Source: a virus. From it: DNA of 64,000 nucleotides. The stretch is taken from the UHGV virus genome UHGV-1362809. One strand, 5' to 3'. The position numbers were made by a program, and so were the translations under genes. How positions within the stretch are numbered: position 1 is the stretch's first letter; each line of letters opens with the position of its first letter. The notes under the pieces were generated by a model that did no database searches, was not told the origin of the DNA, and worked only from the letters and a program-made list of their open reading frames with translations. Shown here in pieces: positions 1 to 64,000 of this stretch.

Positions 1-1
1 T

Positions 2-85
2 GTGTTGGTTGGGGACGCTGTGGACGTGGAGTTAAGTACTTATGACTTTACCAAAGGGCGTATTTGCTTTAGGTATAAAAAATGA
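2..85 (+). CDS. C-terminal fragment of an upstream gene (partial; continues before the window)
   Basis: Frame is open from the window edge to TGA at 83-85. That stop overlaps the next ATG in an ATGA coupling arrangement. Confidence 0.25.
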   Translation: MLVGDAVDVELSTYDFTKGRICFRYKK

Positions 86-246
86 TTATACTTGTATTTT
101 TCCTTGGAGTTTTTGTAGGGCTGATAGTGGATGAGTTTATTACAAGATATTTATTTGCAAAGTATGACTTGTATTCCGAATACACTACACTAATGGATGA
201 AATGCACGAAAGGTCTGAAGATGAAAATCGTTCCTCAAAAAGCTGA
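82..246 (+). CDS. small hydrophobic protein (54 aa, one predicted TM helix)
   Basis: ATG at 82 overlaps the upstream stop (ATGA). The N-terminus IILVFFLGVFVGLIV is hydrophobic. No clear SD; too short to appear in the ORF track. Confidence 0.3.
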   Translation: MIILVFFLGVFVGLIVDEFITRYLFAKYDLYSEYTTLMDEMHERSEDENRSSKS

Positions 247-1162
247 ACTAATTGCAGTACAACATCCCCTTCGGGACGTAAATCCTTTAAAAATTGTGGA
301 GTCTTGCGGTAGGGTGTGTTATCGGTCTGAAGATAAAATAACCGATGATTCTTATAAGGATTTTTGTGCTAAGTTGTACAAAATGGGACATTGGGCAGTT
401 TTTGAACATGGAGTTTATACATTTAGTATTAATAAACATAGTTTCTTAAATCTGTGTGAATGTAAAGGTTTTGCAGATTTATACGGCGTGCAATATACTC
501 CTGTCAATGACGGCCACTATTGTGAAGTAAGCTTGAATTTAAGCCACTTATACCAACTTGTTAAATGGTGCAAATCCTTAGATAAAGATTCTTATGAATA
601 CCATTGTTTGCACGTTTTGGTTGGTTCATTTCCTAAAGAAGTGCTAGATTTAGCTGGTGAAAAACCTTCGTCCTATGTGTATCCACTTACAAGTAATATT
701 GACGTAAATTCTGTATTCTATACGTTTAAACTAACTACATTTAGAAGTGTAGCTGATGAATTGTTTAGACATAGACGTAACGCCTTAAATATGGAAAGCT
801 CCCGTTATTGTTCCTATAATAAGGATAAATTCGATAGCTCCATCAAAACGTGTGAGCAACATTGGGTATTAAATAAGGAAGTATATAAGGACAAAACAGA
901 ATCCTTAAATATGAAACTGGTGAAGTATCTAAGAGAAGCTGAAAAGAATTATCTCGATTTGGTAAATAGTGGTATGCGACCCCAAGACGCCAGAGCTGTA
1001 TTGCCCTTGGACTACTGTGTGGACTGTTGTATTACAATGTCTATGAAACAGTTTGAGTATATATACAAAATTAGAACTAGCGACGCCGCTCACCCAAATA
1101 TCCGTCATTTATTAAAACTAATGAAGGAGAAATTAGATGAAAGCTGTACAACGTGCCTTTAG
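221..1162 (+). CDS. thyX: FAD-dependent thymidylate synthase ThyX
   Basis: Carries the ThyX signature RHRRNALNMES (RHR-x7-S) and an FEHGVYTF block. The track ORF starts at 197, but the ATG at 221 has a better SD (GAAAGG). Confidence 0.8.
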   Translation: MKIVPQKAELIAVQHPLRDVNPLKIVESCGRVCYRSEDKITDDSYKDFCAKLYKMGHWAVFEHGVYTFSINKHSFLNLCECKGFADLYGVQYTPVNDGHYCEVSLNLSHLYQLVKWCKSLDKDSYEYHCLHVLVGSFPKEVLDLAGEKPSSYVYPLTSNIDVNSVFYTFKLTTFRSVADELFRHRRNALNMESSRYCSYNKDKFDSSIKTCEQHWVLNKEVYKDKTESLNMKLVKYLREAEKNYLDLVNSGMRPQDARAVLPLDYCVDCCITMSMKQFEYIYKIRTSDAAHPNIRHLLKLMKEKLDESCTTCL

Positions 1163-1334
1163 TATTGGCTGTTTGGTTATGATTGCAGCCTTTGTTGTTG
1201 TATTTTTAGCGTATGTTTTAGCCACTTCCTTAGCTGATGACTCCTATGAAGAGGGAAGACATTCGGTCATACAGGAGTTGTGTGAACAGAAACAGTACGA
1301 TTTTTGTCAGACTAAACTTAATCCTGTAGAGTAG
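1137..1334 (+). CDS. small membrane protein (65 aa)
   Basis: Strong SD (AAGGAGAAATTAGATG). TM helix IGCLVMIAAFVVVFLAYVLA. Overlaps the thyX 3' end. Confidence 0.4.
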   Translation: MKAVQRAFSIGCLVMIAAFVVVFLAYVLATSLADDSYEEGRHSVIQELCEQKQYDFCQTKLNPVE

Positions 1335-1361
1335 ACTATTAAAGAGTTGTAAATAACTGTA

Positions 1362-1736
1362 ATGAAATTTATACCTTTTACATTAAAAATTGGAAAATTT
1401 GATTGGGCAATAACTTGTACTCCAAGAAATAATAAGGACTTAGATGGAGACGACGGTTGTTGCGACTTTTCATCCAAAGTAATTTATATAGCAAATGACC
1501 TTTCCCAGCAAAGATGTTTTTACACTTTGTTGCATGAAATTACTCACGCATTACTGGATGAAAGCTCCTTTGAAAGTGATATATGTAAACTTCTTGGTAG
1601 CAACTATGAAAGATTCGTAGACTTGTTTAGTAGCAACCTAGATTGTTTTGTAGATAATGATTTGAAAAAGCTTTTAAGGTTTGAAAATTCGTTTGGTTAT
1701 ATTCAAAACAAAGCAAAGGAGACCAAAAATGCTTAA
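1362..1736 (+). CDS. small HExxH motif protein (putative zinc metallopeptidase-like)
   Basis: LLHEITHALLDE contains an HExxH motif. 124 aa. Confidence 0.45.
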   Translation: MKFIPFTLKIGKFDWAITCTPRNNKDLDGDDGCCDFSSKVIYIANDLSQQRCFYTLLHEITHALLDESSFESDICKLLGSNYERFVDLFSSNLDCFVDNDLKKLLRFENSFGYIQNKAKETKNA

Positions 1737-2544
1737 TACTACTTATTCTAAATGGTTTAAACCTTGTTCCTGTGGGGCTACACAAGAAGACTTGACAGTT
1801 TCAAATAGTTGGAACTCTGCAACCCATACTTCTACCTCTAAAATTGTGTGTAGTAAATGTGGCAAGATTCTTGCAACTTCGTCATCTGCAAAAAATACTG
1901 TATACAGTCTTAGTAAATTGTGGAACGCTCAAAATGTAAAAGATGTTCCTGCTGGGGAAGTTTGTGAAGTAAAAGAACCTGCTGAAACTAAAAAGCCTGC
2001 ACAGACACAAGTTGAACCGAATAAAATTCCTGGACATATTTCCCTAAGTAAGTGCGGTGCAGGGTTGTTTAAAGCTACATTAGAGCTACAGGGTGGAAGC
2101 TTCTTCTTTGCAACTGGTAATACAAAAAATGAAGCCCAAATGGCAGTTATTAAAAAGTATGAGGATTCTAAAAAAGATATTGCTACTTTTGTAAACGGCG
2201 TAAAGGATGAAGTTGAACAGGCTTTTCAAAAACCCCTATCCGAAAATTATAATAGTGGTAGCAATGTTGACAGACAGGTTGCGAGCGCAAAAATTGAGTA
2301 CATTAAACATTCTGCTTCCAATGTTAATAATGATATAAAAACAGAAACTTTGTTGTCCGACTTGCAAAAACAGTTTAAGGAAATGGCGGCTATTCAAACT
2401 AAAATGGTAGACGCTGTTGTAAAGGCAAACGAACTTCAAACCGAAATTCTTAAGGTTGTGACTCAGATGCAAAAGGATAATCACCACGCCATATACGGTG
2501 TTGAAATGGATCCTTGTAAGGTGTCTTTTCCTCAACCATACTAA
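1729..2544 (+). CDS. zinc-ribbon protein with helical C-terminal half
   Basis: The ATG at 1729 follows an AAGGAGA SD; the track start at 1681 looks like an upstream extension. N-terminal CSCGA...CSKCGK motif is shared with the 3679 gene. Confidence 0.5.
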   Translation: MLNTTYSKWFKPCSCGATQEDLTVSNSWNSATHTSTSKIVCSKCGKILATSSSAKNTVYSLSKLWNAQNVKDVPAGEVCEVKEPAETKKPAQTQVEPNKIPGHISLSKCGAGLFKATLELQGGSFFFATGNTKNEAQMAVIKKYEDSKKDIATFVNGVKDEVEQAFQKPLSENYNSGSNVDRQVASAKIEYIKHSASNVNNDIKTETLLSDLQKQFKEMAAIQTKMVDAVVKANELQTEILKVVTQMQKDNHHAIYGVEMDPCKVSFPQPY

Positions 2545-2558
2545 TTGTAAATAAAATT

Positions 2559-2594
2559 GCGGGGCGTGTTATTATGCACACCCCGCTTAATTTG
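2559..2594 (+). terminator. rho-independent terminator
   Basis: GCGGGGCGTG...CACACCCCGC hairpin (one mismatch) followed by a T-rich tract. Confidence 0.5.
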
Positions 2595-2608
2595 TATTAG
2601 AGGTACTT

Positions 2609-3547
2609 ATGGACGGTAATTGGGTATTACAGCAGCTTCGCACTCTAGATTATAAATGGGGTTTCAAAGTTGTAAACGATAAAGCTTGGATTCGATGTCC
2701 TTTTCATAAAAATAGAGGGGGTTTGGAAAAAACTCCGTCCTTGACGATAAATCTTGATTCAAGTATGCGTTATAAGGTGGGTGAGTTCCATTGTTTTGGT
2801 TGTGGTAAATCAGGATTATGGAATGACTTAGCCAAGGAATTAAATTTACAGTTAGTTGACGAGGAAGAAGAGCAGTTAGCTGTTGGTAGTTTGAGTCAAA
2901 AAGACCGTGACGAATTGTTTAATCCTGTGTCAAAAAAAGAAGACGTTGTTTCAGTTGAATGGGACTCAAAGGACGATTGGAGAGGTATTAAAGGTTCGTT
3001 GGTTACAAAAGTAGGCGGTCAGTTGACAAGTGATAAATGGATGACCGATACGATGCTGTATCTTCCTGTAAATGTCAACAAAAAAGAAGTTGGCGGTATT
3101 TATTGTAAAATCGTCCGAAAGTCAAAAAAGGAACGTGGCTATATAAATACCGAAGGTACTTGGATTAGGTCGAAAGGTTTGTTTCCATTTGACTACACAA
3201 AAAAGTTGTTATCCAAGTTGAAAAGTGAAGGTAAGCCCAAAGTATTATGTTTAACGGAGGGTCCTCGTGATACTCTTAACTTGTTGCAAAATGGTATCCC
3301 AAGTTTGGCAATACTTGGTTCAAATAACTGGTCACAGGCAAAGTGCAACATCATATCATTTTTGAATGTTGACAGAATTGTACTGGCGTTTGACCCTGAT
3401 ACAGCAGGACAACACGCATTTAATCGAGTTAAACAAAGTGTAAAGGATTTAGCCAAAGTATCGAAACTTGAATTTAATGAAGGTACGGATCCTGCTGATT
3501 TGACAAAAAAGCAATGTAACAACATAAAGAAAAAGTTGGGTATTTGA
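2609..3547 (+). CDS. DNA primase (DnaG-type zinc finger + TOPRIM)
   Basis: Zinc-finger block CPFHKNRGGLEKTPSL...CFGCGKSG. TOPRIM-like CLTEGPRD and AFDPDTAGQ motifs. Confidence 0.8.
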   Translation: MDGNWVLQQLRTLDYKWGFKVVNDKAWIRCPFHKNRGGLEKTPSLTINLDSSMRYKVGEFHCFGCGKSGLWNDLAKELNLQLVDEEEEQLAVGSLSQKDRDELFNPVSKKEDVVSVEWDSKDDWRGIKGSLVTKVGGQLTSDKWMTDTMLYLPVNVNKKEVGGIYCKIVRKSKKERGYINTEGTWIRSKGLFPFDYTKKLLSKLKSEGKPKVLCLTEGPRDTLNLLQNGIPSLAILGSNNWSQAKCNIISFLNVDRIVLAFDPDTAGQHAFNRVKQSVKDLAKVSKLEFNEGTDPADLTKKQCNNIKKKLGI

Positions 3548-3552
3548 TTTTA

Positions 3553-3585
3553 GGGTGCGCAAAAAAATGCGCACCCTTTTATTTT
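3553..3585 (+). terminator. rho-independent terminator
   Basis: GGGTGCGC-AAAAAAAT-GCGCACCC hairpin followed by TTTTATTTT. Confidence 0.7.
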
Positions 3586-3610
3586 GTCAAAAATCAGTTT
3601 TTGGTATTCA

Positions 3611-3630
3611 AATAATTTTTATTATATAAT
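3611..3630 (+). promoter_or_regulatory. conserved AT-rich promoter-like motif (copy 1 of 4)
   Basis: AATAATTTTTATTATATAAT lies just after the terminator and about 50 nt upstream of the 3679 gene. The same motif recurs at 13194, 23819 and 31837. Confidence 0.4.
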
Positions 3631-3678
3631 GAAAACAACGTCATTATATTTTGGTAGACCCGTAAAGGAGAATATTAA

Positions 3679-5211
3679 ATGCAACATACATACGAAGTAT
3701 TTGCTTCCGCGGAAACACCAATACTGGTTGCCAAGGGTAAAAAAGACACCGTAGTTGTTGCGTCATACAAAGACCCTGAAAATGGTTCTGTTGTTTTGAC
3801 AAATGCGATGAAAAATGTTTTTAGTCCTATCACTGGTGGCGAATTAGAACGTGCTAGCAATGCGAGTGAAGTTTTGAGCTCCACTGACTTAGACGAACTA
3901 ACTGAAGTTGCAACCTGCTCCTGTGGAGCTAAGTTGTTGACAACTGCGTCACTGGCTGATAAGCTCTTTGGCGACGACCTATATTGTGTTGTTTGCGGTG
4001 AAAAAATTAAACTCGACGAAGATGAAGAAGTCGATGATACAGACGACGACGAAGAATTAGAAGTCGAGGAAGATGACGAAGAAGAAACTGCTTCCGAAAA
4101 ATGCAAGTGCGAAAAGGAAGAAACTGAAGAAGACGAATCCGATAAGGACGAAGATTCCGAAGAAGACCCTGAAGTCGAAGAATCTTGCGACGACGAAGAA
4201 GAAATTGAAATTGACGACGACGAAAACGAACAGCCGAAATCTGAAAAGGAAGAAGCTTGCGATGAAGTTGACGACAAGGACGATGCTAATTCTGAAGAAG
4301 TAGTTAAAGAAACAAAGGTTGAAGAAGAAACTTCTGAACCCGATGTCGAAGAATCTTGCGACGAACCAAAGGACGAATCAAAAGAAGAAGATTCCGAAGA
4401 GGAAGAAACTGAAGTTGAAGAATCCTGCGGCGAACCAAAAGAAGCTGAAGAAGTCGATTTGGAAGTTGAAGAAGAGCCTGAAGACCTAAAAGAAGAAGGT
4501 TGTTTGCATTATAACTGTCTGAGTTCAGTTAAAAACGTTGAAAGTGTTGAACTTGTAAAATGTGAAGCTGGATACAGAGTGTTAGTGAATAACGACCCCG
4601 TTGCTACTTTGGTTAAAGACTCTATCAAACCTGAATTGGCAAGTTTGAAAGACGACGTTAAATCATTAACGAAGGCTTTAAGTGCCTCTGTTTCAGAAGA
4701 AGGTTTTAGCAAACAGGTTATTGCCTCTTTTGGTATTAAACCCTTGTTTGTCAAAATAAATGTTGACGAAGCAGCTAACCAACGTTTAAATGCCGTTGAA
4801 GCTTCTTTGAAGACGAAATACGACGAAGAACAAAAGGCTTTTGTTGAAAGATTCAAACAGTCCATGACGATTGCGTCCGCAGGGGTCAACAAAGGACTGT
4901 ATGGTGCTAACCTAATGTCACAAGCTATTATTAAATGTTTGTCAGCTTCTGGTGCTGTTGACGCTGAAGAAGTTGTCAATGAAATTATGGCTAAGTACGG
5001 TGAAGGTTATTTAAAACAAATCATTGATAAAGCGTCTGAACTTGTTGGTAAGTCCGACGAAGTTAGAAATGAAACAGCCAGTTTGGTTTTAGCGGCTGAC
5101 TTCTCTAAAACTCGTTCAACCTATACTCATAAAGCGGTTGAACCTGTTGCAGAAACAGCATCAGTTGTTGAAGAACAACCCAAACAAAATCGTTATGCAA
5201 ATTTATTTTAG
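3679..5211 (+). CDS. hyper-acidic ESC-repeat protein with N-terminal zinc ribbon; possible scaffolding or internal head protein
   Basis: Strong SD. Repeated EESCD/EESCG units sit in a roughly 230-aa Glu/Asp-rich region. The C-terminal ~200 aa look helical. The gene lies immediately upstream of the head genes. Confidence 0.55.
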   Translation: MQHTYEVFASAETPILVAKGKKDTVVVASYKDPENGSVVLTNAMKNVFSPITGGELERASNASEVLSSTDLDELTEVATCSCGAKLLTTASLADKLFGDDLYCVVCGEKIKLDEDEEVDDTDDDEELEVEEDDEEETASEKCKCEKEETEEDESDKDEDSEEDPEVEESCDDEEEIEIDDDENEQPKSEKEEACDEVDDKDDANSEEVVKETKVEEETSEPDVEESCDEPKDESKEEDSEEEETEVEESCGEPKEAEEVDLEVEEEPEDLKEEGCLHYNCLSSVKNVESVELVKCEAGYRVLVNNDPVATLVKDSIKPELASLKDDVKSLTKALSASVSEEGFSKQVIASFGIKPLFVKINVDEAANQRLNAVEASLKTKYDEEQKAFVERFKQSMTIASAGVNKGLYGANLMSQAIIKCLSASGAVDAEEVVNEIMAKYGEGYLKQIIDKASELVGKSDEVRNETASLVLAADFSKTRSTYTHKAVEPVAETASVVEEQPKQNRYANLF

Positions 5212-5222
5212 GAGATGTATAG

Positions 5223-5927
5223 ATGCTAAATATAGCTTATACTCGTTACCAGTTGACGACTAATAAACTGGTTTCAGAAGCGATTGCCTCTGAAGGTATT
5301 TTGGAAGGTGCTGGTGTTTTCAGTACTTTAGAAAACGGTATTCAGGTCGTCAGCAACGGCGCTCCTGAAGAAACCAATGTGTTTAGTGGTATTGCCTTCA
5401 GTCAGTATCGCGCTCAGACTGCTTCCATCAAAGTTGAAGAATTTGTTGCTCCTGCCAATGGTGGCTCGGTCGTTTTAGCCCGTACACCTGTTGATGGTAT
5501 TGCTAAAGTGTTGGTCAAAATTGACGGCACGAAAGCTACGGTTCAGGCTGGTGCAGCTGCGGCGGCTGGTCAGGTTCAGTTGGTTGGTAACGTTTTGACG
5601 TTCAACGCTGAAGACGCTGGCAAAAAGGTTTATGTTTGCTACAAATATAACCTAACTGTTGCTGAAATCGAATCCATTCCCTTTATGGGCGATGGTGTTC
5701 CAGGAGCTCCTGTTTCCGCTCAGACGAATACTGTTTCAGTTGCTCAGAAGGGTGAGTTCTACACCGACCAGTTCGATGCTTCTTGCGATTGGGCTCAGGA
5801 CGGTTTAGTCATTCACTTGGTCGAAGGCGGTATCTTCACAACTGCTGAAGAAGGTTGTGCGGTTAATGGTGTTGTTTGTCACGTTCCTACGGCAGACGTA
5901 CCATTCTTAGGTATTGAATTGTTGTAA
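5223..5927 (+). CDS. head-associated structural protein (hypothetical)
   Basis: SD GGAGATG. Ala/Gly/Val-rich. GC-enriched codon usage typical of highly expressed genes. Confidence 0.5.
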   Translation: MLNIAYTRYQLTTNKLVSEAIASEGILEGAGVFSTLENGIQVVSNGAPEETNVFSGIAFSQYRAQTASIKVEEFVAPANGGSVVLARTPVDGIAKVLVKIDGTKATVQAGAAAAAGQVQLVGNVLTFNAEDAGKKVYVCYKYNLTVAEIESIPFMGDGVPGAPVSAQTNTVSVAQKGEFYTDQFDASCDWAQDGLVIHLVEGGIFTTAEEGCAVNGVVCHVPTADVPFLGIELL

Positions 5928-7021
5928 TGGAGATTGGACACATGACAATGGAAACTTTATTTCGCTCCTCAACGGCTATGCACCCAACCGAAGCTAACCT
6001 GCGTGGTTCTGCTTCAAAATTAGTTGGTGCTAATGGAGAACTAAATGCCGTCAATAAGGAAGACGCTGTTCGTATTTTCAAACAGTTGGCTTCTGCTTTG
6101 GAAAATAAAGAAATTACTCGCCCCGAACAGGCTTCTGCTGAAAAGAAATCTGAACGTCGTAAGGCTCTAATCGAAGCTATGGCTTCTGACCAGAAATGGG
6201 CTGAAATGGGTGCTGCTTTGTCAGCGGCTTTGTACACGACTGCGAATCGTGACGGCTTTATGCGTCGTTTGTTCGCTCGCCAGGACTTAGCTCAGGGTAA
6301 CATTCCTCGTTTTCCTGTCAAGTTCAAAAACACCGTTGCGATGGTTGCGGCTGGTGCTGGTCAGGTCATTCCTACGAATGTTCGTGACAAATACGTTATG
6401 CCCCCTGAATTTTACATCGAAGTCAATCTTTGGATTGAAGAACGTGAATTAGCTCAGGGTACAGGCGACCAGTTGGAAGACAAATTCTACGAAGGTCAGG
6501 AAGCCATTCAGGTTCAGGAAGACCGTTACTGGAAGAAATTGTGCGACCAGACAATCGGTGTTTCCAACGACCTGCAGATCTTGGGTGGTGGTTTAGACCC
6601 CGACTCATTGGCTCTAATGAAAGAACAGGTCATTCGTTATGCTCTACCCGCTGCTAACCTACTGTTCGCAGTTGACGGACTAAACGATTTGAACGGAACG
6701 GTCTTCGGCGGTTGGTTTGACCCCGTTACCCAGTACGAAATCGTTATGTCTGGTACACTTGGTCAGCTGAGCGGTATGACGGTTACGACCGATGCTTATC
6801 GTGAACCAATGCTTAAAGTGTTCAACCGTGGTGAATTCTACATAACGTCAACGCCTGAATATCATGGTGGTTATACCGACCGTGGTCCTATTCAGTCGAA
6901 GACGAAAGAATCGAACGGCGAAGGCATGGGACCAAGTCGCGGCTGGTATATGTTCGAGCTAATGAGCATGGTCATGCACAACGCTCGTTCGTTTGTTAAA
7001 GGTACAAAAACCTTCAACTAA
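5927..7021 (+). CDS. candidate major capsid protein
   Basis: 364 aa with GC-enriched codon usage, following the acidic scaffold-like gene. The true start may be the ATG at 5942 (MTMETLF), which has a GGAG upstream. Confidence 0.45.
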   Translation: MEIGHMTMETLFRSSTAMHPTEANLRGSASKLVGANGELNAVNKEDAVRIFKQLASALENKEITRPEQASAEKKSERRKALIEAMASDQKWAEMGAALSAALYTTANRDGFMRRLFARQDLAQGNIPRFPVKFKNTVAMVAAGAGQVIPTNVRDKYVMPPEFYIEVNLWIEERELAQGTGDQLEDKFYEGQEAIQVQEDRYWKKLCDQTIGVSNDLQILGGGLDPDSLALMKEQVIRYALPAANLLFAVDGLNDLNGTVFGGWFDPVTQYEIVMSGTLGQLSGMTVTTDAYREPMLKVFNRGEFYITSTPEYHGGYTDRGPIQSKTKESNGEGMGPSRGWYMFELMSMVMHNARSFVKGTKTFN

Positions 7022-7107
7022 TTAGGTCAGCGTAAGTACTTCTTGTGAATGTATATGTAGTAGTATTTTTTGTACTGCTTAGATATGCGTTGCAAGGAGT
7101 ACTTACA

Positions 7108-7538
7108 ATGAAGTTTAAACAAGTTTTACTCTCGCTTAAATCATACTTTAAGATTCTTTATGAAGGTTTAGTTTGGGAATCCAACGGTATTGTTAAAGAT
7201 TTAAAGTTAAGAAAGCTTATACACAAGTTTTCAAGTGTAAGCCTAAAAATACATTTGAATACTGGTATAATCGTCATAAGGATAAGGATTTTAAATCCAA
7301 AGTTACTTGTCCAATGTGCGACAACGTTATAGACGTTGAATGTAAGTATTGCTGTAATAAATGTCGTAGACCAAATCCTAATTACAAAGTTTACAAAAAT
7401 AATTGGTATAAGAAATACGATACGAACTTAGATGCAATACTTCACACTGGTACATTGTTTGGCGGTTCTACGCATAAACGTATTACAAAACAATCACTTG
7501 TCAGATTGTATGGTTTAAGTGAGAGTAAAACTTTATAA
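7108..7538 (+). CDS. Cys-rich small protein requiring a -1 frameshift (or carrying a sequencing indel) near 7200
   Basis: AAGGAG SD precedes the ATG at 7108 (frame 1). Protein-like coding then continues in frame 0 from 7197 (KPKNTFEYWYNRH...CPMCDNV...CKYCCNKC) with no start codon of its own. A UUUAAAG heptamer sits at 7200-7206. Confidence 0.35.
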
Positions 7539-7553
7539 CAAGAGGATTATATT

Positions 7554-8084
7554 ATGGCTACATATTATAACAAAGCTGGTGACCTAATTGTTTTAGCAAA
7601 TACCTGCATGGAAAAGGGCAAAACTAAAAAAGCCCTTGAATGTATGGAATTAGCTTTGCAGATGCCTGATATGCAGGATATCGTTGCAGGACTGCAGCAG
7701 TTAAACACCGTTGAAGCTAACGAAATTGAAGACGAAAACGAAGACGAAGAAGTTGAAATCGACGAATCCTGCGATGATAAAAATATGGACGACGAAGACA
7801 TCGAAGAATCCTGTGGTGACGACGAAGTTGAAGACGAAGTCGATATTGACGTAGACACGGATGACGAAGAAGATCCTGAAGAAGAAACTGCCTCTGACGA
7901 AGATGAAGATATTGATGAAGACGACGACGAAGATGACGCAGAGGAAGATGAAGATATTGATGAAGCTCGCCTTGATGAAGTTTTGTGTTCCTTACGCAAA
8001 CAGTACAATGTTACGAGTTCAATAAAATCCTCAAAAACATTGGGATCTCGTTTGGCGGCTTTAGCCAGTAAAGCTGGTAAGTAA
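7554..8084 (+). CDS. hyper-acidic ESC-repeat protein (paralog of the 3679 acidic region)
   Basis: EIDESCDD and EESCGDD units, with 60-70% D/E over about 100 aa. Confidence 0.6.
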   Translation: MATYYNKAGDLIVLANTCMEKGKTKKALECMELALQMPDMQDIVAGLQQLNTVEANEIEDENEDEEVEIDESCDDKNMDDEDIEESCGDDEVEDEVDIDVDTDDEEDPEEETASDEDEDIDEDDDEDDAEEDEDIDEARLDEVLCSLRKQYNVTSSIKSSKTLGSRLAALASKAGK

Positions 8085-8113
8085 TTTTATTTACTATCAG
8101 CCTTTCAATTAGT

Positions 8114-8149
8114 AGGAGGTTAGGTGGATTCATCTAACCTCCTATTTTG
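8114..8149 (+). terminator. rho-independent terminator
   Basis: Perfect 10-bp stem AGGAGGTTAG/CTAACCTCCT followed by TATTTT. Confidence 0.6.
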
Positions 8150-8164
8150 ATAAGTAGGTGGTAA

Positions 8165-8869
8165 ATGCAGCAAATAAACTCTTTTAGTAGTCCTATACTT
8201 ACGCAGTCTATTGAGTCTGTAGCAATAAAGTTGCGGGAAATTTGTGGTATACCAAACATCAAAGTTATGGGTATAACGGAACAGCAGTTTAATAGAGAGC
8301 TTGGTAGAGTACACTCCTCTGATAAGTTTGTTCCTTATTGGAATGTAATGCCTATTAGTATGGAAAATGATACAACATATAATTCATTCGTTGCATCTAA
8401 TATGGGATTTAGAACTCGTCAAGTAGGAGATTGTCTGTTCAAGTTTAAACTAATACCCGTTAAATTTATGCTAAGATGTATGTACTATACACAAAATACA
8501 CAGCAGTTATTAGCATGTATGCAAAAACTATCGTTTAATCAGCGACGTTCCTCATTTAGACTTAGTAGTGAATCAGGATTTGACGTAGATATTTGGACAC
8601 AGGTTGACTCCAGTTTAGAATTTCCTCAAAAGAATATGTCTACTGGCGAAAGCTATGTGCTTAGTACTACGATGAGTTTGCACACTTATGCCGGGGAAAT
8701 ATTTAAGTATATCCCAGTTAAGCAAATTAATGTTAATTTGATAGAGCAGGTAGGTAACGCACCTAAGGAAGAATCTAAACCGACATTTGTTCCTGAAATT
8801 GTGTTTACTGTTAAACAGATAGGAGAGGATGATGAACAATTTAAACAGGGCTGTGGTCGTACAAACTAA
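8165..8869 (+). CDS. hypothetical protein
   Basis: SD AGGTGG. 234-aa ORF. Confidence 0.5.
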   Translation: MQQINSFSSPILTQSIESVAIKLREICGIPNIKVMGITEQQFNRELGRVHSSDKFVPYWNVMPISMENDTTYNSFVASNMGFRTRQVGDCLFKFKLIPVKFMLRCMYYTQNTQQLLACMQKLSFNQRRSSFRLSSESGFDVDIWTQVDSSLEFPQKNMSTGESYVLSTTMSLHTYAGEIFKYIPVKQINVNLIEQVGNAPKEESKPTFVPEIVFTVKQIGEDDEQFKQGCGRTN

Positions 8870-9155
8870 AACAATACTATCGGGAGACAGAAAACGTTCC
8901 GTCATTGATGACAGTACGGTTTCAGCGGGTCTTGATGACGTTACTCAAAAAGAAATTGCGTTGTGTCCTGGACAGGAAGTATATATTACAGTCAATAAAT
9001 TTTTGTCATTTAGAGCCTCTGATACCGTTCAAATGGTGATAGATGTTGGACAGCCTCTTGACTTGCAGTTTATAAACTGTATAGGAACATTAGGAACTGT
9101 TACATTTACAAATACTACTTCCAATATTGTTACGGCTACTATACTTTATGGTTAG
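8829..9155 (+). CDS. hypothetical protein
   Basis: SD AGGAGAGG precedes the ATGATG start. Confidence 0.45.
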   Translation: MMNNLNRAVVVQTKTILSGDRKRSVIDDSTVSAGLDDVTQKEIALCPGQEVYITVNKFLSFRASDTVQMVIDVGQPLDLQFINCIGTLGTVTFTNTTSNIVTATILYG

Positions 9156-9164
9156 GAGACCAAA

Positions 9165-9308
9165 ATGAAAACAATTAAAAACACGGCTAATTATGCCATT
9201 GATTTAAAATCTACTGATGGTGATTCTGTTACGGTTAATCCTGGCGTGTCAAAAGTAGATGATAAATTTTTGGTTAATTTACCTCCCAAAATTATTATAT
9301 TAAAATAA
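9165..9308 (+). CDS. small protein (47 aa)
   Basis: Strong SD TAGGAGACCAAAATG. Below the ORF-track size cutoff. Confidence 0.35.
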   Translation: MKTIKNTANYAIDLKSTDGDSVTVNPGVSKVDDKFLVNLPPKIIILK

Positions 9309-9442
9309 TGACTTTATGCTTAATGTAAAATCAATCCGAAAACTTGTTAATAGCATAGCTAAAGAATACTCAGAACTATGTGAAATTAGTTCCAAGACAT
9401 TAGCATAAAATCCGAAGTATGACAAAGTACGCTCTAAAATAA

Positions 9443-9966
9443 AAACCTATATTTGGTGATTTTTACTGCCCGCAACTGTTGTACTGGATTGCTAATGATA
9501 CAGTTGAAAAAGATTGTGTATGCCATAAATGTGGGCGTCATACAAAATGGAATTATACAACACACTGCTATAATACTTTTTGTAGTAGGGAGTGATAAAG
9601 GAATAGAAACTAAGCGTGTTAATAATACATTAAATAGTTCTAACCCTGAAAAACAGGTATTGGAATTATTATGTACAAGGTATAAGAACGTAAAGGTTCA
9701 GTACAAGACTGATTTGTATCCTTGGCACTGCGATTTTTATATTCCTTGAATAAAGACTTGTATAGAACTCAACTTTCCTTGGACACACGGTTCCGAACCC
9801 TACAACAGTAGGTCTAAACTGCACGAACAAAAGTTAGCGGATTGGAAACAGAAAAGCCTAAAATCAAAATTTTATTCAACAGCTATTTATGTTTGGACAC
9901 GTCTTGACGTGCAAAAGCGTAAATGTGCTAAAACAAATAATCTAAAATACTATGAATTTTATAGTA
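9443..9966 (+). pseudogene. decayed gene remnant (Cys-rich zinc-finger-like frame, frameshift, in-frame TGA)
   Basis: Protein-like translation without a start codon: DFYCPQLLYWIANDTVEKDCVCHKCGRH in frame 2, then a frame-0 continuation interrupted by TGA at 9747-9749. This 700-bp stretch has low coding density. Confidence 0.2.
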
Positions 9967-10004
9967 TGCAACAGTTTTAAATTTCTTTTATAGGAGAAAT
10001 TAGC

Positions 10005-12602
10005 ATGAGTTTTGGCATCACGGCTGGGGTGTACATGTATGAAGTTGATAGAAGTAGCTTTGTTACTTCTACAGCGACATCTATTGGGGCTTGCGTGGCA
10101 GGTTTAAAACAGGGTCCTTTAGGTCCTAAGTATATTACCTCTACGGAAGAGTTCCTTAGATACTACGGAGAAACCCCTGCTTCTTGGAGTAAAGCTCCTT
10201 ATTGTATCAAGGCTGCCCTAAGGCAGACTTCTATGTTTTATGTCAATCGTGTTGTTAATGGAGCTTTGTACGGTGGTACGGCATACTTTAATGACGTTGA
10301 CAATAATCGCACAATGACGGCTCCTTTTCCTACGGGGTCTTCTTTGGACTACGAAAGTGGCTCTCGTTCGTTGAGTCTATTGACTTTAAGTTCCTATTTA
10401 TCTGAAGGTCAGAAAATTTCAGTTGGCATCAATGATGGTGAAAACAACATCGTTACTGTTGAACAGGAATTTTCAACTTCTTCTAACGAAACATTGTTAG
10501 ATTTTGCCACTAAGATTAACGACGAGCTGGCTAAACTGGGTAGTGGTGGTAATGCGTCCGTTATTAAAGAATGGACGAGTGCCGCTCGTAATCAGCAAAT
10601 TACCCTAACATTTAACGAACAGCTAACTGCTGAAAACTTTACAAAAATTAGCGGTAAGATACTTCCCTTAGGTGGTGTAGCTCAACCGTATGAAGTTGGA
10701 TTTACTGAATCCAATGACAAAACACTTCAGGCTATCGCCGATGCCTTTAGTAAAATTGTTGGGTTTAATGCCGCCGTCGTTCCCGGATTGACTGGTGAAA
10801 ACAGCAACCGTAGTATTCAAATCAATAGTGAATTAGCTGGTCCTGATAACTTCACCCTCCAATTTCAAATTGAAGGAACGGCTACTGCAAGTCAGAGTGT
10901 TACTAAGCAGGGTCATGGTGTGTATGACGACCGAGTGATTCAGGTGACCTTCCCAGAAAATAGTCAGGCTTTCTTTGCGGATCCTGATGTTACTGGTAAT
11001 GCTGCCCCTGTACTTTCTATTCAGACCGATGTGAAGTTTTTAGACATTTTTGCGCAGAATCCTGGCGAATGGGCTAATAACTATGGCGTAAAAATAACGA
11101 ATGTTGACTTGGGTATTGCTTCTAGACATACCATTACATTGTCTCAGGCACTATTGCCTACAAACATCATTTCAGCTGACCTAATTTGGAAAGGTGAAAC
11201 GCATACAGTAGCAGTAGAGTTTAGTCAAACCAGTGATAACACCTTAGACCTATTTGCTAAGGCTATTACAGAAAAACTTGCTCCTTTGGGTGGTTTCGGT
11301 GAAGCTTTTGTTACAAAGGTTGCCGGAGGCTACGATAATGACAGAGACGTTATTGTTGTTTCTCCTAATGCTGAAGACGATTTAGAAATCGAAAATGTAA
11401 TCGTTACTGGAGGAACGAGTCAGGCTATTTGCACCGTTAAAAAGACATTAGATGCTATTCCTTCTTCCCGTACATTTACTTTAAGCGTGTATTCAAGAAG
11501 CGATATAAACACCCCTATTGAAACGTTCAAATGCGCCTTTAATAAACAAACTGATAGCAATGGTAATCAGTTGTTCGTTGAAGACGTTGTTAATAACGAA
11601 TCCAGCGGTTCTATTTATATTCGTGTGAAGACCAATCCAAGTGCGGAATTAAAAATCTTGCAGGAAGATTCGGTTATCAGATGGATGGCAGCTGGTGACG
11701 ATGGTGCATTACCGACAAACGCACAAATCATCAAGGGCTGGAATGATTTTGAAGACCCAGAAAAAATTACCGTGCGTGTTTTGATTAACGGTGGTTATAC
11801 GAACGTTGCAGTTCAGCAAGCAATGGATAGTTTAGCACAGTCCCGTAAGGATTGCTTCGCAATTTTGGATTGCCCAAGTGATAAACAATCTGCTACTGCC
11901 TATGTCAACTATCGTAAATATGATCTCAATATCAATAGTAGTTATTCGGCTATTTATGGACCAGACCTATTGATTACAGATGATACTACGGGCGAACAGT
12001 TGTATGTTCCTCCCAGTGGTCACGTTGCCGCACAGTATTTCTATACTGATTCAGTAAGAGATACTTGGTGGGCTCCTGCGGGTCTTAACCGTGGTCTTGT
12101 TCTTAATGTTCAAGGGTTGAGATTCCAGTATGGTAAAGGCGATAGACCCATTTTGGATATGGCTCAGTGCAACTACATTCGTAGTATGTCTGGTCTTGGT
12201 TACCCAATTTGGTCTGAACACACTTTGCAGTCTAAATCAAGTGCGCTGAGCGACGTTCACGTTAGACGTTTGCTTATTACTCTTGAAGTTAGTATTGCCG
12301 ATTACTTGCAGTATGGTTTGTTTGATCCTAATGACCAGTACACCAGAGACGCTTTGGTGGATAGCATTAGAGATTACTTGACAACTATTCAGCGTCGCCG
12401 TGCGTTCCAGATTACCACCGAGGGTGAAGATGGGTTCTATGTCGTTAGCGATGAATCCAACAACCCTGCGGAACAGGTTGACCAAGGCATTATGGTGATT
12501 GACGTAGCTATTAAGCCTATTAGAGTTGCGAAATTCATCAGACTTAATGTTACGATTGCTAAGACAAGTGCTAACTTTACTGAACTATTAGAAGCAGCGT
12601 AA
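10005..12602 (+). CDS. putative contractile tail sheath protein
   Basis: 865 aa with a strong SD, immediately followed by a 181-aa tube-sized gene. Assignment rests on gene order and size. Confidence 0.5.
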   Translation: MSFGITAGVYMYEVDRSSFVTSTATSIGACVAGLKQGPLGPKYITSTEEFLRYYGETPASWSKAPYCIKAALRQTSMFYVNRVVNGALYGGTAYFNDVDNNRTMTAPFPTGSSLDYESGSRSLSLLTLSSYLSEGQKISVGINDGENNIVTVEQEFSTSSNETLLDFATKINDELAKLGSGGNASVIKEWTSAARNQQITLTFNEQLTAENFTKISGKILPLGGVAQPYEVGFTESNDKTLQAIADAFSKIVGFNAAVVPGLTGENSNRSIQINSELAGPDNFTLQFQIEGTATASQSVTKQGHGVYDDRVIQVTFPENSQAFFADPDVTGNAAPVLSIQTDVKFLDIFAQNPGEWANNYGVKITNVDLGIASRHTITLSQALLPTNIISADLIWKGETHTVAVEFSQTSDNTLDLFAKAITEKLAPLGGFGEAFVTKVAGGYDNDRDVIVVSPNAEDDLEIENVIVTGGTSQAICTVKKTLDAIPSSRTFTLSVYSRSDINTPIETFKCAFNKQTDSNGNQLFVEDVVNNESSGSIYIRVKTNPSAELKILQEDSVIRWMAAGDDGALPTNAQIIKGWNDFEDPEKITVRVLINGGYTNVAVQQAMDSLAQSRKDCFAILDCPSDKQSATAYVNYRKYDLNINSSYSAIYGPDLLITDDTTGEQLYVPPSGHVAAQYFYTDSVRDTWWAPAGLNRGLVLNVQGLRFQYGKGDRPILDMAQCNYIRSMSGLGYPIWSEHTLQSKSSALSDVHVRRLLITLEVSIADYLQYGLFDPNDQYTRDALVDSIRDYLTTIQRRRAFQITTEGEDGFYVVSDESNNPAEQVDQGIMVIDVAIKPIRVAKFIRLNVTIAKTSANFTELLEAA

Positions 12603-12613
12603 TGGAGGAATAA

Positions 12614-13159
12614 ATGGTTACTCGTTATAATTATACAACAGAAACGTTGGGTAATCTAACCGACGTAATGACGACGGACGCATTTATTGTGCAGTTCGCC
12701 AAGATACCAAGTTTGAGTGGTACTTCTACCGACTTGGCTCTAAGATGTTCAGGTGTTTCGTTGCCCGGCGTTTCAAACCAAAAAGTTCCTGTTGACATTC
12801 ATGGCTATCAGATGTACTTCCGTGGTAAGAAAACAACGGGTGGCGGTGATATTACTTTGACATTTACCGAGTTTAAGGACGTCAAGGTAGGAAAGACCTT
12901 AATGAGTTGGCACGAATTTGTTGTTGGCACTTCAACTGGTAACTCTAAAGGTTATAAATCAGTGTATTCAACAACGATGACAGTCACAGCGTTTGATGTA
13001 ACTGGTAAGGCAGCCTTGCAGTATAGATGTTTTAATGTGTTTCCAACAAGTGTTCCTGGAGTTACTTTAGATAGTACGAACGTTACTCCAATGCAATTAC
13101 AGTGTACATTTAGCACAGACTACTATTTGCAAGTGCAACCTCTCGTGTTGCCATTGTAA
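12614..13159 (+). CDS. putative tail tube protein
   Basis: 181 aa, GGAGG SD, directly downstream of the sheath-sized gene and followed by a terminator. Confidence 0.45.
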   Translation: MVTRYNYTTETLGNLTDVMTTDAFIVQFAKIPSLSGTSTDLALRCSGVSLPGVSNQKVPVDIHGYQMYFRGKKTTGGGDITLTFTEFKDVKVGKTLMSWHEFVVGTSTGNSKGYKSVYSTTMTVTAFDVTGKAALQYRCFNVFPTSVPGVTLDSTNVTPMQLQCTFSTDYYLQVQPLVLPL

Positions 13160-13165
13160 CAAATT

Positions 13166-13200
13166 CGGGTGTGCAGGGAAACTTGCGCACCCGATAATTT
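13166..13200 (+). terminator. rho-independent terminator
   Basis: GGGTGTGCAG...TTGCGCACCC hairpin followed by an AT-rich tract. Confidence 0.55.
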
Positions 13201-13210
13201 TTATATATAA
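13194..13210 (+). promoter_or_regulatory. conserved AT-rich promoter-like motif (copy 2)
   Basis: ATAATTTTTATATATAA sits right after the terminator, about 25 nt upstream of the ATG at 13233. Confidence 0.4.
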
Positions 13211-13232
13211 CAGTTTTATGGGGTAATATAAT

Positions 13233-13706
13233 ATGCCTATTAATGTAGTAGACGGGTTTAATATATCAAGTGCGTTACCCTTAGACTTGCGTACTGTGTA
13301 CAATACAGTGGAGGAAGCACTTGTAAGCATACACGAATACCAAAGATACGATGGACTTACTGTTTGGATTAAATCCTTACAAAAGTCCTACAGATTTGTT
13401 GGTGGTACGGATAATTCAAATTTCCAGGAAGTAAAAACAGGTAGTACTGGTGGCGCAGGTGTAAAGTATTTTGAATATAGTTTTACAGAGCAAGATTTTG
13501 ACGAGCAGTCTAAGCTATTGAGTATAAAGTCCCCCCAACATGGTTTAGGAAATAAAATTATAGTTGGATACGTACAAAAAAATATTGACTCTAAGTGGTG
13601 TGACGTTTTGTATGATTACTGTGTACAGGACGGAAATATCATATTAGATTTGGGTATCCCTTCAAGCGGAAGGGTACTATTATTTTCAGTTGAAGGAGGT
13701 AACTAA
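13233..13706 (+). CDS. hypothetical protein
   Basis: 157-aa ORF between the tube gene and the fibre gene. Confidence 0.45.
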   Translation: MPINVVDGFNISSALPLDLRTVYNTVEEALVSIHEYQRYDGLTVWIKSLQKSYRFVGGTDNSNFQEVKTGSTGGAGVKYFEYSFTEQDFDEQSKLLSIKSPQHGLGNKIIVGYVQKNIDSKWCDVLYDYCVQDGNIILDLGIPSSGRVLLFSVEGGN

Positions 13707-15574
13707 TGTCTGTAGAGTTATTAGGTACTACTAAAAGACAGTTTATAGACCAGTTAAATACTGAATTATCTTCTAAAGCTGATAGTGCCACTGTTAATAC
13801 TTTAGAGTCAACAGTGCTTGAACTTGATGATTCTTTAACGACTGTTAAGAATAATCAGTCTGAACTGGGGGATCAAGTACAAGGTATTCAGGCGGATACA
13901 AATACTCTCAAACAAAGTGTAACTGCTCTTTCCTCTGATATGAAGGCAACAAAAGAGGGTTTGGAAAATTTAACAACGCAGGTGCAGACAAATTATACTG
14001 ATTTAGACTCCGCACAAACAGTTTCCAATAAAACTTTGGTGGACGCTACAGTAAAAGATAAACTGCACATTGTTGGAGACAAATCCGTTGGTGAAACTTT
14101 CGATGTTTCCTTTGTCAATAACACAGCCCAGTTAGCCACTAATAATGGTTTAGATATTTTATCTAATACCACATTTTTGACTTTACCAAGCACAGAGGCT
14201 ACTACTTCCTACGATGAAGCTGACGTAAAAAACTTTGTCACTAAACAGATGGTATCCCAGGCTGTTAGTAAAGTATCGGAAGGTTATGTAGACTTAGATT
14301 CTAAACAGACTCTAAAAAATAAAACCTTAGAATTTCCTACTATTACTAAGGAATTAGTTATAGAAAATGATGCGACCGCAGGGGAAGTTTTGACCGTCAA
14401 GTTTATGGACGGAACTCCTCAAATTGGGTCTAATAATGAAATTGATTTTCTTAACAAAGTAGACTTTATGGTGTTGCCTGTTACTCAGGATAACACAACG
14501 TTTGATGTAGCTGAAAATAATTCCTTTATAACAAAAGGTATGGCTCAGGGTAATTTTATTACTGCCACACAACAGACGTTTACAGAGGAACAAAAAACTA
14601 CTATACGGTCTAACATAGACGCACTTCAAGGGTCTGTGTACTCCGCAAAAATAGAAAATTTGGACTCTTCCGTAGGAGGCATACAAACCGCTATACAAGG
14701 TATAAACTCCGATATATCTACCATAAATTCTTCATTGGAGAATAAGGCTGATAAAAGTACTACTTTGCAGGGTTATGGAATTGAAGACGCTTACACAAAA
14801 AATGAGATAGACACTCAGATTAGCGACCTCGACTCAAAAATATCTAGCATAGATACTTCTACTTTTGTTGCTGTGAAACCACAAACTTGGACAGACGCAC
14901 AGAAGTTACAGGCTCGCACAAATATAGGTGTTCCTTCAAAAGTTAGTGAACTTTCTAACGACCTAAACTTCATAGATAAAAATGTTTCTGACCTGACTAA
15001 TTATACCACTACAACTGTTTTAAATCAGCAGTTAGCTCAAAAACAAAAAACTCTAATTGCTGGTTATGGTATAACCATAGAAGACGATGGTACGATTAGT
15101 TCCACAGGTGGCGGTGGAGGTGGTACGATAGATGCATATACAAAAGCTCAGTGCGATGAAAAGTTTGGGCTTAAGCAGTACCAACACTGGCACGATAATA
15201 AGGATATTTTGGACGATTTAACGGTTGTTAATGACGACACCCTGTTATTCAGAGGTAAGCCTGTTGCCGTAATGGCTACTAAGGTGTTTAACCACACCTA
15301 CACAGGAAACACGGACAGTATCCAACAGGTATTGGATATCAGTCAAGTGTTTGCCCAAGTAGCTGGTACTGCAATTTATAATCAGCAGTTTACTATCGGC
15401 AATATGTCAACGTCAGACACTTTGACAGTGCAAGTTAAACAGGAAGATTTAGTAATTCTAAATCAAGTAATAAAAGCCTCCGAAGTACAATCTTATGAAT
15501 TAAATCATAGTAGTAGCCTAAAAATCCTTATAAAAGGAAATTATAAGCTTATTTATGATTTGATTGCTTTTTAA
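13706..15574 (+). CDS. fibrous structural protein (tail fibre/fibritin-like) with internal tandem duplication
   Basis: GGAGG SD. N-terminal coiled-coil-like region. Two roughly 95-aa repeats (YTDLDSAQTV... and YVDLDSKQTL...). A Gly6 tract. Confidence 0.6.
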   Translation: MSVELLGTTKRQFIDQLNTELSSKADSATVNTLESTVLELDDSLTTVKNNQSELGDQVQGIQADTNTLKQSVTALSSDMKATKEGLENLTTQVQTNYTDLDSAQTVSNKTLVDATVKDKLHIVGDKSVGETFDVSFVNNTAQLATNNGLDILSNTTFLTLPSTEATTSYDEADVKNFVTKQMVSQAVSKVSEGYVDLDSKQTLKNKTLEFPTITKELVIENDATAGEVLTVKFMDGTPQIGSNNEIDFLNKVDFMVLPVTQDNTTFDVAENNSFITKGMAQGNFITATQQTFTEEQKTTIRSNIDALQGSVYSAKIENLDSSVGGIQTAIQGINSDISTINSSLENKADKSTTLQGYGIEDAYTKNEIDTQISDLDSKISSIDTSTFVAVKPQTWTDAQKLQARTNIGVPSKVSELSNDLNFIDKNVSDLTNYTTTTVLNQQLAQKQKTLIAGYGITIEDDGTISSTGGGGGGTIDAYTKAQCDEKFGLKQYQHWHDNKDILDDLTVVNDDTLLFRGKPVAVMATKVFNHTYTGNTDSIQQVLDISQVFAQVAGTAIYNQQFTIGNMSTSDTLTVQVKQEDLVILNQVIKASEVQSYELNHSSSLKILIKGNYKLIYDLIAF

Positions 15575-15586
15575 AAGGGATAAGAA

Positions 15587-17008
15587 ATGAGTTTACCTAT
15601 TTTATCTTCTAACACAATTCAAGCTATGGTGACTCCTTGGTGTACTTATAGGGGTCAGCAAGCTTACGATAACACAAACTTAGCACCTCTGTTGAGTATG
15701 CCAAAAATACAAGATGTTACTTGTGACGTAGTGGCAGGCAAGACAAGTAATTCAGGTTACACTTTAGAAGGAACTACGTATCAGTCTAAATATGATCCTA
15801 ACTGGTATATATGTTTTACTTCCAGTACTGAGGCTGTTGTATTTTCATCTAAGTATAGCCATACTAAAATTACTTTTACTTCTCCTATAATGCAGATAAT
15901 AGATGAAAGTTTGGATAAAATATATTTTACTTATGGAGAACTTAAATTTTCAGGTAGTTTAACAGACTACTGTTTCTGTGGTGTTATAGTACTAAATAAG
16001 CAAACAAATACTATCACGCCTATACAAATGCTTAATGCCTATAATATTCCTGCCTTTTATTGCATCTGGGAGTCACAAAATACATATTTGTTTGCTGTCA
16101 CTAATGGAAGTGGTTTTAGTAATACTGGGTATGTTAATCTGATGCAATATAACTATACTACTAATTCTTACTCTATTGTACGCACATATAAATACACAGA
16201 TAATAGATACAGTTATTATAATGATATAAGATATTCTAAAGTAGTAGATGGCTATTTTTATGGCGGCTATACCAATGGAAGTATATGGTATTTATTTAAA
16301 GCAAGTATTGACAGCAGCTCCTTGTATCAGATGGAGTGTAGTGAATCTTCTTCACTTTACAATAGTTCTGTGTATAAACAAGTATTTCCAACTAAGGATA
16401 AAGATGGCAACATTTATATCTCTCTATATGAGAACTATATCAGTAATCAATCTGGGAGAATAAGAGTATACACGACGGAAGGATGGTCTTCTGACTTAGC
16501 AACTATTCCAACTATTTCTGCCGTTCAAACTATTAATTCAATTAGTCATTTAGTTGTTATTGATGAGGAAAACTTACTTGTGGGAAATGGAACTACCATT
16601 TCACGACTCCAGTGGAATAAAAACACTATTAGTTGGGAAACTAAATCTACCTTTGATGTAAATATGATGTATAATTATTTTTGTATGGATATAGCAGGTA
16701 GAATTTGGGTCAGGGGAGACAGTACAATAGTTCGTATACTTCCTGGACAAGGGGTAAACTTAATGTGTTCCTTTGAAAAGGATACATATCTATGGGAAGG
16801 TCAGAATATAAATACTATGGTTACTTTGAGCATCTTAGACCAGATAGGCAACTCTGTTACAACTGACCAAAAAGTACACCTATATGGCAATATAACTTTT
16901 GAGGACGGGTCCCAAACTAAGGTTCTAAGTTTTGATAAAGCCTCCGAATTATCGATTCCTGTGACAATAACGGGAGTAGGTAACATGGATTGTTTATTGG
17001 AGTTTTAA
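15587..17008 (+). CDS. Tyr/Ser-rich structural protein (paralog A)
   Basis: C-terminus (SELSIPVTITGVGNMD) resembles that of the next gene. Confidence 0.55.
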   Translation: MSLPILSSNTIQAMVTPWCTYRGQQAYDNTNLAPLLSMPKIQDVTCDVVAGKTSNSGYTLEGTTYQSKYDPNWYICFTSSTEAVVFSSKYSHTKITFTSPIMQIIDESLDKIYFTYGELKFSGSLTDYCFCGVIVLNKQTNTITPIQMLNAYNIPAFYCIWESQNTYLFAVTNGSGFSNTGYVNLMQYNYTTNSYSIVRTYKYTDNRYSYYNDIRYSKVVDGYFYGGYTNGSIWYLFKASIDSSSLYQMECSESSSLYNSSVYKQVFPTKDKDGNIYISLYENYISNQSGRIRVYTTEGWSSDLATIPTISAVQTINSISHLVVIDEENLLVGNGTTISRLQWNKNTISWETKSTFDVNMMYNYFCMDIAGRIWVRGDSTIVRILPGQGVNLMCSFEKDTYLWEGQNINTMVTLSILDQIGNSVTTDQKVHLYGNITFEDGSQTKVLSFDKASELSIPVTITGVGNMDCLLEF

Positions 17009-17010
17009 TA

Positions 17011-18663
17011 ATGAAATTACAGGTAAATTCAAATTTTTTCGGTATTTTTAATAATAACTATATTGCCTCCAGTCAATTATTAACAAGGGATTTTAAATGT
17101 TTCCCATTAACTTGTAGTGCTGTTGGTTTTGACAAAACAAATTCTTATTTGTATAGTTATAAAAATCCTATTTTGAAGTGTTCCACGAGTATAGGCGCCC
17201 GCAGAAATTTTCCTTGCTACCTTACTGGCTATGAAAATAATGGTGTGGACTATTTAGTGTATACAACACCAGAAGAAGAAATAACTGGTAGTAATAAGTT
17301 GTCATTTTCTAATAATTTAGTGGACTGCGTCTCCACGTCACAAATTGTTCCTTTACCAAGATATAAGACGCAGCTGTATTTATACGCTGATGGAGGAGAT
17401 GCTCAAGCTGGATCTAGCTCCTACTATTCTTATGGTAATCCTAATTTTTCGGGATTTAGCGTAAGAGACAGTGACGGTCACGCCTTGTTATGGTTTAACT
17501 TTTATACCAATGATGCCTATCATTGTTCTAACTATTGCTCTTATAGAATTATATCTCAGTCTTCAGAAAGGGACATAATAGGATTGGACACACTACATAG
17601 TGGAAGATCCGCAGCTACTGGATCTTCCACTACTGGTATATCTAACATTACTATCGATGATATTATCACTAAAAATTCCAAAACTAATAGGTTTTCTATT
17701 TTTTCTGTGGATAAAGACAAAGTAGGTAACTCTTATACTATAACCACCGATACCGATTGGGATATTACTATTTCCACAGATTACACAGACCAACAACCAG
17801 TGTTAGACACTCGGTGTTCCTTATCCATTGATAATTCCGATGGTACGTTTACACTTTATCAAGTTCGTAGACTTAAATCAGATAATAAAATTCTTGGTTT
17901 ATGGAAATTAGTAGGAAATGAGCAAGAGCATACTGTACAAGGCACTTTAATTACTATCGATGTTCCTATTCCTTTTGCTATTTATGACTGTACCAATAAG
18001 AGTAATACTTATAATTACCATACAGAGTACTACAGAGAAAATAATAAATCTTTTGTAACAGTAGTAGTTTGTGCTAACACAAATATGACTACTTATAGTG
18101 AGAACGTAGGCATTTACACTTATGAAGTAGACGAAACTGCAAATACAGCCACCTTTAAGGGGTCTTATAAAAATCCCAACAACTATATTATGAGCTACTT
18201 TATGATAGCCTCAAAAACTATGCTTACTGCCTCTCCACTTGGTTATGAAATTTTGAGTTTTGATACCACCGCAGGTGTTTGGAAAAAGACGGCTGGTAAA
18301 GATTTATCCTTAGATTGTATTGTATATGATGACGTTTCTAATGCACTATTTTATGTAGATACCTCTCATGTTGCGTACATGGATAAACTTGACTTAGCTA
18401 TGACTGCCGACTGGGGTTGGTCTAACCCCAACCAAATTTGGGAAGGCTCAGCTATAGATACTACCTTGTATATGTCTTGCGCTGACTATACAGGTAAATT
18501 AGTATCCCAAAACGTAACTTTGTACATAGAAGGAAATGCAGTGTTTACAGAGAATAATCTCAAATCAATTACTGTTTCTACTTCTGCTACTGATAAAATC
18601 TTGATTCCTGTACAAATTACTGGAGATGGTGTTATAACAGTTTCAGCAAAAGCCGCTATTTAA
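17011..18663 (+). CDS. Tyr/Ser-rich structural protein (paralog B)
   Basis: The track start at 16990 is TTG; the ATG at 17011 has a GGAG SD. C-terminus (KILIPVQITGDGVITVS) is similar to the previous gene. Confidence 0.55.
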   Translation: MKLQVNSNFFGIFNNNYIASSQLLTRDFKCFPLTCSAVGFDKTNSYLYSYKNPILKCSTSIGARRNFPCYLTGYENNGVDYLVYTTPEEEITGSNKLSFSNNLVDCVSTSQIVPLPRYKTQLYLYADGGDAQAGSSSYYSYGNPNFSGFSVRDSDGHALLWFNFYTNDAYHCSNYCSYRIISQSSERDIIGLDTLHSGRSAATGSSTTGISNITIDDIITKNSKTNRFSIFSVDKDKVGNSYTITTDTDWDITISTDYTDQQPVLDTRCSLSIDNSDGTFTLYQVRRLKSDNKILGLWKLVGNEQEHTVQGTLITIDVPIPFAIYDCTNKSNTYNYHTEYYRENNKSFVTVVVCANTNMTTYSENVGIYTYEVDETANTATFKGSYKNPNNYIMSYFMIASKTMLTASPLGYEILSFDTTAGVWKKTAGKDLSLDCIVYDDVSNALFYVDTSHVAYMDKLDLAMTADWGWSNPNQIWEGSAIDTTLYMSCADYTGKLVSQNVTLYIEGNAVFTENNLKSITVSTSATDKILIPVQITGDGVITVSAKAAI

Positions 18664-18675
18664 TAGGAGGCTACG

Positions 18676-19281
18676 ATGGCTAAAGTTATACAAACTTTAG
18701 GAAATTCACAGGTACGGATAACCAACGCACATTCTTTGTGCGTTGGTGACAATCATACTTTTGATTCCTACAACGATCTTGGTTATAGAAAATCAGATGG
18801 TACATCAGGAGATTTTTCGGATGTTGTCTGTGTTGAATACACCAACGTAGAATATCCTAAACCGCATTACCCGACAACTTCAAATCCTAATACCTGCTTA
18901 TTTGAACAACAGCAAATAGAAGTATATAGGAAACTGTATCAGTACCAGCCAGAAGATTTTTTGGTTACTTCTGTACCAGAGCAATTCAACACCACAAGAC
19001 AAATTATGGTGCCTAATTATTCCAAGGACGTTCAACCTGACGTGAATATTTCAAGCCTTGGTGATTTTGTTATTACAGTTCCAAAACAGAGATGGTTTAG
19101 TTTGCAGTTAGAAATTTCTGAAAACTCCAATTACACAGAATTGCCTCCTGGAGTAGAACTTAAAGGTAATACCTTACAGGGAATAGTTCAACAGTCTGGT
19201 ACTTGGAAGGGAACAATAACTTCCGGGACTACGATGGTTGGGTATACAATAGTTGTACCGGAAATTTTAAGAATAGGATAG
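18676..19281 (+). CDS. hypothetical protein
   Basis: SD AGGAGG. Confidence 0.5.
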   Translation: MAKVIQTLGNSQVRITNAHSLCVGDNHTFDSYNDLGYRKSDGTSGDFSDVVCVEYTNVEYPKPHYPTTSNPNTCLFEQQQIEVYRKLYQYQPEDFLVTSVPEQFNTTRQIMVPNYSKDVQPDVNISSLGDFVITVPKQRWFSLQLEISENSNYTELPPGVELKGNTLQGIVQQSGTWKGTITSGTTMVGYTIVVPEILRIG

Positions 19282-19285
19282 TACT

Positions 19286-19861
19286 ATGATTAAATATTAT
19301 ACAAATGGTTTCGAGTTTGCGGACGAAAACTGTAGGTTAGCACAATTTCACGATCCAGCAACAGGGTTACCTTTTGAAGGGTATGAAGAAGTTGCCCAGT
19401 ACGTCGTGGATAATGTTTATCCTTCCTACCCTAATATTATTGATGAGTCGTTTGATTGGTTTAATCAGAATGAAATAGAGTGTCCTAAGGCTATTTTGAC
19501 CTACAAATTAGATGACCTTAAATCCTTAAAATATCAGGAAATAAATGACTCTAAACAAAAAGCTCAGGATATTGGGGTACTATACAAAGGCTATCACTAT
19601 CAAATGGATGCAGATGGTAAAGCAAACATTTTGGGTATTCGTATTGCAATACAAGATGGTTCCTATACGCAGTTCCCTATTGCTTTCAAAACGTATGAAA
19701 ACAAATATGTACAGTTGTCAAAAGACGAATACATAGAAATGTCCAATGCGGCTTTAAACTTCGTGTACAAATGTCTTGAACAAAAAGAGACATTGTGTGC
19801 CAAAGTAAATGCGGCTACCTCTGTTGAGGAACTTGACGTAATTAAATGGGAGTTTGAATGA
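19286..19861 (+). CDS. hypothetical protein
   Basis: 191-aa ORF with an SD-like AGGATAG upstream. Confidence 0.5.
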   Translation: MIKYYTNGFEFADENCRLAQFHDPATGLPFEGYEEVAQYVVDNVYPSYPNIIDESFDWFNQNEIECPKAILTYKLDDLKSLKYQEINDSKQKAQDIGVLYKGYHYQMDADGKANILGIRIAIQDGSYTQFPIAFKTYENKYVQLSKDEYIEMSNAALNFVYKCLEQKETLCAKVNAATSVEELDVIKWEFE

Positions 19862-20499
19862 TGACTTTTATTTTATCTATTTTGTGCGGGTTTTTTGAAT
19901 CCTGTTGGCGTAGAGTATTCGGTGGTAAAGACTGTAAATATCAAGTGTTTGAAATACGTGGAGTACAACACGTTATAAACTGTTTGTTTTTAGCGGCAAT
20001 TTTTACCTACAAGTTTTGGTTTTTGCCGACTTGGTGGATACTAGCACTTTCCGTAGTGTATATGACAATTATTTGGGAGATAGAATTTTGGACTCGTGCC
20101 CATGGTCCTCAGTTTGACGAAGGCAGAGACCTTAATCCTACATCTTATGCTATTAAACGTTATGAGAGACAATGGTTTTGTCATTATCTTCTAACTCCAT
20201 TGTACAACAAAATGGGTTGGACTAAATATAAGTTTAGCTATGACTTTGTGTCAATGGCAATGAGATATACTTTCCCTTGTCTGTGGTTGACTCCATTTTA
20301 TGGTTGGAATATACTATGGATAGGTGCTTTAGTTAGTCCTATTTATTCATTTTGTTGGCAGTTCAAAGAACTGGAAAATAATAGGTATGGAAGTACTCAA
20401 TTAGCTGAATACATTGTTGGGGCATTAGTTGGTTTTGGTCTAATGTTTTTACCGACAAACGGATGGTTATTAACTTATTTAAAGGTGTCAAATGTTTAA
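19858..20499 (+). CDS. polytopic membrane protein (Trp-rich)
   Basis: Several hydrophobic segments (FILSILCGFF, LFLAAIFTY, WWILALSVVYMTII, and others). Confidence 0.5.
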   Translation: MMTFILSILCGFFESCWRRVFGGKDCKYQVFEIRGVQHVINCLFLAAIFTYKFWFLPTWWILALSVVYMTIIWEIEFWTRAHGPQFDEGRDLNPTSYAIKRYERQWFCHYLLTPLYNKMGWTKYKFSYDFVSMAMRYTFPCLWLTPFYGWNILWIGALVSPIYSFCWQFKELENNRYGSTQLAEYIVGALVGFGLMFLPTNGWLLTYLKVSNV

Positions 20500-21307
20500 G
20501 GAACAAGCAATAAGTCAACGTCAATGGGATGAAATGAAACAGTCTGAAAAGAAGGCGTTTTCAAAACAGCATCCAAACTCTAAATTCGCAAAGGCTTTTC
20601 AGTTGGCAATCTACAAAACGAAAAAGTCAAAACTGTCAAAAGAAATTAGAGAATTAAAAGTAGGCCTTACAAAACGAATTTCTAAATCCCGTAAGGAACT
20701 TTTAACCAAATCTATTAAGTCTAAACAGACCAAACTCAAAAATCTAAATACTTTGATTAAAGAATTAGAAGTTGTGAATACTGTTAAGACTGCTCCTAAG
20801 TCTTCTGCTTCTACTATAAAATCCGTTCGTACAGATGCATCAAATATGTATGACTTGCTCAATGAAATAGAAACCTTAGACTCTTGGGTAAGATACTATT
20901 ATGCTGACGACACAACAAGTCAGTGGGATGACGCAAAAAAGTATGAAAAACTATTGGCTGAAAAGGAAGAACAGTTAAAGCAACTGTTAGCTAAGCCTAA
21001 AAAACAAAAACCCCTGATAAATATTTTACAGGATTTGATCCCCTTTGTTGGATTTAAGGAATCAGAGGTACAGTTCGACAAAAAACATAATAGTATGCTC
21101 GTTCGTGCCGTACAACCTCTTAATGCCTCTGAAACTCCCTATACAATTAGTGGAAACCTTGTTGGTAAAAAGAATGGTTGGGAAATAGAGGGTAAGTTCA
21201 ACCCGTATTATGAGTCTAAACTACAAAATATTGCTAAGGTGTTATCCACCTTTGGCACAAATGTTACCAACGTCAAGAAAATACATTTTGAAATCGAAGT
21301 AAAATGA
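20492..21307 (+). CDS. KQHPNS-domain family protein 1 (Lys-rich)
   Basis: N-terminus MFKEQAISQRQWDEMKQSEKKAFSKQHPNSKFAKAF is shared with three other proteins. Confidence 0.55.
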   Translation: MFKEQAISQRQWDEMKQSEKKAFSKQHPNSKFAKAFQLAIYKTKKSKLSKEIRELKVGLTKRISKSRKELLTKSIKSKQTKLKNLNTLIKELEVVNTVKTAPKSSASTIKSVRTDASNMYDLLNEIETLDSWVRYYYADDTTSQWDDAKKYEKLLAEKEEQLKQLLAKPKKQKPLINILQDLIPFVGFKESEVQFDKKHNSMLVRAVQPLNASETPYTISGNLVGKKNGWEIEGKFNPYYESKLQNIAKVLSTFGTNVTNVKKIHFEIEVK

Positions 21308-22431
21308 AAGATATATCAAACAGATTTGGTATTTATGACCGACCACTTGATTTAGATAAACTTCCTTACACGCCGTCCTTATTCTCAATAAGTAGGTGGG
21401 GCGGTATTTTGGATAAGTCTACAACCAAGTGGTTTGGTTTTCCTTCTAAAAATTCTATACAAACTGTATGTACCAGACACTATGGGTTTTACAGTACTCC
21501 TTTAAAGTGCGTATTGCATCTGGTGCAGGACGGGGAGGTAGTTTTTAATTATATACAAGACCGAGCTATACAGGAATTTGACTTTACTTCCTCTGGTAAA
21601 TCTATTTTGGAAGTATACGTTCAGCCATCTAAAATTCAAAATCGACGTATGATATTGACTATACAATCTATAGCAAAACAGTACCAACAGTTTTTTAAAG
21701 CAAATGGTAGTTCTAAAACCTTATACTTTGACCTGTATATACCTCAGAATAATGCTTTTGTAAGACGTCAGACTTACGGGGTTTCAAGTTTTGAAAGTGC
21801 CTTGATTGACGTACAGCGAAATTACAAAGCCTATGAGTCTAATAAACTGCATACTTCCGCTCCGAGATTTAAAGTTATAAGTAAGGAGGCTTTTATGGAA
21901 CCAAAAAAGCTTAAAAAGAGATTTGAAAATATTGATATAGAAGATGCTAACTATATGTTGGACGACCAAGGCTATTTTACCAAGGATATACCTATAAATA
22001 CCCACCCAGTAGAACAGAGGGTAGGAACAGTTTTGAGTAGTTTAGAAACTGCCTGTTTGGTAGATACCTTTAATTACGGTGATGACGTGATACAGCGTTG
22101 TATGGACGTAGATAGGGGTAATAGAGTATTTTCACGTTATTATATCCTTAACAGGGATAAAGAGCTACAGCAAAAAATAGAATCCATGTTTCCTTGTACC
22201 TGTGTCGTAGTAGATAAGTGTATAAAGCAGTTATACACGGTTCCTGAGTACAGAAATAATGGTTATGCTAAAACCTTGTTGAAATTTTTATTTAGTACTC
22301 CTTCTATTTGTGATGCTAAAATAATACGGGCTGAACCTTTTGGTGATAAGTCGATGACTGCCGAGGACTTAAAAAGTTTATATAAGTCCTTAGCCCTTAG
22401 CTGTGGTAGGTCAGATATTCAAGTACTTTAG
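21304..22431 (+). CDS. protein with C-terminal GNAT acetyltransferase-like domain
   Basis: C-terminal VPEYRNNGYAKTLLKFLF resembles the GNAT acetyl-CoA binding motif. Confidence 0.5.
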   Translation: MKDISNRFGIYDRPLDLDKLPYTPSLFSISRWGGILDKSTTKWFGFPSKNSIQTVCTRHYGFYSTPLKCVLHLVQDGEVVFNYIQDRAIQEFDFTSSGKSILEVYVQPSKIQNRRMILTIQSIAKQYQQFFKANGSSKTLYFDLYIPQNNAFVRRQTYGVSSFESALIDVQRNYKAYESNKLHTSAPRFKVISKEAFMEPKKLKKRFENIDIEDANYMLDDQGYFTKDIPINTHPVEQRVGTVLSSLETACLVDTFNYGDDVIQRCMDVDRGNRVFSRYYILNRDKELQQKIESMFPCTCVVVDKCIKQLYTVPEYRNNGYAKTLLKFLFSTPSICDAKIIRAEPFGDKSMTAEDLKSLYKSLALSCGRSDIQVL

Positions 22432-22532
22432 GAGGTTAGTTATGTATGGATACCCAAGTACAAAAAATGTTATATTTATTGGAAAAACAGTAAAATATCC
22501 TGATTTAAAATTTCCTAAATAGGAGGCTTTAT

Positions 22533-23786
22533 ATGGCGATAAATATTGGAAGGGGTGTCAGACAGCAGTCCTCTGTTTTGAAACCGTCCAACTACGGTAT
22601 GTCCCATATTGCAAAAGAACGATTGGTACAGTATGTTGGCATGGCAGTGCAAAAACATATAGAGGCTGTTGAAGTAGATGGTACTCCTGCTGAAATATGG
22701 ATAAAACAAACTGGTGGTAGAGTATGTAGCTGTCAACACCCACAAATAACTACTTCTAACTCTGTTGGTAGCGACACCCCTATACATATCCAGGAAGTTC
22801 AGGAACAAAATCCTTTTACTTTTAAGATAAAATCTCCTGAGGACGTTATTGACGCAGGAGAATATTACAATGAAAATAGGGAACCTGCTACAACATTAGA
22901 AACAGACGAAGGTAATTGGACAACCCAGTTTAATACTGGTGGTTCTGGTTTAACAGACCAACCTTCTAATTTGTTGGACGAGGGTGTAGCAAGTTTATTG
23001 TTTGGTGGGGATAAATCTACCTGTGGTATTTGCTTCGGTACTGGGTGGACAGATGGTTATCGACTTGTTAATGGGCAACGTGTTGTAATAGACGCTACTT
23101 TGCCTAACAACGTGTGCATGGCGTCTATAGATGTTGATACTTTACCATATTCATTTAAACTTCCAGGAGATAATAAATCCTATATAGAATGGTTAGGTGT
23201 ACAAGTACCTAGATACTTTAAAGACGCACAATTTAGTTTGTTCAACAATACAATTCCTGTGCAGGGTGTAGTGCTGATAAGACCGTCAAATACTGAAGAA
23301 TATAAACCTTTGTCGTTGTCCAATTTGTTAGACATAAAGAGTGCTTTTATGGATGTTAAGATTGTTGGACAGTTTAACAAACCGTTGCAGTTTACACATC
23401 TTAACTTGGTATATACTACTTCGGACTTTCCAAAAATAGATACACCTCCTTTTGAAAGGTCGGAGAATTATCAGTTTTTCGAGGCTCTTATGACTACCAA
23501 CTTTGAGGTTCCTGGATCTATTCCTTATGTTGACCGTGAGTCCGTAATAGGAATTGCCAAGGAAGGTTTTTTGTGGAAAGTAAGTTCGGTAAACCAAACC
23601 ATGACACACGAAAGACAAATATTCAAGTCAACTATAACCGCTCGTCTAATTCAACGAAGTGAATGTCTATACCTGCTCAATGGATTATTTAGACCAAAAA
23701 CGGTGTATAATTTTAGGGGACTTGAACGTATACAAGGACTAAGTAATTATATCGATAGGCAGTATAAAAATATGCAAGGTGTCTAA
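22533..23786 (+). CDS. hypothetical protein
   Basis: SD AGGAGG. 417 aa. Confidence 0.55.
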   Translation: MAINIGRGVRQQSSVLKPSNYGMSHIAKERLVQYVGMAVQKHIEAVEVDGTPAEIWIKQTGGRVCSCQHPQITTSNSVGSDTPIHIQEVQEQNPFTFKIKSPEDVIDAGEYYNENREPATTLETDEGNWTTQFNTGGSGLTDQPSNLLDEGVASLLFGGDKSTCGICFGTGWTDGYRLVNGQRVVIDATLPNNVCMASIDVDTLPYSFKLPGDNKSYIEWLGVQVPRYFKDAQFSLFNNTIPVQGVVLIRPSNTEEYKPLSLSNLLDIKSAFMDVKIVGQFNKPLQFTHLNLVYTTSDFPKIDTPPFERSENYQFFEALMTTNFEVPGSIPYVDRESVIGIAKEGFLWKVSSVNQTMTHERQIFKSTITARLIQRSECLYLLNGLFRPKTVYNFRGLERIQGLSNYIDRQYKNMQGV

Positions 23787-23794
23787 CTTGGTAA

Positions 23795-23830
23795 GGGTGT
23801 GGAGGTATTTCCACACCCAATAATTTTTAT
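23795..23830 (+). terminator. rho-independent terminator
   Basis: Perfect 9-bp stem GGGTGTGGA/TCCACACCC followed by AATAATTTTT. Confidence 0.65.
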
Positions 23831-23836
23831 ATATAG
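23819..23836 (+). promoter_or_regulatory. conserved AT-rich promoter-like motif (copy 3)
   Basis: AATAATTTTTATATATAG lies about 18 nt upstream of the ATG at 23854. Confidence 0.4.
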
Positions 23837-23853
23837 TCAAAATAGGTGATATT

Positions 23854-25491
23854 ATGTATATTATTGAAGCTATAACAAAACAAGGTTGGGATAAACTTAC
23901 TCCTGCTGAAAAGAAGAAATATGCTAAACAACACCCTAACTCTAACTTTTCAAGAGCTCTTAATTTATCAATTCTTAGGGTTAAAGCTAAGGAAATAAGT
24001 GGTAAAATAGCTCAGTTAAAGGTAGATATTGTTAAGTACAAGTCTAAGGCTAAAAAATTACAGCTCACTCAAAGTATAAAGTACAATACTACTCGTTTAT
24101 CTAATATAAAAGCTGAAATAGTTAGACTACAAAAATTATTAACACCTTCTAATCAAGGTACAGTAGTTAAAGTCCCTTCCAAACCAAAAGTATCCAAGGA
24201 GCCTATTACCAAAACTAAAAACTACGACAAACTACCTATGCCTGTTGAAGACGACTATATGGATAAACGGTGGAAACAGTCTAAACAAAAAATAGAAAAA
24301 TTGTATGAATTAGAAGCAGATGAAGATGCTTTACGTCGTAAACATTTAGACTGGACTAATCAGCATAAGGATGTTGATTTTACACAGTTACCAGAGTATC
24401 AGCAGTACCATCAAAAACGGGGAGATTTGTTCGAAGAGTGTATGAAATTAAAAAAGTCTTTTAAACCGTATGATAATATGCGTTATAGACAAATGAATTT
24501 TATTGCCTCTTTAGAAGACTCAAATAAACGTGTTCGTTCTAACTTGTTTAAATACTTAGATAAATGTATGACTTCACAGCCTATATCACCTAAGGAATTT
24601 AATGAAATAAAACAGCAAGTATCTCAGTCAATAGATGATTGTGGTATAGATTATTTTATTGCGTTGGTAAATACTAATGAAGACTATGGCGACTACTGGG
24701 ATTATATAGAAAAACATCCTGAAAAGCGTAGTTTGATGGTGCCTATTATGACTCTGTTTGATGAAGAGCAAGTGACAGATGATTCTGAATTTAGTACAGT
24801 ACAACAGCAAAATGAATACTTAGCTACTCTTGCTCCGACGGTACATCTTAATTCCATCAATGATAAGAGACCTATTTGTGAACAGTTTAAAGAACTTGAA
24901 TCTAAATACGTTCCGTTTAGAGTTGACGAAATAAAAACTACCAACCAAAAGTATTCTATTGCTCGTATAAATCTTAATACTTTATCCTTAAATGCCGATA
25001 GTTTTAATAATGCCAAGCTGTATGAAGACGAAACTTATGGAGAGTTCTTAAAGGGTCAAATTAAACGGGCAAATGACATACTTACAGATAACCCTGACCT
25101 ATTGTCCTCTGAACGCAGACAGGTTCTTAACAAAATAAAAGCACTTGAGGAGTCTTTAAAGTATAGATGGTTTACCTTTAGGCAACAAGGTAAATTAGAA
25201 AGTAAATACACGATTACCCACGAATATGGACATTACTTGAGTTTTATTTCAAGATGGGCTGATTCAACAGGCAATATGATACAGCAAGTTTATAATCAGG
25301 TGTACAATAGCAACCTAAAATATAAGCTGACCGAGTACAGTATGTCTAACAGGGAAGAATTTTTTGCTGAATGTTTTAATATGTATCACTACGGTGAGCC
25401 TTTACCAGACATTTGCAAAAATTTAGTGGAAACAGTTATAGAAAAAGCTAAACAAGCTTATAAGGTATTACATGGAGAGAAGTATGTTTAA
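23854..25491 (+). CDS. KQHPNS-domain family protein 2 with C-terminal HExxH zincin-like motif
   Basis: N-terminus WDKLTPAEKKKYAKQHPNSNFSRAL. C-terminus contains ITHEYGHYLSF...W. Confidence 0.6.
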   Translation: MYIIEAITKQGWDKLTPAEKKKYAKQHPNSNFSRALNLSILRVKAKEISGKIAQLKVDIVKYKSKAKKLQLTQSIKYNTTRLSNIKAEIVRLQKLLTPSNQGTVVKVPSKPKVSKEPITKTKNYDKLPMPVEDDYMDKRWKQSKQKIEKLYELEADEDALRRKHLDWTNQHKDVDFTQLPEYQQYHQKRGDLFEECMKLKKSFKPYDNMRYRQMNFIASLEDSNKRVRSNLFKYLDKCMTSQPISPKEFNEIKQQVSQSIDDCGIDYFIALVNTNEDYGDYWDYIEKHPEKRSLMVPIMTLFDEEQVTDDSEFSTVQQQNEYLATLAPTVHLNSINDKRPICEQFKELESKYVPFRVDEIKTTNQKYSIARINLNTLSLNADSFNNAKLYEDETYGEFLKGQIKRANDILTDNPDLLSSERRQVLNKIKALEESLKYRWFTFRQQGKLESKYTITHEYGHYLSFISRWADSTGNMIQQVYNQVYNSNLKYKLTEYSMSNREEFFAECFNMYHYGEPLPDICKNLVETVIEKAKQAYKVLHGEKYV

Positions 25492-26254
25492 GGAAGAAGC
25501 AAGGGGTTTAAGTGAGGACTCCTTTAAGGCTCTCACACCAACGCAACAAATCAGATACATAAAAGACCATCCTAATTCTAAGTATGCTAAAGAATCAAAA
25601 TGGTTAAGCAGAGCTAAAAGATTAAAGGCAAATAAGGCTGTTCGTAGCACACAGCATAAAGCTCCAAAAAATGTTGTCAACCTATTTATGGACGCAGTTA
25701 AAAAATCCTTTACTCAACGTCAAAAGGCGGCTAACGCAAATAAAAAAGGTGCTATAGTAGTTAAACAGCCAAGTAAATTAACGGTGCCTCCTCCTAAACA
25801 AACCCTATTAGAACAAAAAATTGCCAAGTTAGACCCTTTGTCCTTTATTAAACCAGAGGATACTAAACGACCAGCCCCTACACAGGTAGGTCTAATTACC
25901 AGACGTTATTTGAAAGCCTTGGGATTAGATGGTTCTGTTACTACTGAAAAAGGAAGGGCTTCTTTTGTTTATATTTATTTAAACAACTTATCTCCTGATG
26001 AGGAGTATGCCTTGAATAGCAAACTGCACAGAATCTTCGTGCGTGGAACATTTGATGGTATGCAGGATTGTTATATAACAAATAATTACCGTCCTGGAAT
26101 ACCACAGGTAGATTATTTGTCGCTTACTGTAAACTATACTCCAGATGTTCAAATCAAAATGAATAAATTTATTGAGTCTAAGGGTTTCAAGGTAGTAGAT
26201 ACACTGGGCAGAGAAACAATTAGAATGGCTGAAAAGTTAGGTTTTTGGAAGTAA
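25484..26254 (+). CDS. KQHPNS-domain family protein 3
   Basis: Start ATGTTTAAGGAAGAAGCA (MFKEEA) is nucleotide-identical to the 20492 start (MFKEQA), and a GGAGAG SD precedes it. Contains IRYIKDHPNSKYAK. Confidence 0.55.
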   Translation: MFKEEARGLSEDSFKALTPTQQIRYIKDHPNSKYAKESKWLSRAKRLKANKAVRSTQHKAPKNVVNLFMDAVKKSFTQRQKAANANKKGAIVVKQPSKLTVPPPKQTLLEQKIAKLDPLSFIKPEDTKRPAPTQVGLITRRYLKALGLDGSVTTEKGRASFVYIYLNNLSPDEEYALNSKLHRIFVRGTFDGMQDCYITNNYRPGIPQVDYLSLTVNYTPDVQIKMNKFIESKGFKVVDTLGRETIRMAEKLGFWK

Positions 26255-26264
26255 GAGGTGTGTA

Positions 26265-27545
26265 ATGCCTGATAATAAAGGTATTCCTTGTTATCTTTGG
26301 TTTGAAGCTCAGGTACAGCCTGGAGTTGAACCATTTATAAAAATTCCTCAACGTATAAACATAATAGGGGAAGTTATAGGGGTTAATCCAAAATTCAAAG
26401 AAAGTTTTTTGAGAAAAGCTCTTAATATTTATTTTTTGAATGGTGTTATTCCCCTTGACGATTTAAACCAACATTGGATTAAAACAGAGTCCTTTGATAC
26501 TGGACTACGTCCTACTCTTAAGGTAAAAATACAAGCTAAGGATTTACTTAGTGCTGTTATAAATAGGGATTTTGCAAAACAGGGTACTGGGCTTAACATA
26601 ATTCGTCAAGCTGACTATGTGGCTAATAGTCCTACCCTGTATAATCAAATGGGTCAGCAGTCAGCTACTTTTGCTTCTACTAATGGAGTGGATAAGTATG
26701 GGTTTTTACTCAAACCCTTTATACTATCCAATACTGATGTTGACTGGCTTGTACGGTGTTTGCGTACTTGGACACCGATGCTTGAAAAGTACTATACACA
26801 AAAGAAAACTTTTATGGTATCCGTTGTAGGTGGTCCCAAAGTATATACTATCTTTAAACCTAAAAATCCAGGCGGTGATTACTATGACGGAGGTCGTATA
26901 AATATATACTTATCTAAATTTGAGTCCAAACCTAAGTGCATAAAAGATTTTACTCGTTTGCTGGTACATGAATACACGCACTTTTTGCAATATCTTTTTG
27001 TAAAAACAAATAAATCATTGGTATCAAGTTGGGCTAAATCAGCTCCTGTATCCAACCCAGTTAAATACTATAGTCGTATGTGGGAACGTGACGCTTATGC
27101 GGTGCAGTTTTTATGGGAATTTTTATCCTCCCATAATTTACCTTTAAAGGCTCTATCAAATGGTAAAATTCTTAAAGAACATTTTACTCCTGATGTTTTT
27201 AAAGCCTATTTAAAGACAAATTCCGATATTAAGTACCACCTAAGCCGTATGCCTAAACAAATGCGTTCTAAGTGGTTGAATGGGCTAATAATTGCTGCTC
27301 AAAAGTTTGTCAACGATATGCAAGTTAATGTTGTGGAAAGTAGTGTATCTGCTAATGATTATATAATGCTTAAGCAGTATCCTTTGCAGTATTCGTCTGA
27401 ACAAGTAAAATCTTCGTATACAGGTAACAAGTTAGACGATTTTACATACATGGTAAATGCGGAGTACTATCAGTACAATAATGTTCAGCCTGCGGATACT
27501 AAATTACCTGCTATTATGTCAAGAGTTAGCTTATATGTGGAGTAA
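26265..27545 (+). CDS. HExxH zincin-like protein (paralog of the 23854 C-terminal domain)
   Basis: Contains LLVHEYTHFLQYL...SSW. SD AGAGGTG. Confidence 0.55.
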   Translation: MPDNKGIPCYLWFEAQVQPGVEPFIKIPQRINIIGEVIGVNPKFKESFLRKALNIYFLNGVIPLDDLNQHWIKTESFDTGLRPTLKVKIQAKDLLSAVINRDFAKQGTGLNIIRQADYVANSPTLYNQMGQQSATFASTNGVDKYGFLLKPFILSNTDVDWLVRCLRTWTPMLEKYYTQKKTFMVSVVGGPKVYTIFKPKNPGGDYYDGGRINIYLSKFESKPKCIKDFTRLLVHEYTHFLQYLFVKTNKSLVSSWAKSAPVSNPVKYYSRMWERDAYAVQFLWEFLSSHNLPLKALSNGKILKEHFTPDVFKAYLKTNSDIKYHLSRMPKQMRSKWLNGLIIAAQKFVNDMQVNVVESSVSANDYIMLKQYPLQYSSEQVKSSYTGNKLDDFTYMVNAEYYQYNNVQPADTKLPAIMSRVSLYVE

Positions 27546-27550
27546 AATAT

Positions 27551-27931
27551 ATGTGGTTAGTTTGTGGAAATGAATACAGATGGGTGGATGACGATAAGTA
27601 CATATCAATTCAGCCTATTTTAAAAGAGAAGGGTATAAAATATAAGATTACTAAGTATAAACCAAAGTATGGCGAGGAAGTACTTACTAATCTACAGGAC
27701 TTACCGATTCTAGATATGCAGTATTATATTTCTAAAATCATCAAACAATACGGAATAAAAGGATTACTACAAATGATTAGAAATTCAAAAGGAACTTCAA
27801 ATGGTGTGCAAGTTTGTGTGCAAGCTAGCACCTATAAAAAGTTAAAACCCCGTTTTAAAGAAATTGAAAAGATTGAAAAGGAAATCGAGGAATCGAAAAT
27901 TGAATGCCCCGAAAATATTGAAATCGTGTAA
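27551..27931 (+). CDS. hypothetical protein
   Basis: 126-aa ORF with an acidic C-terminus. Confidence 0.4.
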   Translation: MWLVCGNEYRWVDDDKYISIQPILKEKGIKYKITKYKPKYGEEVLTNLQDLPILDMQYYISKIIKQYGIKGLLQMIRNSKGTSNGVQVCVQASTYKKLKPRFKEIEKIEKEIEESKIECPENIEIV

Positions 27932-27953
27932 ATATAAACGACGGTTAAAAACT

Positions 27954-28253
27954 ATGGGAGGTACTTTTAGTTCCTCCCTTTCTGGCAATAAATACAGTAG
28001 TAAATTATCTAATACAGGTAAATATTCCGAACAGTGGGATAGGCTCAGAAAACAACGTTTAGAAATGGATAATTACACTTGTCAGAAATGTGGCTTTGAC
28101 GGACATAAATGTCCAAATAAACTGCAAGTGCATCACAAAGTACCCTTGGCAAGAGGTGGTAAAAATAAGCTTAGCAATCTTATTACTTTGTGTGTCAAAT
28201 GCCACAAGAAACAACATTACAAGGTACTAACAAAAGGACGTAAATATGTTTAA
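27954..28253 (+). CDS. HNH endonuclease
   Basis: CQKCGF...HHKVPLARGG...NLITLCVKCH matches the HNH pattern. The track start at 27864 is an artefactual TTG in the wrong frame context; the ATG at 27954 (MGGTF) is the likely start. Confidence 0.65.
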   Translation: MGGTFSSSLSGNKYSSKLSNTGKYSEQWDRLRKQRLEMDNYTCQKCGFDGHKCPNKLQVHHKVPLARGGKNKLSNLITLCVKCHKKQHYKVLTKGRKYV

Positions 28254-28434
28254 TTTAGAACCTTTCCTACATAAAGGAATCCTAAGGCATACTATCATCG
28301 AAAAAGATGGTAACAAATACCCTGTTTGGGTGTGTTCCGCAAATGCTACGGAAAAAGATAAACAGGAATTACAAAAAATTACTGACGAATACAAAAAATG
28401 TTACGGTATTCCTTTAATCGGTTTTGAAAAGTAG
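28246..28434 (+). CDS. small hypothetical protein
   Basis: 62-aa ORF. Confidence 0.35.
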   Translation: MFNLEPFLHKGILRHTIIEKDGNKYPVWVCSANATEKDKQELQKITDEYKKCYGIPLIGFEK

Positions 28435-28444
28435 GAGAACTAAT

Positions 28445-28702
28445 ATGGACTATGAATTATACATAATTGAAAGTGCCGACCAGTTATCTGACGTACAAGT
28501 AAAAGGTACTGTTCCAGAAGGTACATTCACAGGAGGTTCTTACACGATTGTCAAAAAATTATTAGAAGCCTCCAAAGGTGACATCAGTAAGGCTATAAAG
28601 AAGTTGGTGTTTTATCGAAATAGAGCTGGTGAAAACCTAACAAACAAGACCAACATCGAAAAAGCTCTTAAGATTTTACAAAACAAGAAAGAACTTCAAT
28701 GA
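28445..28702 (+). CDS. small hypothetical protein
   Basis: ATG at 28445 follows an AGGAGAAC SD. The track start at 28424 lies upstream of that SD. Confidence 0.4.
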   Translation: MDYELYIIESADQLSDVQVKGTVPEGTFTGGSYTIVKKLLEASKGDISKAIKKLVFYRNRAGENLTNKTNIEKALKILQNKKELQ

Positions 28703-29265
28703 CACAGCTTGCGTTATTTGGATTAGAGCACGCAGACTCCAAAGTGGTTAGTCAACAAACATACAACTCTTGGTCGACTCTAGAAAAAATAAATTACTTA
28801 AAGCGCAAAGTAAAAGAGAACTATGCTTATATAAATGGGGTGCGCAGTGAGCAAATGAAGGCTAAAAGTAAAACGTATGCCAAATGGTGTGAGTCTATTG
28901 TCAAACCTGATTATTTTGACCCCGACAATAATCAATCCTGCTTAGAGGATGGAATACGTGCTGTAGATTCCCTGAGAGAAACCCAGTCAGAGGAAGGTGT
29001 GTCCCCTACTGAAATTGAAAATGAACACGCCTTTAATGCCCTTAGAAATCAAATAATGCTTAAAAATTACAACATATTTGACTATGATCCTAAGGTGGAC
29101 TTTACTAATATGTCTTTAGATGGATTTAAAGACTGGGGTTATAATCTAAATAAACGCAAACTCCAACAAGAGAAAAACAAAAAGAAAGCTGAAAAGTTGA
29201 GAAAAAGTTATACTGGTGGACTTTTCTCCCACTATAATATTCCTGACGAGGACGAGGAGGAGTAA
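28699..29265 (+). CDS. hypothetical protein
   Basis: 188 aa with an acidic C-terminus (DEDEEE). Confidence 0.5.
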   Translation: MTQLALFGLEHADSKVVSQQTYNSWSTLEKINYLKRKVKENYAYINGVRSEQMKAKSKTYAKWCESIVKPDYFDPDNNQSCLEDGIRAVDSLRETQSEEGVSPTEIENEHAFNALRNQIMLKNYNIFDYDPKVDFTNMSLDGFKDWGYNLNKRKLQQEKNKKKAEKLRKSYTGGLFSHYNIPDEDEEE

Positions 29266-29498
29266 TGCCTACACTATCTTTACAGCCCACTATTACACTA
29301 CAACCATTCGGTATTAATGTTACCGAATTAAAGATTAATGATTTTGCCTTAATAATAAATCCTTACAAACCTCCTACACCTCCTATACCCGTTGACCAGT
29401 GGTTGTTGCAACCGAGACCAATTCCTTCTGGTGTGGATAAAACTGTGTGGGACGACATTCAGTTTTGGATGGATAATAAGTATTGGACTGAAGTATAA
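29265..29498 (+). CDS. small hypothetical protein
   Basis: SD GGAGGAG. 77 aa. Confidence 0.4.
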   Translation: MPTLSLQPTITLQPFGINVTELKINDFALIINPYKPPTPPIPVDQWLLQPRPIPSGVDKTVWDDIQFWMDNKYWTEV

Positions 29499-29524
29499 AG
29501 TACTAAGTTATAAGGAATGTTATA

Positions 29525-30397
29525 ATGCCTATTCAACATATTGAAAATAATGAAGTTGCTTCCTCTGTTAGAGAAAAACTAAACAACTCCATCGACCAAG
29601 TAAACTCACTTGGCGAGGATATTAAAAACGTAAGATATACAAACGATGTTCCTACTCCTACGGATATTGGAGGCATCAAAAAGGGAACAACGTTTGACAA
29701 CCTTACAATCGGTCAAATTTTAGATGACTTACTGTACCCTTACACGGTTCCTACGGTAGAATTAGTTACCTCTCCTGACCCCAAAGTGCTTAGGGAATAT
29801 GGTGATTCTATTTCACAGCTAACTTTGACAACGGTAATCTCTAAAGGCTCTTCTTCTAACCTAACGGCTACATTTAAACGAGGAGAAGAAGTAATTGGAA
29901 CCTTACCGACCTCTGGTTTTAATGTTACTTTTACATACAAGCCTAATCCTCCTCTTAATGAAGACGCTACTTTTACAGTAGAACTATCTGATGAAAAATC
30001 GACCGCAGTATCTAAAGAAGTATTTTATGACTTTGCGTATCCTTATTATTGTGGTATTTCAAATACAGATAGTGTGGATGAAGTTACAATTAAAGCGTCC
30101 ACAAAGGTGCTGCAATTAAAGGATAACGTAAATCCTCGTTTTACTTGTGTCAACGCCCACCCGTTTTTTGCATTTCCTCCTGATTGGGGCAATGTAATTG
30201 CTATCTATGACACCAACAAATTCAACATCACAGATAGTTTTAATCAGTCTAAAGTATCTATTACGACCAATGATGGTAGAACTACAGAGTATAATTGTTA
30301 TACCCTAAAAACTGCTACAACAATAAATGACTACACAATATATGCTACGTTCAAACCAGAGGGAGTGTTGTCGTGCGTAAAAGCTGTACCTATTTAA
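29525..30397 (+). CDS. hypothetical protein
   Basis: SD AAGGAA. 290 aa. Confidence 0.5.
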   Translation: MPIQHIENNEVASSVREKLNNSIDQVNSLGEDIKNVRYTNDVPTPTDIGGIKKGTTFDNLTIGQILDDLLYPYTVPTVELVTSPDPKVLREYGDSISQLTLTTVISKGSSSNLTATFKRGEEVIGTLPTSGFNVTFTYKPNPPLNEDATFTVELSDEKSTAVSKEVFYDFAYPYYCGISNTDSVDEVTIKASTKVLQLKDNVNPRFTCVNAHPFFAFPPDWGNVIAIYDTNKFNITDSFNQSKVSITTNDGRTTEYNCYTLKTATTINDYTIYATFKPEGVLSCVKAVPI

Positions 30398-30624
30398 AAA
30401 ATGTTTTGATTGGAATAGACCAACTGGTTAATACTTTACTTGGTGGCTATCCTGACGAAACAATGTCTGCAAGGGCGTATCGTCTTGAATATAATGGCAA
30501 ACTAATAGGTAAAACACTCAGACCTATTATTGACTGTATAATGTTCTGGGACGATAATCATTGTAAAGAATCATACGAAAGTGAAGTACTCAAAAAACAA
30601 CTTCCTAAGGACTACGACGTTTAA
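30373..30624 (+). CDS. small hypothetical protein (GTG start, uncertain)
   Basis: GTG start overlaps the upstream gene. 83 aa. Confidence 0.3.
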   Translation: MRKSCTYLKNVLIGIDQLVNTLLGGYPDETMSARAYRLEYNGKLIGKTLRPIIDCIMFWDDNHCKESYESEVLKKQLPKDYDV

Positions 30625-30626
30625 GG

Positions 30627-30655
30627 TTGACATCTAATATAAAATATGTTAGTAT
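30627..30655 (+). promoter_or_regulatory. sigma70-like promoter (TTGACA, 17-nt spacer, TAGTAT)
   Basis: TTGACA at 30627-30632 and TAGTAT at 30650-30655. Confidence 0.35.
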
Positions 30656-30664
30656 GGTAATAAT

Positions 30665-30693
30665 CAGTAAGGTATGTTTATACTCTACTTATA
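30665..30693 (+). repeat. conserved 29-bp intergenic element (copy 1)
   Basis: CAGTAAGGTATGTTTATACTCTACTTATA is 28/29 identical to the copy at 33583-33611. Confidence 0.6.
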
Positions 30694-30714
30694 GGTATCT
30701 TACTGTTTAAGCTG

Positions 30715-30730
30715 AAGGGTTATAACCCTT
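30715..30730 (+). promoter_or_regulatory. perfect 16-bp palindrome (candidate operator) upstream of the 30753 gene
   Basis: AAGGGTTATAACCCTT lies about 20 nt before the SD. Confidence 0.3.
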
Positions 30731-30752
30731 AAACTATTAAAGGAGAATTAGA

Positions 30753-31781
30753 ATGCTTACGGAACAAAATAAAGACTTATATATTAAAATTATGGCTAAT
30801 CCAAAACCCATAGTGGATAAGTTTAGTTTATATAGTGCCAGAGACCTATGCTGCTATAGTGTATCCTGGCTTGGCTATTACAATGTATTGTGGAAAAAAG
30901 GTATCAAACTTATTTCCGTATTTCCTAATAGTCAATACAAAGTTAGAGCATTGAAGATTACTGGGGAGTCTATTCCTATCAGTATGAAAGATTGGGAAAA
31001 AATTAAAAGACAGTTTAAGAAATACCCTACTAATGGTATTAGTGTTAAAGAGAGAATTAAAATGTACTATGAGTATGTAGTAGAATGTAGTTCCTTTAAT
31101 AGGATTAAAAGTCATTTTAATAATAAGAAGGTCTGTATGTTATCCGCTTTTAGACAGGAGGACGAGGAAGGAAATCATATTAGTCTAAAAGAAAATTTAA
31201 GGAGAACGAAAAGGTTAAAGGATAAATTAAAATTTTTAGCTAAATCCTTTAATTGGAGATACTTTGAAGTAGAAGGTTGTTATTTAGAACAGGGTCAAAC
31301 TATTCCTTCTATTGAGAAATCCTTTTTTGTTGTAGCAGATGATAATGATGTGGATTTTAATAAAATAATGATTTCATTAGGAAAGGCTTTTAATCAAGAT
31401 AGTATTTTATTGAAGTCTAAAAAAGATAATGCCTATTATGTTTCTACTAATCAAAAGTCTGATAAAATATCGGGAGTCAAACTTGGTAGATTCGTACCAA
31501 ATGTTATAGGAGAATTTTATTCTAAGCTAAGAGGCAAACCTTTCATCTTTAAGTATTCTAAACCTCATCATTATTTTAAAAATGAAAAAGGAATAAAAAT
31601 AAATAAAATATTGGGCAAACCTAATGCTAATAAATATACTTATTTAGGTATTCCTAACATATATAAACAAGGGAATAAATTTTTAGTTAAGAAATATATA
31701 AAGGGAAAATTATATAAGGAACTTTTTGATACATTACCAGAGGCTAAAACATTTTTAAATAGTCTAAAAAGATTTAGCTAA
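30753..31781 (+). CDS. Lys-rich hypothetical protein
   Basis: SD AAAGGAGAA. 342 aa. Confidence 0.55.
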   Translation: MLTEQNKDLYIKIMANPKPIVDKFSLYSARDLCCYSVSWLGYYNVLWKKGIKLISVFPNSQYKVRALKITGESIPISMKDWEKIKRQFKKYPTNGISVKERIKMYYEYVVECSSFNRIKSHFNNKKVCMLSAFRQEDEEGNHISLKENLRRTKRLKDKLKFLAKSFNWRYFEVEGCYLEQGQTIPSIEKSFFVVADDNDVDFNKIMISLGKAFNQDSILLKSKKDNAYYVSTNQKSDKISGVKLGRFVPNVIGEFYSKLRGKPFIFKYSKPHHYFKNEKGIKINKILGKPNANKYTYLGIPNIYKQGNKFLVKKYIKGKLYKELFDTLPEAKTFLNSLKRFS

Positions 31782-31797
31782 ATAGTAAAAGGTGCAA

Positions 31798-31832
31798 GGG
31801 TGTTGGGATTTACCCAACACCCTATTTTTTTT
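31798..31832 (+). terminator. rho-independent terminator
   Basis: Perfect 10-bp stem GGGTGTTGGG/CCCAACACCC followed by T8. Confidence 0.8.
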
Positions 31833-31836
31833 GTCA

Positions 31837-31854
31837 ATAATTTTAATATATGGT
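31837..31854 (+). promoter_or_regulatory. conserved AT-rich promoter-like motif (copy 4)
   Basis: AATAATTTTAATATATGG overlaps the track's ATG at 31850. Confidence 0.4.
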
Positions 31855-31885
31855 TGCAACCCAAATATATGAAAGAGGTAACAAA

Positions 31886-33523
31886 ATGAAATTTTTAGAT
31901 ATTGTTTTGGCGATGAAAGTTCCAGGCAAAGTCACGAAAAAACAGTGGGTTAAGTTGAGTGACAGCGTTAAAAGAGCTTACGTCAAACTACACCCCACTT
32001 CAATATTCGCTGAATTGTACAAAAAAGAACAGGTAAAGAGAAAGAAAGCTGTTCCCGTTAAAAAGTCACACGTTAAAAAGGTAACTAAGCCTTTGACCCG
32101 TGCTGCGGCTCCTCAGCAATCTTTTATCCAGTACAAGGAATCCACTTTCAAACCTATGTCTAAAATGACGTGGAATAAAGATGATGGTTCTGATATTGTT
32201 GGGGGAGAATATAAAGAACTGCAAGTAGATAAACGTAAGCTCCCAACTCGTAGAGCTCGTTTAGTTGAATATCGTATGACCGACAGTCAGACTCGTTTAG
32301 CTTGTCAGATTTTTAGAGATTTGACGGATAATGGTCTTAAGTTTAATGGTCGTAATGACGAACAGCTAGACACTATGTTAAGAAAAAAGTATGGTAAACG
32401 TTGGGCGAACATTGCTAAAGCTTATCGTGTGTTGCAGGATGATCCTAATAGCTTTGTCAACACTGGTTTGTTTATGTACGAACAACCTGAAGACATTGAA
32501 GTCAATCACATGGCTTGGGCTGTCGAACACGATCCTCGTAATATGCGCTTGTATGAAAATACACCCGTTGAACTGCAAATTAGCTATTTAAAAGCCAACC
32601 CAGATAAAGCTAAGTATGTACACAACTTAAACAAAAAGGCTTCCAAATACATTATAGCCGATAAACAGCAGCACGTTATTAAACCTGACTTAATCAAAAA
32701 AGAAGACGTTAAGAGAGTCGTTGAAAAGAATGAAATTGTAGAGGACAACAAGGATAAAGACATCGTAAAGGTTGAAAAACCTGCCACTACAATTACCCCT
32801 GTAAAAGAGGAAACTAAAAAACCTGAATCCGTTGTCAACACCAAACCCTATGTTTCAATTCTTGACCGAGTTCCTGCTCCTCCAAGACCTGCTCCAACAG
32901 TTGTAAAAGTTGAGCAGCCTAAGAAGGAAGAAGTACAGCTAACAGGTAAAACTGCTAAAATCAATATTGACACGAAGGGCAAAACCAACGAACAGATTTT
33001 GGTTGAACGTCATCACTTAGTTGACCGCCACCTAAAAGCTGGTAACAATGTCAGATTTGATGAATTGGTTGAAGAAGACTGGAACAATATCTTGCACGAT
33101 AAACCAGAAGCTATCTTGCAAATTAAAGATGCTCCAGCTTCCTTGGTGTACAATACAGTCAAGTCCCATAAAGACTTAATTGATAAGCTGAACGACAAAC
33201 AAAAGGCTGAATTGGTAAAAGAAGATGGTATGCTTTTAAAAGAAATTGCAAAACCTGATGAAGAAACCATCAACAATGCGATTGACAGTAATGCTGCGGC
33301 TATTCAGTTTGTCAAAAACCCGACTGAAGATCAGCAACAGAGAGCTGTTATAAACAACTTGTTCGCTTTTAGATACATCAAAAATCCATCTCCTGAGGTT
33401 AAAGAGATTTATGACAACCTAAAAGAGGACTATGATGCGCAGAAAAAACAGGGTAAAACAATGATTAATATGTATACCCTGTCTAAATTGCAAAAAGCAA
33501 AAGCGTTGGCAAAAATAAAATAA
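31886..33523 (+). CDS. KQHPNS-domain family protein 4 (HPTS variant), Lys/Glu-rich
   Basis: The likely start is the ATG at 31886 (MKFLDIV) after an AGAGG SD; the track start at 31850 overlaps the promoter motif. Contains KKQWVKLSDSVKRAYVKLHPTSIFAEL. Confidence 0.55.
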   Translation: MKFLDIVLAMKVPGKVTKKQWVKLSDSVKRAYVKLHPTSIFAELYKKEQVKRKKAVPVKKSHVKKVTKPLTRAAAPQQSFIQYKESTFKPMSKMTWNKDDGSDIVGGEYKELQVDKRKLPTRRARLVEYRMTDSQTRLACQIFRDLTDNGLKFNGRNDEQLDTMLRKKYGKRWANIAKAYRVLQDDPNSFVNTGLFMYEQPEDIEVNHMAWAVEHDPRNMRLYENTPVELQISYLKANPDKAKYVHNLNKKASKYIIADKQQHVIKPDLIKKEDVKRVVEKNEIVEDNKDKDIVKVEKPATTITPVKEETKKPESVVNTKPYVSILDRVPAPPRPAPTVVKVEQPKKEEVQLTGKTAKINIDTKGKTNEQILVERHHLVDRHLKAGNNVRFDELVEEDWNNILHDKPEAILQIKDAPASLVYNTVKSHKDLIDKLNDKQKAELVKEDGMLLKEIAKPDEETINNAIDSNAAAIQFVKNPTEDQQQRAVINNLFAFRYIKNPSPEVKEIYDNLKEDYDAQKKQGKTMINMYTLSKLQKAKALAKIK

Positions 33524-33536
33524 ACGCTTTACCAGA

Positions 33537-33570
33537 TACCCCTACTATGTTTATATAATGTGGTAGGGGT
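33537..33570 (+). terminator. weak hairpin/terminator
   Basis: 8-bp stem ACCCCTAC...GTAGGGGT with a large loop and a poor T-tract. Confidence 0.25.
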
Positions 33571-33582
33571 ATATTTATGAAG

Positions 33583-33611
33583 CAGTAAGATATGTTTATA
33601 CTCTACTTATA
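33583..33611 (+). repeat. conserved 29-bp intergenic element (copy 2)
   Basis: CAGTAAGATATGTTTATACTCTACTTATA. Confidence 0.6.
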
Positions 33612-33734
33612 TGCAACTTACAGATGCTAAAAGCAAATATAGTATAAAGTCTGTTTTAAAGTTAAAAGAGTCCGCCGTATATTACCAAGTCCTTCAACTA
33701 TAAAAATTTAAAATATCTAAATCAGGAAAATAAT

Positions 33735-34004
33735 TTGCTCAGTACAAAACACAAATATATAGCTACACAAAATTGCGTTTTAAAATTTAAGGAGTTTCCA
33801 GTAACAGTAGATTTTAATGCTAATCCTAAATCCAAAACAATAGTACAAAAAGATTGTCTTATTTATCTAACACAGGGTCAAATTTTTGAAGTAGACATAT
33901 CTACAGACTATATATGTTATTCAAGTGTGGATGAGTTAATATTAGATGAGAAAGCAATTTTAATACAAAGCGATTGCATACAAAAATATAGGGTGAGGAA
34001 ATAA
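33735..34004 (+). CDS. small hypothetical protein (TTG start; doubtful)
   Basis: TTG start with no ATG alternative. Its end runs into the bidirectional terminator. Confidence 0.25.
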   Translation: MLSTKHKYIATQNCVLKFKEFPVTVDFNANPKSKTIVQKDCLIYLTQGQIFEVDISTDYICYSSVDELILDEKAILIQSDCIQKYRVRK

Positions 34005-34020
34005 TTCCTCACCCTTTTTA
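33991..34020. terminator. bidirectional rho-independent terminator between convergent genes
   Basis: Perfect 10-bp stem GGGTGAGGAA/TTCCTCACCC with loop ATAA. T-rich flanks on both strands. Confidence 0.75.
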
Positions 34021-34035
34021 TTGTGTCATTTTAGC

Positions 34036-34995
34036 CTAAATACTTTGTTTTATGTCTTCCACCGTAAGTTTAATGCCAAGCTGTCTTGTATTAAATACTT
34101 CGTGTTGTCTATGCGGTTCACACCTATCAAAATAGCTTTTTAAGGGCGACAGCAGTTTAGGCTTAGAGGTATCTATTGTTTTCAACACCAGCATACTATC
34201 CCCAAAACACCGTCTATGTTCTTTGTACTTTACTGGTAGTTTGTTTAGGTTCGTATATTCATTATCTACAAAAGTAATATACTTAGGATGGGCACATAAT
34301 ATATCCACTTTGGAATACATAATACCAACCAGAGTAGACACATGGTCTGGTAGTTTGTTAGGCAGTAATTTTTGACGTAGCATCCATTTATTTGCGACTA
34401 CGGATAAATTATGTCCTTGTGAAATTTTATCCGTATAACTACCAATTATATATGCGAAAGCTAAGGACTCACTTCCTATTTTATCAAATGACCCTACATA
34501 AATCTCATTGTTTTCAGGCTGAGGAAATTGATTAAGACTATATAGAGATTCATAGTCCGTGATGATGATGTTTAAGTCAAATCTATCGTCGTCTCTGTAA
34601 GTTCTTCTAATTATACCATCGTAAGAGGAATAAGTAACTCTTACTTTTAGATAATTACATTTAGTTGCTTCATCTATTTCCTCTTGGCTAAACTTGTAGT
34701 ACAGCTGGTTGTCACCTTTAAATACGGATGTATAGTAAAAACTACCTATTTTGGTATGTTTAACAGCTTGAGAGACTACGCCATATTCTTCGCCTTCGTA
34801 AAAAAGTGCATAAGTATCAAGTGTTTCCAAAATAGAATGTAAGGCTTCTACTAAGGAGTGCCTACAGACCACATTTGTTTTGTTGACAAGTTTAGAGAAA
34901 TCAGATACAATCTCCTTATCTTTATTTTGTGTCATTCTTACAGTAAAACAATCTGGTTTATAATAAAAAGGATAACTCATCATTTTACATTCCAA
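34036..34995 (-). CDS. hypothetical protein (last gene of the - strand accessory block)
   Basis: 319-aa ORF that overlaps the upstream gene. Confidence 0.5.
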   Translation of the reverse strand: MECKMMSYPFYYKPDCFTVRMTQNKDKEIVSDFSKLVNKTNVVCRHSLVEALHSILETLDTYALFYEGEEYGVVSQAVKHTKIGSFYYTSVFKGDNQLYYKFSQEEIDEATKCNYLKVRVTYSSYDGIIRRTYRDDDRFDLNIIITDYESLYSLNQFPQPENNEIYVGSFDKIGSESLAFAYIIGSYTDKISQGHNLSVVANKWMLRQKLLPNKLPDHVSTLVGIMYSKVDILCAHPKYITFVDNEYTNLNKLPVKYKEHRRCFGDSMLVLKTIDTSKPKLLSPLKSYFDRCEPHRQHEVFNTRQLGIKLTVEDIKQSI

Positions 34996-35636
34996 GTCAC
35001 ACTGTTATCTGGTATCGTTACAATTATATCTCCATCCTGATTTATATCTACAGATTCAACATCAAATTCGATGGTATTAACACCTTGACGTAAATATAAT
35101 TTTTTAGGCTTGTCAATACTAATGCTTGGCATAGATATTTTGTTGGCCTTATAATAGTTGTCTAAGTATTCTCTGTCCTTAGCGGATAATGTTCTGTCAG
35201 GAGTAAAAGGCTGGTTGCCGTTAGGGTCTTTTTTGGTAAGAGTTAGCCATCCTTCATAGTAAGATGGATTGCTTAGAAGTTTGTACACCATACAAGCTTC
35301 TTCATACCGTTTTGTGCCTCTACAGCAAGAATATAATACCTCTGCTATCCCTAAAAAATGGCAAGCAATAATAACGCCATCCGCTTCCCATGCAGTACAG
35401 TTATCTGCATCATAGGAGCAAAATTCACCCCTTCTTCTAATAGTGTACTCCCGTTCCACTAAAATAGGGTCTTCTTTTGTTGCCGTGTAGCAGTAGATAG
35501 ACTCTAAAGTATAATAATTTTTGGTTCCCCGCATATCTAAAGTACAGGAACCTTTTTCTAAATGTGTAACCCCACAGTCTATTAGGAACTGTGCTGTCCT
35601 ATCCAGTAACTCTATTGAGGATATTTCTCTTGACAT
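34980..35636 (-). CDS. paralog-trio protein 3 (LGI...EACMVYKLL motif)
   Basis: Shares an LGI-x(10-14)-Y-x2-AC-[LM]-[MV]-[FY]-x-L block with the 35659 and 36213 genes. Confidence 0.5.
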   Translation of the reverse strand: MSREISSIELLDRTAQFLIDCGVTHLEKGSCTLDMRGTKNYYTLESIYCYTATKEDPILVEREYTIRRRGEFCSYDADNCTAWEADGVIIACHFLGIAEVLYSCCRGTKRYEEACMVYKLLSNPSYYEGWLTLTKKDPNGNQPFTPDRTLSAKDREYLDNYYKANKISMPSISIDKPKKLYLRQGVNTIEFDVESVDINQDGDIIVTIPDNSVTWNVK

Positions 35637-35658
35637 TATACTACTCCCTCTTAGTAAA

Positions 35659-36213
35659 TTATTCCTTCAACTTTACATAATACATATTACTTGCGTTGTC
35701 GCTAATGAAATTTACCTTTGGAAATTCTATTTTAGGTAATGGTTGTTTTGTTATATCCTTACACCAATCAGGCTTTTTAAGATTGTTTTTGTCATAAAGG
35801 CTCAGCACATAGTCTAAATCTTTACCTTTGAGACATTTACCTATGATATAGCTCGTATGGTTTGAGAGGTCTGGATTTTGTAACTGTCTGAACTGTTGTT
35901 TAAAGTTTTTACCCAGTAGGTTAAACATTAGGCAAGCATGTTTATATTCTGTAGAGTTACGGTTAAGTTTAACTATTTTGTCGATACCGAGACCACACAA
36001 AACCTGTACGATGTAATAAAGGTCTGTGGAATTCGTGGTTATCGAATTTTCAGCGAAACGCCAAGAATCTGTAAATTTAAAAGTATCTATACGCCAAACC
36101 TTATAGTCCCCCTCGAACTCTATAGTATGACCGTCGGGAGTATCCATAGTTTTAATTTCAGCGTCACACAGAAATTGCACCATTTTTTGTACAAGACATT
36201 TATCTATTTTCAT
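35659..36213 (-). CDS. paralog-trio protein 2 (LCGLGIDK...YKHACLMFNLL)
   Basis: Same conserved block as its neighbours. Confidence 0.5.
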   Translation of the reverse strand: MKIDKCLVQKMVQFLCDAEIKTMDTPDGHTIEFEGDYKVWRIDTFKFTDSWRFAENSITTNSTDLYYIVQVLCGLGIDKIVKLNRNSTEYKHACLMFNLLGKNFKQQFRQLQNPDLSNHTSYIIGKCLKGKDLDYVLSLYDKNNLKKPDWCKDITKQPLPKIEFPKVNFISDNASNMYYVKLKE

Positions 36214-36902
36214 TATTTAGAGTCCTTTAAATTATAGGTTGAAATTGTAACTGTATAGTTGTTCTTATCTATCTCTACGTGTGAATCTGTTACTTGTAAG
36301 GTATTTATTACTTTGTCATCAAGCAATAGACATACAGTAATTTTTGGTCTATGTTTGGCATTATTTATTTCGTGCATAGCCACCCAAGATGCAATGCTAT
36401 CTACTATTGCAGGAGGAATTTTTACTTTGTACCTTTTGTATATAGCGAGTACTTTGTGCAGCACAGTATCCGACATTTGTTTGCCAAACTCCCACTCTTG
36501 AGGATCTTTTAGTTCGGAATTAACTAAATGTACATACTCCATTCTTGTACGATCCGTAAACCTAAGTTTGAACATTAGGCAAGCTTGATTGTACAGTATG
36601 CCTGTGAGGGAACCTATATTAGATATTCCTAAGTTAGCTGCAACCTTAAGAAACTGTTTACATTCTTCCTCGGTGTAAGAATCCTTCATTTGGAGTATAT
36701 GATAATCAGGCATTTCAAGTGCCTCTTTTCTTGAAAGGTTGTTTATATAGTTATAACCCAAGATATTGTTATCCACATAGGCAATCAGCCAATTATCAGG
36801 ATTACCGAACACCTTGATACCGCATAGGGAACCATAGTCTCTTACTACTGGTAAATTAGTGTCAAACATAAATTTGACAATAGCATAAATCTGACTTTTC
36901 AT
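36213..36902 (-). CDS. paralog-trio protein 1 (ANLGISNIG...YNQACLMFKL)
   Basis: SD TAGGAG. First gene after the internal terminator/promoter. Confidence 0.5.
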   Translation of the reverse strand: MKSQIYAIVKFMFDTNLPVVRDYGSLCGIKVFGNPDNWLIAYVDNNILGYNYINNLSRKEALEMPDYHILQMKDSYTEEECKQFLKVAANLGISNIGSLTGILYNQACLMFKLRFTDRTRMEYVHLVNSELKDPQEWEFGKQMSDTVLHKVLAIYKRYKVKIPPAIVDSIASWVAMHEINNAKHRPKITVCLLLDDKVINTLQVTDSHVEIDKNNYTVTISTYNLKDSK

Positions 36903-36940
36903 TTAGATACTCCTAAACTTGTTTTATATGTATATTTACA

Positions 36941-36974
36941 ACAAAAAAATACCGTGAGGAGTTAACTCCTCACG
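36941..36974 (-). terminator. rho-independent terminator for the upstream - strand operon, with an AT-rich promoter-like tract at 36905-36940
   Basis: Perfect 10-bp stem CCGTGAGGAG/CTCCTCACGG with loop TTAA. On the - strand it is followed by TATTTTTTTG and then GTAAATATACATATAAAAC. Confidence 0.75.
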
Positions 36975-36982
36975 GTTTGTCT

Positions 36983-37537
36983 CTACAAGGTGGCATAATC
37001 TTGAAAATTTTCCAGCCTATACAAAAACCTTAGTTTTTCATAATCATTAGACGCATTTATGTATTGTTTATTTATATTTCTAGTTGTATATAAATAATAT
37101 GCATCTAAGAAATACACATTACACGTAGACAATAAAGTATCTAACGCTTTTGTTGTTGGGTTGTCCATAACCACTAATAACATACCATCATGCCCTTTTA
37201 TTATAATGCCTCCTTTTTTTAAAAATACTTCAGTTAATTTAATAGCATTAGTATTATTATTTAGAACTTTATAATAGTGACAAATAAATTCAAGATGATC
37301 TACACTATCCGTAGTTATAAAGTTTCCGTCACTAAATATATACCCACACTTATTTTTTTTTGTTTTATTACTTAGCTGTTCTTCTACTGAGCATCTATTA
37401 TTCCACAAAAGTTCTGCGTATTCCTCATTATCACATTCGACTTTAACAGTTAATCCTTCTCCTAAACAACCCATACATTGTATAATATTACCATGGTTAG
37501 AAGGAAGTTTTCCACAGAAAGGACATGGCTTTAACAT
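36983..37537 (-). CDS. protein with N-terminal Lar-like (restriction alleviation family) zinc ribbon
   Basis: N-terminus MLKPCPFCGK...C.GC...AELLWNNRC resembles the Lar family CPFCG ribbon, recalled from memory rather than aligned. Confidence 0.45.
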   Translation of the reverse strand: MLKPCPFCGKLPSNHGNIIQCMGCLGEGLTVKVECDNEEYAELLWNNRCSVEEQLSNKTKKNKCGYIFSDGNFITTDSVDHLEFICHYYKVLNNNTNAIKLTEVFLKKGGIIIKGHDGMLLVVMDNPTTKALDTLLSTCNVYFLDAYYLYTTRNINKQYINASNDYEKLRFLYRLENFQDYATL

Positions 37538-38577
37538 GTTAGAATACCTCTTATTTTTTCTAAATCCCTTATAATGTCTACAGGGTCTTCTAATCCTATA
37601 CTTAATCTTACTATCAAATTCCCTTCGTGTTTAAATATTGATCCTACTGTAAATGGGGCACCGAAAGTATCTCCAAACTGTATAACTTCAAAAGAGTTCA
37701 CTATATTTTTATACACTGGTTCCATTGTATTTGTCTGTATGACTATATAAATTAGCCCGCACCTACTATCAGAGGATATTTTTGCCCTGACAGATAATAA
37801 ATACTTCTTTACTGTCTCTGTTGTACTTTTGATTCTCTCCATTCTTAATGGCAATGTGGCTATTCTAATCTGTGCCAAATAGCAGTCAACAGGATTGGGA
37901 GATATTCCCATTACTCTTATTATATTTCCGTATCCCTTTTCTTCCTGAAGATCTACATCCTTAGAAACTATAGCTCCTAACATACAATTATTATGACCAC
38001 TTACATATTTTGCCAGTGACTCTACAACAAAATCTGCACCATCATTTAAGGGATTATAATTATAAATATTTAATATGCTATTATCGATGCAGAGTTTTGA
38101 ATTATGTCCATGTATGTAGGTGCTTAATTTTTTAATATCTGGAGTATATAAAGAAATTGATCTCATGGAGTCTATAATGATAAGGGAGTTTTGTATATTA
38201 TGTTTTGTAAGTTCCTCCTCACTATCTAAATAAACGCATCTATATTGTTGAAGTACTTGAGTTACTTCACTGTAAGTACCTATTACATATATTGTTGAGA
38301 AACTCTTTGCTAGCACATAAAAAGCTGATACTCCCGAACAACACACCACACAATTTTCTACTGGTACTTCATATAAACTTGCCACAGTGGCAGTAAGAGC
38401 TTTTACATTCGGCACCATATTTTTACTACATCTACGATAGGCAATTTCATAATTTCCCAGTTCCATTGACCTTAGATATTCCTCTTTACTCTTAAAACTG
38501 TTATTTAGATTTACAGTGTTTGGAATTAAGGTCTCACTATATATAGATGGGGATACACAACGAGAAGAAAATTTCAA
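37531..38577 (-). CDS. PLP-dependent enzyme of the Cys/Met metabolism (cystathionine gamma-synthase/lyase) family
   Basis: DFVVESLAKYVSGHNN is a close match to the family PLP-lysine signature D-x4-S-x-T-K-[FY]-x-x-G-H. Confidence 0.55.
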   Translation of the reverse strand: MKFSSRCVSPSIYSETLIPNTVNLNNSFKSKEEYLRSMELGNYEIAYRRCSKNMVPNVKALTATVASLYEVPVENCVVCCSGVSAFYVLAKSFSTIYVIGTYSEVTQVLQQYRCVYLDSEEELTKHNIQNSLIIIDSMRSISLYTPDIKKLSTYIHGHNSKLCIDNSILNIYNYNPLNDGADFVVESLAKYVSGHNNCMLGAIVSKDVDLQEEKGYGNIIRVMGISPNPVDCYLAQIRIATLPLRMERIKSTTETVKKYLLSVRAKISSDSRCGLIYIVIQTNTMEPVYKNIVNSFEVIQFGDTFGAPFTVGSIFKHEGNLIVRLSIGLEDPVDIIRDLEKIRGILTC

Positions 38578-39429
38578 TTATATTACTCCAAATTCTTTAT
38601 TTATATCACATATAAAACAAGTGTTATTACTACTATATTTTTTAAAATTTATAGAATGTCCACATGTAGCCCTCTCGCAAGAACAATAAATAAAAGTATT
38701 CTTTTCCTTGTCATAATAATTAAGGACACGAGGCTGAATTATATTAATATTTGGTATATACTTAGATAAATATGTTGAATCCTGTTTTTGTACGCATCGT
38801 AAGGCCTTAAATATATGAGACTGGTCGCAGCATAAATTTTTATTATATACTATATATGGAAGTAAATTAACCCAGCAACAATGTTCTTTTTGAAATTTAG
38901 CAACATCAAAAGTATTATCTAATATACTATTACAAGTCTTTTTTGTTAGAATAGTATTACAGACTACATTAAAACCACGGGAAACTACGTAGTCCATATT
39001 AGTCAACATTAGGTCTCTGTCTTCCTGACATTTAAATCTTCCATCTAAATCATAGGAGGTAGTAAACTTTATACGAGGGAAAACATCTTCAAATGTATCT
39101 AAAAAAGTAATCAAACAACGTGTGTCTTTATATATTAAATTTGTATTTATGTATAACAAGTCAATTACATTTACACATAGCAAAGTTTTTATTTTGCTCC
39201 AAAAGTTTTTAAGTATATGCTCGCAATTATTATTGTCAAATAGTTCTCCTCCTACTATAAGAACGTGACTGCCTTTAATATAAAGGTTAGAATTAATATA
39301 GTCTATGACACACTGCAGACTTTGTTCCTTTTGTTTTAAACTTAGTAATCTTGGGTGTTCCCTCTGAAAACAAAAGGAACAATTATTGTTACAGTTATCC
39401 CATATTAAAAATTCATATATAGGTTTCAT
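38578..39429 (-). CDS. radical SAM enzyme, paralog 1 (C-terminal Cys cluster)
   Basis: N-terminus FLIWDNCNNNCSFC (CxxxCxxC), GGELF and TSYDLDGRF blocks, and C-terminal CSCERATCGH...CFICD. Confidence 0.75.
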   Translation of the reverse strand: MKPIYEFLIWDNCNNNCSFCFQREHPRLLSLKQKEQSLQCVIDYINSNLYIKGSHVLIVGGELFDNNNCEHILKNFWSKIKTLLCVNVIDLLYINTNLIYKDTRCLITFLDTFEDVFPRIKFTTSYDLDGRFKCQEDRDLMLTNMDYVVSRGFNVVCNTILTKKTCNSILDNTFDVAKFQKEHCCWVNLLPYIVYNKNLCCDQSHIFKALRCVQKQDSTYLSKYIPNINIIQPRVLNYYDKEKNTFIYCSCERATCGHSINFKKYSSNNTCFICDINKEFGVI

Positions 39430-40241
39430 TTGTTTACTTCTATACTATAAATATCCTGTTTAAAAAAAGGTATACTTTGCTGTATATTAGCTGTATACCG
39501 TAAATAAGATTCAAAACACCTATCTCTTTCAGCTTTTAAATTTTTATACAATGGAGTGTCCTTTGTTTTGGTAGGATAATATAACATATATTTATAATTA
39601 ACTTCCTCACACTCAACAAGATTTGTATCATATAAATTTATAGGCCCAAAAATAATAGGTTCCTTGTTTTTATTTTGTATCTGTATATTCAAGGGCTTAG
39701 TATATATTGCGTTTCCTTGTTCATCGAGCAACCCTATAAAAAAATCACTATCATCTAATAAAACTATTTTATCTTTAAACCATGCGTAGTCTGCACTTTT
39801 TAAAAGACACTCTCTACATAACTTAAAGTACTTAAACTTTAAATATTGTTTTAATTGGATACTAATAAAATCAAAGTGCATTAGCCTTTCTAATTGATTA
39901 ATTATGTCTCTATAGGCTTGTGTAATAGCATCTTCATCAACGTCTTGACATACTTTTAAGGGTTGTCGTTGTTCTATTTGGTAGAAAAAGTTATCCTTTT
40001 CTACCGTTATTATCTTCCAATGAATACCCCACGAAGTATATAACTGTGCTAACTTTTCTCTTATTTCCATACAGTACTTTTGATTAGAGTGCATCTGATA
40101 AACTTTGTAGTAAAAATTATCCGTTTTAATTACTACTTGTCCTTCAACACCCTTCCACTTTAAACTATTAGATAAATTACTTTTATCTACCAAGGCTATC
40201 AGCTCAAAAAAAGTATCTGTATTTTTAATTACCTCAAACAT
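39426..40241 (-). CDS. hypothetical protein within the radical-SAM operon
   Basis: 271-aa ORF with 4-nt overlaps to both neighbours. Confidence 0.5.
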   Translation of the reverse strand: MFEVIKNTDTFFELIALVDKSNLSNSLKWKGVEGQVVIKTDNFYYKVYQMHSNQKYCMEIREKLAQLYTSWGIHWKIITVEKDNFFYQIEQRQPLKVCQDVDEDAITQAYRDIINQLERLMHFDFISIQLKQYLKFKYFKLCRECLLKSADYAWFKDKIVLLDDSDFFIGLLDEQGNAIYTKPLNIQIQNKNKEPIIFGPINLYDTNLVECEEVNYKYMLYYPTKTKDTPLYKNLKAERDRCFESYLRYTANIQQSIPFFKQDIYSIEVNK

Positions 40242-41200
40242 ATAGACTCCATAATGTTTTTAAACAAGGGAATTCCTTTTTCTAATGCCTCTGGGTATTT
40301 TATAAACGAGGACGCCCTAAATCTTGGTTGAATTCTTACTCCTTCCTCCGTGTGTTCAGCCCCTTCTATTCTTATATGGTAGTTTTTCATAAGATTAAAA
40401 GTAGTTATATTAAATTTATATAAGGAATTATAAGACACAATAGAAGGAATAGTATTATTTGGTGTTAAAATACTGCTGTATTTTTCAAATTCCATATCTA
40501 GAACAGGTTTTAATAAAAATAGCTTATCCATTCTTTGGACTACTATTTTTAATAATTCTAAGTGTTGTAGGGGTCTATATTTATACTTTTTACCTATGTC
40601 CGACAATTTGTTATTTCTTATAACTATTCCCATATCAAATTCCTTAGTCATAGCATGTGCAGTACCAATTATATAGTCAAACATGCTATAGTCTCTTGGT
40701 AGTACAAACATTTCTTGTACTGCGTCTAACACCATTATTATTTTTTTATTAGTACACAAACTTTTTATTTTTTTCAAAAATATATCCTTTGTAATATTTC
40801 CTGAAGCTGTAGTACCAATTATATAACAAAAGATGTTAGTATAGCCATCCACTATTTTTTTAATACTTCCCCAGTCTAGATTTTTATTGTGCCTATTTAT
40901 TACACAAGTGTTACTTTTTTCTAAGTGTTTTTTCACACTGTCATGTTCGTCAGAGGAAACTATAACAAGGGTTTTATTATCTACGTACATAGAAAATAAT
41001 TTATCTATTATTGAAGTGGCACTTACATCAAAAGATACTGAATGAGTAGTAGCTACATTATTAGCAGGGCATAAGTCTAAATATTGTAAGGAATAATCTT
41101 CTTGTCCTATTTCATAATCCTCATACTTTTTGGATAATAGCTCTTGTTCTCTATTATCCAAAGGTTTGTACTTTAGCCACCATTGTATATAGTTATCCAT
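40229..41200 (-). CDS. class-V aminotransferase/cysteine desulfurase-like PLP-fold protein (tentative)
   Basis: IMVLDAVQEMF...DYIIGTAHAMTK resembles the NifS vDAaQ...SgHK region, and IIGTTASGN resembles GGTESNN. At 323 aa it is shorter than typical NifS. Confidence 0.4.
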   Translation of the reverse strand: MDNYIQWWLKYKPLDNREQELLSKKYEDYEIGQEDYSLQYLDLCPANNVATTHSVSFDVSATSIIDKLFSMYVDNKTLVIVSSDEHDSVKKHLEKSNTCVINRHNKNLDWGSIKKIVDGYTNIFCYIIGTTASGNITKDIFLKKIKSLCTNKKIIMVLDAVQEMFVLPRDYSMFDYIIGTAHAMTKEFDMGIVIRNNKLSDIGKKYKYRPLQHLELLKIVVQRMDKLFLLKPVLDMEFEKYSSILTPNNTIPSIVSYNSLYKFNITTFNLMKNYHIRIEGAEHTEEGVRIQPRFRASSFIKYPEALEKGIPLFKNIMESICLR

Positions 41201-42147
41201 TATTTATTTTCCATTTTTTCTATTAGGTGTTTATCGCAAATAACACAGGCATCCGAATCAATATAGGCAGCATAGTCCATAAGGTGGCCACATTTATTAA
41301 AGGATACTCCTATGTCATACTCCTTATTTACCCCTTTGTGTCTCTCATTTAACTGCATACGGTTTTCAGAATCATTAAAGTTTCTGTACAGTGTATCTGC
41401 CCTGTAGTAAATATTAAAAAGTTTATCCCACATTTCTACGGACTCTCTCTTTCTAAAAAGAGCTAAAAACTTTAAAAAAGTGGAACGATGAGGATAAAAA
41501 TTGCCTACTATTTTATTAGTTTCCTGCTTATAATTATTACCATGCAAAAAAGACCCACACTGTTTAAAGAAAAAAGATGCATTATAAGCTTTTTTCATTT
41601 TTTCAAAGTCTATCTGTCCTTGGATATATTTTTGTACAAAGTCCTCTGATAGGATAGACGTAATATTAAAATGTATTTGAGGGTATAAAGATACTATACT
41701 TTTTATATGTCCGTCCCAAGTATCAAACATCTTTTTTGTATGAAATCTGCCCAATGTATCAAAAGATGTTAAAATCCATAAGTTAGATTTGTCCTTAAAT
41801 AGTTTTAGCACTTCATAAAGGTCTTCGCACTTACCAATAGTCATGGTAGCATAAATCCAGACTTGTCTTACTATTCCTTCGTTGTATAGCTGCGCCGTTT
41901 TTTCCATCAGTCTAAAAAATTTATTTTTTATAGAAGGAGTATTCAACTGACCTTGAAAAAACTCCCCACCAAGATAGGATAACACATCATATTCTTTGTA
42001 AATACTCAAATCACTAATTTTATTAAGGGCATCATCTAAAGCTTGTTCTTTAAGTTTATCGTCTGTATGAGTATTATTTTTTCCTAAATAACAAAAGGAA
42101 CACTTAGAATTGCATTCTTGCCATAATTCAAATTGCAGTTGTTTCAT
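41200..42147 (-). CDS. radical SAM enzyme, paralog 2
   Basis: FELWQECNSKCSFC, GGEFF, TSFDTLGRF and C-terminal CGH...CVICD. Confidence 0.75.
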   Translation of the reverse strand: MKQLQFELWQECNSKCSFCYLGKNNTHTDDKLKEQALDDALNKISDLSIYKEYDVLSYLGGEFFQGQLNTPSIKNKFFRLMEKTAQLYNEGIVRQVWIYATMTIGKCEDLYEVLKLFKDKSNLWILTSFDTLGRFHTKKMFDTWDGHIKSIVSLYPQIHFNITSILSEDFVQKYIQGQIDFEKMKKAYNASFFFKQCGSFLHGNNYKQETNKIVGNFYPHRSTFLKFLALFRKRESVEMWDKLFNIYYRADTLYRNFNDSENRMQLNERHKGVNKEYDIGVSFNKCGHLMDYAAYIDSDACVICDKHLIEKMENK

Positions 42148-43067
42148 AAAGAACTTCCTCCATCTAAAGCATATAGATCACACAACACGCATTTATCACA
42201 ATCTGAGTAGCATCTATATAAAATAGAATGTCCACAGTCACTAAGAATCTCTTTTCCGTCTGATAATCTAGGTTGCTCTTTTATATCTATAGTAGTTTTA
42301 TTTATTAGTCCGGTATACTTAAAAATAGAAGAGTTTTTTGTAGAATTTGTAAAATTATAGTATGCTACTGGATTAACTTTTTTTAAGTATCTTACAAAAT
42401 TTAAAAAATCATTTCTTTTAAAAAAGAAATCCTTTAGCTGTATTCCTGTATGTATAGGGTGAGGATATAAAAAGTTTAAACTATTTCCTGGGATTTTTGA
42501 TTTTATAAATTCATTTATATCCCATTCTCTATTTTTCCATAAATCTATAACGTATTGCGTTAGTATCATTTGTACTCCCACTGTGTAATTATACCTTTTA
42601 TGGAAATTATTTATATTATCTAGTACTATTTTATGTTGCTGTTCTGTTTTAAACCTATACTTTAGATCATAAGAAAAATTTAAATCTACCTTTTCTATCC
42701 CAACAGCATCTACTATTTTGTCTATTACCTTATACAAAAAGGTCGGATCATATAAACCATTTGTTACAGAAGAATACTTACAAAAAGGATTCTTAGAAAC
42801 TTTTAATATATATTCTATTACAACATCTATTAAGTCTAAAAAAGAATCCTGTAGTTTTTTATCCGTTATGTAGTAGAGCTCTCCCCCTAACAAAGATATT
42901 CCATAACTAAACTTATTTTCCCAATCTAGCAGCTTAATATTTTGTTTTATAGCATCTAACCAAACTAATTGCTTTTCGTATGTATAAGGTATTCTTTGTT
43001 CCCTTAAACAAAAGGCACAATCATTACAGCAATTAGGCCATACTCCATATTGACACATATTAGCCAT
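42144..43067 (-). CDS. radical SAM enzyme, paralog 3
   Basis: VWPNCCNDCAFC, GGELYY, FSYDLKYRF and C-terminal CGHSILYRCYSDCDKCVLCD. Confidence 0.7.
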   Translation of the reverse strand: MANMCQYGVWPNCCNDCAFCLREQRIPYTYEKQLVWLDAIKQNIKLLDWENKFSYGISLLGGELYYITDKKLQDSFLDLIDVVIEYILKVSKNPFCKYSSVTNGLYDPTFLYKVIDKIVDAVGIEKVDLNFSYDLKYRFKTEQQHKIVLDNINNFHKRYNYTVGVQMILTQYVIDLWKNREWDINEFIKSKIPGNSLNFLYPHPIHTGIQLKDFFFKRNDFLNFVRYLKKVNPVAYYNFTNSTKNSSIFKYTGLINKTTIDIKEQPRLSDGKEILSDCGHSILYRCYSDCDKCVLCDLYALDGGSSL

Positions 43068-43966
43068 TATAGTAATCCCGTTATTTTTTTAAATTGTTGT
43101 GTTACTTCCAAAATAGATTCTTCACAGTCATAAAAATAGCTTGACGAAAAAGGATCATATTTTTGTCTATCGGATGTAAAGGTTCTACCATCTCTACTAT
43201 CATAATAAAATATTGTGTTAGACCTTAAACTACTAGACAAAAAATCCTTAGTAAGCAACCCTTTTTTATTTAAAAAAACCAAGAAAGAAATAAACTCTTT
43301 CTTTCTTGGTAAAAACAAAGGAATAATCTTATTTGCCTGTTCTTTATTTTTAAAATTTCGTACAGTAGGTTCAATAAAATCTAATCTAGCTGCATACTTT
43401 TCACTGAACATTCCTATGTCAAACTGTCCTGATAAAACTTGCTGTATAAAATGATGAGTTACTATTAGTTCGATGTGTGTCTTTATATTCGTACTATTTA
43501 TTTTTCTTACATTATTTTCCCATAAAGTAAGACCATTATTTTTAAATCGGTATATAGTATCATAGGATGTACATATTACTACATTTTTTTCTATATCTAA
43601 TTCTTTTAAGTAATGTAAGAATTCATCAAACATAGTAGATTCAAATATTAACGACGTTGCTATAAGCAGTCTATTTACTTTTTCTTCCTTAATCTTTTTA
43701 GAAATTTCTAAAATTACTTTTGTAAATAAAAGATACTCATTTTCTTTCATTTGACCATCAAAAAATTCTCCGCCGATTAGCCCGATAGTATCACAAAACT
43801 CTACATTTTTTATGCGACATAAAGTTTTTTTCAAGGAATTTATTTTAGAAACAGATGTACTAATAAATCTATTATAACAAAAGTCGCATCCGTTTTTACA
43901 GTCTGCCCATAATTCAAACTGTAAAAATTTATGTTCCTTTTGTATTATTTCCTTCTCTGAGTTCAT
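43067..43966 (-). CDS. radical SAM enzyme, paralog 4 (lacks the C-terminal Cys cluster)
   Basis: FELWADCKNGCDFC, GGEFFDG and TSYDTIYRF. Confidence 0.75.
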   Translation of the reverse strand: MNSEKEIIQKEHKFLQFELWADCKNGCDFCYNRFISTSVSKINSLKKTLCRIKNVEFCDTIGLIGGEFFDGQMKENEYLLFTKVILEISKKIKEEKVNRLLIATSLIFESTMFDEFLHYLKELDIEKNVVICTSYDTIYRFKNNGLTLWENNVRKINSTNIKTHIELIVTHHFIQQVLSGQFDIGMFSEKYAARLDFIEPTVRNFKNKEQANKIIPLFLPRKKEFISFLVFLNKKGLLTKDFLSSSLRSNTIFYYDSRDGRTFTSDRQKYDPFSSSYFYDCEESILEVTQQFKKITGLL

Positions 43967-44548
43967 TTATATATTCTCTACTGTTTGTACATAAGTATAA
44001 GTGCAGGGTCTATTTCTAATACTATTCTTTACATAATAAAATAGGGAATTTATATAGTCATTTACATGGTCTTCCCTTATTAAATCTGTGTTGCCGGATC
44101 CTTTAAAATATTCCTTATAGAAATAGGACACATCTCCTTGATTATAAATCACATAAGTGTTTGGGTCCAAATAACTACAAGTAAAAAAAAGTCTGCAAGA
44201 ACAAAAAGACATCAAATTATTAATTAAATTAAAAAAGTCCTCAGCAGACACTCTAGCATTTATATTCGGTACAATAGACCTTATAAAACTATCCAGCTGA
44301 CTAGACATGGTACTAAAACTACATTCTGTAATAGGGTTGCTAATATAAGCAGTCATTACAGGTAATTCTCTTCTACGAGCCCAGCTATTGTATAATGTAT
44401 ATGTTCCATCAGTAGCCTCGTACCTATAGGAAAAATTAGGTTTAAAACATGCTGGCAGCCCTGCATAGTTGCTTATGTTTATACAAGTAGAAGAGATTAA
44501 AGTTTTTAGGTAGTTTATTACTTGGGAATATGTGCATAAAATTTCCAT
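43967..44548 (-). CDS. hypothetical protein; paralog of the 44558 gene
   Basis: YSQVINYLKTLISSTCINIS resembles FSQVISEVKKYIKTICHNID of its neighbour. Confidence 0.5.
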   Translation of the reverse strand: MEILCTYSQVINYLKTLISSTCINISNYAGLPACFKPNFSYRYEATDGTYTLYNSWARRRELPVMTAYISNPITECSFSTMSSQLDSFIRSIVPNINARVSAEDFFNLINNLMSFCSCRLFFTCSYLDPNTYVIYNQGDVSYFYKEYFKGSGNTDLIREDHVNDYINSLFYYVKNSIRNRPCTYTYVQTVENI

Positions 44549-44557
44549 TAATTTCTC

Positions 44558-45193
44558 CTATATAATCATATAGGCTATGTATACACTACTACTAGAACTA
44601 CTACTACTAGAACTACTACTAGAACTACTGCAGCTACTACTAGAACTACTACAAGCCACCTGAATAGACGTTACTATTTTGTGCATATTAAGGACATTAC
44701 CGCACAAATTAGATATTTCATTAATTCTCGCTAATAAATAGGCAGACTGAATATTTCCAATATCCTTTAAGCCGCCACCAATGGTTAAATAATTAGCCGG
44801 ATTCTTATTATAAAATACTGAGATGTGGCTATTAACTCCTGCTGACACAAAAACTATGCGTGTGGTCAAAAAACTGGCTATATTATTCATTAAGTACAAT
44901 AAATTTTGAACCGTAATTAGGTCGTCGTCTAAAAAGACAATACCCCTAGAACTTAAAAAGTCCAAAAGTTGAGATTCTACTGTACTGCTGGGAACTACTA
45001 CTGCAAGGTTATCAGTAACAGTTGCTGTTATAGTTTGTTTACTTCCCTGTGAAATAACATAAGTGGAACCATTCCGTAAAGAAATATCTACAGAAGAAGA
45101 AAAGGAATCGATATTATGACATATCGTTTTTATGTATTTTTTTACCTCAGATATTACTTGAGAAAAAGTAATCAAATTTGACTTATCAACCAT
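44558..45193 (-). CDS. hypothetical protein with C-terminal poly-Ser/Cys tail
   Basis: Ends ...ACSSSSSSCSSSSSSSSSSSSSSSSVYIAYMII. The tail is encoded by an ACT/AGA trinucleotide repeat. Confidence 0.5.
   Translation of the reverse strand: MVDKSNLITFSQVISEVKKYIKTICHNIDSFSSSVDISLRNGSTYVISQGSKQTITATVTDNLAVVVPSSTVESQLLDFLSSRGIVFLDDDLITVQNLLYLMNNIASFLTTRIVFVSAGVNSHISVFYNKNPANYLTIGGGLKDIGNIQSAYLLARINEISNLCGNVLNMHKIVTSIQVACSSSSSSCSSSSSSSSSSSSSSSVYIAYMII
44585..44653. repeat. imperfect trinucleotide (ACT/AGA) tandem repeat encoding poly-Ser on the - strand
   Basis: Read directly from the sequence: (ACT)n interspersed with AGA, GCA and GCT. Confidence 0.8.
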
Positions 45194-45794
45194 TTTCAGT
45201 TCCTTTTAAGTTCTCTGCAAACAGGTTTATTAAATTAAGGCTTATTGCTTTATTAATTAAAAGACAATTAATATAGTAGGCTGAGTCCTCTATATAGTAG
45301 TCCGGAATTTTTTCCATACCAGAGGTACTAAGTATTCCACATAAAGTTTGAAAATCATATTGTTCAAATATTTGTGCGTATAATGGAGACAATGTTTTTA
45401 CAGTGTCCATAGGAGAAAAAAAGTTTTTATCATAGGAGCACAATAAACTAATAAATTTAGACGCTAATTCCTTAGAAACTTCCTCCAATTTATCTTTCAT
45501 AAGAATTCTTATTTCTATAAATTGGTCTAAGTCCTTAATAAATACTAAAGGATTATTAAAAAAACTATCATCTAAAGAATTATATGTTTTTATTAGATTA
45601 ACTAAATTTGAAATAAAAACTTGGTTTATGTTGTTACTATCTGACAAAAATAAGTCTAACGCATAAATAATGTACTCTGTGGGTAAATTTTTTAAGGAAA
45701 CTTTGGCATCCTTGCACTTTAGTATAGGAAGTAATTCCTGTTTTAAAGTGCCCTTTTCTATATCAGAATTAAAAGTAATAATATCCCTTGACAT
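45186..45794 (-). CDS. hypothetical protein (first gene of the accessory operon)
   Basis: 202-aa ORF that overlaps the next gene. Confidence 0.5.
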   Translation of the reverse strand: MSRDIITFNSDIEKGTLKQELLPILKCKDAKVSLKNLPTEYIIYALDLFLSDSNNINQVFISNLVNLIKTYNSLDDSFFNNPLVFIKDLDQFIEIRILMKDKLEEVSKELASKFISLLCSYDKNFFSPMDTVKTLSPLYAQIFEQYDFQTLCGILSTSGMEKIPDYYIEDSAYYINCLLINKAISLNLINLFAENLKGTENG

Positions 45795-45800
45795 TTTTTG

Positions 45801-47186
45801 TTACTCCATCGTTATTTGGTCCATATTTACCATGTCTGCCTCTATAGATCCACTATAAATTAGTAAAGACGCTTGTTGTCTAGTATCTGGTATTTTAGTG
45901 TCACTATATTTTCTACTAAACAGTAAATTAAAATAACAGTTGTTATTATCCGCTATACTTCTTAATTTACTTAATTTTATTATGTCATCCTCCGAAAGGG
46001 TATAATTATACCAAGTTAAATTATTTGTACAGTAGGCAGTAAAATCTTGTTCATCACTTCTAAATAGATCCATATTATTTACGGTACTATTAGAAATGCT
46101 ATTAGGAATTTCTATTAGAGTAGAATTGTTAATGTTTAAGGCTATAGTATCTCCAAAAAGCAAAATAAAAGTTCCTGCTCCTGGATAGGAAACATTATAA
46201 TAGTTTTCTCCACAGTATATTTGTACAGATGCTTTATCAACAACAATTCTTAACAGTTTAGTATCATCAGAGTAAAGTGTTAAAAGTTCCATCTGATTAG
46301 AAAGCCCGTACATAGCGGGCATAACTAAACTATTATTGTTGCAAGTTACCTCAGGAAACGTTAAGGACATTTTAGTACTTAACAATTTTATATAGGAAGT
46401 CCATTCCCCAGTGGCTTCATCCACATAGTCCTTTGTTACCAAGGATTTACTTTGGTTGGGTACATAGGAATCATTTGCTAACAATGTAGGGCTATCTAAA
46501 ACAACAGAGTCAGTACCGATAACCCTTAATGTAGAATCAGTAATGGTATGGGTATCTATAGTGACTCCATCATTAAACTGCCACCCCTTACTGTACTCTA
46601 TCTTTTTATTATGCATCCCAAGAAAAGATACAACATTAATAGTGCCAGTCTTGGCACTAATTATTAAATCAGTACCAGAGGCTACCACCTCGAAATTATT
46701 TATAAACTCTTGGTTTGACTGAAGCCCATCCGCAATCATAAAAAAGGAGGAACAATCGTCAATATCCAAAGTGTATAAATTTCCACTCGCAGTTATATTT
46801 ACGCCGTTACACAAAAAGGATTTTTCATAATGTACGCCAACAGTATCAGTGCCTAATCCTGTAATGTCAAAAGCTAAAGTACCTATGCTTTCACCTAAGT
46901 ATATACCACCACCTTGTAACTCTTTTTCAGACTTACTATTTAGGAAAATTTTATTATCTTTGGCAGTAACTAAATCCGTATCCAGTTCAGTTTTGTGTCC
47001 TTCAACTTTTAGATTACCACTGGCATTTATACTGGCACTATTCAGATCCCCAGTGCTTAAACCCGCTGCAGTACCATCATTATTAGTTAGTGCAAAACCA
47101 TTATCATCGCTGGAAATAGACTTATTGTTTTGAAACGATAAACTCTTTCCGATTTTTGATAATCTTGGCTGTATATTATTTACCAT
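45801..47186 (-). CDS. tail fibre-like protein
   Basis: Gly/Ser/Asn/Thr-rich with a beta-rich character. Lies within a run of fibre genes. Confidence 0.45.
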   Translation of the reverse strand: MVNNIQPRLSKIGKSLSFQNNKSISSDDNGFALTNNDGTAAGLSTGDLNSASINASGNLKVEGHKTELDTDLVTAKDNKIFLNSKSEKELQGGGIYLGESIGTLAFDITGLGTDTVGVHYEKSFLCNGVNITASGNLYTLDIDDCSSFFMIADGLQSNQEFINNFEVVASGTDLIISAKTGTINVVSFLGMHNKKIEYSKGWQFNDGVTIDTHTITDSTLRVIGTDSVVLDSPTLLANDSYVPNQSKSLVTKDYVDEATGEWTSYIKLLSTKMSLTFPEVTCNNNSLVMPAMYGLSNQMELLTLYSDDTKLLRIVVDKASVQIYCGENYYNVSYPGAGTFILLFGDTIALNINNSTLIEIPNSISNSTVNNMDLFRSDEQDFTAYCTNNLTWYNYTLSEDDIIKLSKLRSIADNNNCYFNLLFSRKYSDTKIPDTRQQASLLIYSGSIEADMVNMDQITME

Positions 47187-47194
47187 CTCTAACC

Positions 47195-48247
47195 TCAGTC
47201 AAATTCTCTTGTATCTGAATAACCAATGCACACGCCAGTTCCAATATAGCTCAGTTCGTTGACCGTTTCTATACAACTTACAACACTATTTACAGTATTA
47301 GTTATGGCACAATTTTCACCCAATTCAGTCAAGCCGATTTTTAAAGTGGCAGTAGCCTGTATAAAGGGAGTGTGCAAAATATCCGCAGGAGTAGGCAACT
47401 TATGTGAACTCCAATTATTTGAAGCCTCAATACTCCACAAAGATATATAATAATAATTATTGCCTCTTCTTACATACCTAATTGCCCCACCGCTATTATC
47501 TGTTTGAAAACTACCAACTCGTCTATAGTGATAGCCTTCATTTACCATCTCCACAGGGTCTAAACTACTATAATATCTACAAACAACCTTGCCTGCGTTG
47601 TTTATACCCAAAAAGACATGATATGTTGTATTAGCCATAGTATTTACAAGCACAATGTACATAGGAGTATTAAGAATTATGTTGGCACTATCGTCCTTAC
47701 TTCTACAACTTCCTGTACCAATCACAAACGTAGTTTCATTCTGCCAATCAATCCCTAATCCCTGTATAAACATTGGACCAAAAACACGAGTAGTACCGCT
47801 CATATATGCTTTAAGAGACGCAGGACTAATCATAATATCGTCTCGGCTACTATTAGCTACTTCCGCATTTGTAGCAAACCTTGCCACGCCTACCTTGGCT
47901 GTTGTGGCGTCTTGTATATTGGAGGCATCTGATAGTGCAATACCTTTATTGGTAATAGCGTCCGTACCCAAATTGCTTAAGTCTGTGGATACCAAACCTT
48001 TTTTTGTCAAGGTTTCTTTTGACACGTTGCTCATATTATCAGCAGCTACACCTTTATTAAGCATAGTGGCTAATGTAACATTATTCAAATCTTCTCTTGC
48101 TAAAGGATAGCCACCATTAAGGTTACCATCCATTACAACAACAGTCTTTTTATCAGTATCCATACAAACTTCGTTCACACTGCCTTTAAAGGAGGCAAAC
48201 TGATTTGTAGTACCCTTTCTAAGACTAAATACTGTCGAATCCGCCAT
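47195..48247 (-). CDS. tail fibre-like protein
   Basis: Composition and position. Confidence 0.45.
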   Translation of the reverse strand: MADSTVFSLRKGTTNQFASFKGSVNEVCMDTDKKTVVVMDGNLNGGYPLAREDLNNVTLATMLNKGVAADNMSNVSKETLTKKGLVSTDLSNLGTDAITNKGIALSDASNIQDATTAKVGVARFATNAEVANSSRDDIMISPASLKAYMSGTTRVFGPMFIQGLGIDWQNETTFVIGTGSCRSKDDSANIILNTPMYIVLVNTMANTTYHVFLGINNAGKVVCRYYSSLDPVEMVNEGYHYRRVGSFQTDNSGGAIRYVRRGNNYYYISLWSIEASNNWSSHKLPTPADILHTPFIQATATLKIGLTELGENCAITNTVNSVVSCIETVNELSYIGTGVCIGYSDTREFD

Positions 48248-48261
48248 TTACGTCTTCCTTT

Positions 48262-49680
48262 TTAATACCACTTACAAACCAAAACTGCATTACCAGCATT
48301 GTTATCCGTTGAAGTAACATACAAATTGACAACACCACGATCTATTCTCTGCATAAAGGGAATAGTTATCAAACCTACGTTACCGCTGATTTCAATCAGA
48401 CCGTCACTCAAATAGTCATTGTCTACTTCGTCCCCCAATGAGATATAATAACTTCCATTAAACTCACTCGTTATAAGTATTTTTAACTCATCTAATATCT
48501 TGCCCTGCACGTCGTCCACAATTTTTGTAGTAGATGTACTGGAAGAAAGTGTGACTTTGCCGGATACAAAAACAGTACTTTGTGCGTTTTCTAAGGCTTC
48601 TGCTATTGCCTTGTCAACATATCCCTTGTTAGCTAAATCGTTTTCATTTAGTACGTTGGCAGTATAAGAGTACTGAGCTGTTTGTGAAATGTCTACATTA
48701 ATTGTACCATTACCGACAGGAACTAATGTTAGGTTGTCAACAGATGCCCACAGTTTATCTCTAACTATGGTCTTTGTTTTTAGCTCAACAGTGTTGTTAG
48801 CGTTACCTAAAAACAGAGTCCCTGCACCGCTACACCTTATTGTCATATCTACGGAAGATGTAGGATTGTTGAATATACCACTCACTATATCCATACCATA
48901 ATCGGTAGAATTGATAGTAGCTATATATCCTTTATCTGAATTGCTATCGGTGCGTAAAACAGTTTTACCACTTACCCCGTATAGGGCATTTCCCCAAGTA
49001 AAAGTAGGCAACCCGCCGGCACCTTTACTTATTAGGGTCTGACCTGCTTCACCATTGTCCAAAGACACAGGAATATTGGAACCATCACCATACAATAAAT
49101 GGTTCTTTTCAAAAGGAGGAAGAATAGTTCCAGGAGGTTGACTTTCAATGGCAATAATAATACCTTTTTCGTTGACAGTCAGTTTTGGATATGTGTACTG
49201 TTTCACACTGTCTAACTGGTCTTTCAACAGGTCATTTGCCTGTTTAAATTCTAGACCATTTTCTCCCTGTGTAACTGCAACTACCTTTTCTGACGCTCCC
49301 TCATAGGAAGCAGGAACGTCAGCTAATTGAGTAAAGTCCTCTATTTCACCATTGGCAACATTAACAAATTCCAAACCTGAATTATCGGATTTTACTCGTA
49401 CCAATTTGCCAGCTGCATTTTTGTACGAGGAAGGACAGTCGCTCAATGTAGTAAACTTAGCAGGTACGATGTTTTTAAACACCAGCCCTGTTTCTTTGTC
49501 ATTGACTACTGGTGTTTTACCTGCCTGTCCTTCGTAGGTATCAGGAGTATCCGTTAAGGATAAAAATGTAATACCTGTAGTATTTGAGTCCGAACCTGTA
49601 CCAGCTGATACAACTGTCCAGTCGTTACCCTGCCAAATTTCAATTTGTAAGGGTTCTTGAACTAATGAAATTATATCCAT
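48262..49680 (-). CDS. tail fibre-like protein
   Basis: Composition and position. Confidence 0.45.
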   Translation of the reverse strand: MDIISLVQEPLQIEIWQGNDWTVVSAGTGSDSNTTGITFLSLTDTPDTYEGQAGKTPVVNDKETGLVFKNIVPAKFTTLSDCPSSYKNAAGKLVRVKSDNSGLEFVNVANGEIEDFTQLADVPASYEGASEKVVAVTQGENGLEFKQANDLLKDQLDSVKQYTYPKLTVNEKGIIIAIESQPPGTILPPFEKNHLLYGDGSNIPVSLDNGEAGQTLISKGAGGLPTFTWGNALYGVSGKTVLRTDSNSDKGYIATINSTDYGMDIVSGIFNNPTSSVDMTIRCSGAGTLFLGNANNTVELKTKTIVRDKLWASVDNLTLVPVGNGTINVDISQTAQYSYTANVLNENDLANKGYVDKAIAEALENAQSTVFVSGKVTLSSSTSTTKIVDDVQGKILDELKILITSEFNGSYYISLGDEVDNDYLSDGLIEISGNVGLITIPFMQRIDRGVVNLYVTSTDNNAGNAVLVCKWY

Positions 49681-49690
49681 AGTACAAATC

Positions 49691-50062
49691 CTAATCTAGT
49701 TCAATAGTTGTTGAGGAGTCTACGTTGAACTGACCTTCCATCCATCTAACTTGTACGCCGTCGGGACGAGTCAGCACAACGTCATAATACCAATTACCAG
49801 ACCTTACTTTCTCTCTTAACACCAAAGTATCGAGGTTAAGAGTTATAATGCCGTCGTCTCCCAGTAAAATAGTACCGTCATACTCCCCTGCCTCACTTGA
49901 CAGGGTTGCTAATACTACATAACCGTCCTTGCGTTCCCGTATTTGCATTAAGGCAGTATATCCAGTAAAGTCTACTGTTTCTCCTGACTTTTGATACTTT
50001 GTACGAGTTTTTATGTTTAGATTAGCATTTGACTGTGCCTGTATATTAACAAATCCTGTCAT
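49691..50062 (-). CDS. small structural protein (hypothetical)
   Basis: 123-aa ORF lying between the fibre genes. Confidence 0.4.
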   Translation of the reverse strand: MTGFVNIQAQSNANLNIKTRTKYQKSGETVDFTGYTALMQIRERKDGYVVLATLSSEAGEYDGTILLGDDGIITLNLDTLVLREKVRSGNWYYDVVLTRPDGVQVRWMEGQFNVDSSTTIELD

Positions 50063-50071
50063 TTTAACTCC

Positions 50072-51985
50072 TTAATTTGCATCTGCATAGTAAGCCTTAC
50101 GGGCAGTACCTTCGATTACTCTATCGCACGTTAAAGTTCCAGTAATTCTTACATTGCCATTTAGAGTAACTTGATTACTAAATGTTACCGTGTTGGTAAA
50201 GTTTGTTTTGGCTTCGACATTAAGCGTATTTGCTATCGTTGTTGTACCCGTAAACTTCGCCACACTGGCTACCATCTCACCGACGTAGGCACTATTTAGA
50301 GTAACACCTTCAAATACCCAGTTACCAAAGATATACTGGTCAGCATTTTGCAAACAGTATTCAGGTGTAGAGGCTCTAATACCCGTACCAAAGGAACCAG
50401 TTTCTAACTTGAACCAGTCAAGGTCAAAATACTGCTTCGTGTTGGGCTGCATGCCTATACTAAAGGCTAAGTAATCGTCATTATTTGTTCCGAATGTATA
50501 TACTCCTACCAATGTAGGAATAACAAAGGTAACAGAGTATTCATTCCAATCGGTGGATAAGTTAATCCATGTTTGTGTCAAATCCAACGTACTACTGGCA
50601 ACACCGCCCGTACCGAAATATACCTGAGCAGCAATCAAAACTCTTTGACCGTTAGCACTACCTCTAGCTCTAAAGCTAATTGTTTTGGTAGTATTTTGAT
50701 ACTTAGAAGCATTTGGTATTTTTTGCCACATGCCACTTGTCATATTTGTGTTTAGGTCAACAACGGAGTGAACAAAACGCAGGAAATTTTTAGGTCCTTC
50801 TACCCAGTCCCCTAATTGGTGAGGTACGATATTATAACCATACTTTGACTCGCCAGCTGAGTACACTTGCCAAGCTGGTATGGTAGAAGCCGTTGTGTTG
50901 TAAAACTGTCCATTACTCAATTCGTTAGCCTTGGTCACACTTGCGCCACGAGCCACAGCAAAAGGAGTAACTGCTTTAGTATTGTTAGAACCAGCTTCAA
51001 CTTCGTCAACTGTTGCCAACTGTACATAGCCAGGATAAGAAGTAGTAGCAGGATTTAAATCCTGCGCTCCTAACAATAACGTTTCACCATCAACAGCCAT
51101 ACCAACGTACCAAGCTGTTGGAGTAACAGTTAATTTACCTGCCTGTACACCACCGTCCGCATAGTACTTAAGCCCTACGACGAAACTTGGGTTTTCTTCC
51201 GTTGAATTTGGGTCTTTATACCTACCTTCAATTATGATGGTATTATTAGGACCTCTAAAACCCATATAGCCATCAGTCAAGTTAGTAGCATCTGCTTTTC
51301 TAAATAATCCAGCTACTCTATCAAATCTAATCGCATCACCAACAGCAGGAGGGTCTTGTGTATCAAAGTTGGCACTTGAAAACTGATAGCCCGACCCTGC
51401 ACTAAGTTGTGACGGTATAAACCACCAGTTAGAATCAGCCCTTAATGCCAAAACAGGAGAACCAAAACTTGTATGTTGTAGTACCGAATATGCAGAATAA
51501 GGAGCCGCTAATGGGTCTGGCAAGTAAGTTTCATTAGCTACAACAGGAATAGACGCCTCATCTGCAATTAATACGGATAAATTTGTAATAGTAGCAATAC
51601 CACTCAACACAATGGGAATATTAAAAATACGTCTATTACCAACAACATCAGGAGGGTTATTTTTTACTTTTTCACTAATAGCAGGTAGTGCTACAATAGC
51701 AAATAAGTCCCCACTATCTAAGTAGAGACCTATATTACCGATGTTGAAATCGCCTATATCTTCAGAAAGAGTAACCTTAAAAAGAACGGTACTATCATTT
51801 AATACTTGGTATCTAATGTAATCAGTACCACCTTCCCATACTTTTCCTGACACGTCTGTCATATCAGAAGTAGCCGTTATAAGGTTAGACCCTATTTTTA
51901 CTCCTGTAATTGTTATTTGAGGACCATACATACCAGCTAAGGCTGCCTGTCTTAGTCCTAACTTTGTAATCGCTGTTGTTGACAT
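50072..51985 (-). CDS. tail fibre/baseplate-distal structural protein
   Basis: 637 aa. Composition and position. Confidence 0.45.
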   Translation of the reverse strand: MSTTAITKLGLRQAALAGMYGPQITITGVKIGSNLITATSDMTDVSGKVWEGGTDYIRYQVLNDSTVLFKVTLSEDIGDFNIGNIGLYLDSGDLFAIVALPAISEKVKNNPPDVVGNRRIFNIPIVLSGIATITNLSVLIADEASIPVVANETYLPDPLAAPYSAYSVLQHTSFGSPVLALRADSNWWFIPSQLSAGSGYQFSSANFDTQDPPAVGDAIRFDRVAGLFRKADATNLTDGYMGFRGPNNTIIIEGRYKDPNSTEENPSFVVGLKYYADGGVQAGKLTVTPTAWYVGMAVDGETLLLGAQDLNPATTSYPGYVQLATVDEVEAGSNNTKAVTPFAVARGASVTKANELSNGQFYNTTASTIPAWQVYSAGESKYGYNIVPHQLGDWVEGPKNFLRFVHSVVDLNTNMTSGMWQKIPNASKYQNTTKTISFRARGSANGQRVLIAAQVYFGTGGVASSTLDLTQTWINLSTDWNEYSVTFVIPTLVGVYTFGTNNDDYLAFSIGMQPNTKQYFDLDWFKLETGSFGTGIRASTPEYCLQNADQYIFGNWVFEGVTLNSAYVGEMVASVAKFTGTTTIANTLNVEAKTNFTNTVTFSNQVTLNGNVRITGTLTCDRVIEGTARKAYYADAN

Positions 51986-52020
51986 TATATAACACCCTCG
52001 ATTGTTTACTATATTAAAAA

Positions 52021-53856
52021 TTATTGTACACTAAAGAAATACGTAAGGTATCCATTAAATGGATTATTACCCAACCAGTTTGTACCGAGCCTTATCATAT
52101 TAGGAATACGTTGTAGGGATACAATATTAGTATGAGTTTCTTTACCTATCTTGATTGCTACTTCATAATTATTTTCATTGGGAGAAATCTGTACGAGAAG
52201 TTCTGTATTTAATAATAAAGTACCTATTTCTATTTCTTGTTTTACTCCAGAGTCTATAACCTCTAAAACTATATAAGGAGTATGCTCCCGCATCTTGCGA
52301 ACTATATTTATACAGTTAGCAAAATCCCTACCGTATCCTAGCACAAAACATTCGTTATAATCTACGGTATCTTTTAAAAACTGGAAAAACAAAGTAGAGT
52401 TTACAATGTTTTCGTCTGTACAAATATAAGTATCGCTTACACGGCGTAAGTCTTTCGCATTGGTAATAATAGGGGACGTCGGTATTTTTCCGTCAGTAAG
52501 CTGCATTACTTGAACTTTCGGATCAGGTTCTATAACTAATTCTGTAGGCTTACTTACTGAAAAAGACATAAATTCATTTATATCCAGAGTGACATCAATA
52601 GCCCCGCTTAATTTTGTTTTACCGCTAAACCCAAAAGATTTGTACACATAAGTACCTTCGTCCAACATTATGGTCTTGGTGCCTATCACATTAGAATACG
52701 GAATATAATTTGTAGCTTCTCCTTCTAATAATATACCTCTATTAGGAGCTATTCTAATTGTGTTAGCAGGTACAGTTTCTATCATATTGTAACCAAGCCT
52801 ATCCTTTGTTACATAAGAAGCTGCCGTATTGCGATAACATACCCAATTTGCTGGTAAGTATTTCGTTGGCTCTCTCCATAGATTGCCATAGTATACTTGC
52901 ATAAAGAACCAACTTATGTCACGCTCAACTCCGTCTAACACGCATACAGTTCTACCGGAAGTATATAGGTCATAGTCACGATGCGTAGCCCAAGTGTACA
53001 ACATTCCTTCATATTGCGCCCACACAGGTATAGTATCTGTGAAAATCGTATGACAGTCTTTACTATGCAACAAATACAAGCTACCTTCGTCGCAATAATA
53101 TACACCAGATACAGTACCTAACACTAATTGAGCGGGTGCCACTTTATAAAACAAATAGTGTACGTCGCTATCGTCAATAGGAAATTTACCAAAGTCAAAC
53201 TCTAAGTCTACATGGGAAGTAGGATAATACTTATCCTCATAGTAGGATGACTTATTTATATCAGGTAAATCACCCTGTTCAGCATACTCAGGAATAGATC
53301 CATAAGACACACTATCCGAGGCATTATCGTAAATCCACCCATAGTCTACTTTGTGTACAGCTTCTTCACTTATCAATCCATAATCTAAATTATGACTGGT
53401 ATTATCATAGATACGAGTATATTTCGTCAAAATAGAATTTTGTTTTACAAACTCTGAATTTCTTTCAAAGGTTATGTAGTCTTTAGTCCATAAAGGGAAC
53501 GCTGTAAAATGTGCTCCTTTTACTACACCAATTAAGTCTAAATAATAGTTTGTACCTTTTTTCTGTTGGTATTGTCTTAATACATATAGAAGACGTACAT
53601 ATTCCTCGTTTGTAAACAAATCATTTTTGAATACAAATCCACAATCCGTAGCGTTATTTACATTTACTTCACGGTCGCTTATCTCATAATCGTTAATACC
53701 CGCTAAACGTTTTAACTTTGGCTCAAAGTACAATTTAAAGACAACAGTAATACACTCAAAGAATTTGTACCACACTGTATTTTCGGTGTAAGAACCAAAC
53801 AATAGGCGCGTATAATCTATATCAATAGAATCTACTACATTATTAGTGTATTGCAT
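52021..53856 (-). CDS. baseplate-associated structural protein (hypothetical)
   Basis: 611 aa, downstream of the J-like gene (position corresponds to P2 gene I). Confidence 0.4.
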   Translation of the reverse strand: MQYTNNVVDSIDIDYTRLLFGSYTENTVWYKFFECITVVFKLYFEPKLKRLAGINDYEISDREVNVNNATDCGFVFKNDLFTNEEYVRLLYVLRQYQQKKGTNYYLDLIGVVKGAHFTAFPLWTKDYITFERNSEFVKQNSILTKYTRIYDNTSHNLDYGLISEEAVHKVDYGWIYDNASDSVSYGSIPEYAEQGDLPDINKSSYYEDKYYPTSHVDLEFDFGKFPIDDSDVHYLFYKVAPAQLVLGTVSGVYYCDEGSLYLLHSKDCHTIFTDTIPVWAQYEGMLYTWATHRDYDLYTSGRTVCVLDGVERDISWFFMQVYYGNLWREPTKYLPANWVCYRNTAASYVTKDRLGYNMIETVPANTIRIAPNRGILLEGEATNYIPYSNVIGTKTIMLDEGTYVYKSFGFSGKTKLSGAIDVTLDINEFMSFSVSKPTELVIEPDPKVQVMQLTDGKIPTSPIITNAKDLRRVSDTYICTDENIVNSTLFFQFLKDTVDYNECFVLGYGRDFANCINIVRKMREHTPYIVLEVIDSGVKQEIEIGTLLLNTELLVQISPNENNYEVAIKIGKETHTNIVSLQRIPNMIRLGTNWLGNNPFNGYLTYFFSVQ

Positions 53857-53861
53857 AGGAT

Positions 53862-55322
53862 TTATCCAATCAAACTATCGGCTGACCTTGATGTGTATTC
53901 TGTTGTTATTTTAAGATTTCCAAGTTTTAAAAACTCTGTTTGCTTAACAATAAAATCTACCTTTGGATAATTAAGACGATAGGCATCTAAGTATACATTA
54001 CCAGCAGTTAGAATGGCATTTTCAATATCTGACATATATATTGACTTACCAAGTGTACCAACCTTTGGTGCAAATAACTGTCTAATTGAATCCTCTACGG
54101 AAGAAGCAACAGTTTGTAAGTTAGCAGAAGGTAAACATAACAAAGTAACATCTATATCTACTAAATAGCTAACGGGGTCTACTCTTACAAATTGTAAGTT
54201 TGGAATCGTATAATAAGTCTGTAGCCAATTTACCAAACCATCAAATTTAGAATTATCCCAAAGGTCTGTGGTTAGTAAGGTCAAAACAATTACATTCAAC
54301 CATTCTTTTCTCTTTGGTGCGATTTCAGCCTGCCCTCTTATTACACAATCTACAACCCCTTCGTATGTACATATTATAGCTTTTAAGTCGTCTCTTGTAA
54401 CCGCACGGTTGTTTGTTGCACTAAGGGAGGCACCCATCTGCTGATAAAAATAGGCGGAGCGTGCCATATCTCCCCCGATTAATCCTGTGGTGGTAGTACC
54501 TTGAATGTCCCCACCTTGTAAAGACACAGACTGATTGTCAGCGGCTGACTGTGCATCTGACCCAGAAGTATTAACATAGGTAAAAGTAATAGTTTCTCCT
54601 GCTAAAGGAGATTTACCATACTTATTATCCCCAAACTTTATCTGTACAAAACCATCGGCAGTAGTGTTTTCAAAAAACTTCATATCTGAGGCTTGGAAGG
54701 TAAACAACCCGTTTAAGTCTCTTTTCCATTCTATACCATTGACATAGCAGTATACGTCTTGGTCAGAAATTTCGTAGGCTTTGTCACCAATTACATAAGA
54801 TTGAAAGTTGTCACCATTAGAAACAAAGGATTGAGTTTTTACTTCGCCTTGGTACAGCACAACGTCATTTATTTGAGCTACGCCTGCATTAAACAATAGG
54901 GCAGTACGATTGAACAGTTTGACACCATTCATACTAAACTGGGAAAGTGCTGGTATACTATATCTCGTAGACGTACTTTCTCTAAACAAATCCACTTTTA
55001 CAGAAGCAGATATGTTTCTCTGTATGTGTACACCTTGGTCTCTTGCCTTCAAATAAATACTTGAAGTTAGTTTAGCCGTACTGTAATACAATTCCTGCAT
55101 AGCACTTTCTATGCTGTACTGACTAAAGTCTCCAATCATAGCAATTTGGTCTAACAGTATACCAATAGTAGATGCAGGGGCTAAACTGGCTAAGTACTCG
55201 TCATTAGCCATACGAGTGTACAACTGTTGTCTAATACCATCATAAGTGGAGTTAGAAAAGTCTATTGTAGAATTTGTAGACGTTGTGTATTTCAACAAGT
55301 CGGATACATTATTTATTGACAT
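53862..55322 (-). CDS. baseplate J-like protein (tentative)
   Basis: Follows the gp25-like gene, as P2 gpJ follows gpW. Assignment rests on gene order only. Confidence 0.4.
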   Translation of the reverse strand: MSINNVSDLLKYTTSTNSTIDFSNSTYDGIRQQLYTRMANDEYLASLAPASTIGILLDQIAMIGDFSQYSIESAMQELYYSTAKLTSSIYLKARDQGVHIQRNISASVKVDLFRESTSTRYSIPALSQFSMNGVKLFNRTALLFNAGVAQINDVVLYQGEVKTQSFVSNGDNFQSYVIGDKAYEISDQDVYCYVNGIEWKRDLNGLFTFQASDMKFFENTTADGFVQIKFGDNKYGKSPLAGETITFTYVNTSGSDAQSAADNQSVSLQGGDIQGTTTTGLIGGDMARSAYFYQQMGASLSATNNRAVTRDDLKAIICTYEGVVDCVIRGQAEIAPKRKEWLNVIVLTLLTTDLWDNSKFDGLVNWLQTYYTIPNLQFVRVDPVSYLVDIDVTLLCLPSANLQTVASSVEDSIRQLFAPKVGTLGKSIYMSDIENAILTAGNVYLDAYRLNYPKVDFIVKQTEFLKLGNLKITTEYTSRSADSLIG

Positions 55323-55324
55323 CG

Positions 55325-55765
55325 TTAGACTCCACCAGTAATAATATCTATATTAGAATGTATAAATACTTTCATTTTTGTTTCGCCAAGTTGCGAGGTA
55401 TTTTTATTTTTCCAATAAAGGGCAATATCATAACATTCCAAGTCATAGTCAGCAGTTACATCAATATCCCCAAATTTAAGGTCAATTTCTTCCACCCATT
55501 TTGTAATATTCGTATACAACATCATTTTTATATTGTCAGCAACAGTTTCCGCCATGGGTTCAAATAAAAAGAACTCTAAGTTTCCACCAAAAGTAGGTTC
55601 AAACATACGGGAACCAAGACGAGTAAAAGCATTAGAAGACGTCAACAGCACATTGGTAATTTTGTTGCTTATAACATCGTTGTTATAAAGTACTAATCTA
55701 CTACTATCCTTTTGGTACTGACTATTCAAATCATAAATATATACATTACTTGCCATAATAAACAC
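55325..55765 (-). CDS. baseplate wedge protein, gp25/GPW-like
   Basis: 146 aa. SRMFEPTFGGNLEFFLFEP matches the gp25 family R...P.FG..L...FEP block. Confidence 0.5.
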   Translation of the reverse strand: MFIMASNVYIYDLNSQYQKDSSRLVLYNNDVISNKITNVLLTSSNAFTRLGSRMFEPTFGGNLEFFLFEPMAETVADNIKMMLYTNITKWVEEIDLKFGDIDVTADYDLECYDIALYWKNKNTSQLGETKMKVFIHSNIDIITGGV

Positions 55766-55768
55766 CCT

Positions 55769-56785
55769 TTATACAAAATTATTGATGTTGGGCTTTACAG
55801 TTATAGGATTTGGCTGACGTTGTTCAGGAGGTTCAGGCATATTTTTATCTACATCAGGGGACATTGGGGAATCTGCCGAAGGAACAATAGGAGTCGGTAC
55901 AGGAGAAGTTTCAATAGTTGCACCTCCAAAACAGTTGAAGCCCCAGTTTATAACCGTTGCCATGTTGGTGTCTGTAACCGTACAAGACATAAATTGAAGA
56001 CCTTGACAGCTAACTGATCCACCGCCTATATCTAACGTACCTGCCGCCAATGTACCTGTACCAGTAGACTCAATATCAAAAAATGAAGTAGCCTTTTGAC
56101 TGTTAGCTTCACTTGTAAGAATATAGTTTGTAGTATCTATTTTGTAGGCTTGTGTATTATAAGTAATTGAATTATTTGCCTTTACCGAAATAGATTCCGT
56201 AGCCTCTATATTTATATTCTTAGCCTTTATATTCAAATTTTGCGTGGTTGTTATATTAGAGTCACCTTGGATTGTCACATTTAGTCCTGGATTATTAACT
56301 CCAGGACCAATGTTATTGGTATTTATCGTGAGTCCGTTATTATCAAAAGTAAAGGAAGCTCCACTTATTAACTGTACTCTAACAAATCCCTTGGTCTGGT
56401 TAAAGATAAATAAATTACCAGCTGAATCAGTCCAGCCTCGACAGTTAGGATAATCCTCTAAAAACTCTTGACTTGGTAAAATATCAGAGGAATAAGAAGC
56501 TCCGAAATAAAGTGTTGAATATAAATCATCCGAACAAAATAGTACCCATACTTGGCTACCAATCTCAGGAATATTAATACCTCCAACATTAGAAGCACAC
56601 GTCGTATTTAAAGCACTCATAGACCAAGGAATATTTTTGTCGGAGGTATGAATACCATCAACACGGGCTCTAATTCTACCTATTTTTAAAGGGTCATTAT
56701 TATCTATAACAATACCTCTAAAAATTTTATGTGTAAGATAGTATGCGTCCTGATTTATTTCTCTAGACTGATTAAATAATGACAT
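55769..56785 (-). CDS. baseplate central spike protein (gpV/gp5 OB-fold N-terminus)
   Basis: FRGIVIDNNDPLKIGRIRARVDGIHT matches the gpV/VgrG N-terminal motif. Confidence 0.55.
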   Translation of the reverse strand: MSLFNQSREINQDAYYLTHKIFRGIVIDNNDPLKIGRIRARVDGIHTSDKNIPWSMSALNTTCASNVGGINIPEIGSQVWVLFCSDDLYSTLYFGASYSSDILPSQEFLEDYPNCRGWTDSAGNLFIFNQTKGFVRVQLISGASFTFDNNGLTINTNNIGPGVNNPGLNVTIQGDSNITTTQNLNIKAKNINIEATESISVKANNSITYNTQAYKIDTTNYILTSEANSQKATSFFDIESTGTGTLAAGTLDIGGGSVSCQGLQFMSCTVTDTNMATVINWGFNCFGGATIETSPVPTPIVPSADSPMSPDVDKNMPEPPEQRQPNPITVKPNINNFV

Positions 56786-56789
56786 AGAT

Positions 56790-57932
56790 TTACACCAAAT
56801 TAATATTATTGATATTCTTACCAGTTGTAGACAATAAAAATCTTTCGTGATAGCTCAAATCATCGGAAATCATTTTTACTTTGGCTACTACAATATAGGT
56901 ACTTGTATCATTAGTAGAGTATTCATCGTTGTTAATACTTTCTACCTTTACCAAGTCGAATAGCTGTATGTTCGACTCCGTAGAAATAACTGGTAAGTAG
57001 TTAGAAGAATATAAACATCTTAATCTCTTATTTTGATGGTAGGCTTTCCAGTAGTTAGGATGCGTATTACCACAATCTACATTACCAAACTCAGCTCGTA
57101 CACAAGAGATATTATTATTTATATTTTTGTTGACGTTTACTTTGTTGGAATACCTCTTGTTGAACGTAATTTTTGAAAATACATCTGTACCACCATCCAG
57201 TTTTGTATCTATTACCTTGTACTTGTATCCATACAAATAGTTATCAGCTCCATAGTCATCCTTATAAATAGAGTTTTCTACTTTAAAACTGTTTACACCA
57301 TCAATGGGAGAAACCTTATAAAAATATCCTTTTATACCACTCGTCAAAGGTAAGTCAGAAATATTTTTATACTTTAGGATACCGTCTTCTGTAACTGCAA
57401 CCATCGCACAGCTACCGTCTTTAAAATAGGCATAATCGGAAATACGTTGCGCCCACTGACCATAGGATAAACTGCCTGAATACCAATCCATATAATCATT
57501 TGCCAGTAAATTAACGTCTGGTTTAAATCCGCACTCGGTAGCAATTCTTGCAATAGCCTGACTGCTGTTACAGTTGTTGTAGCAAGTAAAAGGTCTATCT
57601 CTAAAGTACTTAGGGTTGGCATAAATTCCATATATGGTATATACTTTACCGTTAGGAACATCCACTATATCTGGTTTTCCTGAAAGTACAAATGGAATAG
57701 TTCTTACTTTACTATTAGCATTAAGACTACGCATTTGTATCAAAATAGGCATACCGTCTACCAAAGGTACACTTTCAAAGAAACCTCCTACGTCATCCAA
57801 AATTAAACGACATTCAGGTAGAAGTTTAAGTGCGTCCTGGAATATACATATAGACTCAAACGTGTTCGTACTAAGAGCATAGGCGCACCCGCCGATAATC
57901 AAGTTTGCATCTAATACATTGGCTATTTGCAT
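56790..57932 (-). CDS. baseplate/hub-associated protein (hypothetical)
   Basis: 380-aa ORF whose position is the only evidence. Confidence 0.4.
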   Translation of the reverse strand: MQIANVLDANLIIGGCAYALSTNTFESICIFQDALKLLPECRLILDDVGGFFESVPLVDGMPILIQMRSLNANSKVRTIPFVLSGKPDIVDVPNGKVYTIYGIYANPKYFRDRPFTCYNNCNSSQAIARIATECGFKPDVNLLANDYMDWYSGSLSYGQWAQRISDYAYFKDGSCAMVAVTEDGILKYKNISDLPLTSGIKGYFYKVSPIDGVNSFKVENSIYKDDYGADNYLYGYKYKVIDTKLDGGTDVFSKITFNKRYSNKVNVNKNINNNISCVRAEFGNVDCGNTHPNYWKAYHQNKRLRCLYSSNYLPVISTESNIQLFDLVKVESINNDEYSTNDTSTYIVVAKVKMISDDLSYHERFLLSTTGKNINNINLV

Positions 57933-57941
57933 TATTACCTC

Positions 57942-58322
57942 TTAAAATGTAACTTCGGTATTAAGCTCACTGGTTGAAGTATCTCCTAACTCTGTCAATA
58001 TACTTGACAAATCAGGTATTTGTAGGGTATCTCCAACTTTTAAATTTAGAGGATCAATAACACCGTTTTTACGGGCAATAATCCACCATGCAGTACTCGT
58101 TCCATAATAAGTAACAGACAAATTAGGTAAATTATCACCTTCCTGCCATACATAGTAGTCCAATATAGTACAGTTATCAATTACTTTGAAATAGGAATTA
58201 TTTAAACGGTCTTTTAGAGTTAGTCCTACTACCTGTTTACCCTTACCTATATTTACAGAGACATTAGGGACAAAGTTTGATCTATCATAGGTGGAATCAT
58301 AAAAAGTTGAAACCTTGACCAT
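57942..58322 (-). CDS. LysM-domain tail protein (P2 gpX-like)
   Basis: C-terminal YYVWQEGDNLPNLSVTYYG...GDTLQIP is LysM-like. Confidence 0.55.
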   Translation of the reverse strand: MVKVSTFYDSTYDRSNFVPNVSVNIGKGKQVVGLTLKDRLNNSYFKVIDNCTILDYYVWQEGDNLPNLSVTYYGTSTAWWIIARKNGVIDPLNLKVGDTLQIPDLSSILTELGDTSTSELNTEVTF

Positions 58323-58333
58323 GTTAATTCTCC

Positions 58334-59347
58334 CTATCTTTTAATAACTGAGGATATAGCCGTCTGGGCAGCTGTTGACCTATGAGGACGATTAGAATCC
58401 GCACCAGTAAACCACTGATACAGTTCTTCCCTTGTTGGTGGGTATAACAATTCAAATGTTGCTGAAGCCTCTGCGGAAACAGGTAAACCACTCGGACCAT
58501 AAAACATACTATCTATCTTGGGGTGTATAGATGTAAGAACAACATTTTGCACGGTCATATATTTACCAATTTGCAAGGTAATAGCTTCATTAGTGTCTTT
58601 GTTAATAAGTTTATTGTTACCCTCAGCAATACTTTTAAGAACAGCTCTGTTTTTCTCCGAATTAAGGTTTCTCAGCGCACCAGTTATATCTACTGTTTTT
58701 GACGTTAGGTTTTTACTAAATCCTAAAGCAGAAGACCCATAGTTAATTGCTCCTGTAACTGCACTTATTCCTTTATTCGCCAAACCAGTAGCCTTATCCG
58801 ATATTGATGTGTCAGCAGCTAATGAATCTAACGCATTTAAGGTAGTACGGGCTATAATACGCATCAAATCTGGTCCAGGAGCTTCCAACATTAACCCTCT
58901 ATTACGAGGCATGGTCAATGATAGTAAGCGAAGTAGAGGCATTACTACTTCATTTAACGGACTTTCATAGGCATTAAACTGAAAATCAAATGAAAAGGTA
59001 GGGGCTTCGTTACCTTTCCAAGATTTGATTTTCGTAATACGGGAGTTTACTTGATAGCCAAAACCAGAGGCAAAATTATCTACTGTTTCTACTGCGCCTT
59101 TTAACATGTTACCGAACAAAGGAGTTTGTCCAAGTAAATCAGGTATAAAAGGAGACCACTTAGAAATGCTACTAAATGTAACTTGTTCTGGTAAGTACAC
59201 AGTAATAGGATCAGTACATTTATCTCCGATATAAATTTTTAGGTTGTAATTCGGGTTATTGTAAGGGCGCGAAATGTCGGATTCAAGTTTATCAGTGAGT
59301 CCCCACTTATCCTTAGCAAAACCTTTAACACTATCCCATATACCCAT
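58334..59347 (-). CDS. tail structural protein (hypothetical; gpD-position)
   Basis: 337-aa ORF in the gpD position of the P2-like order. Confidence 0.4.
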   Translation of the reverse strand: MGIWDSVKGFAKDKWGLTDKLESDISRPYNNPNYNLKIYIGDKCTDPITVYLPEQVTFSSISKWSPFIPDLLGQTPLFGNMLKGAVETVDNFASGFGYQVNSRITKIKSWKGNEAPTFSFDFQFNAYESPLNEVVMPLLRLLSLTMPRNRGLMLEAPGPDLMRIIARTTLNALDSLAADTSISDKATGLANKGISAVTGAINYGSSALGFSKNLTSKTVDITGALRNLNSEKNRAVLKSIAEGNNKLINKDTNEAITLQIGKYMTVQNVVLTSIHPKIDSMFYGPSGLPVSAEASATFELLYPPTREELYQWFTGADSNRPHRSTAAQTAISSVIKR

Positions 59348-59359
59348 ATTATTCTCCTA

Positions 59360-61525
59360 TTACATTGTTTGTAGTTCAGCCTGTCCAGTACCATTTGCTC
59401 TTATAGGTAATTCAATTTTCGTATCAGGGTTTCCACGTCTAAACTTAGTGTCCCTAATGGTCTTGGACGCTTGATTAAGTTGTTTAGATACGTCTACCTT
59501 ATTTTCTTTGTTAAAAACATAAGAACTAGCAGTAGTTGAAACATTATCAATTTGTGAAGACATAGCTGTAGGTAAAATATTTCTCGGTGCATTTATAGTT
59601 TTAATTTTAGTAATATCCTCAACATTAGTACTTCCTAATTCATTCCTAACTTGCGGGTATTCCTTAATCAAACCGTCGTCGCTAATACTTCCCGTAATTG
59701 TACTAAGTACTCTTTGTCCACTATCTTCACTATCTAGTAATCCATACTTAACTGGATTTAGATACCCACCCCAAGCTAACTGTAGATCATTATCATTTGT
59801 ATAAATATCATCCCCAACCTTTGTAACTCTAGCAAAGCTATTTCCACTTTGATAGAGTAATACGTCTCCATTTTTAAGACTTTTTAGTTTTTGATAAAAA
59901 TCAGGATTATGTTTTTCATCCTTACTAACTAATGCCTGCATGGTCATTAGGTCATTAGAGTCTCCCATATTATAAATATCTGTCAACAGAGACTCAGGAT
60001 TATACCATGCAAATTTTTCTTTATTACCTTGTTTCTTTTTATTGGATATCTGTTTTTTATGGGAAGAAACTTTTTTAGAGGTATTTTTACTTTTGGGGGC
60101 AGTAGATTTTGGTGTCTCGCTACCTGACGTGGGATTAACCCCAGCATAGGTATTTAGATATATAAGTTGTGCATCAGAAATTGGTTGAGCTAACTTATCT
60201 ATACCTTCTATTCCTGTTTTCGGTAAAACATTTTGATAAATAGTTTTAGATGGGTCCCCGAACACTGCCTCTTTTGCTAAGTCCTCAACTGTAGCAGGTT
60301 TTTGATTGGCAATAACTGGATCGTACACAGATTTAGGACGTTCAATTTCAGGAACCTTTGGTTGTTCTTTAGGAGTATCTGTTTTATTTTCAGTATCCAC
60401 GGTTGGGTCATCGCTAGACAACCACTTCCATAGGGCTAAACCTGAAAAAATTGTTACCAACTTTAGTATTTCATTAGCAACCTGTCCTACCTTAGCCCAA
60501 AAACTCGTATGTTTTTCCTTTTTATCATCCTTAGCACCAAGCAACTTGAATAAACGGTCGTCAGCTTTACGCAACATATCCTCTGTAGCTTTTATGTCAC
60601 GCTTATCTTCTTTACGTTTATCCTTTTCCCTGTTTATTCTATCGGACGCCTTTGCTGTAGGAAGTTCCATAGGTTCTGGCAGTACTTGTTCGGTCAAACC
60701 TCCAAGTTCAGTTTGTTTTATCGACGCTTGTTTATTTACTCCAGCGTCTAAAAACTTTTCAAACCCTACTTTTGTACGTTCTTCTTTTAACTTTTTGAAA
60801 CTAAGTCCTTCAAAACGTTCTTCTTTAGGACGCATACGGACTTCTTCTTTAAGGTCTTCATCATCTCTCCAACCAATTTCATCTCTGGCTTCAGCGATTT
60901 TGAAGTTTAACTCGTCCTGTTTCTGTTGTTTTTGCTGTTCTTCCTGTTTAGCCTTGACAAACTGTTTTATAGCATTGTCAACACCACGGGTACTCCAATT
61001 TTTGAAGAATGTAGTTTTTCTATCAGTAGCTCCAGATAAGGACTTAGGTAACTCTTTTTTACCCCTGTTCTTTTTTAATTCTCTGAGCTGCTGTATATAG
61101 TGCTGATACTCATCTTTAATGTAATCAGGTAGGTCTTCGTCCTTTATACGTTGTTCAGCTAACTTTGTACGTTCAACAATAACGTTTTTGTCTAAATGAG
61201 CCAAACGGTCTTTTATTATGTCAATATTGACGGAAGCCGCTTCTTTTTTAGCCTCTAAAGTATCTTTACTTATACCCTTTGGCAATTTACTGGCTACAGA
61301 GTTGTAATCACTTATTTTTGACTGTTCTACCTTAAGAATTTTTTGTAAAGCAGATGGATTCGTTACCTTGTACAAATCCTGCACTTGTTGGTTGGTAAGA
61401 GGCTCAGGCGTCTGTAGAGCAGCTAATGAATCCTTAATCCAACCCTCTGTTTCAGGGGTGGACAATTCGTCATTAGTATCTTCAGGTTTGGGAGCCTGAA
61501 CTCCAATAAATTCCTCGTCACTCAT
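59360..61525 (-). CDS. large tail-associated protein with charged coiled-coil region and one TM-like segment
   Basis: 721 aa. Central KQEEQQKQQKQDE... region and a hydrophobic VTIFSGLALWKWL segment. Confidence 0.45.
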   Translation of the reverse strand: MSDEEFIGVQAPKPEDTNDELSTPETEGWIKDSLAALQTPEPLTNQQVQDLYKVTNPSALQKILKVEQSKISDYNSVASKLPKGISKDTLEAKKEAASVNIDIIKDRLAHLDKNVIVERTKLAEQRIKDEDLPDYIKDEYQHYIQQLRELKKNRGKKELPKSLSGATDRKTTFFKNWSTRGVDNAIKQFVKAKQEEQQKQQKQDELNFKIAEARDEIGWRDDEDLKEEVRMRPKEERFEGLSFKKLKEERTKVGFEKFLDAGVNKQASIKQTELGGLTEQVLPEPMELPTAKASDRINREKDKRKEDKRDIKATEDMLRKADDRLFKLLGAKDDKKEKHTSFWAKVGQVANEILKLVTIFSGLALWKWLSSDDPTVDTENKTDTPKEQPKVPEIERPKSVYDPVIANQKPATVEDLAKEAVFGDPSKTIYQNVLPKTGIEGIDKLAQPISDAQLIYLNTYAGVNPTSGSETPKSTAPKSKNTSKKVSSHKKQISNKKKQGNKEKFAWYNPESLLTDIYNMGDSNDLMTMQALVSKDEKHNPDFYQKLKSLKNGDVLLYQSGNSFARVTKVGDDIYTNDNDLQLAWGGYLNPVKYGLLDSEDSGQRVLSTITGSISDDGLIKEYPQVRNELGSTNVEDITKIKTINAPRNILPTAMSSQIDNVSTTASSYVFNKENKVDVSKQLNQASKTIRDTKFRRGNPDTKIELPIRANGTGQAELQTM

Positions 61526-61533
61526 TTTGACCT

Positions 61534-63444
61534 CTAAATAGCGAATCCACCATTCATTCCAATTACTGCATCTACCTTAGGATTATAACCTATTCTAACC
61601 TTTTGGTCTACACTTGATCTGGCAGGTATAGTCAACTGCTGAACTTCTATTGCCTCTTTCATACCTTGGTTTTTAAGCTGTTGTTCACGAACATCGGCAA
61701 GAACTGAAGTGACAAAAGTTTTCATTTTGTCTATACAACTATTCATCAATTCTTCATTAGCCTGTTGTGGCTCTTTAACTTGATAACCCTCGTCGAGTAG
61801 AGTTTCACCTTTGTCGAGAGCATCCTGCAGGGCATTTATTTCTTCAGCAGTACCAAGGAGTTTTTTGGTAGCATAACGTGCAGTTTCGTTAGCAAGTACA
61901 CCAGCAACACCTGAAGCTACCGCACCAACACCAGTCATAGCAGTTACAGCATTTGCAGATATTTCGGCAGCTACTGCTGCACCAGAGGACATATACAACA
62001 TCTCAACGTATTTTTTAAACTCTGGCTGACCGATTTGATTATTTTCCTTAGCAGCTTGTAGCTGATTAAGCCAATTATCTAAGTCCTGTTTTTCAAAGTA
62101 TGCAGTAAGCATTACCCCTGCGCCTGGAAGTAATTTTACACCTTTACGCAATAGGCGCATTGAACCTCTACCTAACTTTACCATACCTTTACCAAACTTT
62201 ACTCCACCTTTTACCATTCCTTTAGCTAAATTATACCCCTTTGTACCCCATTTCTTGCCAAAGGCATAAGTTTTGGCAATAGGAGTACCGATGTATTTAC
62301 TGGCAACTGATTTAGCAGTACTATAACCGCTTTTTACTTTACCCCAACCCTTTTTAAGAGTATTAAATGCTGAGGAACCAGTATCTTTTACGTCTTTACC
62401 AAATGAAAAAAGTGAGTCTTTCCATTGTCCAACTTTGGCACCAACACTTTTGGCAATACCTTTTGCTGTAGATTTTATACCCAACGCAAAATCTTTTACC
62501 CTGTCAACACCTTTACCGATTACATCAGTAATCGGTTTTAACACCGTTTTTACAGAAGTAACCTTAGCTGAAGCCCAGTCTTTTAACTTTGTATACTTAC
62601 CTTTAAGATAGTTAGCCGCTTTAAGAGCCTTCGTTTTTACCCAATTTTTAGCAGTACTAAAAGACTTTTTAACAAAATCCCAACCTTTTTTGGCAACACC
62701 AAACACAAAGTCCTTAATTTTTTTGTAGCCTGCTCTAATAAGAGCAACTCCCTTTTTAAAGGGGGTCATAAAAAACTTTTCAAACTTACCCTTTAAAAAA
62801 GTTGACACCTTGCCAAAGGCACTATGTATGTTTTTTCCAACATTAAAGATTTTATTTATTCGACCAAAACATTTCTTAACAAAGGAATACGTTTTGGAGA
62901 AGAAAGCCTTAATACCTTTGAATGTGATCTTGCCAAGCCACTTAAACAGTTGCCATACTTTACGACCAATCCATCCTATAGCCCTTTTAACAAAACCCCA
63001 TATTCCTTTTAGTACCCCCTTTACAAACTTAGCCAAAAACGATAAAGCTCGTTTAGTCAAACCCATAAAAGGAGATAGAGCAAACTTAACTAAAGACCCT
63101 TTTCTTCTGTAATTGTGGACCAACCAAGTATAGACAAACAAACGTCTGTAGTATAACACCTGTACAGGGAGCTTACCAATTAAACGTAGGTTATCTGGTA
63201 TAACTGCATTTTTCTTTATGTACCGAGAGCGTTCTTTATACACGTCTTTGATTATACGATGATAATCCTTAGACATACGTTCCCGTTTATCCGGTACAGG
63301 TGTTTTAGGAAACATTTTACCAAGAGATACTAATATACCTGCAGCTAGCTTTTTGATATGGCGACCATAAATTTGCCTAAATCCACCATCATCGTTGCCA
63401 TGTTGTTTTGCTGGCTGACTATCTGGTTCCTTATGTGTATCCAT
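61534..63444 (-). CDS. tape measure protein
   Basis: 636 aa, Lys/Gly-rich with regularly spaced aromatics (WGFVKRAIGWIGRKVWQLFKWLGKITFKG...). Lies upstream of the baseplate genes. Confidence 0.55.
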   Translation of the reverse strand: MDTHKEPDSQPAKQHGNDDGGFRQIYGRHIKKLAAGILVSLGKMFPKTPVPDKRERMSKDYHRIIKDVYKERSRYIKKNAVIPDNLRLIGKLPVQVLYYRRLFVYTWLVHNYRRKGSLVKFALSPFMGLTKRALSFLAKFVKGVLKGIWGFVKRAIGWIGRKVWQLFKWLGKITFKGIKAFFSKTYSFVKKCFGRINKIFNVGKNIHSAFGKVSTFLKGKFEKFFMTPFKKGVALIRAGYKKIKDFVFGVAKKGWDFVKKSFSTAKNWVKTKALKAANYLKGKYTKLKDWASAKVTSVKTVLKPITDVIGKGVDRVKDFALGIKSTAKGIAKSVGAKVGQWKDSLFSFGKDVKDTGSSAFNTLKKGWGKVKSGYSTAKSVASKYIGTPIAKTYAFGKKWGTKGYNLAKGMVKGGVKFGKGMVKLGRGSMRLLRKGVKLLPGAGVMLTAYFEKQDLDNWLNQLQAAKENNQIGQPEFKKYVEMLYMSSGAAVAAEISANAVTAMTGVGAVASGVAGVLANETARYATKKLLGTAEEINALQDALDKGETLLDEGYQVKEPQQANEELMNSCIDKMKTFVTSVLADVREQQLKNQGMKEAIEVQQLTIPARSSVDQKVRIGYNPKVDAVIGMNGGFAI

Positions 63445-63561
63445 GGTATATCACCCTCTTTGAGTTTATCTGAAATACGTTGTGATAAGTCTAAAAAGTG
63501 CAAACTATCACAGTCTAAATCAGTATAAGCCCCGTTAGCATGTAATGCTAAAAGTTCAAGT

Positions 63562-64000
63562 CTATTCTGAATCTGCTGTAAGCTGCACGTCGGGAAGAAG
63601 GTTGACCATACGAAAGGGTATTTCGATTTTTTCTTCCTCCGCCTGTTGTAGCAGTTGAGCTTCCATTAATTGATTTTCGAGAGTGCCAATAGCCTCGTAG
63701 GTAGCTTCAATTTCGATTTGATATTTTTCACCAATTTTATCAGCATATTTAATTTCCAAATCAGCAACTCTATCTCTTAGGTAATTGATACGCTGATTTA
63801 ACAGCTCAATATATTTGGCTTTATCAAAATGAATGTCACGGGCATAAACTACTTCATCTATGCCATGTTCAAATACTTTGGTAAATTCAGTAATATCGGA
63901 CTTAAAGTTGGAAGAATTATTATCTAATCTTTCTACTTTTTCGTCAACACTATTTCCTATATAATACTGGGCGTAGTTAAATAACCATGCATCTTCAGTA
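63562..64000 (-). CDS. partial gene (continues beyond the window); possible tail assembly chaperone
   Basis: Frame is open from the window edge to the stop at 63562. Acidic, and immediately upstream of the tape-measure gene. Confidence 0.35.
   Translation of the reverse strand, partial: TEDAWLFNYAQYYIGNSVDEKVERLDNNSSNFKSDITEFTKVFEHGIDEVVYARDIHFDKAKYIELLNQRINYLRDRVADLEIKYADKIGEKYQIEIEATYEAIGTLENQLMEAQLLQQAEEEKIEIPFRMVNLLPDVQLTADSE

Follow-up and report, generated by a model that had tools for sequence, protein, structure and literature searches.

A conserved N-terminal module on otherwise different jumbo-phage proteins, a candidate header for virion delivery

The 64,000-nt stretch analysed here (the window) comes from an uncultivated 237-kb jumbo phage, and four of its plus-strand open reading frames (starting at 20492, 23854, 25484 and 31886) encode otherwise different proteins, p1–p4, with a common N-terminal module. 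The module family is widespread, confined to phages and missing from the family libraries and the literature searched. Judging from sequence comparisons, the module may be a new adaptor or "header" on virion-delivered effector or internal proteins, a candidate function to which we assign a probability of about 0.4.

Four Module Copies in the Window

The four copies (Table 1) share the consensus [ST]xxx[WF]xx[LM]xxx[EQ]KKx[YF]xKxHP[NT]Sx[FY] over about 30 residues. With profiles built from three copies, the omitted protein was always the top non-training match (E = 1.4e-13, 1.3e-11, 1.8e-4, and 6.5e-6), and the next matches all had E > 0.2. The six-frame translation has 495 ORF segments of at least 40 aa, and in them HP[NT]S occurs only four times, always in the N-terminal context of the module. 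The similarity of the four proteins, first pointed out in a preliminary description, is therefore far beyond chance.

The motif given there (W..L...EKK.[YF].KQHPNS) is approximate, since p3 has F for W and QQI for EKK, and p4 has VKR for EKK. The nucleotide-identical start of p1 and p3, ATGTTTAAGGAA[CG]AAGCA, was described correctly; their remaining DNA similarity is only what the common amino acids impose. The lengths reported for p1, p2, and p4 (271, 545, and about 545 aa) also stand, but p3 reaches the reported 260 aa only from an alternative ATG at 25472. For p4, translation from an upstream ATG at 31850 would give 557 aa. The starts used here, 25484 for p3 (overlapping the p2 stop codon) and 31886 for p4, correspond to the start positions of the homologs P0004 and P0016 and are preceded by the Shine-Dalgarno-like sequences AGAGGT and GGAGAG.

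Table 1. Module-carrying proteins of the window, their module copies and a possible further copy.
Feature	Position	Strand	Description
p1	20492-21307	+	271 aa; 5-aa leader MFKEQ, module, Lys-rich helical hairpin with a homolog in p2, C-terminal domain without known fold
Module copy 1	20510-20593	+	p1 aa 7-34: ISQRQWDEMKQSEKKAFSKQHPNSKFAK
p2	23854-25491	+	545 aa; module, basic helical hairpin, helical domain, C-terminal HExxH...EFFAE zincin-like domain
Module copy 2	23872-23955	+	p2 aa 7-34: ITKQGWDKLTPAEKKKYAKQHPNSNFSR
p2 zincin-like metallopeptidase region	24868-25473	+	aa ~339-540; HEYGH 25219-25233, EFFAE 25357-25371
p3	25484-26254	+	256 aa; leader MFKEEARG, module (F for W), Lys-rich linker, C-terminal domain without known fold
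Module copy 3	25508-25591	+	p3 aa 9-36: LSEDSFKALTPTQQIRYIKDHPNSKYAK
Possible degenerate fifth copy	28699-29265	+	N-terminus of a 188-aa ORF, ..YNSWSTLEKINYLKRKV.., without HPxS; uncertain
p4	31886-33523	+	545 aa; 14-aa hydrophobic leader, module (HPTS), Lys/Pro-rich region, C-terminal repeat region
Module copy 4	31931-32014	+	p4 aa 16-43: VTKKQWVKLSDSVKRAYVKLHPTSIFAE

Besides these four ORFs, no copy was found in the six-frame translation of the window. The best sub-threshold match to the module profile is the ORF at 28699 (E 0.86), whose syntenic homolog at locus L037 (2537–3175) gave an E-value of 0.006. An exact copy of p4 is present on the 237-kb contig, and at least four further module copies lie 8–17 kb past the window end in the same genome, so that the count of four first given is too low for the phage as a whole, even leaving aside the possible copy at 28699.

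The module genes of the window are closely packed on one strand, immediately behind tail-fibre-like genes, and conflict-type genes abound around them (SAM lyase, HNH, a GNAT-like protein and a second HExxH protein). As described earlier, their products are Lys-rich: K and R make up 16–19% of the whole proteins and 23–28% of residues 36–110, a region with a pI of 10.0–11.3.

The four proteins had been called unrelated beyond the shared domain. This holds for p1, p3, and p4, which show no similarity to one another outside the module, but p1 and p2 are 37% identical over 110 N-terminal residues (E 3.5e-19), a stretch that includes the predicted basic helical hairpin. No Pfam, PHROG or NCBIfam family was found for p1, and the C-terminal repeats of p4 match PHROGs without assigned function (phrog_5925, E 6.5e-12). 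The HExxH motif noted in one protein is that of p2 (HEYGH, aa 456–460). Six full-length p2 homologs all retain the module and the zincin part, and the motif is kept in all six family members together with E502-F-F-A-E506; H456, E457, G459, and H460 are invariant and Y is replaced by F in P0006. The zincin-like region matches Pfam ATLF below the cutoff (E 2.8e-4, 21.1 bits against 27.4), its best BFVD match is a 'Zinc-binding metallo-peptidase' (E 2.5e-3, probability 1.00) and no PDB match was found; the AF2 model of p2 has a mean pLDDT of 71.9.

A Widespread Phage Module Family

An exhaustive profile search gave about 120 cluster representatives carrying the module. The window copies are one version of a strongly conserved family-wide motif, (W)WxxLSxxEKKxYIKxHPxSKYAK. 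Across 182 distinct instances, pooled from the profile-search proteins and related loci, the conserved positions include L/M at +3, S/T at +4, K/Q/R at +8, K at +13, and K-[YF]-A-K at +19 to +22, and conservation of the core is far above that of any flanking sequence. The first module W lies within 40 residues of the N-terminus in 107 of 127 proteins, and 26 of the 127 have two to five copies, including internal ones. AF2 modeling of the p2 module on an 81-sequence alignment placed helices at residues 9–13, 17–26, and 31–46 (pLDDT ≈80–86). The module is thus predicted to be a conserved three-helix unit of about 24–35 residues.

No match to the module was found in Pfam, PHROG, NCBIfam or the PDB, copy 4 giving a weak DUF5535 match below the Pfam cutoff (E 0.0037), and the literature searched held no counterpart. 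Nearly all occurrences of the module are on phage contigs, most of which are large: bacterial species genomes gave one match in 185,579, on a 7.8-kb MAG contig, and the plasmids searched gave none. Many IMG/VR contigs of 130–295 kb have two to five module genes per 20 kb, and one jumbo phage encodes at least eight module proteins. Hosts are diverse, spanning Burkholderia, probably Erwinia and Achromobacter, and low-GC uncultivated bacteria. Isolates with the module are BcepSauron/Saruman, BCSR5, NCTB and possibly Motura and Yoloswag. By its major capsid protein (MCP; 35–39% identity) the phage of the window belongs to the PaBG/phiRSL1/Sarumanvirus lineage. PaBG and phiRSL1, whose virion proteomes have reportedly been published, have no module by tblastn.

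Shuffling has joined the module to many unrelated cargos. Pfam-defined partners are LPD1, RelA_SpoT, HNH_3, Topoisom_I, WYL_2, and BRCT; others are the zincin peptidase, repeat proteins, transmembrane proteins or short Lys-rich tails only. The 2530-aa P0074, encoded 5 kb upstream of a large terminase, is a polyvalent protein with zincin/LPD1, HNH, ParB-like and RelA/SpoT domains and four module copies at domain junctions, each internal copy being preceded by L-A-A-L-G-I-T-A-D. Polyvalent proteins are a class predicted to be packaged and injected (Iyer et al., 2017, PMC5512222).

These architectures already largely refute the reading that the similarity is the best-conserved remnant of an ordinary duplicated-gene family, without separable N-terminal function: p1 and p2 are similar over 110 rather than 35 residues and p3-like proteins are a true paralog family inside the 237-kb genome, but a 24-residue core that in distant phages is joined to Pfam domains of unrelated kinds, is repeated inside single polypeptides, is conserved far above its flanks and is shared by the otherwise dissimilar p1, p3, and p4 makes this very improbable.

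Possible Function of the Module

The portable module on unrelated cargo that had been described is borne out by the family, with its strong N-terminal preference, genes in late or structural blocks and presence in a polyvalent protein. Module genes adjoin tail tube, MCP or sheath genes in BcepSauron (gp075) and at loci L002, L013/14, and L019. Such late-oriented clustering is only suggestive of a virion role; in BCSR5 the module gene is 24 kb from the MCP gene.

In the proposed header, three short helices would pack around an invariant H-P-x-S turn, with W, Y, and Y/F holding them together, to form a mobile, phage-specific mini-domain. It usually follows a short hydrophobic leader and a junction of acidic and small residues. 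As an address, it would recruit cargo to the virion during assembly through binding either to an internal component of the capsid or scaffold or to the DNA under packaging. Only about 12 of 28 module loci have any homolog in common with the window neighborhood, a pattern that speaks for a generic ligand, for instance DNA, rather than for a single specific structural partner. The adjoining basic segments could help the proteins ride on DNA, and the cargo, serving as internal proteins or early effectors, would enter the host together with the genome. In polyvalent proteins, a module copy before each enzymatic domain would let every processed fragment keep its address; protease processing is conjecture. 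No virion proteomics for the module-carrying isolates was found in the literature searched.

Alternatively, the module could be a miniature, DNA-binding HMG-box-like element for anchoring enzymes and basic proteins on intracellular DNA (phage or host nucleoid), with no role in virion incorporation. Aligned by hhalign, the 81-sequence module profile scored 27.4, 25.5, and 23.0 against the SOX2, SOX17, and SOX9 HMG boxes (probability 68–88%) and 21.7 against NHP6A, compared with null maxima of 16.2 (300 shuffles) and 17.6 (203 window fragments). The module resembles the C-terminal half of the SOX-type box, with W-x-x-L-S-x-x-E-K-x-x-[FY], an 11-residue gap, K-E-H-P-x-x-K-Y and an aromatic mini-core. 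The basic tails (pI 10–11.3), the many DNA enzymes among the cargos (topoisomerase IB, ParB-like, HNH, BRCT), the diverse phage backgrounds and weak Pfam HMG_box matches of family members fit this reading. The comparison was, however, picked post hoc and covers 12–21 columns only. The module is half as long, lacks helix 1 and the N-terminal strand, and has a helix 3 shorter by 11 residues; Pfam HMG scores are far under threshold. Foldseek ranked the HMGB1 A box only 22nd (E 8.8, TM 0.27), which is no structural match, and any homology would be tentative. A generic DNA binder would also be expected in prophages, plasmids and bacteria, where the module is essentially absent. We consider this reading rather unlikely. 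The preliminary description had named a match to a known enzymatic or DNA-binding domain as evidence against packaging; no enzymatic match was found, and the only DNA-binding likeness is this partial one, above two null sets.

A protein–protein docking motif for some other conserved target (a host factor, a membrane, or a phage-made compartment or complex such as a replication or assembly factory), which would gather accessory proteins there, seems still more doubtful. Like many docking motifs, the module is short, strongly conserved, portable and found in tandem, and some members (P0054, P0064, P0070, and P0103) combine transmembrane segments with a conserved C-terminal helix. However, no candidate for the partner emerged; a single host target would have to be universal among the diverse hosts, and the gene neighborhoods indicate virion rather than replication modules.

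The original proposal of an N-terminal signal like the T4 capsid-targeting sequence (CTS) or a phiKZ propeptide, removed by the prohead protease after targeting, is improbable in this strict form. The N-terminal location fits, and many members have acidic and then small residues just upstream of the module (..EVEE|ARG.., ..IEE|SRG.., MYIIE|AIT in p2, ..A-x-D-WW..). These junctions resemble the x-x-E sites cleaved by T4 gp21 and phiKZ gp175. But a cut at these candidate sites, upstream of the module, would take off the leader and leave the module in place, so that the conserved part is not a discarded propeptide; moreover, it is predicted to be folded and is also internal and repeated. The leaders of the four window proteins (MFKEQ, MYIIE, MFKEE, and MKFLDIVLAMKVPG) share no protease site. 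Elsewhere, members of the large subfamily to which p3 belongs have a longer leader, M..LNRLEVLAGL..EVEEARG[LI]SE. The window has no prohead protease gene, and the protease of BcepSauron matches no Pfam family that would indicate its specificity.

Comparison With Known Delivery Systems

Like the module, the T4 CTS (IPI-III, Alt) recurs at the N-terminus of proteins that are otherwise unrelated (small, often basic ones as well as an enzyme) and are encoded among late genes. Its outcome, head packaging and injection with the DNA, is the one proposed here. The CTS is unstructured, has about 10 residues, is lineage-restricted and is cleaved after L/I-x-E. The module, in contrast, is a predicted helical unit of 24–35 residues whose conservation extends to very distant phages. 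It is also found inside proteins and in tandem, and it would stay on the protein after a cut at the upstream acidic junction. The phiKZ-like inner-body and head proteins, whose N-terminal propeptides are cleaved by the gp175 protease at S/A/G-x-E sites, are likewise multiple paralogous jumbo-phage proteins with acidic cleavage-type junctions. There is no sequence relationship to the module proteins, the window phage has a different MCP lineage (PaBG/phiRSL1/Sarumanvirus) and processing is conjectural here.

In the P1 Dar antirestriction system, an N-terminal segment of DarB directs capsid incorporation. Polyvalent proteins carry MuF or ArdC-N 'header' domains (Iyer et al., 2017, PMC5512222). 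In both, as proposed for the module, an N-terminal header couples diverse effectors to a DNA-delivery vehicle. Another common trait is an association with zincin-like metallopeptidases, which may process the cargo. No match links the module to the MuF, ArdC or LPD families of Pfam, and polyvalent proteins are commonest in conjugative elements, whereas the module is absent from plasmids and almost all bacterial genomes. The module family even includes a polyvalent protein, P0074, and unlike the MuF/ArdC-N headers the module recurs between domains and not solely at the protein head.

Genomic setting of the module genes

The window is AT-rich (GC 29–42%) and has a structural gene set of the myovirus type. 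Its head protein is 35–39% identical to counterparts in the jumbo phages phiRSL1, PaBG and BcepSauron/Saruman, and equally so to those of several Erwinia, Xanthomonas and Pseudomonas jumbo phages. At the DNA level no similarity of the window to isolated phages was found. The genes of four proteins with a common N-terminal module (p1–p4) form a tight same-strand array directly behind a group of tail-fibre-like ORFs that includes one with a DUF4376 domain. An exact match to p4 identified a 237,192-bp metagenomic contig (ENA ERZ27229744 k119_39996; JGI 3300045988 Ga0495776_003993), of which the window represents positions ~73,095–137,094.

Features of the window and of the same genome beyond it (window coordinates, except for L034, an IMG/VR locus of this genome)
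Feature	Coordinates	Strand	Remark
Virion protein	5223–5924		234 aa, adjacent to major head protein; next to a 510-aa ORF at 3679–5208
Major head protein	5927–7018		phrog_2522, E 4e-68
Tail sheath	10005–12599		865 aa
Tube-like protein	12614–13159		
p1	20492–21307	+	module protein
ORF with GNAT-like motif	21304–22431	+	375 aa
Protein between p1 and p2	22533–23786	+	417 aa, phrog_21298 (unknown function)
p2	23854–25491	+	module protein
p3	25484–26254	+	module protein
Second HExxH protein	26265–27545	+	426 aa, directly after p3
HNH endonuclease	27864–28253		
ORF with module-like N-terminus	28699–29265	+	
S-adenosylmethionine lyase domain protein	30753–31781	+	PF23780, E 2e-15; immediately upstream of p4
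p4	31886–33523	+	module protein
Hairpins and AT-rich boxes	23795–23837, 31797–31854, 33990–34015, 13193–13211		
ORFs with PLP-type domains	~37531–41200	−	
Baseplate and fibre genes	from ~45 kb onwards	−	
At least four further module proteins	L034 5882–6553, 10001–10948, 13926–14351, 14365–14895	− (contig)	same 237-kb genome

Several neighbouring genes have recognizable features. The second HExxH protein (HEYTH at aa 235, then ..MWERDAYAVQ..) lacks the module and matches no Pfam or PHROG family; both motifs are kept in a homologue (6927–8471, 31% identity) on L022 (209 kb), which is the closest related contig and has baseplate genes 43–44% identical. The 375-aa ORF has a C-terminal GNAT-like motif (PEYRNNGYAKTLL; Pfam Acetyltransf_7 at a sub-threshold E 0.013) that is conserved in L022 14076–15413. 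By its domain match, the lyase-domain protein is an anti-restriction enzyme of the T3 SAMase type. The 417-aa protein contains two CxxC-type pairs. In three unrelated IMG/VR loci (L006, L020 and L021) its homologues are encoded no more than 10 kb from module genes, so a functional link to these genes is possible. The PLP-dependent enzyme domains (PF01053 Cys_Met_Meta_PP and, weakly, PF00266 Aminotran_5) are found among six to eight consecutive ORFs of comparable length (~270–350 aa); lying amid the structural genes, these ORFs may represent a cassette for metabolism or sugar modification.

Three strong terminator-like hairpins have related GGGTG...CACCC stems. Two of them stand just ahead of p2 and p4, and an identical AT-rich box of 19 nt, AATAATTTTWATATATRGT, comes after each of these two. 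In the tail module a copy of the box with three mismatches lies ahead of ORF 13233. The number of box matches was six, where 0.94 would be expected. We regard the box as a candidate promoter of the phage, in which case p2 and p4 would be separate transcription units.

The shared N-terminus of p1–p4

The four ORFs named in the preliminary description are all present in the ORF list, and alignment of their N-termini showed invariant K, H, P and S together with conserved W/F, L/M and Y/F. Among six-frame segments of at least 40 aa the string HP[NT]S occurs just four times, always in a module context. Leave-one-out profiles recovered every omitted protein (E 1e-13 to 2e-4, background E > 0.2), and a profile of all four found no fifth significant copy in the window. 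The ORF with a module-like N-terminus (..YNSWSTLEKINYLKRKV..) resembles a decayed module without HPxS and is sub-threshold (E 0.86); its syntenic homologue in the IMG/VR locus L037 (2537–3175) has a module score of E 0.006.

Beyond this domain the proteins had been described as unrelated. This is true of the other pairs, which have the module alone in common, but wrong for p1 and p2, since their homology spans 110 residues. The nucleotide-identical start of p1 and p3 is real and 18 nt long, the remaining DNA likeness being what the protein demands. A nucleotide-level repeat or recent duplication was ruled out because conservation is confined to the amino-acid pattern. The reported Lys richness is also borne out, residues 36–110 being strongly basic in all four proteins.

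The HExxH motif noted in one protein is the HEYGH of p2, which belongs to a family of six members in which the module is always combined with a zincin-like domain. Zincin metallopeptidases of the anthrax-LF-like or MPTase type have HExxH and a Glu ligand further downstream. In p2 and its relatives the H, E, G and H are invariant (Y is replaced by F in the member P0006), and the downstream EFFAE is kept in six homologues. The match of p2 to Pfam ATLF reached 21.1 bits, under the 27.4 cutoff, and a zinc-metallopeptidase entry was the top match of its zincin-like domain among viral models (BFVD; E 2.5e-3). In the PDB, Foldseek with the p2 model was uninformative and phmmer against the sequences gave no hits; isolated phages have nothing close to p2 at the DNA or protein level. 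The start of p3 overlaps p2, whose C-terminal hhxG tail is conserved, and this prompted a test for a split or frameshifted p2–p3 polyprotein in which p2 would supply the "missing" LEVLAG leader of p3. The candidate was rejected because the p2 homologues in L036 and L037 are not followed by p3-like genes.

The module family and its predicted fold

With the short module alignment as query, word-indexed homology searches returned essentially nothing, and an exhaustive profile search was needed. Against 1.84 billion cluster representatives it yielded 120 proteins at E ≤ 1e-3. Their core is sharply conserved, with the consensus W-[WF]?-x-x-[LM]-[ST]-x-x-[EQ]-[KQR]-[KR]-x-Y-[ILV]-K-x-H-P-x-S-K-[YF]-A-K. 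Upstream of it there are two flavours, ..A-x-D-x-W-W.. and ..[AS]-[GR]-[ILV]-[ST]-x-x-x-W.., the second being that of the window proteins. Most copies are preceded by a short hydrophobic leader (such as MK.L.RL.V.A.. or M..LNRLEVLAGL..) and then by an acidic/small-residue junction.

The regular expression used to count core instances has W/F/Y, Y, H, P and S as fixed positions, so the invariance there is partly by construction. HMM-based counts are free of this bias: the first W lies within 40 residues of the N-terminus in 107 of 127 proteins, and 26 of the 127 have two to five module copies. The first copy starts past residue 40 in 20 of the 127. Protein length varies from 47 to 2530 aa (median 195 aa).

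AlphaFold2 with an 81-sequence alignment predicted three short helices for the module (pLDDT ~80–86). The module is poorly placed in the model of full-length p2, where a confident antiparallel hairpin of basic helices comes after it.

The profile also recruited two database proteins, P0020 and P0023, with signal peptides and tandem W..MTPEE+..F...HP repeats, which score above the threshold of Pfam DUF7167. They probably form a separate bacterial periplasmic repeat family, which has only the W..M[ST]P.E pattern in common with the module. On L022, the module gene at 9945–10535 has a TAG at the conserved-W codon and is frameshifted by 1 nt when compared with P0059, an intact database protein. There is no sign of recoding of this TAG, and the defects would reflect either an assembly error or a pseudogene.

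Cargo and distribution

The module is a portable, phage-restricted and predicted helical unit. Many unrelated cargos carry it at the N-terminus, and at least one polyvalent protein has it at its domain junctions. This protein, P0074 (2530 aa), contains LPD1, HNH_3 and RelA_SpoT domains as well as a HELGH zincin and a DGHHR ParB-like motif, and is encoded 5 kb upstream of the large terminase subunit on a 62–71-kb phage contig. Its four module copies lie at the N-terminus and at three domain boundaries (residues 1115, 1823 and 2191), each internal copy having L-[LA]-A-[AS]-L-G-[IV]-T-A-D just ahead of it. Other cargos include topoisomerase IB with or without a ParB-like motif (P0052 and P0092), WYL_2 plus BRCT (P0112) and leucine-rich-type repeats (P0033 and P0089), while further module proteins have transmembrane segments or Lys/Ala/Pro-rich tails alone.

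The module is multiplied within genomes and often encoded inside or beside virion gene clusters. In IMG/VR, 28 module loci were found, most of them on contigs of 130–295 kb, and many have two to five module genes per 20 kb (five in L009, three in L007). In BcepSauron, gp075 (YP_009904453.1; three module copies) is encoded directly after the tail tube gene, as is the module gene of L002; L013/14 have a 70-aa module protein between the MCP and the sheath, and L019 has three module genes ahead of the head cluster. In the genome of the window, at least four copies lie ~8–17 kb past the window end and adjoin Phage_TTP_2, Peptidase_M15_4 and FtsK-like genes. All have a long conserved leader, MKALDRLEVVAGVKPE[VI]EESRGIS, and one has WYL_2 cargo. 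Together with p1–p4, this genome thus encodes at least eight module proteins.

Among 50,697 records of isolated phages, tblastn with consensus and concatenated module queries found the module in Sarumanvirus, BCSR5 (QRE00245.1) and NCTB only, and weakly in Motura and Yoloswag; the same queries gave no module in PaBG or phiRSL1. A scan of one bacterial or archaeal genome per species (185,579 species) gave a single instance, on a 7.8-kb MAG contig, and plasmids gave none.

Possible function of the module

We consider it possible, with a probability of about 0.4, that the module is an adaptor that commits its cargo to the virion interior, from where the cargo would be delivered with the DNA. The ligand could be an internal capsid component or DNA itself, and the basic tails, the DNA-enzyme cargos, the varied phage backgrounds and the HMG-like pattern would favour DNA. 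In a more specific version, which we consider less likely, the HPxSKY module would serve as a previously undescribed address tag used across phages, perhaps in the form of a truncated HMG-like DNA clamp. Such a tag would commit proteins to the capsid interior and also mark the junctions at which polyvalent proteins are cut and kept. The virion proteomics literature searched, including a BCSR5-related paper, contained no data set for a module-carrying phage.

Two rivals to the adaptor reading are a pure intracellular DNA tether, which would share with it the features that favour DNA as ligand, and a docking unit for some other partner. The preliminary description had likened the N-terminus to T4 capsid-targeting sequences and phiKZ propeptides. 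Its idea of a shared address on diverse, probably delivered cargo is partly supported, but the mechanistic analogy is not. A strict reading of this kind, with the shared part as a cleaved targeting signal, is disfavoured because the conserved part is predicted to be structured, is repeated, and would lie downstream of any cut at the conserved acidic junction. No prohead-protease cleavage site is shared by the four leaders, no prohead protease homologue was found within the window, and the BcepSauron protease matches no Pfam family. The domain architectures leave little room for plain paralogy.

Proteins that phages package and inject decide the first minutes of infection through anti-restriction, host takeover and DNA protection. 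To our knowledge, they are almost impossible to recognize from sequence outside T4, P1, N4 and phiKZ. A conserved, easily searchable tag on dozens of cargo types of large uncultivated phages would be a direct handle on this hidden repertoire. If the address tag is real, the complete set of injected effectors and internal proteins of uncultivated jumbo phages could be read from sequence, with at least eight such proteins in the present genome; foreign cargo given the tag could also be loaded into the capsids of these phages. It would also connect "solo" effectors with polyvalent proteins and suggest how the latter are partitioned.

Comparison with known families

Pfam, PHROGs and NCBIfam contain no significant match to the module, and Foldseek of the module model against the PDB was uninformative, with no structural neighbour emerging. 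The motif strings gave no match in the literature searched, and the motif is absent from the reviews and papers on polyvalent proteins and jumbo phages. The family is undescribed, while the theme of a header on injected effectors is already known. As it is large, phage-specific and absent from these databases, it deserves a family definition even if its function differs. Sub-threshold matches were p4 to DUF5535 (17.9 bits, gathering threshold 25) and canonical members to DUF7167 (17–19 bits, under 24.4); the latter threshold was passed by the dubious signal-peptide repeat protein P0020 and not by canonical members.

A T4-type capsid-targeting sequence occurs only at the extreme N-terminus, once per protein. 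The prohead protease removes it by cutting at a conserved downstream site, and the proteins that carry it are found in purified virions. In contrast, the module is multi-copy or internal in a subset of proteins, and its conserved acidic/small-residue junctions are upstream only.

[quoted passage not shown] P0074 fits this pattern with three such domains in one chain and a terminase nearby. The window proteins have at most one recognizable enzymatic domain (p2) and therefore resemble "solo" versions. Among the domains described for polyvalent proteins (LPD1–40, MuF, ArdC-N and others), the LPDs deposited in Pfam, MuF and ArdC gave no match to the module.

The W..L...EK..Y pattern and weak matches to Pfam HMG_box/HMG_box_2 (E 0.03–0.06, below threshold and in two relatives only) led to a post hoc comparison of the profile with HMG boxes. 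The HMG box is a three-helix, L-shaped domain of ~75 aa and is regarded as eukaryotic, whereas the module has ~30 aa, with a Foldseek TM of 0.27. Scores with hhalign were 27.4 for SOX2, 25.5 for SOX17, 23.0 for SOX9, 21.7 for NHP6A and 19.3 for LEF1, against null maxima of 16.2 (300 shuffles) and 17.6 (203 window fragments). The module matches the W..L...EK..[FY] pattern of the HMG helix 2–3 junction and the C-terminal HP.YKY of SOX proteins, the SOX alignment joining W..LS..EK..[FY] to KEHP..KY over an 11-residue gap. This apparent likeness is post hoc and partial, covers the C-terminal half of the HMG box, and does not amount to membership. If it did reflect homology, the module would be a rare prokaryotic-virus relative of the HMG domain.

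Follow-up and report, generated by a model that had tools for sequence, protein, structure and literature searches.

The radical-SAM enzyme anSME acts on exactly Ser or Cys side chains, both of which are converted to formylglycine. This radical-SAM/SPASM protein-modifying dehydrogenase (PDB 4k36) has two auxiliary clusters and a seven-Cys SPASM motif, modifies one residue in C/S-x-P/A-x-R, and acts on a protein without an RRE domain. Other radical-SAM systems used here for comparison are the RiPP maturases (the sactisynthase SkfB, the ranthipeptide/SCIFF maturase CteB, SuiB, ChlB, the epimerase EpeE/YydG and PqqE) and viperin/pVips. In phages, pairs of a radical-SAM isomerase and a PLP decarboxylase serve thymidine hypermodification, for which the defining partners are 5-hmU DNA kinase, aGPT-Pplase (an amino-acid:DNA transferase) and often dUMP hydroxymethylase (PMC8989533).

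The stretch of DNA analyzed here (the window; 64,000 nucleotides of the virus genome UHGV-1362809) contains an operon of eleven genes, g1 to g11, four of which encode radical-SAM paralogs A to D (Table 1). The Ser/Cys substrates of anSME match the Ser/Cys-only composition of a tract in the g10 protein, on which the phage enzymes are likewise proposed to act without an RRE domain. However, the phage enzymes share only 15% sequence identity with anSME, have three to four C-terminal cysteines (none in orthogroup D) and are not matched in searches with anSME and SPASM HMMs, and the C/S-x-P/A-x-R motif is not found in g10.

As in RiPP maturase clusters, a candidate precursor that has both a conserved segment for recognition and a Cys/Ser-rich one open to modification is encoded nearby, and the core is accompanied by variable tailoring genes. 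Unlike those clusters, the phage cassette has no RRE domain, protease or transporter, carries four to eight paralogous enzymes instead of one or two, and is encoded by lytic-type jumbo phages within virion-gene modules; its "precursor" is a folded protein of about 200 aa with the conserved motif at the extreme C-terminus. Viperin/pVip HMMs score 15-23 bits against a cut-off of 180, covering the first 60-70 or so residues of A and B and about 165 low-scoring residues of D. In contrast to viperin/pVips, the cassette lacks a nucleotide kinase or other nucleotide-metabolism partner and is linked to a tailed protein. The hypermodification clusters of phages M6 and ViI (PMC8989533) also are phage encoded and combine radical-SAM and PLP enzymes, but the cassette is without 5-HMUDK and aGPT-Pplase, its radical-SAM enzymes belong to a type other than the spore-photoproduct lyases, and its PLP enzyme g2 is unconserved and g5 lacks the catalytic lysine.

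Table 1. Features of the operon and its surroundings in the window
Feature	Coordinates	Strand	Remarks
Intrinsic-terminator-like hairpin closing the operon	36951..36976	-	11-bp stem, 7 GC pairs, then ATTTTTTTGT
g1, 184 aa, Lar-like zinc-ribbon N-terminus	36983..37537	-	Sub-threshold Lar matches
g2, Cys/Met gamma-family PLP enzyme	37531..38577	-	348 aa from TTG, 311 aa from next ATG
Radical-SAM paralog A, 283 aa	38578..39429	-	C-x3-C-x2-C; C256-G-H...C271-x2-C274
g4, 271 aa, accessory domain linked to radical-SAM enzymes	39426..40241	-	Fusions in relatives
g5, 323 aa, very divergent class-V-aminotransferase-like protein without catalytic lysine	40229..41200	-	PF00266
Radical-SAM paralog B, 315 aa	41200..42147	-	C-x3-C-x2-C; C286-G-H288...C301-x2-C304-D
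Radical-SAM paralog C, 307 aa	42144..43067	-	C-x3-C-x2-C; four conserved C-terminal cysteines
Radical-SAM paralog D, 299 aa	43067..43966	-	C-x3-C-x2-C; no C-terminal cysteine site
g9, 193 aa, tail-less paralog of the g10 N-domain	43967..44548	-	BLASTP versus g10
g10, 211 aa, putative substrate protein	44558..45193	-	Ordered alpha/beta N-domain, disordered Ser/Cys tract, conserved C-terminal motif
g10 tail	44561..44653	-	Residues 181-203, Ser/Cys tract CSSSSSSCSSSSSSSSSSSSSSS; residues 204-211, VYIAYMII
g11, 202 aa, core cassette member	45186..45794	-	Always adjoins g10

A late operon with four radical-SAM paralogs

All eleven ORFs listed in the initial annotation are present on the minus strand (36983-45794). 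Its description of them as translationally coupled is essentially right, because there is an overlap of 1-13 nt at seven of the ten junctions, the genes of two pairs (g9/g8 and g3/g2) abut, and g10 and g9 are separated by a gap of 9 nt. Upstream of the operon lie genes for the tail (tape measure, baseplate hub and wedge, fibres). As had been proposed, the operon is late and tail-adjacent, and its radical-SAM paralogs are real. Between the tail-fibre genes and g11 there is no strong terminator-like site, also as proposed; the scan upstream of g11 revealed just two weak sites, both within the upstream 461-aa gene. The closing hairpin is G+C-rich, is followed by a T-run and lies directly after the g1 stop codon.

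The operon is indeed more AT-rich than its neighbours, with a GC content of 27-33% (mostly 27-31%) versus 34-41% in the flanks. Across related loci, cassette GC is a median of 3 points below that of the flanks and is lower in 37 of 42 loci. The accompanying idea of acquisition as a block is nevertheless unsupported as a recent event, because cassette GC tracks genome GC from 22% to 44%; the cassette is an old resident of this phage group.

Paralogs A to D are genuine paralogs with the radical-SAM fold, with pairwise BLASTP identities of 20-28% (E 2e-4 to 2e-20 in the small window database) and common invariant positions W, C-x3-C-x2-C, GGE and S-x-D-x3-R-F. Fragmentation of a single gene is ruled out because each is full length, and the four represent anciently diverged orthogroups. 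The PF04055 scores of the window proteins are 19-24 bits (19 bits for D), below the gathering threshold of 29.5. Paralog A matches PHROG 1802 at 3e-7, and an ortholog of paralog C in another locus (L006) is 67% identical.

The C-G-H...C-x2-C-D pattern reported for three of the paralogs is found in A, B and C. It is absent from D in the window and across the D family, whose 29 members conserve the cysteines C23, C27, C30 and C132 only. By comparison, C278, C286, C293 and C296 are invariant in the 33 members of the C family; conservation in A was measured over 28 family members. A SPASM assignment is not borne out, given three to four conserved C-terminal cysteines versus a seven-Cys motif and a SPASM HMM search without a match, but a twitch-like single site is possible in this region. 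The NCBI TPA annotation of one homolog cites CteA/SCIFF.

Conservation of the cassette in uncultured phages

Related loci were collected by seeding with rSAM-B (46 loci) and, independently, with g10 homologues (four further loci). The conserved core consists of g11, g10, in part g9, and the four radical-SAM orthogroups, and was recovered in 41 of 54 related loci and in all four loci of the independent seeding. The g11 family occurs in 33 of the 46 related loci and in all four g10-seeded loci, and has no match in Pfam, PHROG, NCBIfam or PADLOC. The g9 family occurs in 20 of 46 loci.

The synteny is reciprocal. When loci were approached from the radical-SAM side, 41 of 54 had an ORF with the tail pattern at its end, and most loci without such an ORF are contig-truncated. 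Approached from the g10 side, all four loci found with divergent g10 homologs carry g11, a tailed g10 and a radical-SAM array. In three loci (L012, L017, L032) the cassette is duplicated, and each copy keeps its own tailed protein. The linkage persists through rearrangement, strand inversion and duplication, at rSAM-B identities of about 25-60%. Four multi-rSAM arrays (L039, L043, L049, L050) lack a tailed ORF in the flanks that were retrieved.

The carriers of the cassette are uncultured giant (jumbo), lytic-type phages of gut and rumen, in which it is invariably situated in a structural or late module. Four tandem radical-SAM genes had been called very unusual for a phage; this is true relative to cultured phages, but the uncultured clade routinely has 3-8 of them. 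No match to a previously described homologous cluster was found in the literature or among annotated phages.

Other genes vary. A carbamoyltransferase gene lies inside the L052 cassette, and in L034 a MiaB/RimO-like radical-SAM domain is fused to a B-type enzyme. The g4 protein, for which no relative was found in PDB or Pfam, is joined to the N-terminus of a B-like radical-SAM protein in L042 (740 aa) and L048 (680 aa). The Lar-like character assigned to g1 is discernible but sub-threshold (Pfam E 0.16; TIGR03655 21 bits, cut-off 39.6); g1 also matches PHROG 599 at 2.8e-5. It is an occasional neighbour, as just one other cassette, in L053, adjoins a relative (28% identical).

A protein with a Ser/Cys-only tail

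The C-terminus of g10-family proteins consists of a tract of 9-36 residues, 95-100% of them Ser or Cys, and a hydrophobic-F-I-A-Y-M-x-[I/L] motif behind it. The same tailed architecture is found in 163 distinct proteins, and the family comprises at least 514 clusters at 50% identity. Over the last 15 tract positions of the 163 distinct tails, Ser and Cys together make up 95-100% and Thr no more than 2%. Conservation is far higher in the terminal FIAYM-x-[IL] motif than in the N-domain (31% mean column identity). The g10 tract codons are a mix of AGT, AGC and TCT; the use of both AGY and TCN serine codons indicates selection at the amino-acid level. The tail is predicted to be disordered, and its pattern occurs once in the 64-kb window.

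The g9 protein is 25% identical to g10 by BLASTP (6e-7). In relatives, g9/g10 domains are part of fusion proteins that also have glycine-rich, fibre-type or repeat domains (P0309, P0320, P0259 and a 640-aa protein of L028). These fusions and the position of the gene suggest that the g10 product is associated with the virion. The initial annotation named g9 and g10 as candidates for co-expression with the enzymes, and missed both their paralogy and the CSSSSSSCSSSSSSSSSSSSSSS-VYIAYMII end of g10.

Possible functions of the cassette

Of the three roles suggested initially, a RiPP-like peptide or protein modification is best supported. We propose a late-expressed RiPP-like maturation cassette in which the radical-SAM enzymes modify the disordered tail of a virion-associated g10, and consider the chances of this being correct about even. 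The core would comprise g11, the g10 substrate, orthogroups A to D and often the tail-less g9, the lysine-less g5 and the accessory domain g4, with g1 and g2 as lineage-specific tailoring or neighbour genes. The g10 protein would be a folded, variable N-domain bearing the Ser/Cys-only tract, and the terminal motif might be a follower-type recognition element common to all the enzymes. At the C-x3-C-x2-C cluster of each enzyme, SAM would undergo reductive cleavage, and the enzyme would remove hydrogen from residues of the tract, while the C-terminal Cys3His or Cys4 site of A, B and C may be an electron sink or a ligand for a substrate cysteine. For the chemistry, our preferred guess is an anSME-like reaction in which Ser or Cys is oxidized at C-beta to formylglycine. 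Such a reaction would account for a tract that tolerates no residues other than Ser and Cys and in which the two seem interchangeable. Alternatives would be thioether cross-linking or C-alpha epimerisation. The outcome would be a virion-associated protein, of the fibre or adhesin type, whose tether has been chemically remodelled.

The two-way synteny, the duplication of entire cassettes, and the constraint on and accessibility of the tail favour this maturation proposal, as do variable tailoring genes typical of biosynthetic clusters (g2, those in L052 and L034, and the g4 fusions). Its virion component is favoured by the structural and late modules and by the g9/g10 domain fusions. Against maturation stand the lack of a recognizable RRE/PqqD-like peptide-binding domain in the enzymes and of a protease or exporter in the cassette, the sub-threshold PF04055 scores in the window, the anSME motif missing from g10, and the four arrays beside which no tailed ORF was seen. 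Also, a pure poly-Ser tract could be a mere linker.

Alternatively, the substrate of the paralogs might be a metabolite such as a nucleotide, a sugar nucleotide or a cofactor-like compound, as it is for viperin, BlsE, DesII, BtrN or MoaA. The product might be attached to g10 serine hydroxyls in an O-glycan-like manner, or have an unrelated use, for example anti-defence nucleotide chemistry, in which case g9-g11 would be merely neighbouring structural genes. The lack of an RRE domain would fit, as would the weak N-terminal viperin/pVip matches, an orthogroup D without an auxiliary cluster, like viperin, and the sugar-nucleotide genes that adjoin some cassettes (in L054, NTP_transferase and WbqC; in L052, the carbamoyltransferase and a weak match to Fucose_pyrophosphorylase). 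However, these sugar genes are present in few loci, the cassette has no conserved transferase, glycosyltransferases included, and the viperin scores, far under the cut-off, reflect only the cluster-binding N-terminus. A small-molecule pathway also leaves unexplained the co-duplication of cassette and tailed protein and the near-invariant FIAYM motif, and we regard it as rather unlikely.

Poly-serine linkers are known from extracellular bacterial proteins, and the tract could be a flexible tether, with FIAYM-x-I as a strand that docks during virion assembly. In that case the role of the radical-SAM array would be a separate one, and its position nearby would only reflect that both are late genes. 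Consistent with a tether, tract length ranges from 9 to 36 residues, with a 5-residue difference between 91%-identical alleles, and g9/g10 domains are fused to fibre-like domains. Yet linkers usually tolerate Gly, Thr, Asn, Pro and Ala, whereas the tract accepts Ser and Cys only, though many residues are one mutation away. That the linkage withstands rearrangement, inversion and duplication among such divergent rSAM-B enzymes, and holds in the g10-seeded loci, makes coincidence improbable.

The two PLP-fold proteins had hinted at sulfur or amino-acid chemistry, in which g2 and the NifS-like g5 mobilise sulfur that the radical-SAM enzymes insert, as do biotin synthase, LipA, MiaB and RimO. The g2 protein is, as annotated, an intact-looking cystathionine-lyase/synthase-family protein with its lysine kept in SLAKYVSGH. 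It matches Cys_Met_Meta_PP (PF01053) at 112 bits (3e-32), although its best NCBIfam equivalogs score about 82 bits versus cut-offs above 400, and the JGI and ENA calls of its start codon differ. The class-V resemblance of g5 is partly upheld by weak matches to Aminotran_5 (1.2e-5, 24.9 bits, residues 62-176 only) and to cysteine-desulfurase-type models (TIGR01977 4e-5, SspA 3e-3), but its family motif, D159-A-V-Q...T180-x-H182-[A/C/S], has Ala, Cys or Ser at the position of the Schiff-base lysine. The cysteines of the tract and the MiaB/RimO-like fusion would suit sulfur insertion. Nevertheless, g2 was not found in the 46 rSAM-B-seeded or four g10-seeded loci and is a lineage-specific add-on confined to the window's own phage lineage. 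The g5 family occurs in 21 of 46 loci, thus missing from over half; of its 13 members, only the window copy reaches the Pfam class-V model, the other 12 failing to do so, and a PDB search with the family profile revealed no class-V structure. With g2 unconserved and g5 lacking the lysine, neither protein belongs to the conserved system as a PLP enzyme, the theme is weak, and a sulfur pathway is very unlikely.

Finally, it is extremely improbable that the radical-SAM enzymes together with the PLP enzymes reshape an amino acid attached to 5-hmdU as in M6 and ViI, a pairing to which the window could add its ThyX-type thymidylate synthase, because 5-hmU DNA kinase, aGPT-Pplase and dUMP hydroxymethylase are not detectable among the cassette genes and the cassette lies in structural, not replication, modules.

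Conclusions

Because a conserved radical-SAM cassette adjoins a protein that ends in a Ser/Cys tract and a FIAYM motif, the cassette probably represents a hitherto undescribed set of enzymes by which a phage protein is chemically remodelled.

Organization of the operon and its surroundings

All eleven minus-strand genes proposed in the initial annotation for positions 36983 to 45794 were reproduced in our ORF list. Seven of their junctions are overlaps of 1 to 13 nt, two genes pairs abut, and one pair is separated by a gap of 9 nt. The GC content of the operon is 27 to 33% (mostly 27 to 31%), and that of its surroundings is 34 to 41%. The same-strand upstream neighbors encode a tape measure, hub and wedge proteins of the baseplate, and tail fibres. 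A consensus scan found no strong terminator-like site between these tail genes and g11; two weak sites both lie inside the upstream 461-aa gene. Directly after the g1 stop codon is an 11-bp, G+C-rich hairpin with a T-run (36976 to 36951). This hairpin resembles a second 26-nt palindrome, and both have T-runs on both strands, as if this phage repeatedly used one type of bidirectional terminator.

Positions of the operon genes (from the ORF list) and of other features of the window
Feature	Position	Strand	Description
g11	45186-45794	-	ORF list
g10	44558-45193	-	ORF list
g9	43967-44548	-	ORF list
rSAM D	43067-43966	-	ORF list
rSAM C	42144-43067	-	ORF list
rSAM B	41200-42147	-	ORF list
g5	40229-41200	-	ORF list
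g4	39426-40241	-	ORF list
rSAM A	38578-39429	-	ORF list
g2	37531-38577	-	ORF list
g1	36983-37537	-	ORF list
Hairpin	36951-36976		ACCGTGAGGAGTTAACTCCTCACGGT
Hairpin	33990-34015		AGGGTGAGGAAATAATTCCTCACCCT
d1-d4 unit	34036-36902	-	four genes
g10 Ser/Cys tract	44585-44653	-	length-polymorphic
Tail-fibre-like gene	47195-48247	-	350 aa
SAM lyase-type gene	30753-31781	+	342 aa
Tail sheath gene	10005-12602
DnaG-type primase gene	2609-3547	+
ThyX-type gene	197-1162	+	left end of window

The phage genome is metagenomic and approximately 237 kb long, and identical genes occur on 237-kb ENA and JGI contigs. Because tail sheath and baseplate wedge genes are present, the phage is of the contractile-tailed type. 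The left end of the window also includes genes for a DnaG-type primase and for a thymidylate synthase of the ThyX type that is extended at its N-terminus. The tail-fibre-like protein has matches to tail collar fibre PHROGs and a weak precomputed match to Mtd_N (the major tropism determinant's N-terminal domain).

Between the two hairpins, as a unit of their own, are the genes d1 to d4 (229, 184, 218 and 319 aa), which are seen only in the lineage of this phage. The d1, d2 and d3 proteins are weak paralogs (3e-6 for d1 and d2, 1e-3 for d2 and d3) that share an ...ACLMF.LL... motif. Apart from a few weak low scorers for g9 and g10, neither d1 to d4 nor g9, g10 and g11 have meaningful matches in Pfam, PHROGs, NCBIfam or PADLOC.

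The SAM lyase-type gene encodes an S-adenosylmethionine lyase family domain (PF23780, 2.2e-15) and lies about 5 kb from the operon, whose four radical enzymes consume SAM. That one phage breaks SAM down and also depends on it implies that these activities are kept apart in time or in space.

Four divergent radical-SAM paralogs

The rSAM A to D proteins are very divergent radical-SAM enzymes, a membership based on motif and fold. Their pairwise identity is 20 to 28%, and they share an invariant W, C-x3-C-x2-C, GGE and S-x-D-x3-R-F. The cysteine motif, which in this superfamily binds the [4Fe-4S] cluster that cleaves SAM, is conserved in 96 to 100% of the 28 to 49 members of each family. The core of the proteins is a partial TIM barrel that carries a GGE-type motif for SAM binding. 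With the PF04055 model, the window paralogs score 19.1 to 23.8 bits, below the gathering threshold of 29.5 bits; some homologs carry a precomputed match to this model. The initial annotation had allowed that the four genes might be fragments of one degraded gene. Each paralog, however, is full length, has its own cluster motif, and has orthologs in other phages that are 34 to 67% identical.

In family alignments from related loci, the A and B families keep three C-terminal cysteines (C-G-H...C-x2-C), the C family keeps four, and the D family keeps none. An auxiliary site of the SPASM or twitch kind had been suggested earlier. The SPASM part of this suggestion fails, as no SPASM model is among the NCBIfam or Pfam matches of the paralogs, and the seven-cysteine motif for two auxiliary [4Fe-4S] clusters is absent. 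A twitch-like single site may be present. Twitch proteins hold one auxiliary Fe-S cluster in a C-terminal beta-hairpin and helix; the rSAM B model places two strands (252-255 and 265-268) and a helix (302-314) around C286, C301 and C304, where the putative metal could be either Fe-S or Zn.

The best structural match is the anaerobic sulfatase-maturing enzyme anSME (4k36; 14.6, 253 residues aligned), followed by BlsE (13.6), SkfB (13.5), viperin (13.4), ChlB (13.3), MoaA (13.0), SuiB (12.5), CteB (11.8), EpeE/YydG (11.7) and PqqE (11.6). The likeness to anSME is structural only: no anSME model is matched, and the anSME substrate motif, C/S-x-P/A-x-R, is absent from the g10 tail. Viperin and pVip models (NF038283 and those of PADLOC) gave no full-length match, with 15 to 23 bits against a cut-off of 180. 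The partial matches are N-terminal only in A and B, and in D extend over about 165 residues at just 15 to 16 bits. For QueE (7-carboxy-7-deazaguanine synthase), there was neither a family HMM match nor close structural similarity.

A Ser/Cys tail on the g10 protein

The g9 and g10 proteins are paralogs. All g10-type proteins end in a tract of 9 to 36 residues, composed of Ser with approximately 13% Cys, that is followed by a C-terminal octapeptide with the consensus hydrophobic-F-I-A-Y-M-[N/K/D/E/R]-[I/L]. In the window, g10 ends in C181-SSSSSSCSSSSSSSSSSSSSSS-VYIAYMII-211, and the tract is encoded by mixed AGT, AGC and TCT codons. A synthetic peptide of this type would be ACSSSSSSCSSSSSSSSSSSSSSSVYIAYMII. 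The initial annotation overlooked the tail, mentioning neither the tract nor the terminal motif.

When 163 distinct tails were aligned from the C-terminus, each of the last 15 tract positions was 95 to 100% Ser plus Cys, with Thr at no more than 2%. Cys is most frequent (31%) at the sixth position ahead of the motif. Although a single nucleotide change in a Ser codon can give many other residues, the tract stays Ser and Cys. The commonest motif core is FIAYM (65 tails), and FIGYM, FIVYM and YIVYM occur 13 times each. In contrast to the tail, the N-terminal domain has a mean column identity of 31% and tolerates large insertions. Tract length is polymorphic: the allele in the homologous protein P0155, which is 91% identical, has a tract five residues shorter.

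The predicted g10 structure consists of an ordered alpha/beta domain, for which no significant structural relative was found in PDB or BFVD, and a disordered tail with pLDDT below 50 from residue 184. When the g10 profile was run with HMMER against all 1.84 billion representatives, 514 clusters matched at E<=1e-3, of which 363 also passed E<=1e-10. The tail is present in 131 of the 167 matches inspected, and the remainder are mostly fragments or proteins of the tail-less g9 type.

A conserved cassette in virion gene modules

Related loci were fetched via rSAM B (27 from IMG/VR, 16 from genome bins and several from metagenomes), and their ORFs were classed by family HMMs. The recurrent unit consists of g11, g10, either g9 or another g10, and then three to eight rSAM genes in an array. 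These fall into four orthogroups, all of which are represented in 29 of 46 loci, with B often duplicated; g5 is frequent and g4 occasional. Three loci (L012, L017 and L032) contain two units apiece, each with its own g10.

In a six-frame pattern scan, 41 of 54 loci have an ORF end conforming to the tail pattern, and the 64-kb window has exactly one. Of the 13 loci that lack it, six run into a contig end and four are distant arrays (L039, L043, L049 and L050); the other three are a 3.4-kb fragment, a locus overlapping a tail-bearing contig region, and a lone B gene. Reverse seeding from four divergent g10 homologs, which offsets the bias of starting from rSAM B, recovered g11, a tailed g10 and an rSAM array in all four cases.

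The setting of the cassette is always structural: it lies by fibre genes in the window and its 288-kb relatives, and is flanked by head and neck genes in L052, a T4-like contig of 29.9 kb. Because the L052 phage encodes Gp23, Portal_T4 and gp13, the cassette is not limited to a single phage lineage. In 37 of 42 loci the cassette has a lower GC content than its flanks, by a median of 3 points, and it follows genome GC from 22% to 44%. This tracking argues for long residence in these phages and against recent horizontal acquisition; the acquisition as a block suggested earlier is not supported as a recent event.

The genome bins do not permit a host to be assigned, as the taxonomy of the 16 bin contigs is mutually inconsistent (Succinivibrionaceae, Muribaculaceae, Bacilli, Bacteroides, Oribacterium, Melainabacteria and an archaeon). 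Among L035 to L050, several cassette-bearing contigs of 245 to 283 kb, the size of entire phage genomes, were deposited as metagenome-assembled genomes of Bacilli, 'uncultured bacterium' and others, and shorter contigs are variously labelled. The phage-sized contigs look like mis-binned jumbo phages.

In L006 (7334-8062) and equivalently in L010, an ORF of 242 to 248 aa lies between the g5-like and rSAM C genes. It occurs in some 288-kb relatives and is missing from near-identical ones. An HNH-like motif (HHILPLSLGG...N...H) is discernible by eye, and the ORF may encode a homing endonuclease.

Accessory genes and domain fusions

Accessory genes differ among phages: g2 in the window, a carbamoyltransferase gene in L052, a g1-like gene in L053, and nearby sugar-nucleotide genes in L054. 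The L052 gene (10681-12279) encodes a full carbamoyltransferase, with Carbam_trans_N and Carbam_trans_C domains, and lies between the tailed g10 and rSAM D.

The initial annotation placed two PLP-fold enzymes in the operon. One of these identities holds: judged by its sequence, g2 is a true member of the Cys/Met gamma family, scoring 112 bits with PF01053 (gathering threshold 27) and keeping the PLP lysine in SLAKYVSGH. No NCBIfam equivalog cut-off for a specific reaction was reached. The g2 start is ambiguous: the ENA call, from a TTG at 38577 that adjoins rSAM A, yields 348 aa, and the JGI call, from the next ATG, yields 311 aa. The class-V identity of g5 is less secure. The match to PF00266 is weak (24.9 bits) and is made by one of 13 family members, the window's copy alone. 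The family keeps D-A-V-Q and T180-x-H182, but in all 11 to 16 aligned members Ala, Cys or Ser replaces the Schiff-base lysine of the class-V motif [ST]-x-H-K; we take these motifs to correspond to D200, Q203, H225 and K226 of SufS. A g5 family profile found no class-V structure and no meaningful match among PDB sequences. Because the lysine is missing, the class-V match weak and a class-V structure not retrieved, canonical PLP chemistry is doubtful for g5. Both proteins are peripheral to the cassette: the g5 family occurs in 21 of 46 loci, and g2 was found in none of the 46 loci fetched via rSAM B and none of the four fetched via g10, so that its PLP chemistry is lineage-specific.

The g1 protein had been described as a Lar-like zinc ribbon. 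A zinc-ribbon pattern (CPFCG...C-x2-C) is visible, but scores are below the Lar family cut-offs (PF14354, 12.7 versus 28.6 bits; TIGR03655, 21.3 versus 39.6). In L001, g1 is split into pieces of 73 and 66 aa. The g4 family profile had no meaningful match in PDB, and a kinase assignment, based on an LLDDSDWF motif recognized by eye, received no support from profiles.

Domain fusions occur in several loci. A g4-like domain is N-terminal to a B-type domain in L042 (8855-11077, 740 aa) and L048 (8866-10908, 680 aa). In L034 (12598-14664, 688 aa), a canonical PF04055 domain with a weak match to UPF0004 (MiaB/RimO-like) is fused to a B-type enzyme. Also, in L042 (14095-16179) and L046 (8333-9724), g4 is apparently fused to a B-like domain without C-x3-C-x2-C. 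In three proteins (P0309, P0320 and P0259), glycine-rich fibre-type domains are joined to the g9/g10 domain or interrupt it, and in L028 a g9/g10 domain follows a 400-aa repeat domain. A reading of the repeats at the N-terminus of this 640-aa protein as BspA-type LRRs was not confirmed by Pfam.

Possible function of the cassette

Our strongest inference is that the rSAM array is functionally coupled to the tailed protein. We read the cassette as a RiPP-like maturation system, and the chance that the g10 tail is the substrate seems to us about even. Modification would take place in the disordered Ser/Cys tract, and the near-invariant C-terminal motif would be a recognition element common to several enzymes; such sharing would explain the extreme conservation of the motif. 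The genetic linkage and an architecture like that of a precursor, with a recognition segment and a core, fit a RiPP cluster, in which modification of this core would be expected. Searches of the cassette proteins with Pfam, NCBIfam and PHROGs found no RRE/PqqD-like domain, leader peptidase or exporter; g11 and g4 have no family assignment.

Any specific reaction on the g10 tail is considerably harder to credit. The enzyme anSME converts both Ser and Cys to the same product, formylglycine. Because anSME is the best structural match and the tract obeys a Ser/Cys-only rule, oxidation of Ser and Cys at C-beta to formylglycine is an attractive guess. Thioether formation, as by SkfB and CteB, or epimerization, as by EpeE/YydG, would be equally compatible with the fold data. 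Hypermodification of thymidine is defined by a 5-hmU DNA kinase and aGPT-Pplase (an amino-acid:DNA transferase) beside radical-SAM and PLP genes (PMC8989533), and neither partner was found among the cassette genes.

We put forward only tentatively, as a rather unlikely proposition, that a virion-displayed protein has its poly-Ser/Cys tail rewritten by at least four dedicated radical-SAM enzymes. This might yield a tether of poly-formylglycine, rich in aldehydes, or one with a thioether ladder or D-residues. If true, the ribosomal post-translational chemistry would be of a new class, no phage structural component matured by radical-SAM enzymes would have come before it, and the tail might be used in adhesion, covalent capture of host surfaces, or protease resistance in the gut.

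Relation to known systems and implications

Full-text literature searches turned up no account of the cassette. A megablast search with the operon and a tblastn search with rSAM B returned no match among 50,697 GenBank phage records. Source annotations are limited to 'hypothetical protein', a generic MoaA/NifB/PqqE/SkfB label, and a TPA note in which CteA/SCIFF is mentioned. Ribosomal peptides are known to be matured by radical-SAM enzymes, and radical-SAM peptide chemistry has repeatedly been a source of unprecedented reactions. In contrast to known examples, the cassette is phage-encoded, belongs to a virion module, and has four to eight paralogous enzymes and a putative substrate of approximately 200 aa with a Ser/Cys-only tract and a proposed recognition motif at its C-terminus. 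Possibly, its chemistry is new as well.

Hundreds of uncultured jumbo phages of gut and rumen carry three to eight divergent radical-SAM enzymes beside a protein whose Ser/Cys-only tail is highly unusual. The C-terminal pattern [S/C]n followed by FIAYM-x-[I/L] is easily searched and can serve as a genome-mining marker. If the tail is the substrate, RiPP-like maturation would extend to phage virion proteins, and the cassette would provide new enzyme families (A to D, the lysine-less class-V fold, g4 and g11) and a simple set of substrate and enzymes for heterologous reconstitution. The finding points to an unrecognized layer of virion chemical adaptation to the gut.

Follow-up and report, generated by a model that had tools for sequence, protein, structure and literature searches.

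The viral genome UHGV-1362809, of which a stretch of 64,000 nucleotides (the window) was analyzed, carries two adjacent minus-strand genes with similar products, one of which has a tail of serines and cysteines, directly upstream of a set of genes with radical-SAM motifs. What is such a tail for? A preliminary description of this DNA had proposed that the tailed protein is a precursor or substrate of the neighboring enzymes and that the repeat encoding its tail could also drive variation in length. We asked how the tail is built and conserved, which genes accompany it, and what these genes suggest about the chemistry that might act on it.

The tailed protein T* and its paralogue T

The tailed protein, T*, is encoded at positions 44558-45193 (minus strand; 211 aa), with its stop codon at 44558-44560, and its tail-less paralogue, T, at 43967-44548 (minus strand; 193 aa), the C terminus of T falling just past the last beta-strand. 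Both reading frames had been recognized beforehand, as had the relationship between their products, which is borne out by BLASTP (25% identity over 142 residues, E 5e-9) and by profile-profile comparison of the T and T* subfamilies (99.6% probability, E 4.5e-24, 180 columns). The N-terminal block originally quoted as common to the two products lies inside the BLASTP alignment. Judged by these alignments, T and T* are true paralogues. The globular domain of T* (aa 1-180; 44654-45193, minus strand) is alpha/beta, and its helix 1 closes with a Cys-x-Asn that is nearly invariant; the fold of the domain matched no solved structure.

The Ser/Cys tract that follows (aa 181-203; 44585-44653, minus strand) lies exactly where the preliminary description had placed it, but its serine run and the end of the protein had been misread. 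The 23 codons of the tract (TGT, 6 Ser, TGC and 15 Ser, with AGT, TCT, AGC and TGY in use) spell C-S6-C-S15, so that the supposed Ser16 is a run of 15, and T* does not end at ...SSSV. The tract is instead followed by an eight-residue peptide, VYIAYMII (44561-44584, minus strand), which is the best conserved segment of the tail. The usual ending in the family is Φ-F-I-A-Y-M-x-[I/L], with the consensus hydrophobic-F-I-A-Y-M-[KDERN]-[IL]-COOH. Across all fetched loci this motif was exclusive to proteins of the T* family (33/33), and an IMG/VR DNA-pattern scan for the tail on other protein families (AGY-AGY-x-[FY]IAYM) gave eight chance-like matches, none of them informative.

An exhaustive profile search recovered 500 representatives of the T* family at 50% identity. 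The preliminary description had raised the possibility that homologues lack the tail; it is found family-wide, with a Ser/Cys tract near the C terminus in 128 of the 168 sequences examined. These tracts measure 8 to 32 residues (median, 20) and consist of ~80% Ser, 16% Cys, 2% Thr, 1% Ala, and 1% Asn. The number of cysteines per tail ranges from 0 to 7 and is most often 3 to 4, with some tails having 0 to 1, and their spacing is not conserved. Single mutations in the Ser and Cys codons of the tract would give many other residues, yet these are rare there. The T* tail is predicted to be disordered, and its tract is the sole run of at least six serines among all open reading frames of the window.

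The coding repeat had been called prone to slippage, a label that holds weakly for the window copy and fails for the family. Tandem Repeats Finder reported periods of 3, 12, and 15 for the window tract, in which the longest same-codon run is four AGT, while 28 other tracts interleave AGY and TCN serine codons, with same-codon runs of 1 to 4, mostly 2 to 3. Because both serine codon families are interleaved across the family, selection on the tail acts at the protein level, and the tail is no accident of slippage. Variation in length as a function of the repeat likewise found no support. The tract has the same length in three further contigs from different samples (L040 to L042; 98.5 to 100% DNA identity), the identical T* protein is carried by six contigs in total, and a contig at 95.8% identity (L039) is shorter by exactly one 15-nucleotide unit, with Ser10 instead of Ser15. 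Samples with the window phage include ERZ27229744, SRR29134117, and ERZ28572240. We therefore regard it as highly improbable that the repeat is a contingency locus whose frequent slippage alters the length or frame of the tail and so varies phage phenotype. The AGT-rich window tract, with its 12- to 15-nucleotide period, and the missing unit in L039 are in keeping with such a locus, but there is no long perfect repeat (the longest run being 4) and no length polymorphism among near-identical contigs. Moreover, interleaved codons are the opposite of a slippage-prone design, and every length change observed preserves both the frame and the C-terminal motif.

A conserved gene module in variable surroundings

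In the window, T* and T belong to a minus-strand operon whose genes overlap or abut and which is closed by one strong terminator, a bidirectional intrinsic-terminator-like hairpin (36951-36976; 11 bp, 7 of them GC, followed by a T run). Its first gene, H (45186-45794, minus strand; 202 aa), has a stop codon overlapping the T* start by 8 nt and encodes a protein described as helical, with a conserved YNTLDDSFF-type motif. H is not related to T or T* and had no match in Pfam, PHROG, NCBIfam, or PDB. One H-cluster gene per locus was found in 28 of 31 loci, nearly always adjoining T*, and we consider H a candidate helper or recognition partner. Directly downstream of T* and T, on the same strand, lie three genes with a CX3CX2C motif, rSAM-A (43067-43966; 299 aa), rSAM-B (42144-43067; 307 aa), and rSAM-C (41200-42147; 315 aa), and a fourth, rSAM-D (38578-39429; 283 aa), is found further on. 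Between rSAM-C and rSAM-D are the genes for an AT5-like protein with a class-V aminotransferase fold (40229-41200, minus strand) and for a 271-aa protein (39426-40241, minus strand) that has homologues in only 3 loci and no family in Pfam, PHROG, or NCBIfam. The operon continues with a co-transcribed accessory gene for a Cys/Met-metabolism PLP enzyme of the cystathionine gamma-synthase/lyase family (37531-38577, minus strand; PF01053, E 3e-32, with NCBIfam matches), which among the loci examined was present only in the window. The last gene encodes a 184-aa protein (36983-37537, minus strand) that is without a Pfam family in its window copy; its homologues at other loci have a Lar-like N-terminal Zn ribbon, and it clusters with L006 proteins matching PF14354.

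The conserved order is H, T*, T, rSAM-A/B/C, in part of the loci the AT5-like gene, and then rSAM-D. Of the first 31 loci, 28 show the order H-T*-T-rSAMs; T usually comes directly after T*, and at some loci a second T* stands in its place. The rSAM-A orthogroup is present in 27/31 loci, rSAM-D in 25/31, and the AT5-like gene in 18/31. Of all module genes, rSAM-B is conserved best, and we counted at least 801 rSAM-B proteins. In an independent sample from IMG/VR, seeded on rSAM-B alone, H and T* were found within 6 kb in all 21 informative loci. In some genomes (L018 and L050) the duplication takes in the complete H-T*-T-rSAM unit, and two rSAM-B-seeded loci (L029 and L030) have the rSAM set without H, T*, or T in the DNA fetched. 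Gene linkage alone is no proof of a relation between enzyme and substrate. The neighbors of the module vary and include genes for tail fibers, DNA polymerase, SbcCD, lysozyme, SHMT/LuxS, and GroEL or ClpP; the module moves as a unit between such differing neighborhoods.

The large phages bearing the module come from animal gut and rumen metagenomes; complete genomes among them are contigs of 200 to 313 kb, such as IMGVR_UViG_3300045988_171990 and, for L030, JAFZWP010000001.1. A search of genome contigs for rSAM-B returned only metagenome-assembled bins and no isolates. GenBank phages gave no match to the 14 kb around the locus (megablast) or to T* or rSAM-B (tblastn). T*, T, and H belong to no family in Pfam, PHROGs, NCBIfam, or PADLOC, and literature searches that combined radical SAM with phage and with polyserine, serine-rich proteins, or RiPPs brought up no description of the T* family. 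PADLOC gave only weak pVip matches on the module, and a weak PDC-S19 match of T (E 4e-4) was set aside. A Cys/His-tailed family (c23) that adjoins other rSAM sets was considered as a distant T* paralogue and rejected by hhalign.

The surroundings of the module suggest a different role, in which T*, T, and H would be structural or assembly proteins of the tail fiber, with the poly-Ser tract as a flexible hydrophilic linker and FIAYM as a docking strand, and the rSAM genes, though co-transcribed, would encode enzymes with some other target, for instance a sugar, a nucleotide, or a different virion protein. The window module comes right after tail-fiber and baseplate genes of the same strand; in ~40% of the first 31 loci, tail-fiber-like genes likewise stand immediately before the module. 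A fiber-like gene (cluster c4), often preceded by three more large fiber-like genes, adjoins the module in 12 of 31 loci, mostly directly upstream of H or T*. Glycan-type genes, encoding a carbamoyltransferase, a DegT aminotransferase, or GT2, are added at some loci (GT genes at few), and a tail predicted to be disordered would suit a linker. However, the module is also found at loci without structural neighbors, and there too it never lacks its rSAM genes. A simple linker, moreover, would be expected to admit Thr, Gly, Asn, Ala, and Pro rather than shut them out and keep 16% Cys. The C-terminal motif is on no fiber or other protein of these loci, and the one structural PHROG match, of T* to phrog_232 ("baseplate wedge subunit," E 0.003), is weak and covers only the low-complexity C terminus, so that we judged it compositional. 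Given this, we consider a structural role unlikely.

Radical-SAM and PLP-fold proteins of the module

The four rSAM proteins belong to divergent orthogroups, and each has the CX3CX2C motif near its N terminus (C23/C27/C30 in rSAM-A, C13/C17/C20 in rSAM-B and rSAM-D, and C12/C16/C19 in rSAM-C). In the alignments of the rSAM-A, rSAM-B, and rSAM-C orthogroups the motif is without exception. Their PF04055 scores, 19.1 to 23.8 bits, are below the gathering cutoff of 29.5, and some rSAM-B homologues carry a precomputed PF04055 match. The proteins have the partial TIM-barrel fold of radical-SAM enzymes. The closest structural likeness of the rSAM-B model is to anSME (PDB 4k36, 13% identity), followed by peptide maturases, with SkfB, CteB, SuiB, and TigE among its neighbors. 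Profiles of rSAM-A, rSAM-B, and rSAM-C searched against PDB sequences gave nothing significant.

These genes had been described as "radical-SAM-SPASM-like," of which the first part stands and the second does not. Pfam searches gave no PF13186 match in the rSAM proteins, the 7-Cys motif of SPASM domains is absent, and the C-terminal cysteine patterns differ. The C-terminal Cys cluster is absent from rSAM-A, which usually ends in G-[FY]-I-D-S-D. rSAM-B has C278-G-H...C286...C293-x2-C296, that is, CX7CX6CX2C plus a His, and its full-length paralogue rSAM-C (hhalign E 5e-26) has C-G-H...C-x2-C-D, that is, CX(about 14)CX2C. In rSAM-D the pattern is C-G-H-S...C-F-x-C-D, a C-G-H...CX2C-type site shared with rSAM-C. 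Going by these motifs, the four are not SPASM enzymes; a site for a single auxiliary, twitch-like cluster is possible. No RiPP recognition element was recognizable in the rSAM enzymes, which start at CX3CX2C without an N-terminal domain. The NCBIfam models for anSME, MftC, and PqqE did not match the rSAM proteins, and that for PapB gave a weak N-terminal match (E 1e-4, 21.6 bits versus a cutoff of 340) confined to the CX3CX2C region (residues 4 to 63).

The AT5-like protein matches PF00266 at 24.9 bits over residues 62 to 176 only, and phmmer against PDB gave no usable alignment and no solved relative. In its 19-member family, the site where the lysine is expected, assigned by spacing from the DAVQ motif, reads T-x-H-[A/S], and there is no conserved Cys. 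The protein probably lacks the lysine that forms the PLP Schiff base. This bears on the idea that T* and T are carriers of Fe-S clusters or sulfur for the rSAM enzymes of the phage, with the tail cysteines holding a cluster and the AT5-like protein acting as cysteine desulfurase. Consistent with this idea, most tails have 3 to 4 Cys, the class-V aminotransferase fold is that of NifS/IscS, and phages with the module encode 4 to ~10 Fe-S enzymes. However, Ala or Ser at the PLP lysine site and the absence of a conserved Cys make a desulfurase unlikely as far as motifs can tell, and the gene is absent from the minimal modules L001 and L003. Some tails have 0 to 1 Cys with no conserved spacing, and known scaffolds hold their clusters in folded sites. 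A carrier role thus strikes us as quite improbable. Alternatively, the rSAM and PLP enzymes may serve DNA hypermodification, acting on thymidine derivatives (PMC8989533); the proteins scanned gave no match to kinase or transferase families, and ThyX is present.

A candidate substrate and comparison with known systems

Because the order H-T*-T-rSAMs recurs across loci, we tie T* to the rSAM genes as a substrate or precursor, and the link drawn in the preliminary description gains strong comparative support from the recurrence of the genes (28/31 and 21/21 loci) and from the structural likeness of rSAM-B to anSME and peptide maturases. We give about an even chance to the reading that the four radical-SAM enzymes form a new phage maturation pathway with T* as its dedicated protein substrate. 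The shared operon with its single terminator, the joint movement of the genes, and the protein-level selection on the tail favor this reading. Weighing against it, the enzymes have no SPASM domain and no recognizable RiPP recognition element, the module includes neither a protease nor an exporter, the DNA fetched for L029 and L030 has the rSAM set alone, and the nearby tail-fiber-like genes would fit a structural role as well. T* would not be a classical leader-core precursor, being a 20-kDa protein that is folded and has a paralogue and a conserved follower peptide. The reading frames, the paralogy, and the tract position of the earlier account have held up, whereas its C terminus, its Ser16, its SPASM assignment, and a function for slippage have not.

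In the pathway we propose, T* would be a folded protein of ~180 residues bearing a Ser/Cys tract of ~20 residues, capped by the near-invariant hydrophobic Φ-FIAYM-x-I. The tail would be docked on the enzymes by its C-terminal peptide, perhaps with the help of H and T, and the enzymes would then abstract H atoms from the Ser and Cys residues there, and perhaps also from the peptide itself, leading to covalent modification. Since the tract is restricted to Ser and Cys while their number and order drift freely, a chemistry that treats both residues alike is favored. Candidates include anSME-type C-beta oxidation to formylglycine and ether or thioether cross-linking; the thioether, dehydration, and glycosylation chemistries named in the preliminary description are likewise only candidates. 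A fixed cross-link topology is disfavored because the number of Cys (0 to 7) and their spacing are loose. More speculatively, and with somewhat less than even confidence, we suggest that the four orphan rSAM enzymes, the helper, and the lysine-less PLP-fold protein convert the Ser/Cys tail of a folded carrier into a new polymeric modification, such as a run of formylglycine or diaminopropionate type or an ether/thioether ladder, yielding a phage effector or virion component with a chemistry unlike that of any known RiPP or modified protein.

If T* is an rSAM substrate, the module would represent a widespread, uncharacterized posttranslational modification system in large gut and rumen phages, and phages would join the handful of instances in which rSAM enzymes mature whole proteins rather than short peptides. 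It would also define four new minimal rSAM clades of ~300 residues, each with a defined, easily synthesized substrate, and the homopolymeric Ser/Cys core could reveal new chemistry. Under any hypothesis, phage genomes gain a robust new annotation from this family, with its C-terminal motif and its constant gene partners.

The peptide end of T* also invites comparison with PQQ, mycofactocin, and pearlin-like pathways, in which case T* would be a scaffold on which a small molecule or cofactor is built from the C-terminal peptide or the tract and later released. However, no peptidase gene and no PqqB/C-like or MftD/E-like tailoring gene is conserved in the module. Together with the NCBIfam MftC and PqqE results and a long Ser/Cys tract that the scaffold would leave unexplained, this makes release of a small molecule improbable.

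The substrate reading has a precedent in the HXS antiphage system, in which the repeat protein HxsA is matured by the rSAM enzymes HxsB and HxsC with the helper HxsD; HxsD binds one of the two enzymes, and a Ser/His motif receives a covalent modification (PMC13128918). Both systems place a full-size protein of ~200 aa with a low-complexity, Ser-containing repeat beside more than one rSAM enzyme and a small nonenzymatic partner. However, HXS is bacterial and defensive, and the T* module is found in phages. HxsA combines five HxS repeats with a signal/processing region and a peptidoglycan-binding domain. T* is without HxS repeats; its Ser/Cys tract is uninterrupted, its fold is unmatched, and it comes with a conserved follower peptide and a paralogue that has no tail. 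The Hxs models of NCBIfam did not match the module proteins, and HxsB and HxsC gave no match to the four rSAMs at E ≤ 0.1. The top structural neighbor of rSAM-B, anSME, oxidizes Ser or Cys in proteins, but it is an enzyme of ~370 to 400 residues with a full SPASM domain and two auxiliary clusters, whereas the module enzymes are ~300 residues long and have no more than one 4-Cys/His motif. It recognizes (C/S)-x-(P/A)-x-R in sulfatases, and the T* tail is without the Pro/Ala-x-Arg context.

We also compared the module with rSAM RiPP pathways, namely the sactipeptides and ranthipeptides such as SCIFF and PapB, the poly-cyclopropylglycine of TvgB/TigE, and the proteusins, which have large leaders and several rSAMs. 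These share a repetitive or Cys-rich C-terminal core and a gene placed immediately before those of one to several rSAM maturases. They differ in that the "leader" of T* is a folded domain of ~180 aa with a near-invariant Cys-x-Asn, a paralogous partner, and a follower peptide, and in that the module is without a protease, an exporter, or a SPASM domain and has no recognizable RRE. With 211 aa, a family Cys content of 0 to 7 at loose spacing, and a PapB score below cutoff, T* does not resemble a sactipeptide or ranthipeptide precursor. Among phage proteins, the major capsid and tail-tube proteins of mycobacteriophages carry C-terminal Ser/Thr-rich tails that are modified by glycosyltransferases. 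T* would share with them a hydroxyl-rich C-terminal extension of a phage protein as the proposed site of a phage-encoded modification, whereas its partners are radical-SAM enzymes, with GT genes in few loci, and its tract includes Cys and excludes Thr.

Organization and distribution of the radical-SAM module

In the window, the minus-strand genes from 45794 down to 36983 are tightly packed, and adjacent genes abut or overlap. The row opens with H, a 202-aa helical protein (45186-45794), T*, a 211-aa protein with a C-terminal Ser/Cys tract (44558-45193), and T, its tail-less 193-aa paralogue (43967-44548), followed by genes for the radical-SAM (rSAM) proteins rSAM-A (43067-43966), rSAM-B (42144-43067), and rSAM-C (41200-42147). 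AT5-like, a class-V aminotransferase-fold protein (40229-41200), a protein without assigned function (39426-40241), rSAM-D (38578-39429), a Cys/Met-metabolism PLP enzyme of the cystathionine gamma-synthase/lyase family (37531-38577), and a last gene (36983-37537) complete the row, all on the minus strand. The row is closed at 36951-36976 by a strong bidirectional terminator, whose perfect GC-rich hairpin of 11 bp is followed by T runs on either strand and separates the operon of the module from the minus-strand genes that come next. Among the other products of the window (35.6% G+C) are a tail sheath, baseplate wedge and hub, and several tail-fibre proteins, from which we conclude that the phage is a myovirus. 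The exact T* protein occurs on six contigs from metagenomes, of which the longest shown measures 237 kb, so the phage is a large one.

ORF clustering covered the window and 30 related loci on phage contigs from metagenomes, up to 313 kb in length; T4-type portal, capsid, gp13, and gp15 genes are present in many of them, and all "genome" matches were metagenome bins (from chicken, rabbit, buffalo rumen, and the like). The order H, T*, T, rSAM genes recurred in 28 of the 31 loci, and the four rSAM orthogroups A, B, C, and D in 27, 29, 26, and 25 loci, respectively. Optional extras include the AT5-like gene (18 loci), two small unknown families, Lar-like zinc-ribbon proteins, SPASM-type rSAM genes, a MiaB/RimO-like methylthiotransferase, a carbamoyltransferase, a DegT aminotransferase, and a GT2 glycosyltransferase. 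A second T* stands in for T in some loci, and entire units are duplicated in some genomes. As a guard against circularity, IMG/VR was re-sampled with rSAM-B alone as the seed: H and T* lay no more than 6 kb away in 21 of 22 loci, the remaining one being cut by a contig end. Among the nine genome-bin loci, two (L029 and L030) carry the rSAM set without H, T*, or T in the DNA available, and a third (L022) is cut by a contig end. The module follows tail-fibre genes in the window and about 12 loci, while other neighbourhoods contain SHMT/LuxS and DNA polymerase, SbcCD, lysozyme, or GroEL/ClpP; given these differences, it behaves as a portable unit. The module is widespread and conserved in phages, and entirely uncharacterised.

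Several related loci (L005, L020, L024, L030, and L011/L022/L023/L025) vary in the carbamoyltransferase, DegT-type aminotransferase, GT2 glycosyltransferase, and MiaB/RimO-like enzymes around the module; L030 has at least nine rSAM genes, two DegT genes, and two carbamoyltransferase genes, with T* absent within range. Directly after the AT5-like gene in L017 (14615-15961) and L026 lies a 448-aa ORF (cluster c41) that, by eye, resembles a TnpB/IS605 OrfB-type transposon protein. A second module of similar design adjoins the T* module in three loci (L012, 197-1624; L014, 1997-3444; L015, 259-1672; and adjacent genes). Its ~230-aa protein, ending in Y-T-C-H-x-N-C-H-x-x-C-[HY]-x-x-R-[SG]-R-R, is accompanied by a ~240-aa partner and 4 to 6 other rSAM genes, several of SPASM type; homology of this protein to T* was rejected by hhalign.

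The Ser/Cys tail of T*

The ORF coordinates and the T*/T paralogy in the preliminary description were correct (E = 5e-9 by BLASTP; E = 4.5e-24 over 180 columns by profile-profile comparison), while its account of the tail needs amending: the long run is of 15 rather than 16 Ser, and the protein does not end after the tract. The C terminus reads ...VA-C-S6-C-S15-VYIAYMII, with the tract occupying exactly 44585-44653, where Tandem Repeats Finder reports periods of 3, 12, and 15; it is the sole run of at least six Ser among all window ORFs. Essentially all of the 34 homologues from a first database search have a Ser/Cys-rich C-terminal tract, followed in the full-length ones by a hydrophobic end. 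When 1.84 billion cluster representatives were searched exhaustively by profile, the family grew to 500 members at E ≤ 0.001 (348 at E ≤ 1e-10). A tract of at least 8 Ser/Cys no more than 14 residues from the C terminus was present in 128 of the 168 sequences in hand, the other 40 being mostly fragments, tail-less paralogues, or interrupted tracts. The tail is characteristic of the family rather than accidental.

Tracts span 8 to 32 residues (median, 20) with 0 to 7 Cys (most commonly 3), and consist of ~80% Ser, 16% Cys, 2% Thr, 1% Ala, and 1% Asn. Only Ser and Cys are tolerated, in drifting number and order, and the residues that a single mutation would give (Thr, Ala, Asn, Gly, Pro, Phe, Tyr, Ile, and Arg) are almost excluded. 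Cys spacing is loose, the commonest pattern placing the last Cys seven residues before the motif aromatic (38 of 118 tails). The best-conserved part of the tail is the C-terminal peptide, hydrophobic-F-I-A-Y-M-[K/D/E/R/N]-[I/L]-COOH, a motif confined to T* proteins in all fetched loci (33 of 33 occurrences). A role in structure or fibre assembly, in which the tract would serve as a linker, would suit the frequency of fibre genes nearby and the presence of glycan-type accessory genes, but sits poorly with the Ser/Cys-only composition and with a tie to rSAM genes that is never broken, and we consider it unlikely.

The preliminary description also proposed that the repeat is prone to slippage. 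In 29 distinct tracts, both Ser codon families are used (TCA 189, AGT 180, TCT 144, AGC 49, TCG 23, and TCC 14), with same-codon runs of 1 to 4, mostly 2 or 3. Since a change between AGY and TCN needs two substitutions, it is the protein sequence that keeps these positions serine, and pure repeats are avoided. The window tract is the exception: AGY codons outnumber TCN codons 17 to 4, AGT occurs four times in succession, and the period is 12 to 15 nt. The tract is the same in three further contigs from different samples (98.5 to 100% DNA identity over up to 6.6 kb), while L039 (protein P0001; 95.8% identity) lacks exactly one 15-nt unit, leaving Ser10, a difference that points to ordinary indel evolution within the repeat rather than a hypervariable switch. 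Interleaved codons and stable tract length therefore argue against slippage, which by these data plays little part beside selection on the protein, and a contingency locus, contradicted by both, is extremely unlikely.

In the globular domain, a Cys-x-Asn at the end of helix 1 is nearly invariant (C25/N27 in T*, C22/N24 in T), so this domain may hold its own reactive site instead of being a passive carrier.

Radical-SAM enzymes and the proposed role of T*

The four rSAM proteins, of ~300 residues, have a CX3CX2C motif almost at the start and Pfam scores of 19 to 24 bits, under the gathering threshold of 29.5. B and C are paralogues over their full length; B, C, and D share a conserved C-terminal motif, C-G-H...[D-x-D]...C-x2-C-D, while A has G-[FY]-I-D-S-D without Cys. 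A SPASM domain, as the preliminary description had labelled these enzymes, is absent from all four. At least 801 rSAM-B homologues exist; among the 120 listed, identity to the window protein is 62 to 74%, one near-identical sequence aside, a remarkable conservation compared with T* relatives at only ~35%. Profile searches with the rSAM proteins found no solved relative. The rSAM-B model resembles anSME most closely; its structural neighbours (listed figures) also include ChlB (13.0), viperin (12.9), GDGT/MAS (12.4), SkfB (12.2), HemN (12.2), and SuiB (12.0), with CteB, TigE, PqqE, and EpeE lower. Protein- and peptide-modifying enzymes dominate the top of the ranking, but they exceed other rSAM enzymes by little, and so it is a lead, not a test. 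T*, T, and H had no match in Pfam, PHROGs, or NCBIfam, no relatives of H were detected, H and T are unrelated, and no GenBank phage encodes T* or rSAM-B.

Gene linkage, the arrangement as an operon, and the way selection has shaped the tail suggest that T* is the dedicated substrate of the rSAM enzymes, a reading to which we give about even confidence. The substrate proposal of the preliminary description stands as plausible, with strong comparative support, without the thioether, dehydration, and glycosylation chemistries attached to it, which are not supported. A tract restricted to Ser and Cys, drifting in number and order, would be expected from a chemistry that needs a beta-heteroatom side chain at every position and treats Ser and Cys nearly alike. 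For the invariant peptide at the C terminus, the best reading is a docking "follower" for an enzyme, H, or T; it could also be a second modification site. Assembly of a cofactor or small molecule on the T* C terminus is improbable, as the usual tailoring and release genes are absent.

The AT5-like family (window, 40229-41200, minus strand; 18 homologues in L002 to L028) keeps E-H and D-A-V-Q motifs, with T-x-H-[A/S] in place of the expected S-x-H-K (placed by spacing only) and no conserved Cys. A cysteine desulfurase is thus improbable, and the protein may instead be a PMP-type or pseudo-enzyme. This apparent lack of the PLP lysine and of a conserved Cys, and tails with one Cys or none, make T* very unlikely to be an Fe-S or sulfur carrier.

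Related systems and possible SAM supply

Nearest to the module in architecture among published analogues is the bacterial HXS defence system, in which two rSAM enzymes, together with a small helper, mature a 214-residue protein that contains His-x-Ser repeats (PMC13128918); however, T* has no HxS repeats and no Hxs model matches the module. By this analogy, H might act as HxsD does towards HxsC; this role, like the tract chemistry and docking, is an inference. The closest in possible chemistry is anSME, although the module has neither sulfatase motif nor SPASM domain, and the closest gene logic that of rSAM RiPP pathways, although it has no short precursor or fixed Cys pattern. No description of a T*-type family or module was found in the literature. 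The module would belong to a known kind of pathway, radical-SAM maturation of a ribosomal product; its substrate fold, follower motif, paired paralogue, and enzymes are all without a characterised relative.

Residues 129 to 240 of a 342-aa protein at 30753-31781 (plus strand) form an S-adenosylmethionine lyase domain (PF23780; E = 2.2e-15); with at least four SAM-consuming rSAM enzymes in the same phage, one may ask how SAM use is timed or compartmented. Methionine/SAM-cycle enzymes adjoin the module, namely the cystathionine gamma-synthase/lyase-family enzyme in the window and LuxS with serine hydroxymethyltransferase in L001 (7146-9003), which hints that they may assist SAM turnover or supply serine. 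Elsewhere in the window, a ThyX (Thy1) domain covers only residues 173 to 315 of a 321-aa ORF (197-1162, plus strand) whose N-terminal half has no family match, and imperfect GAAGAC/GAAGAT-type tandem repeats within plus-strand ORFs (4013-4081 and 7720-7955) probably encode acidic Glu/Asp-rich tracts.
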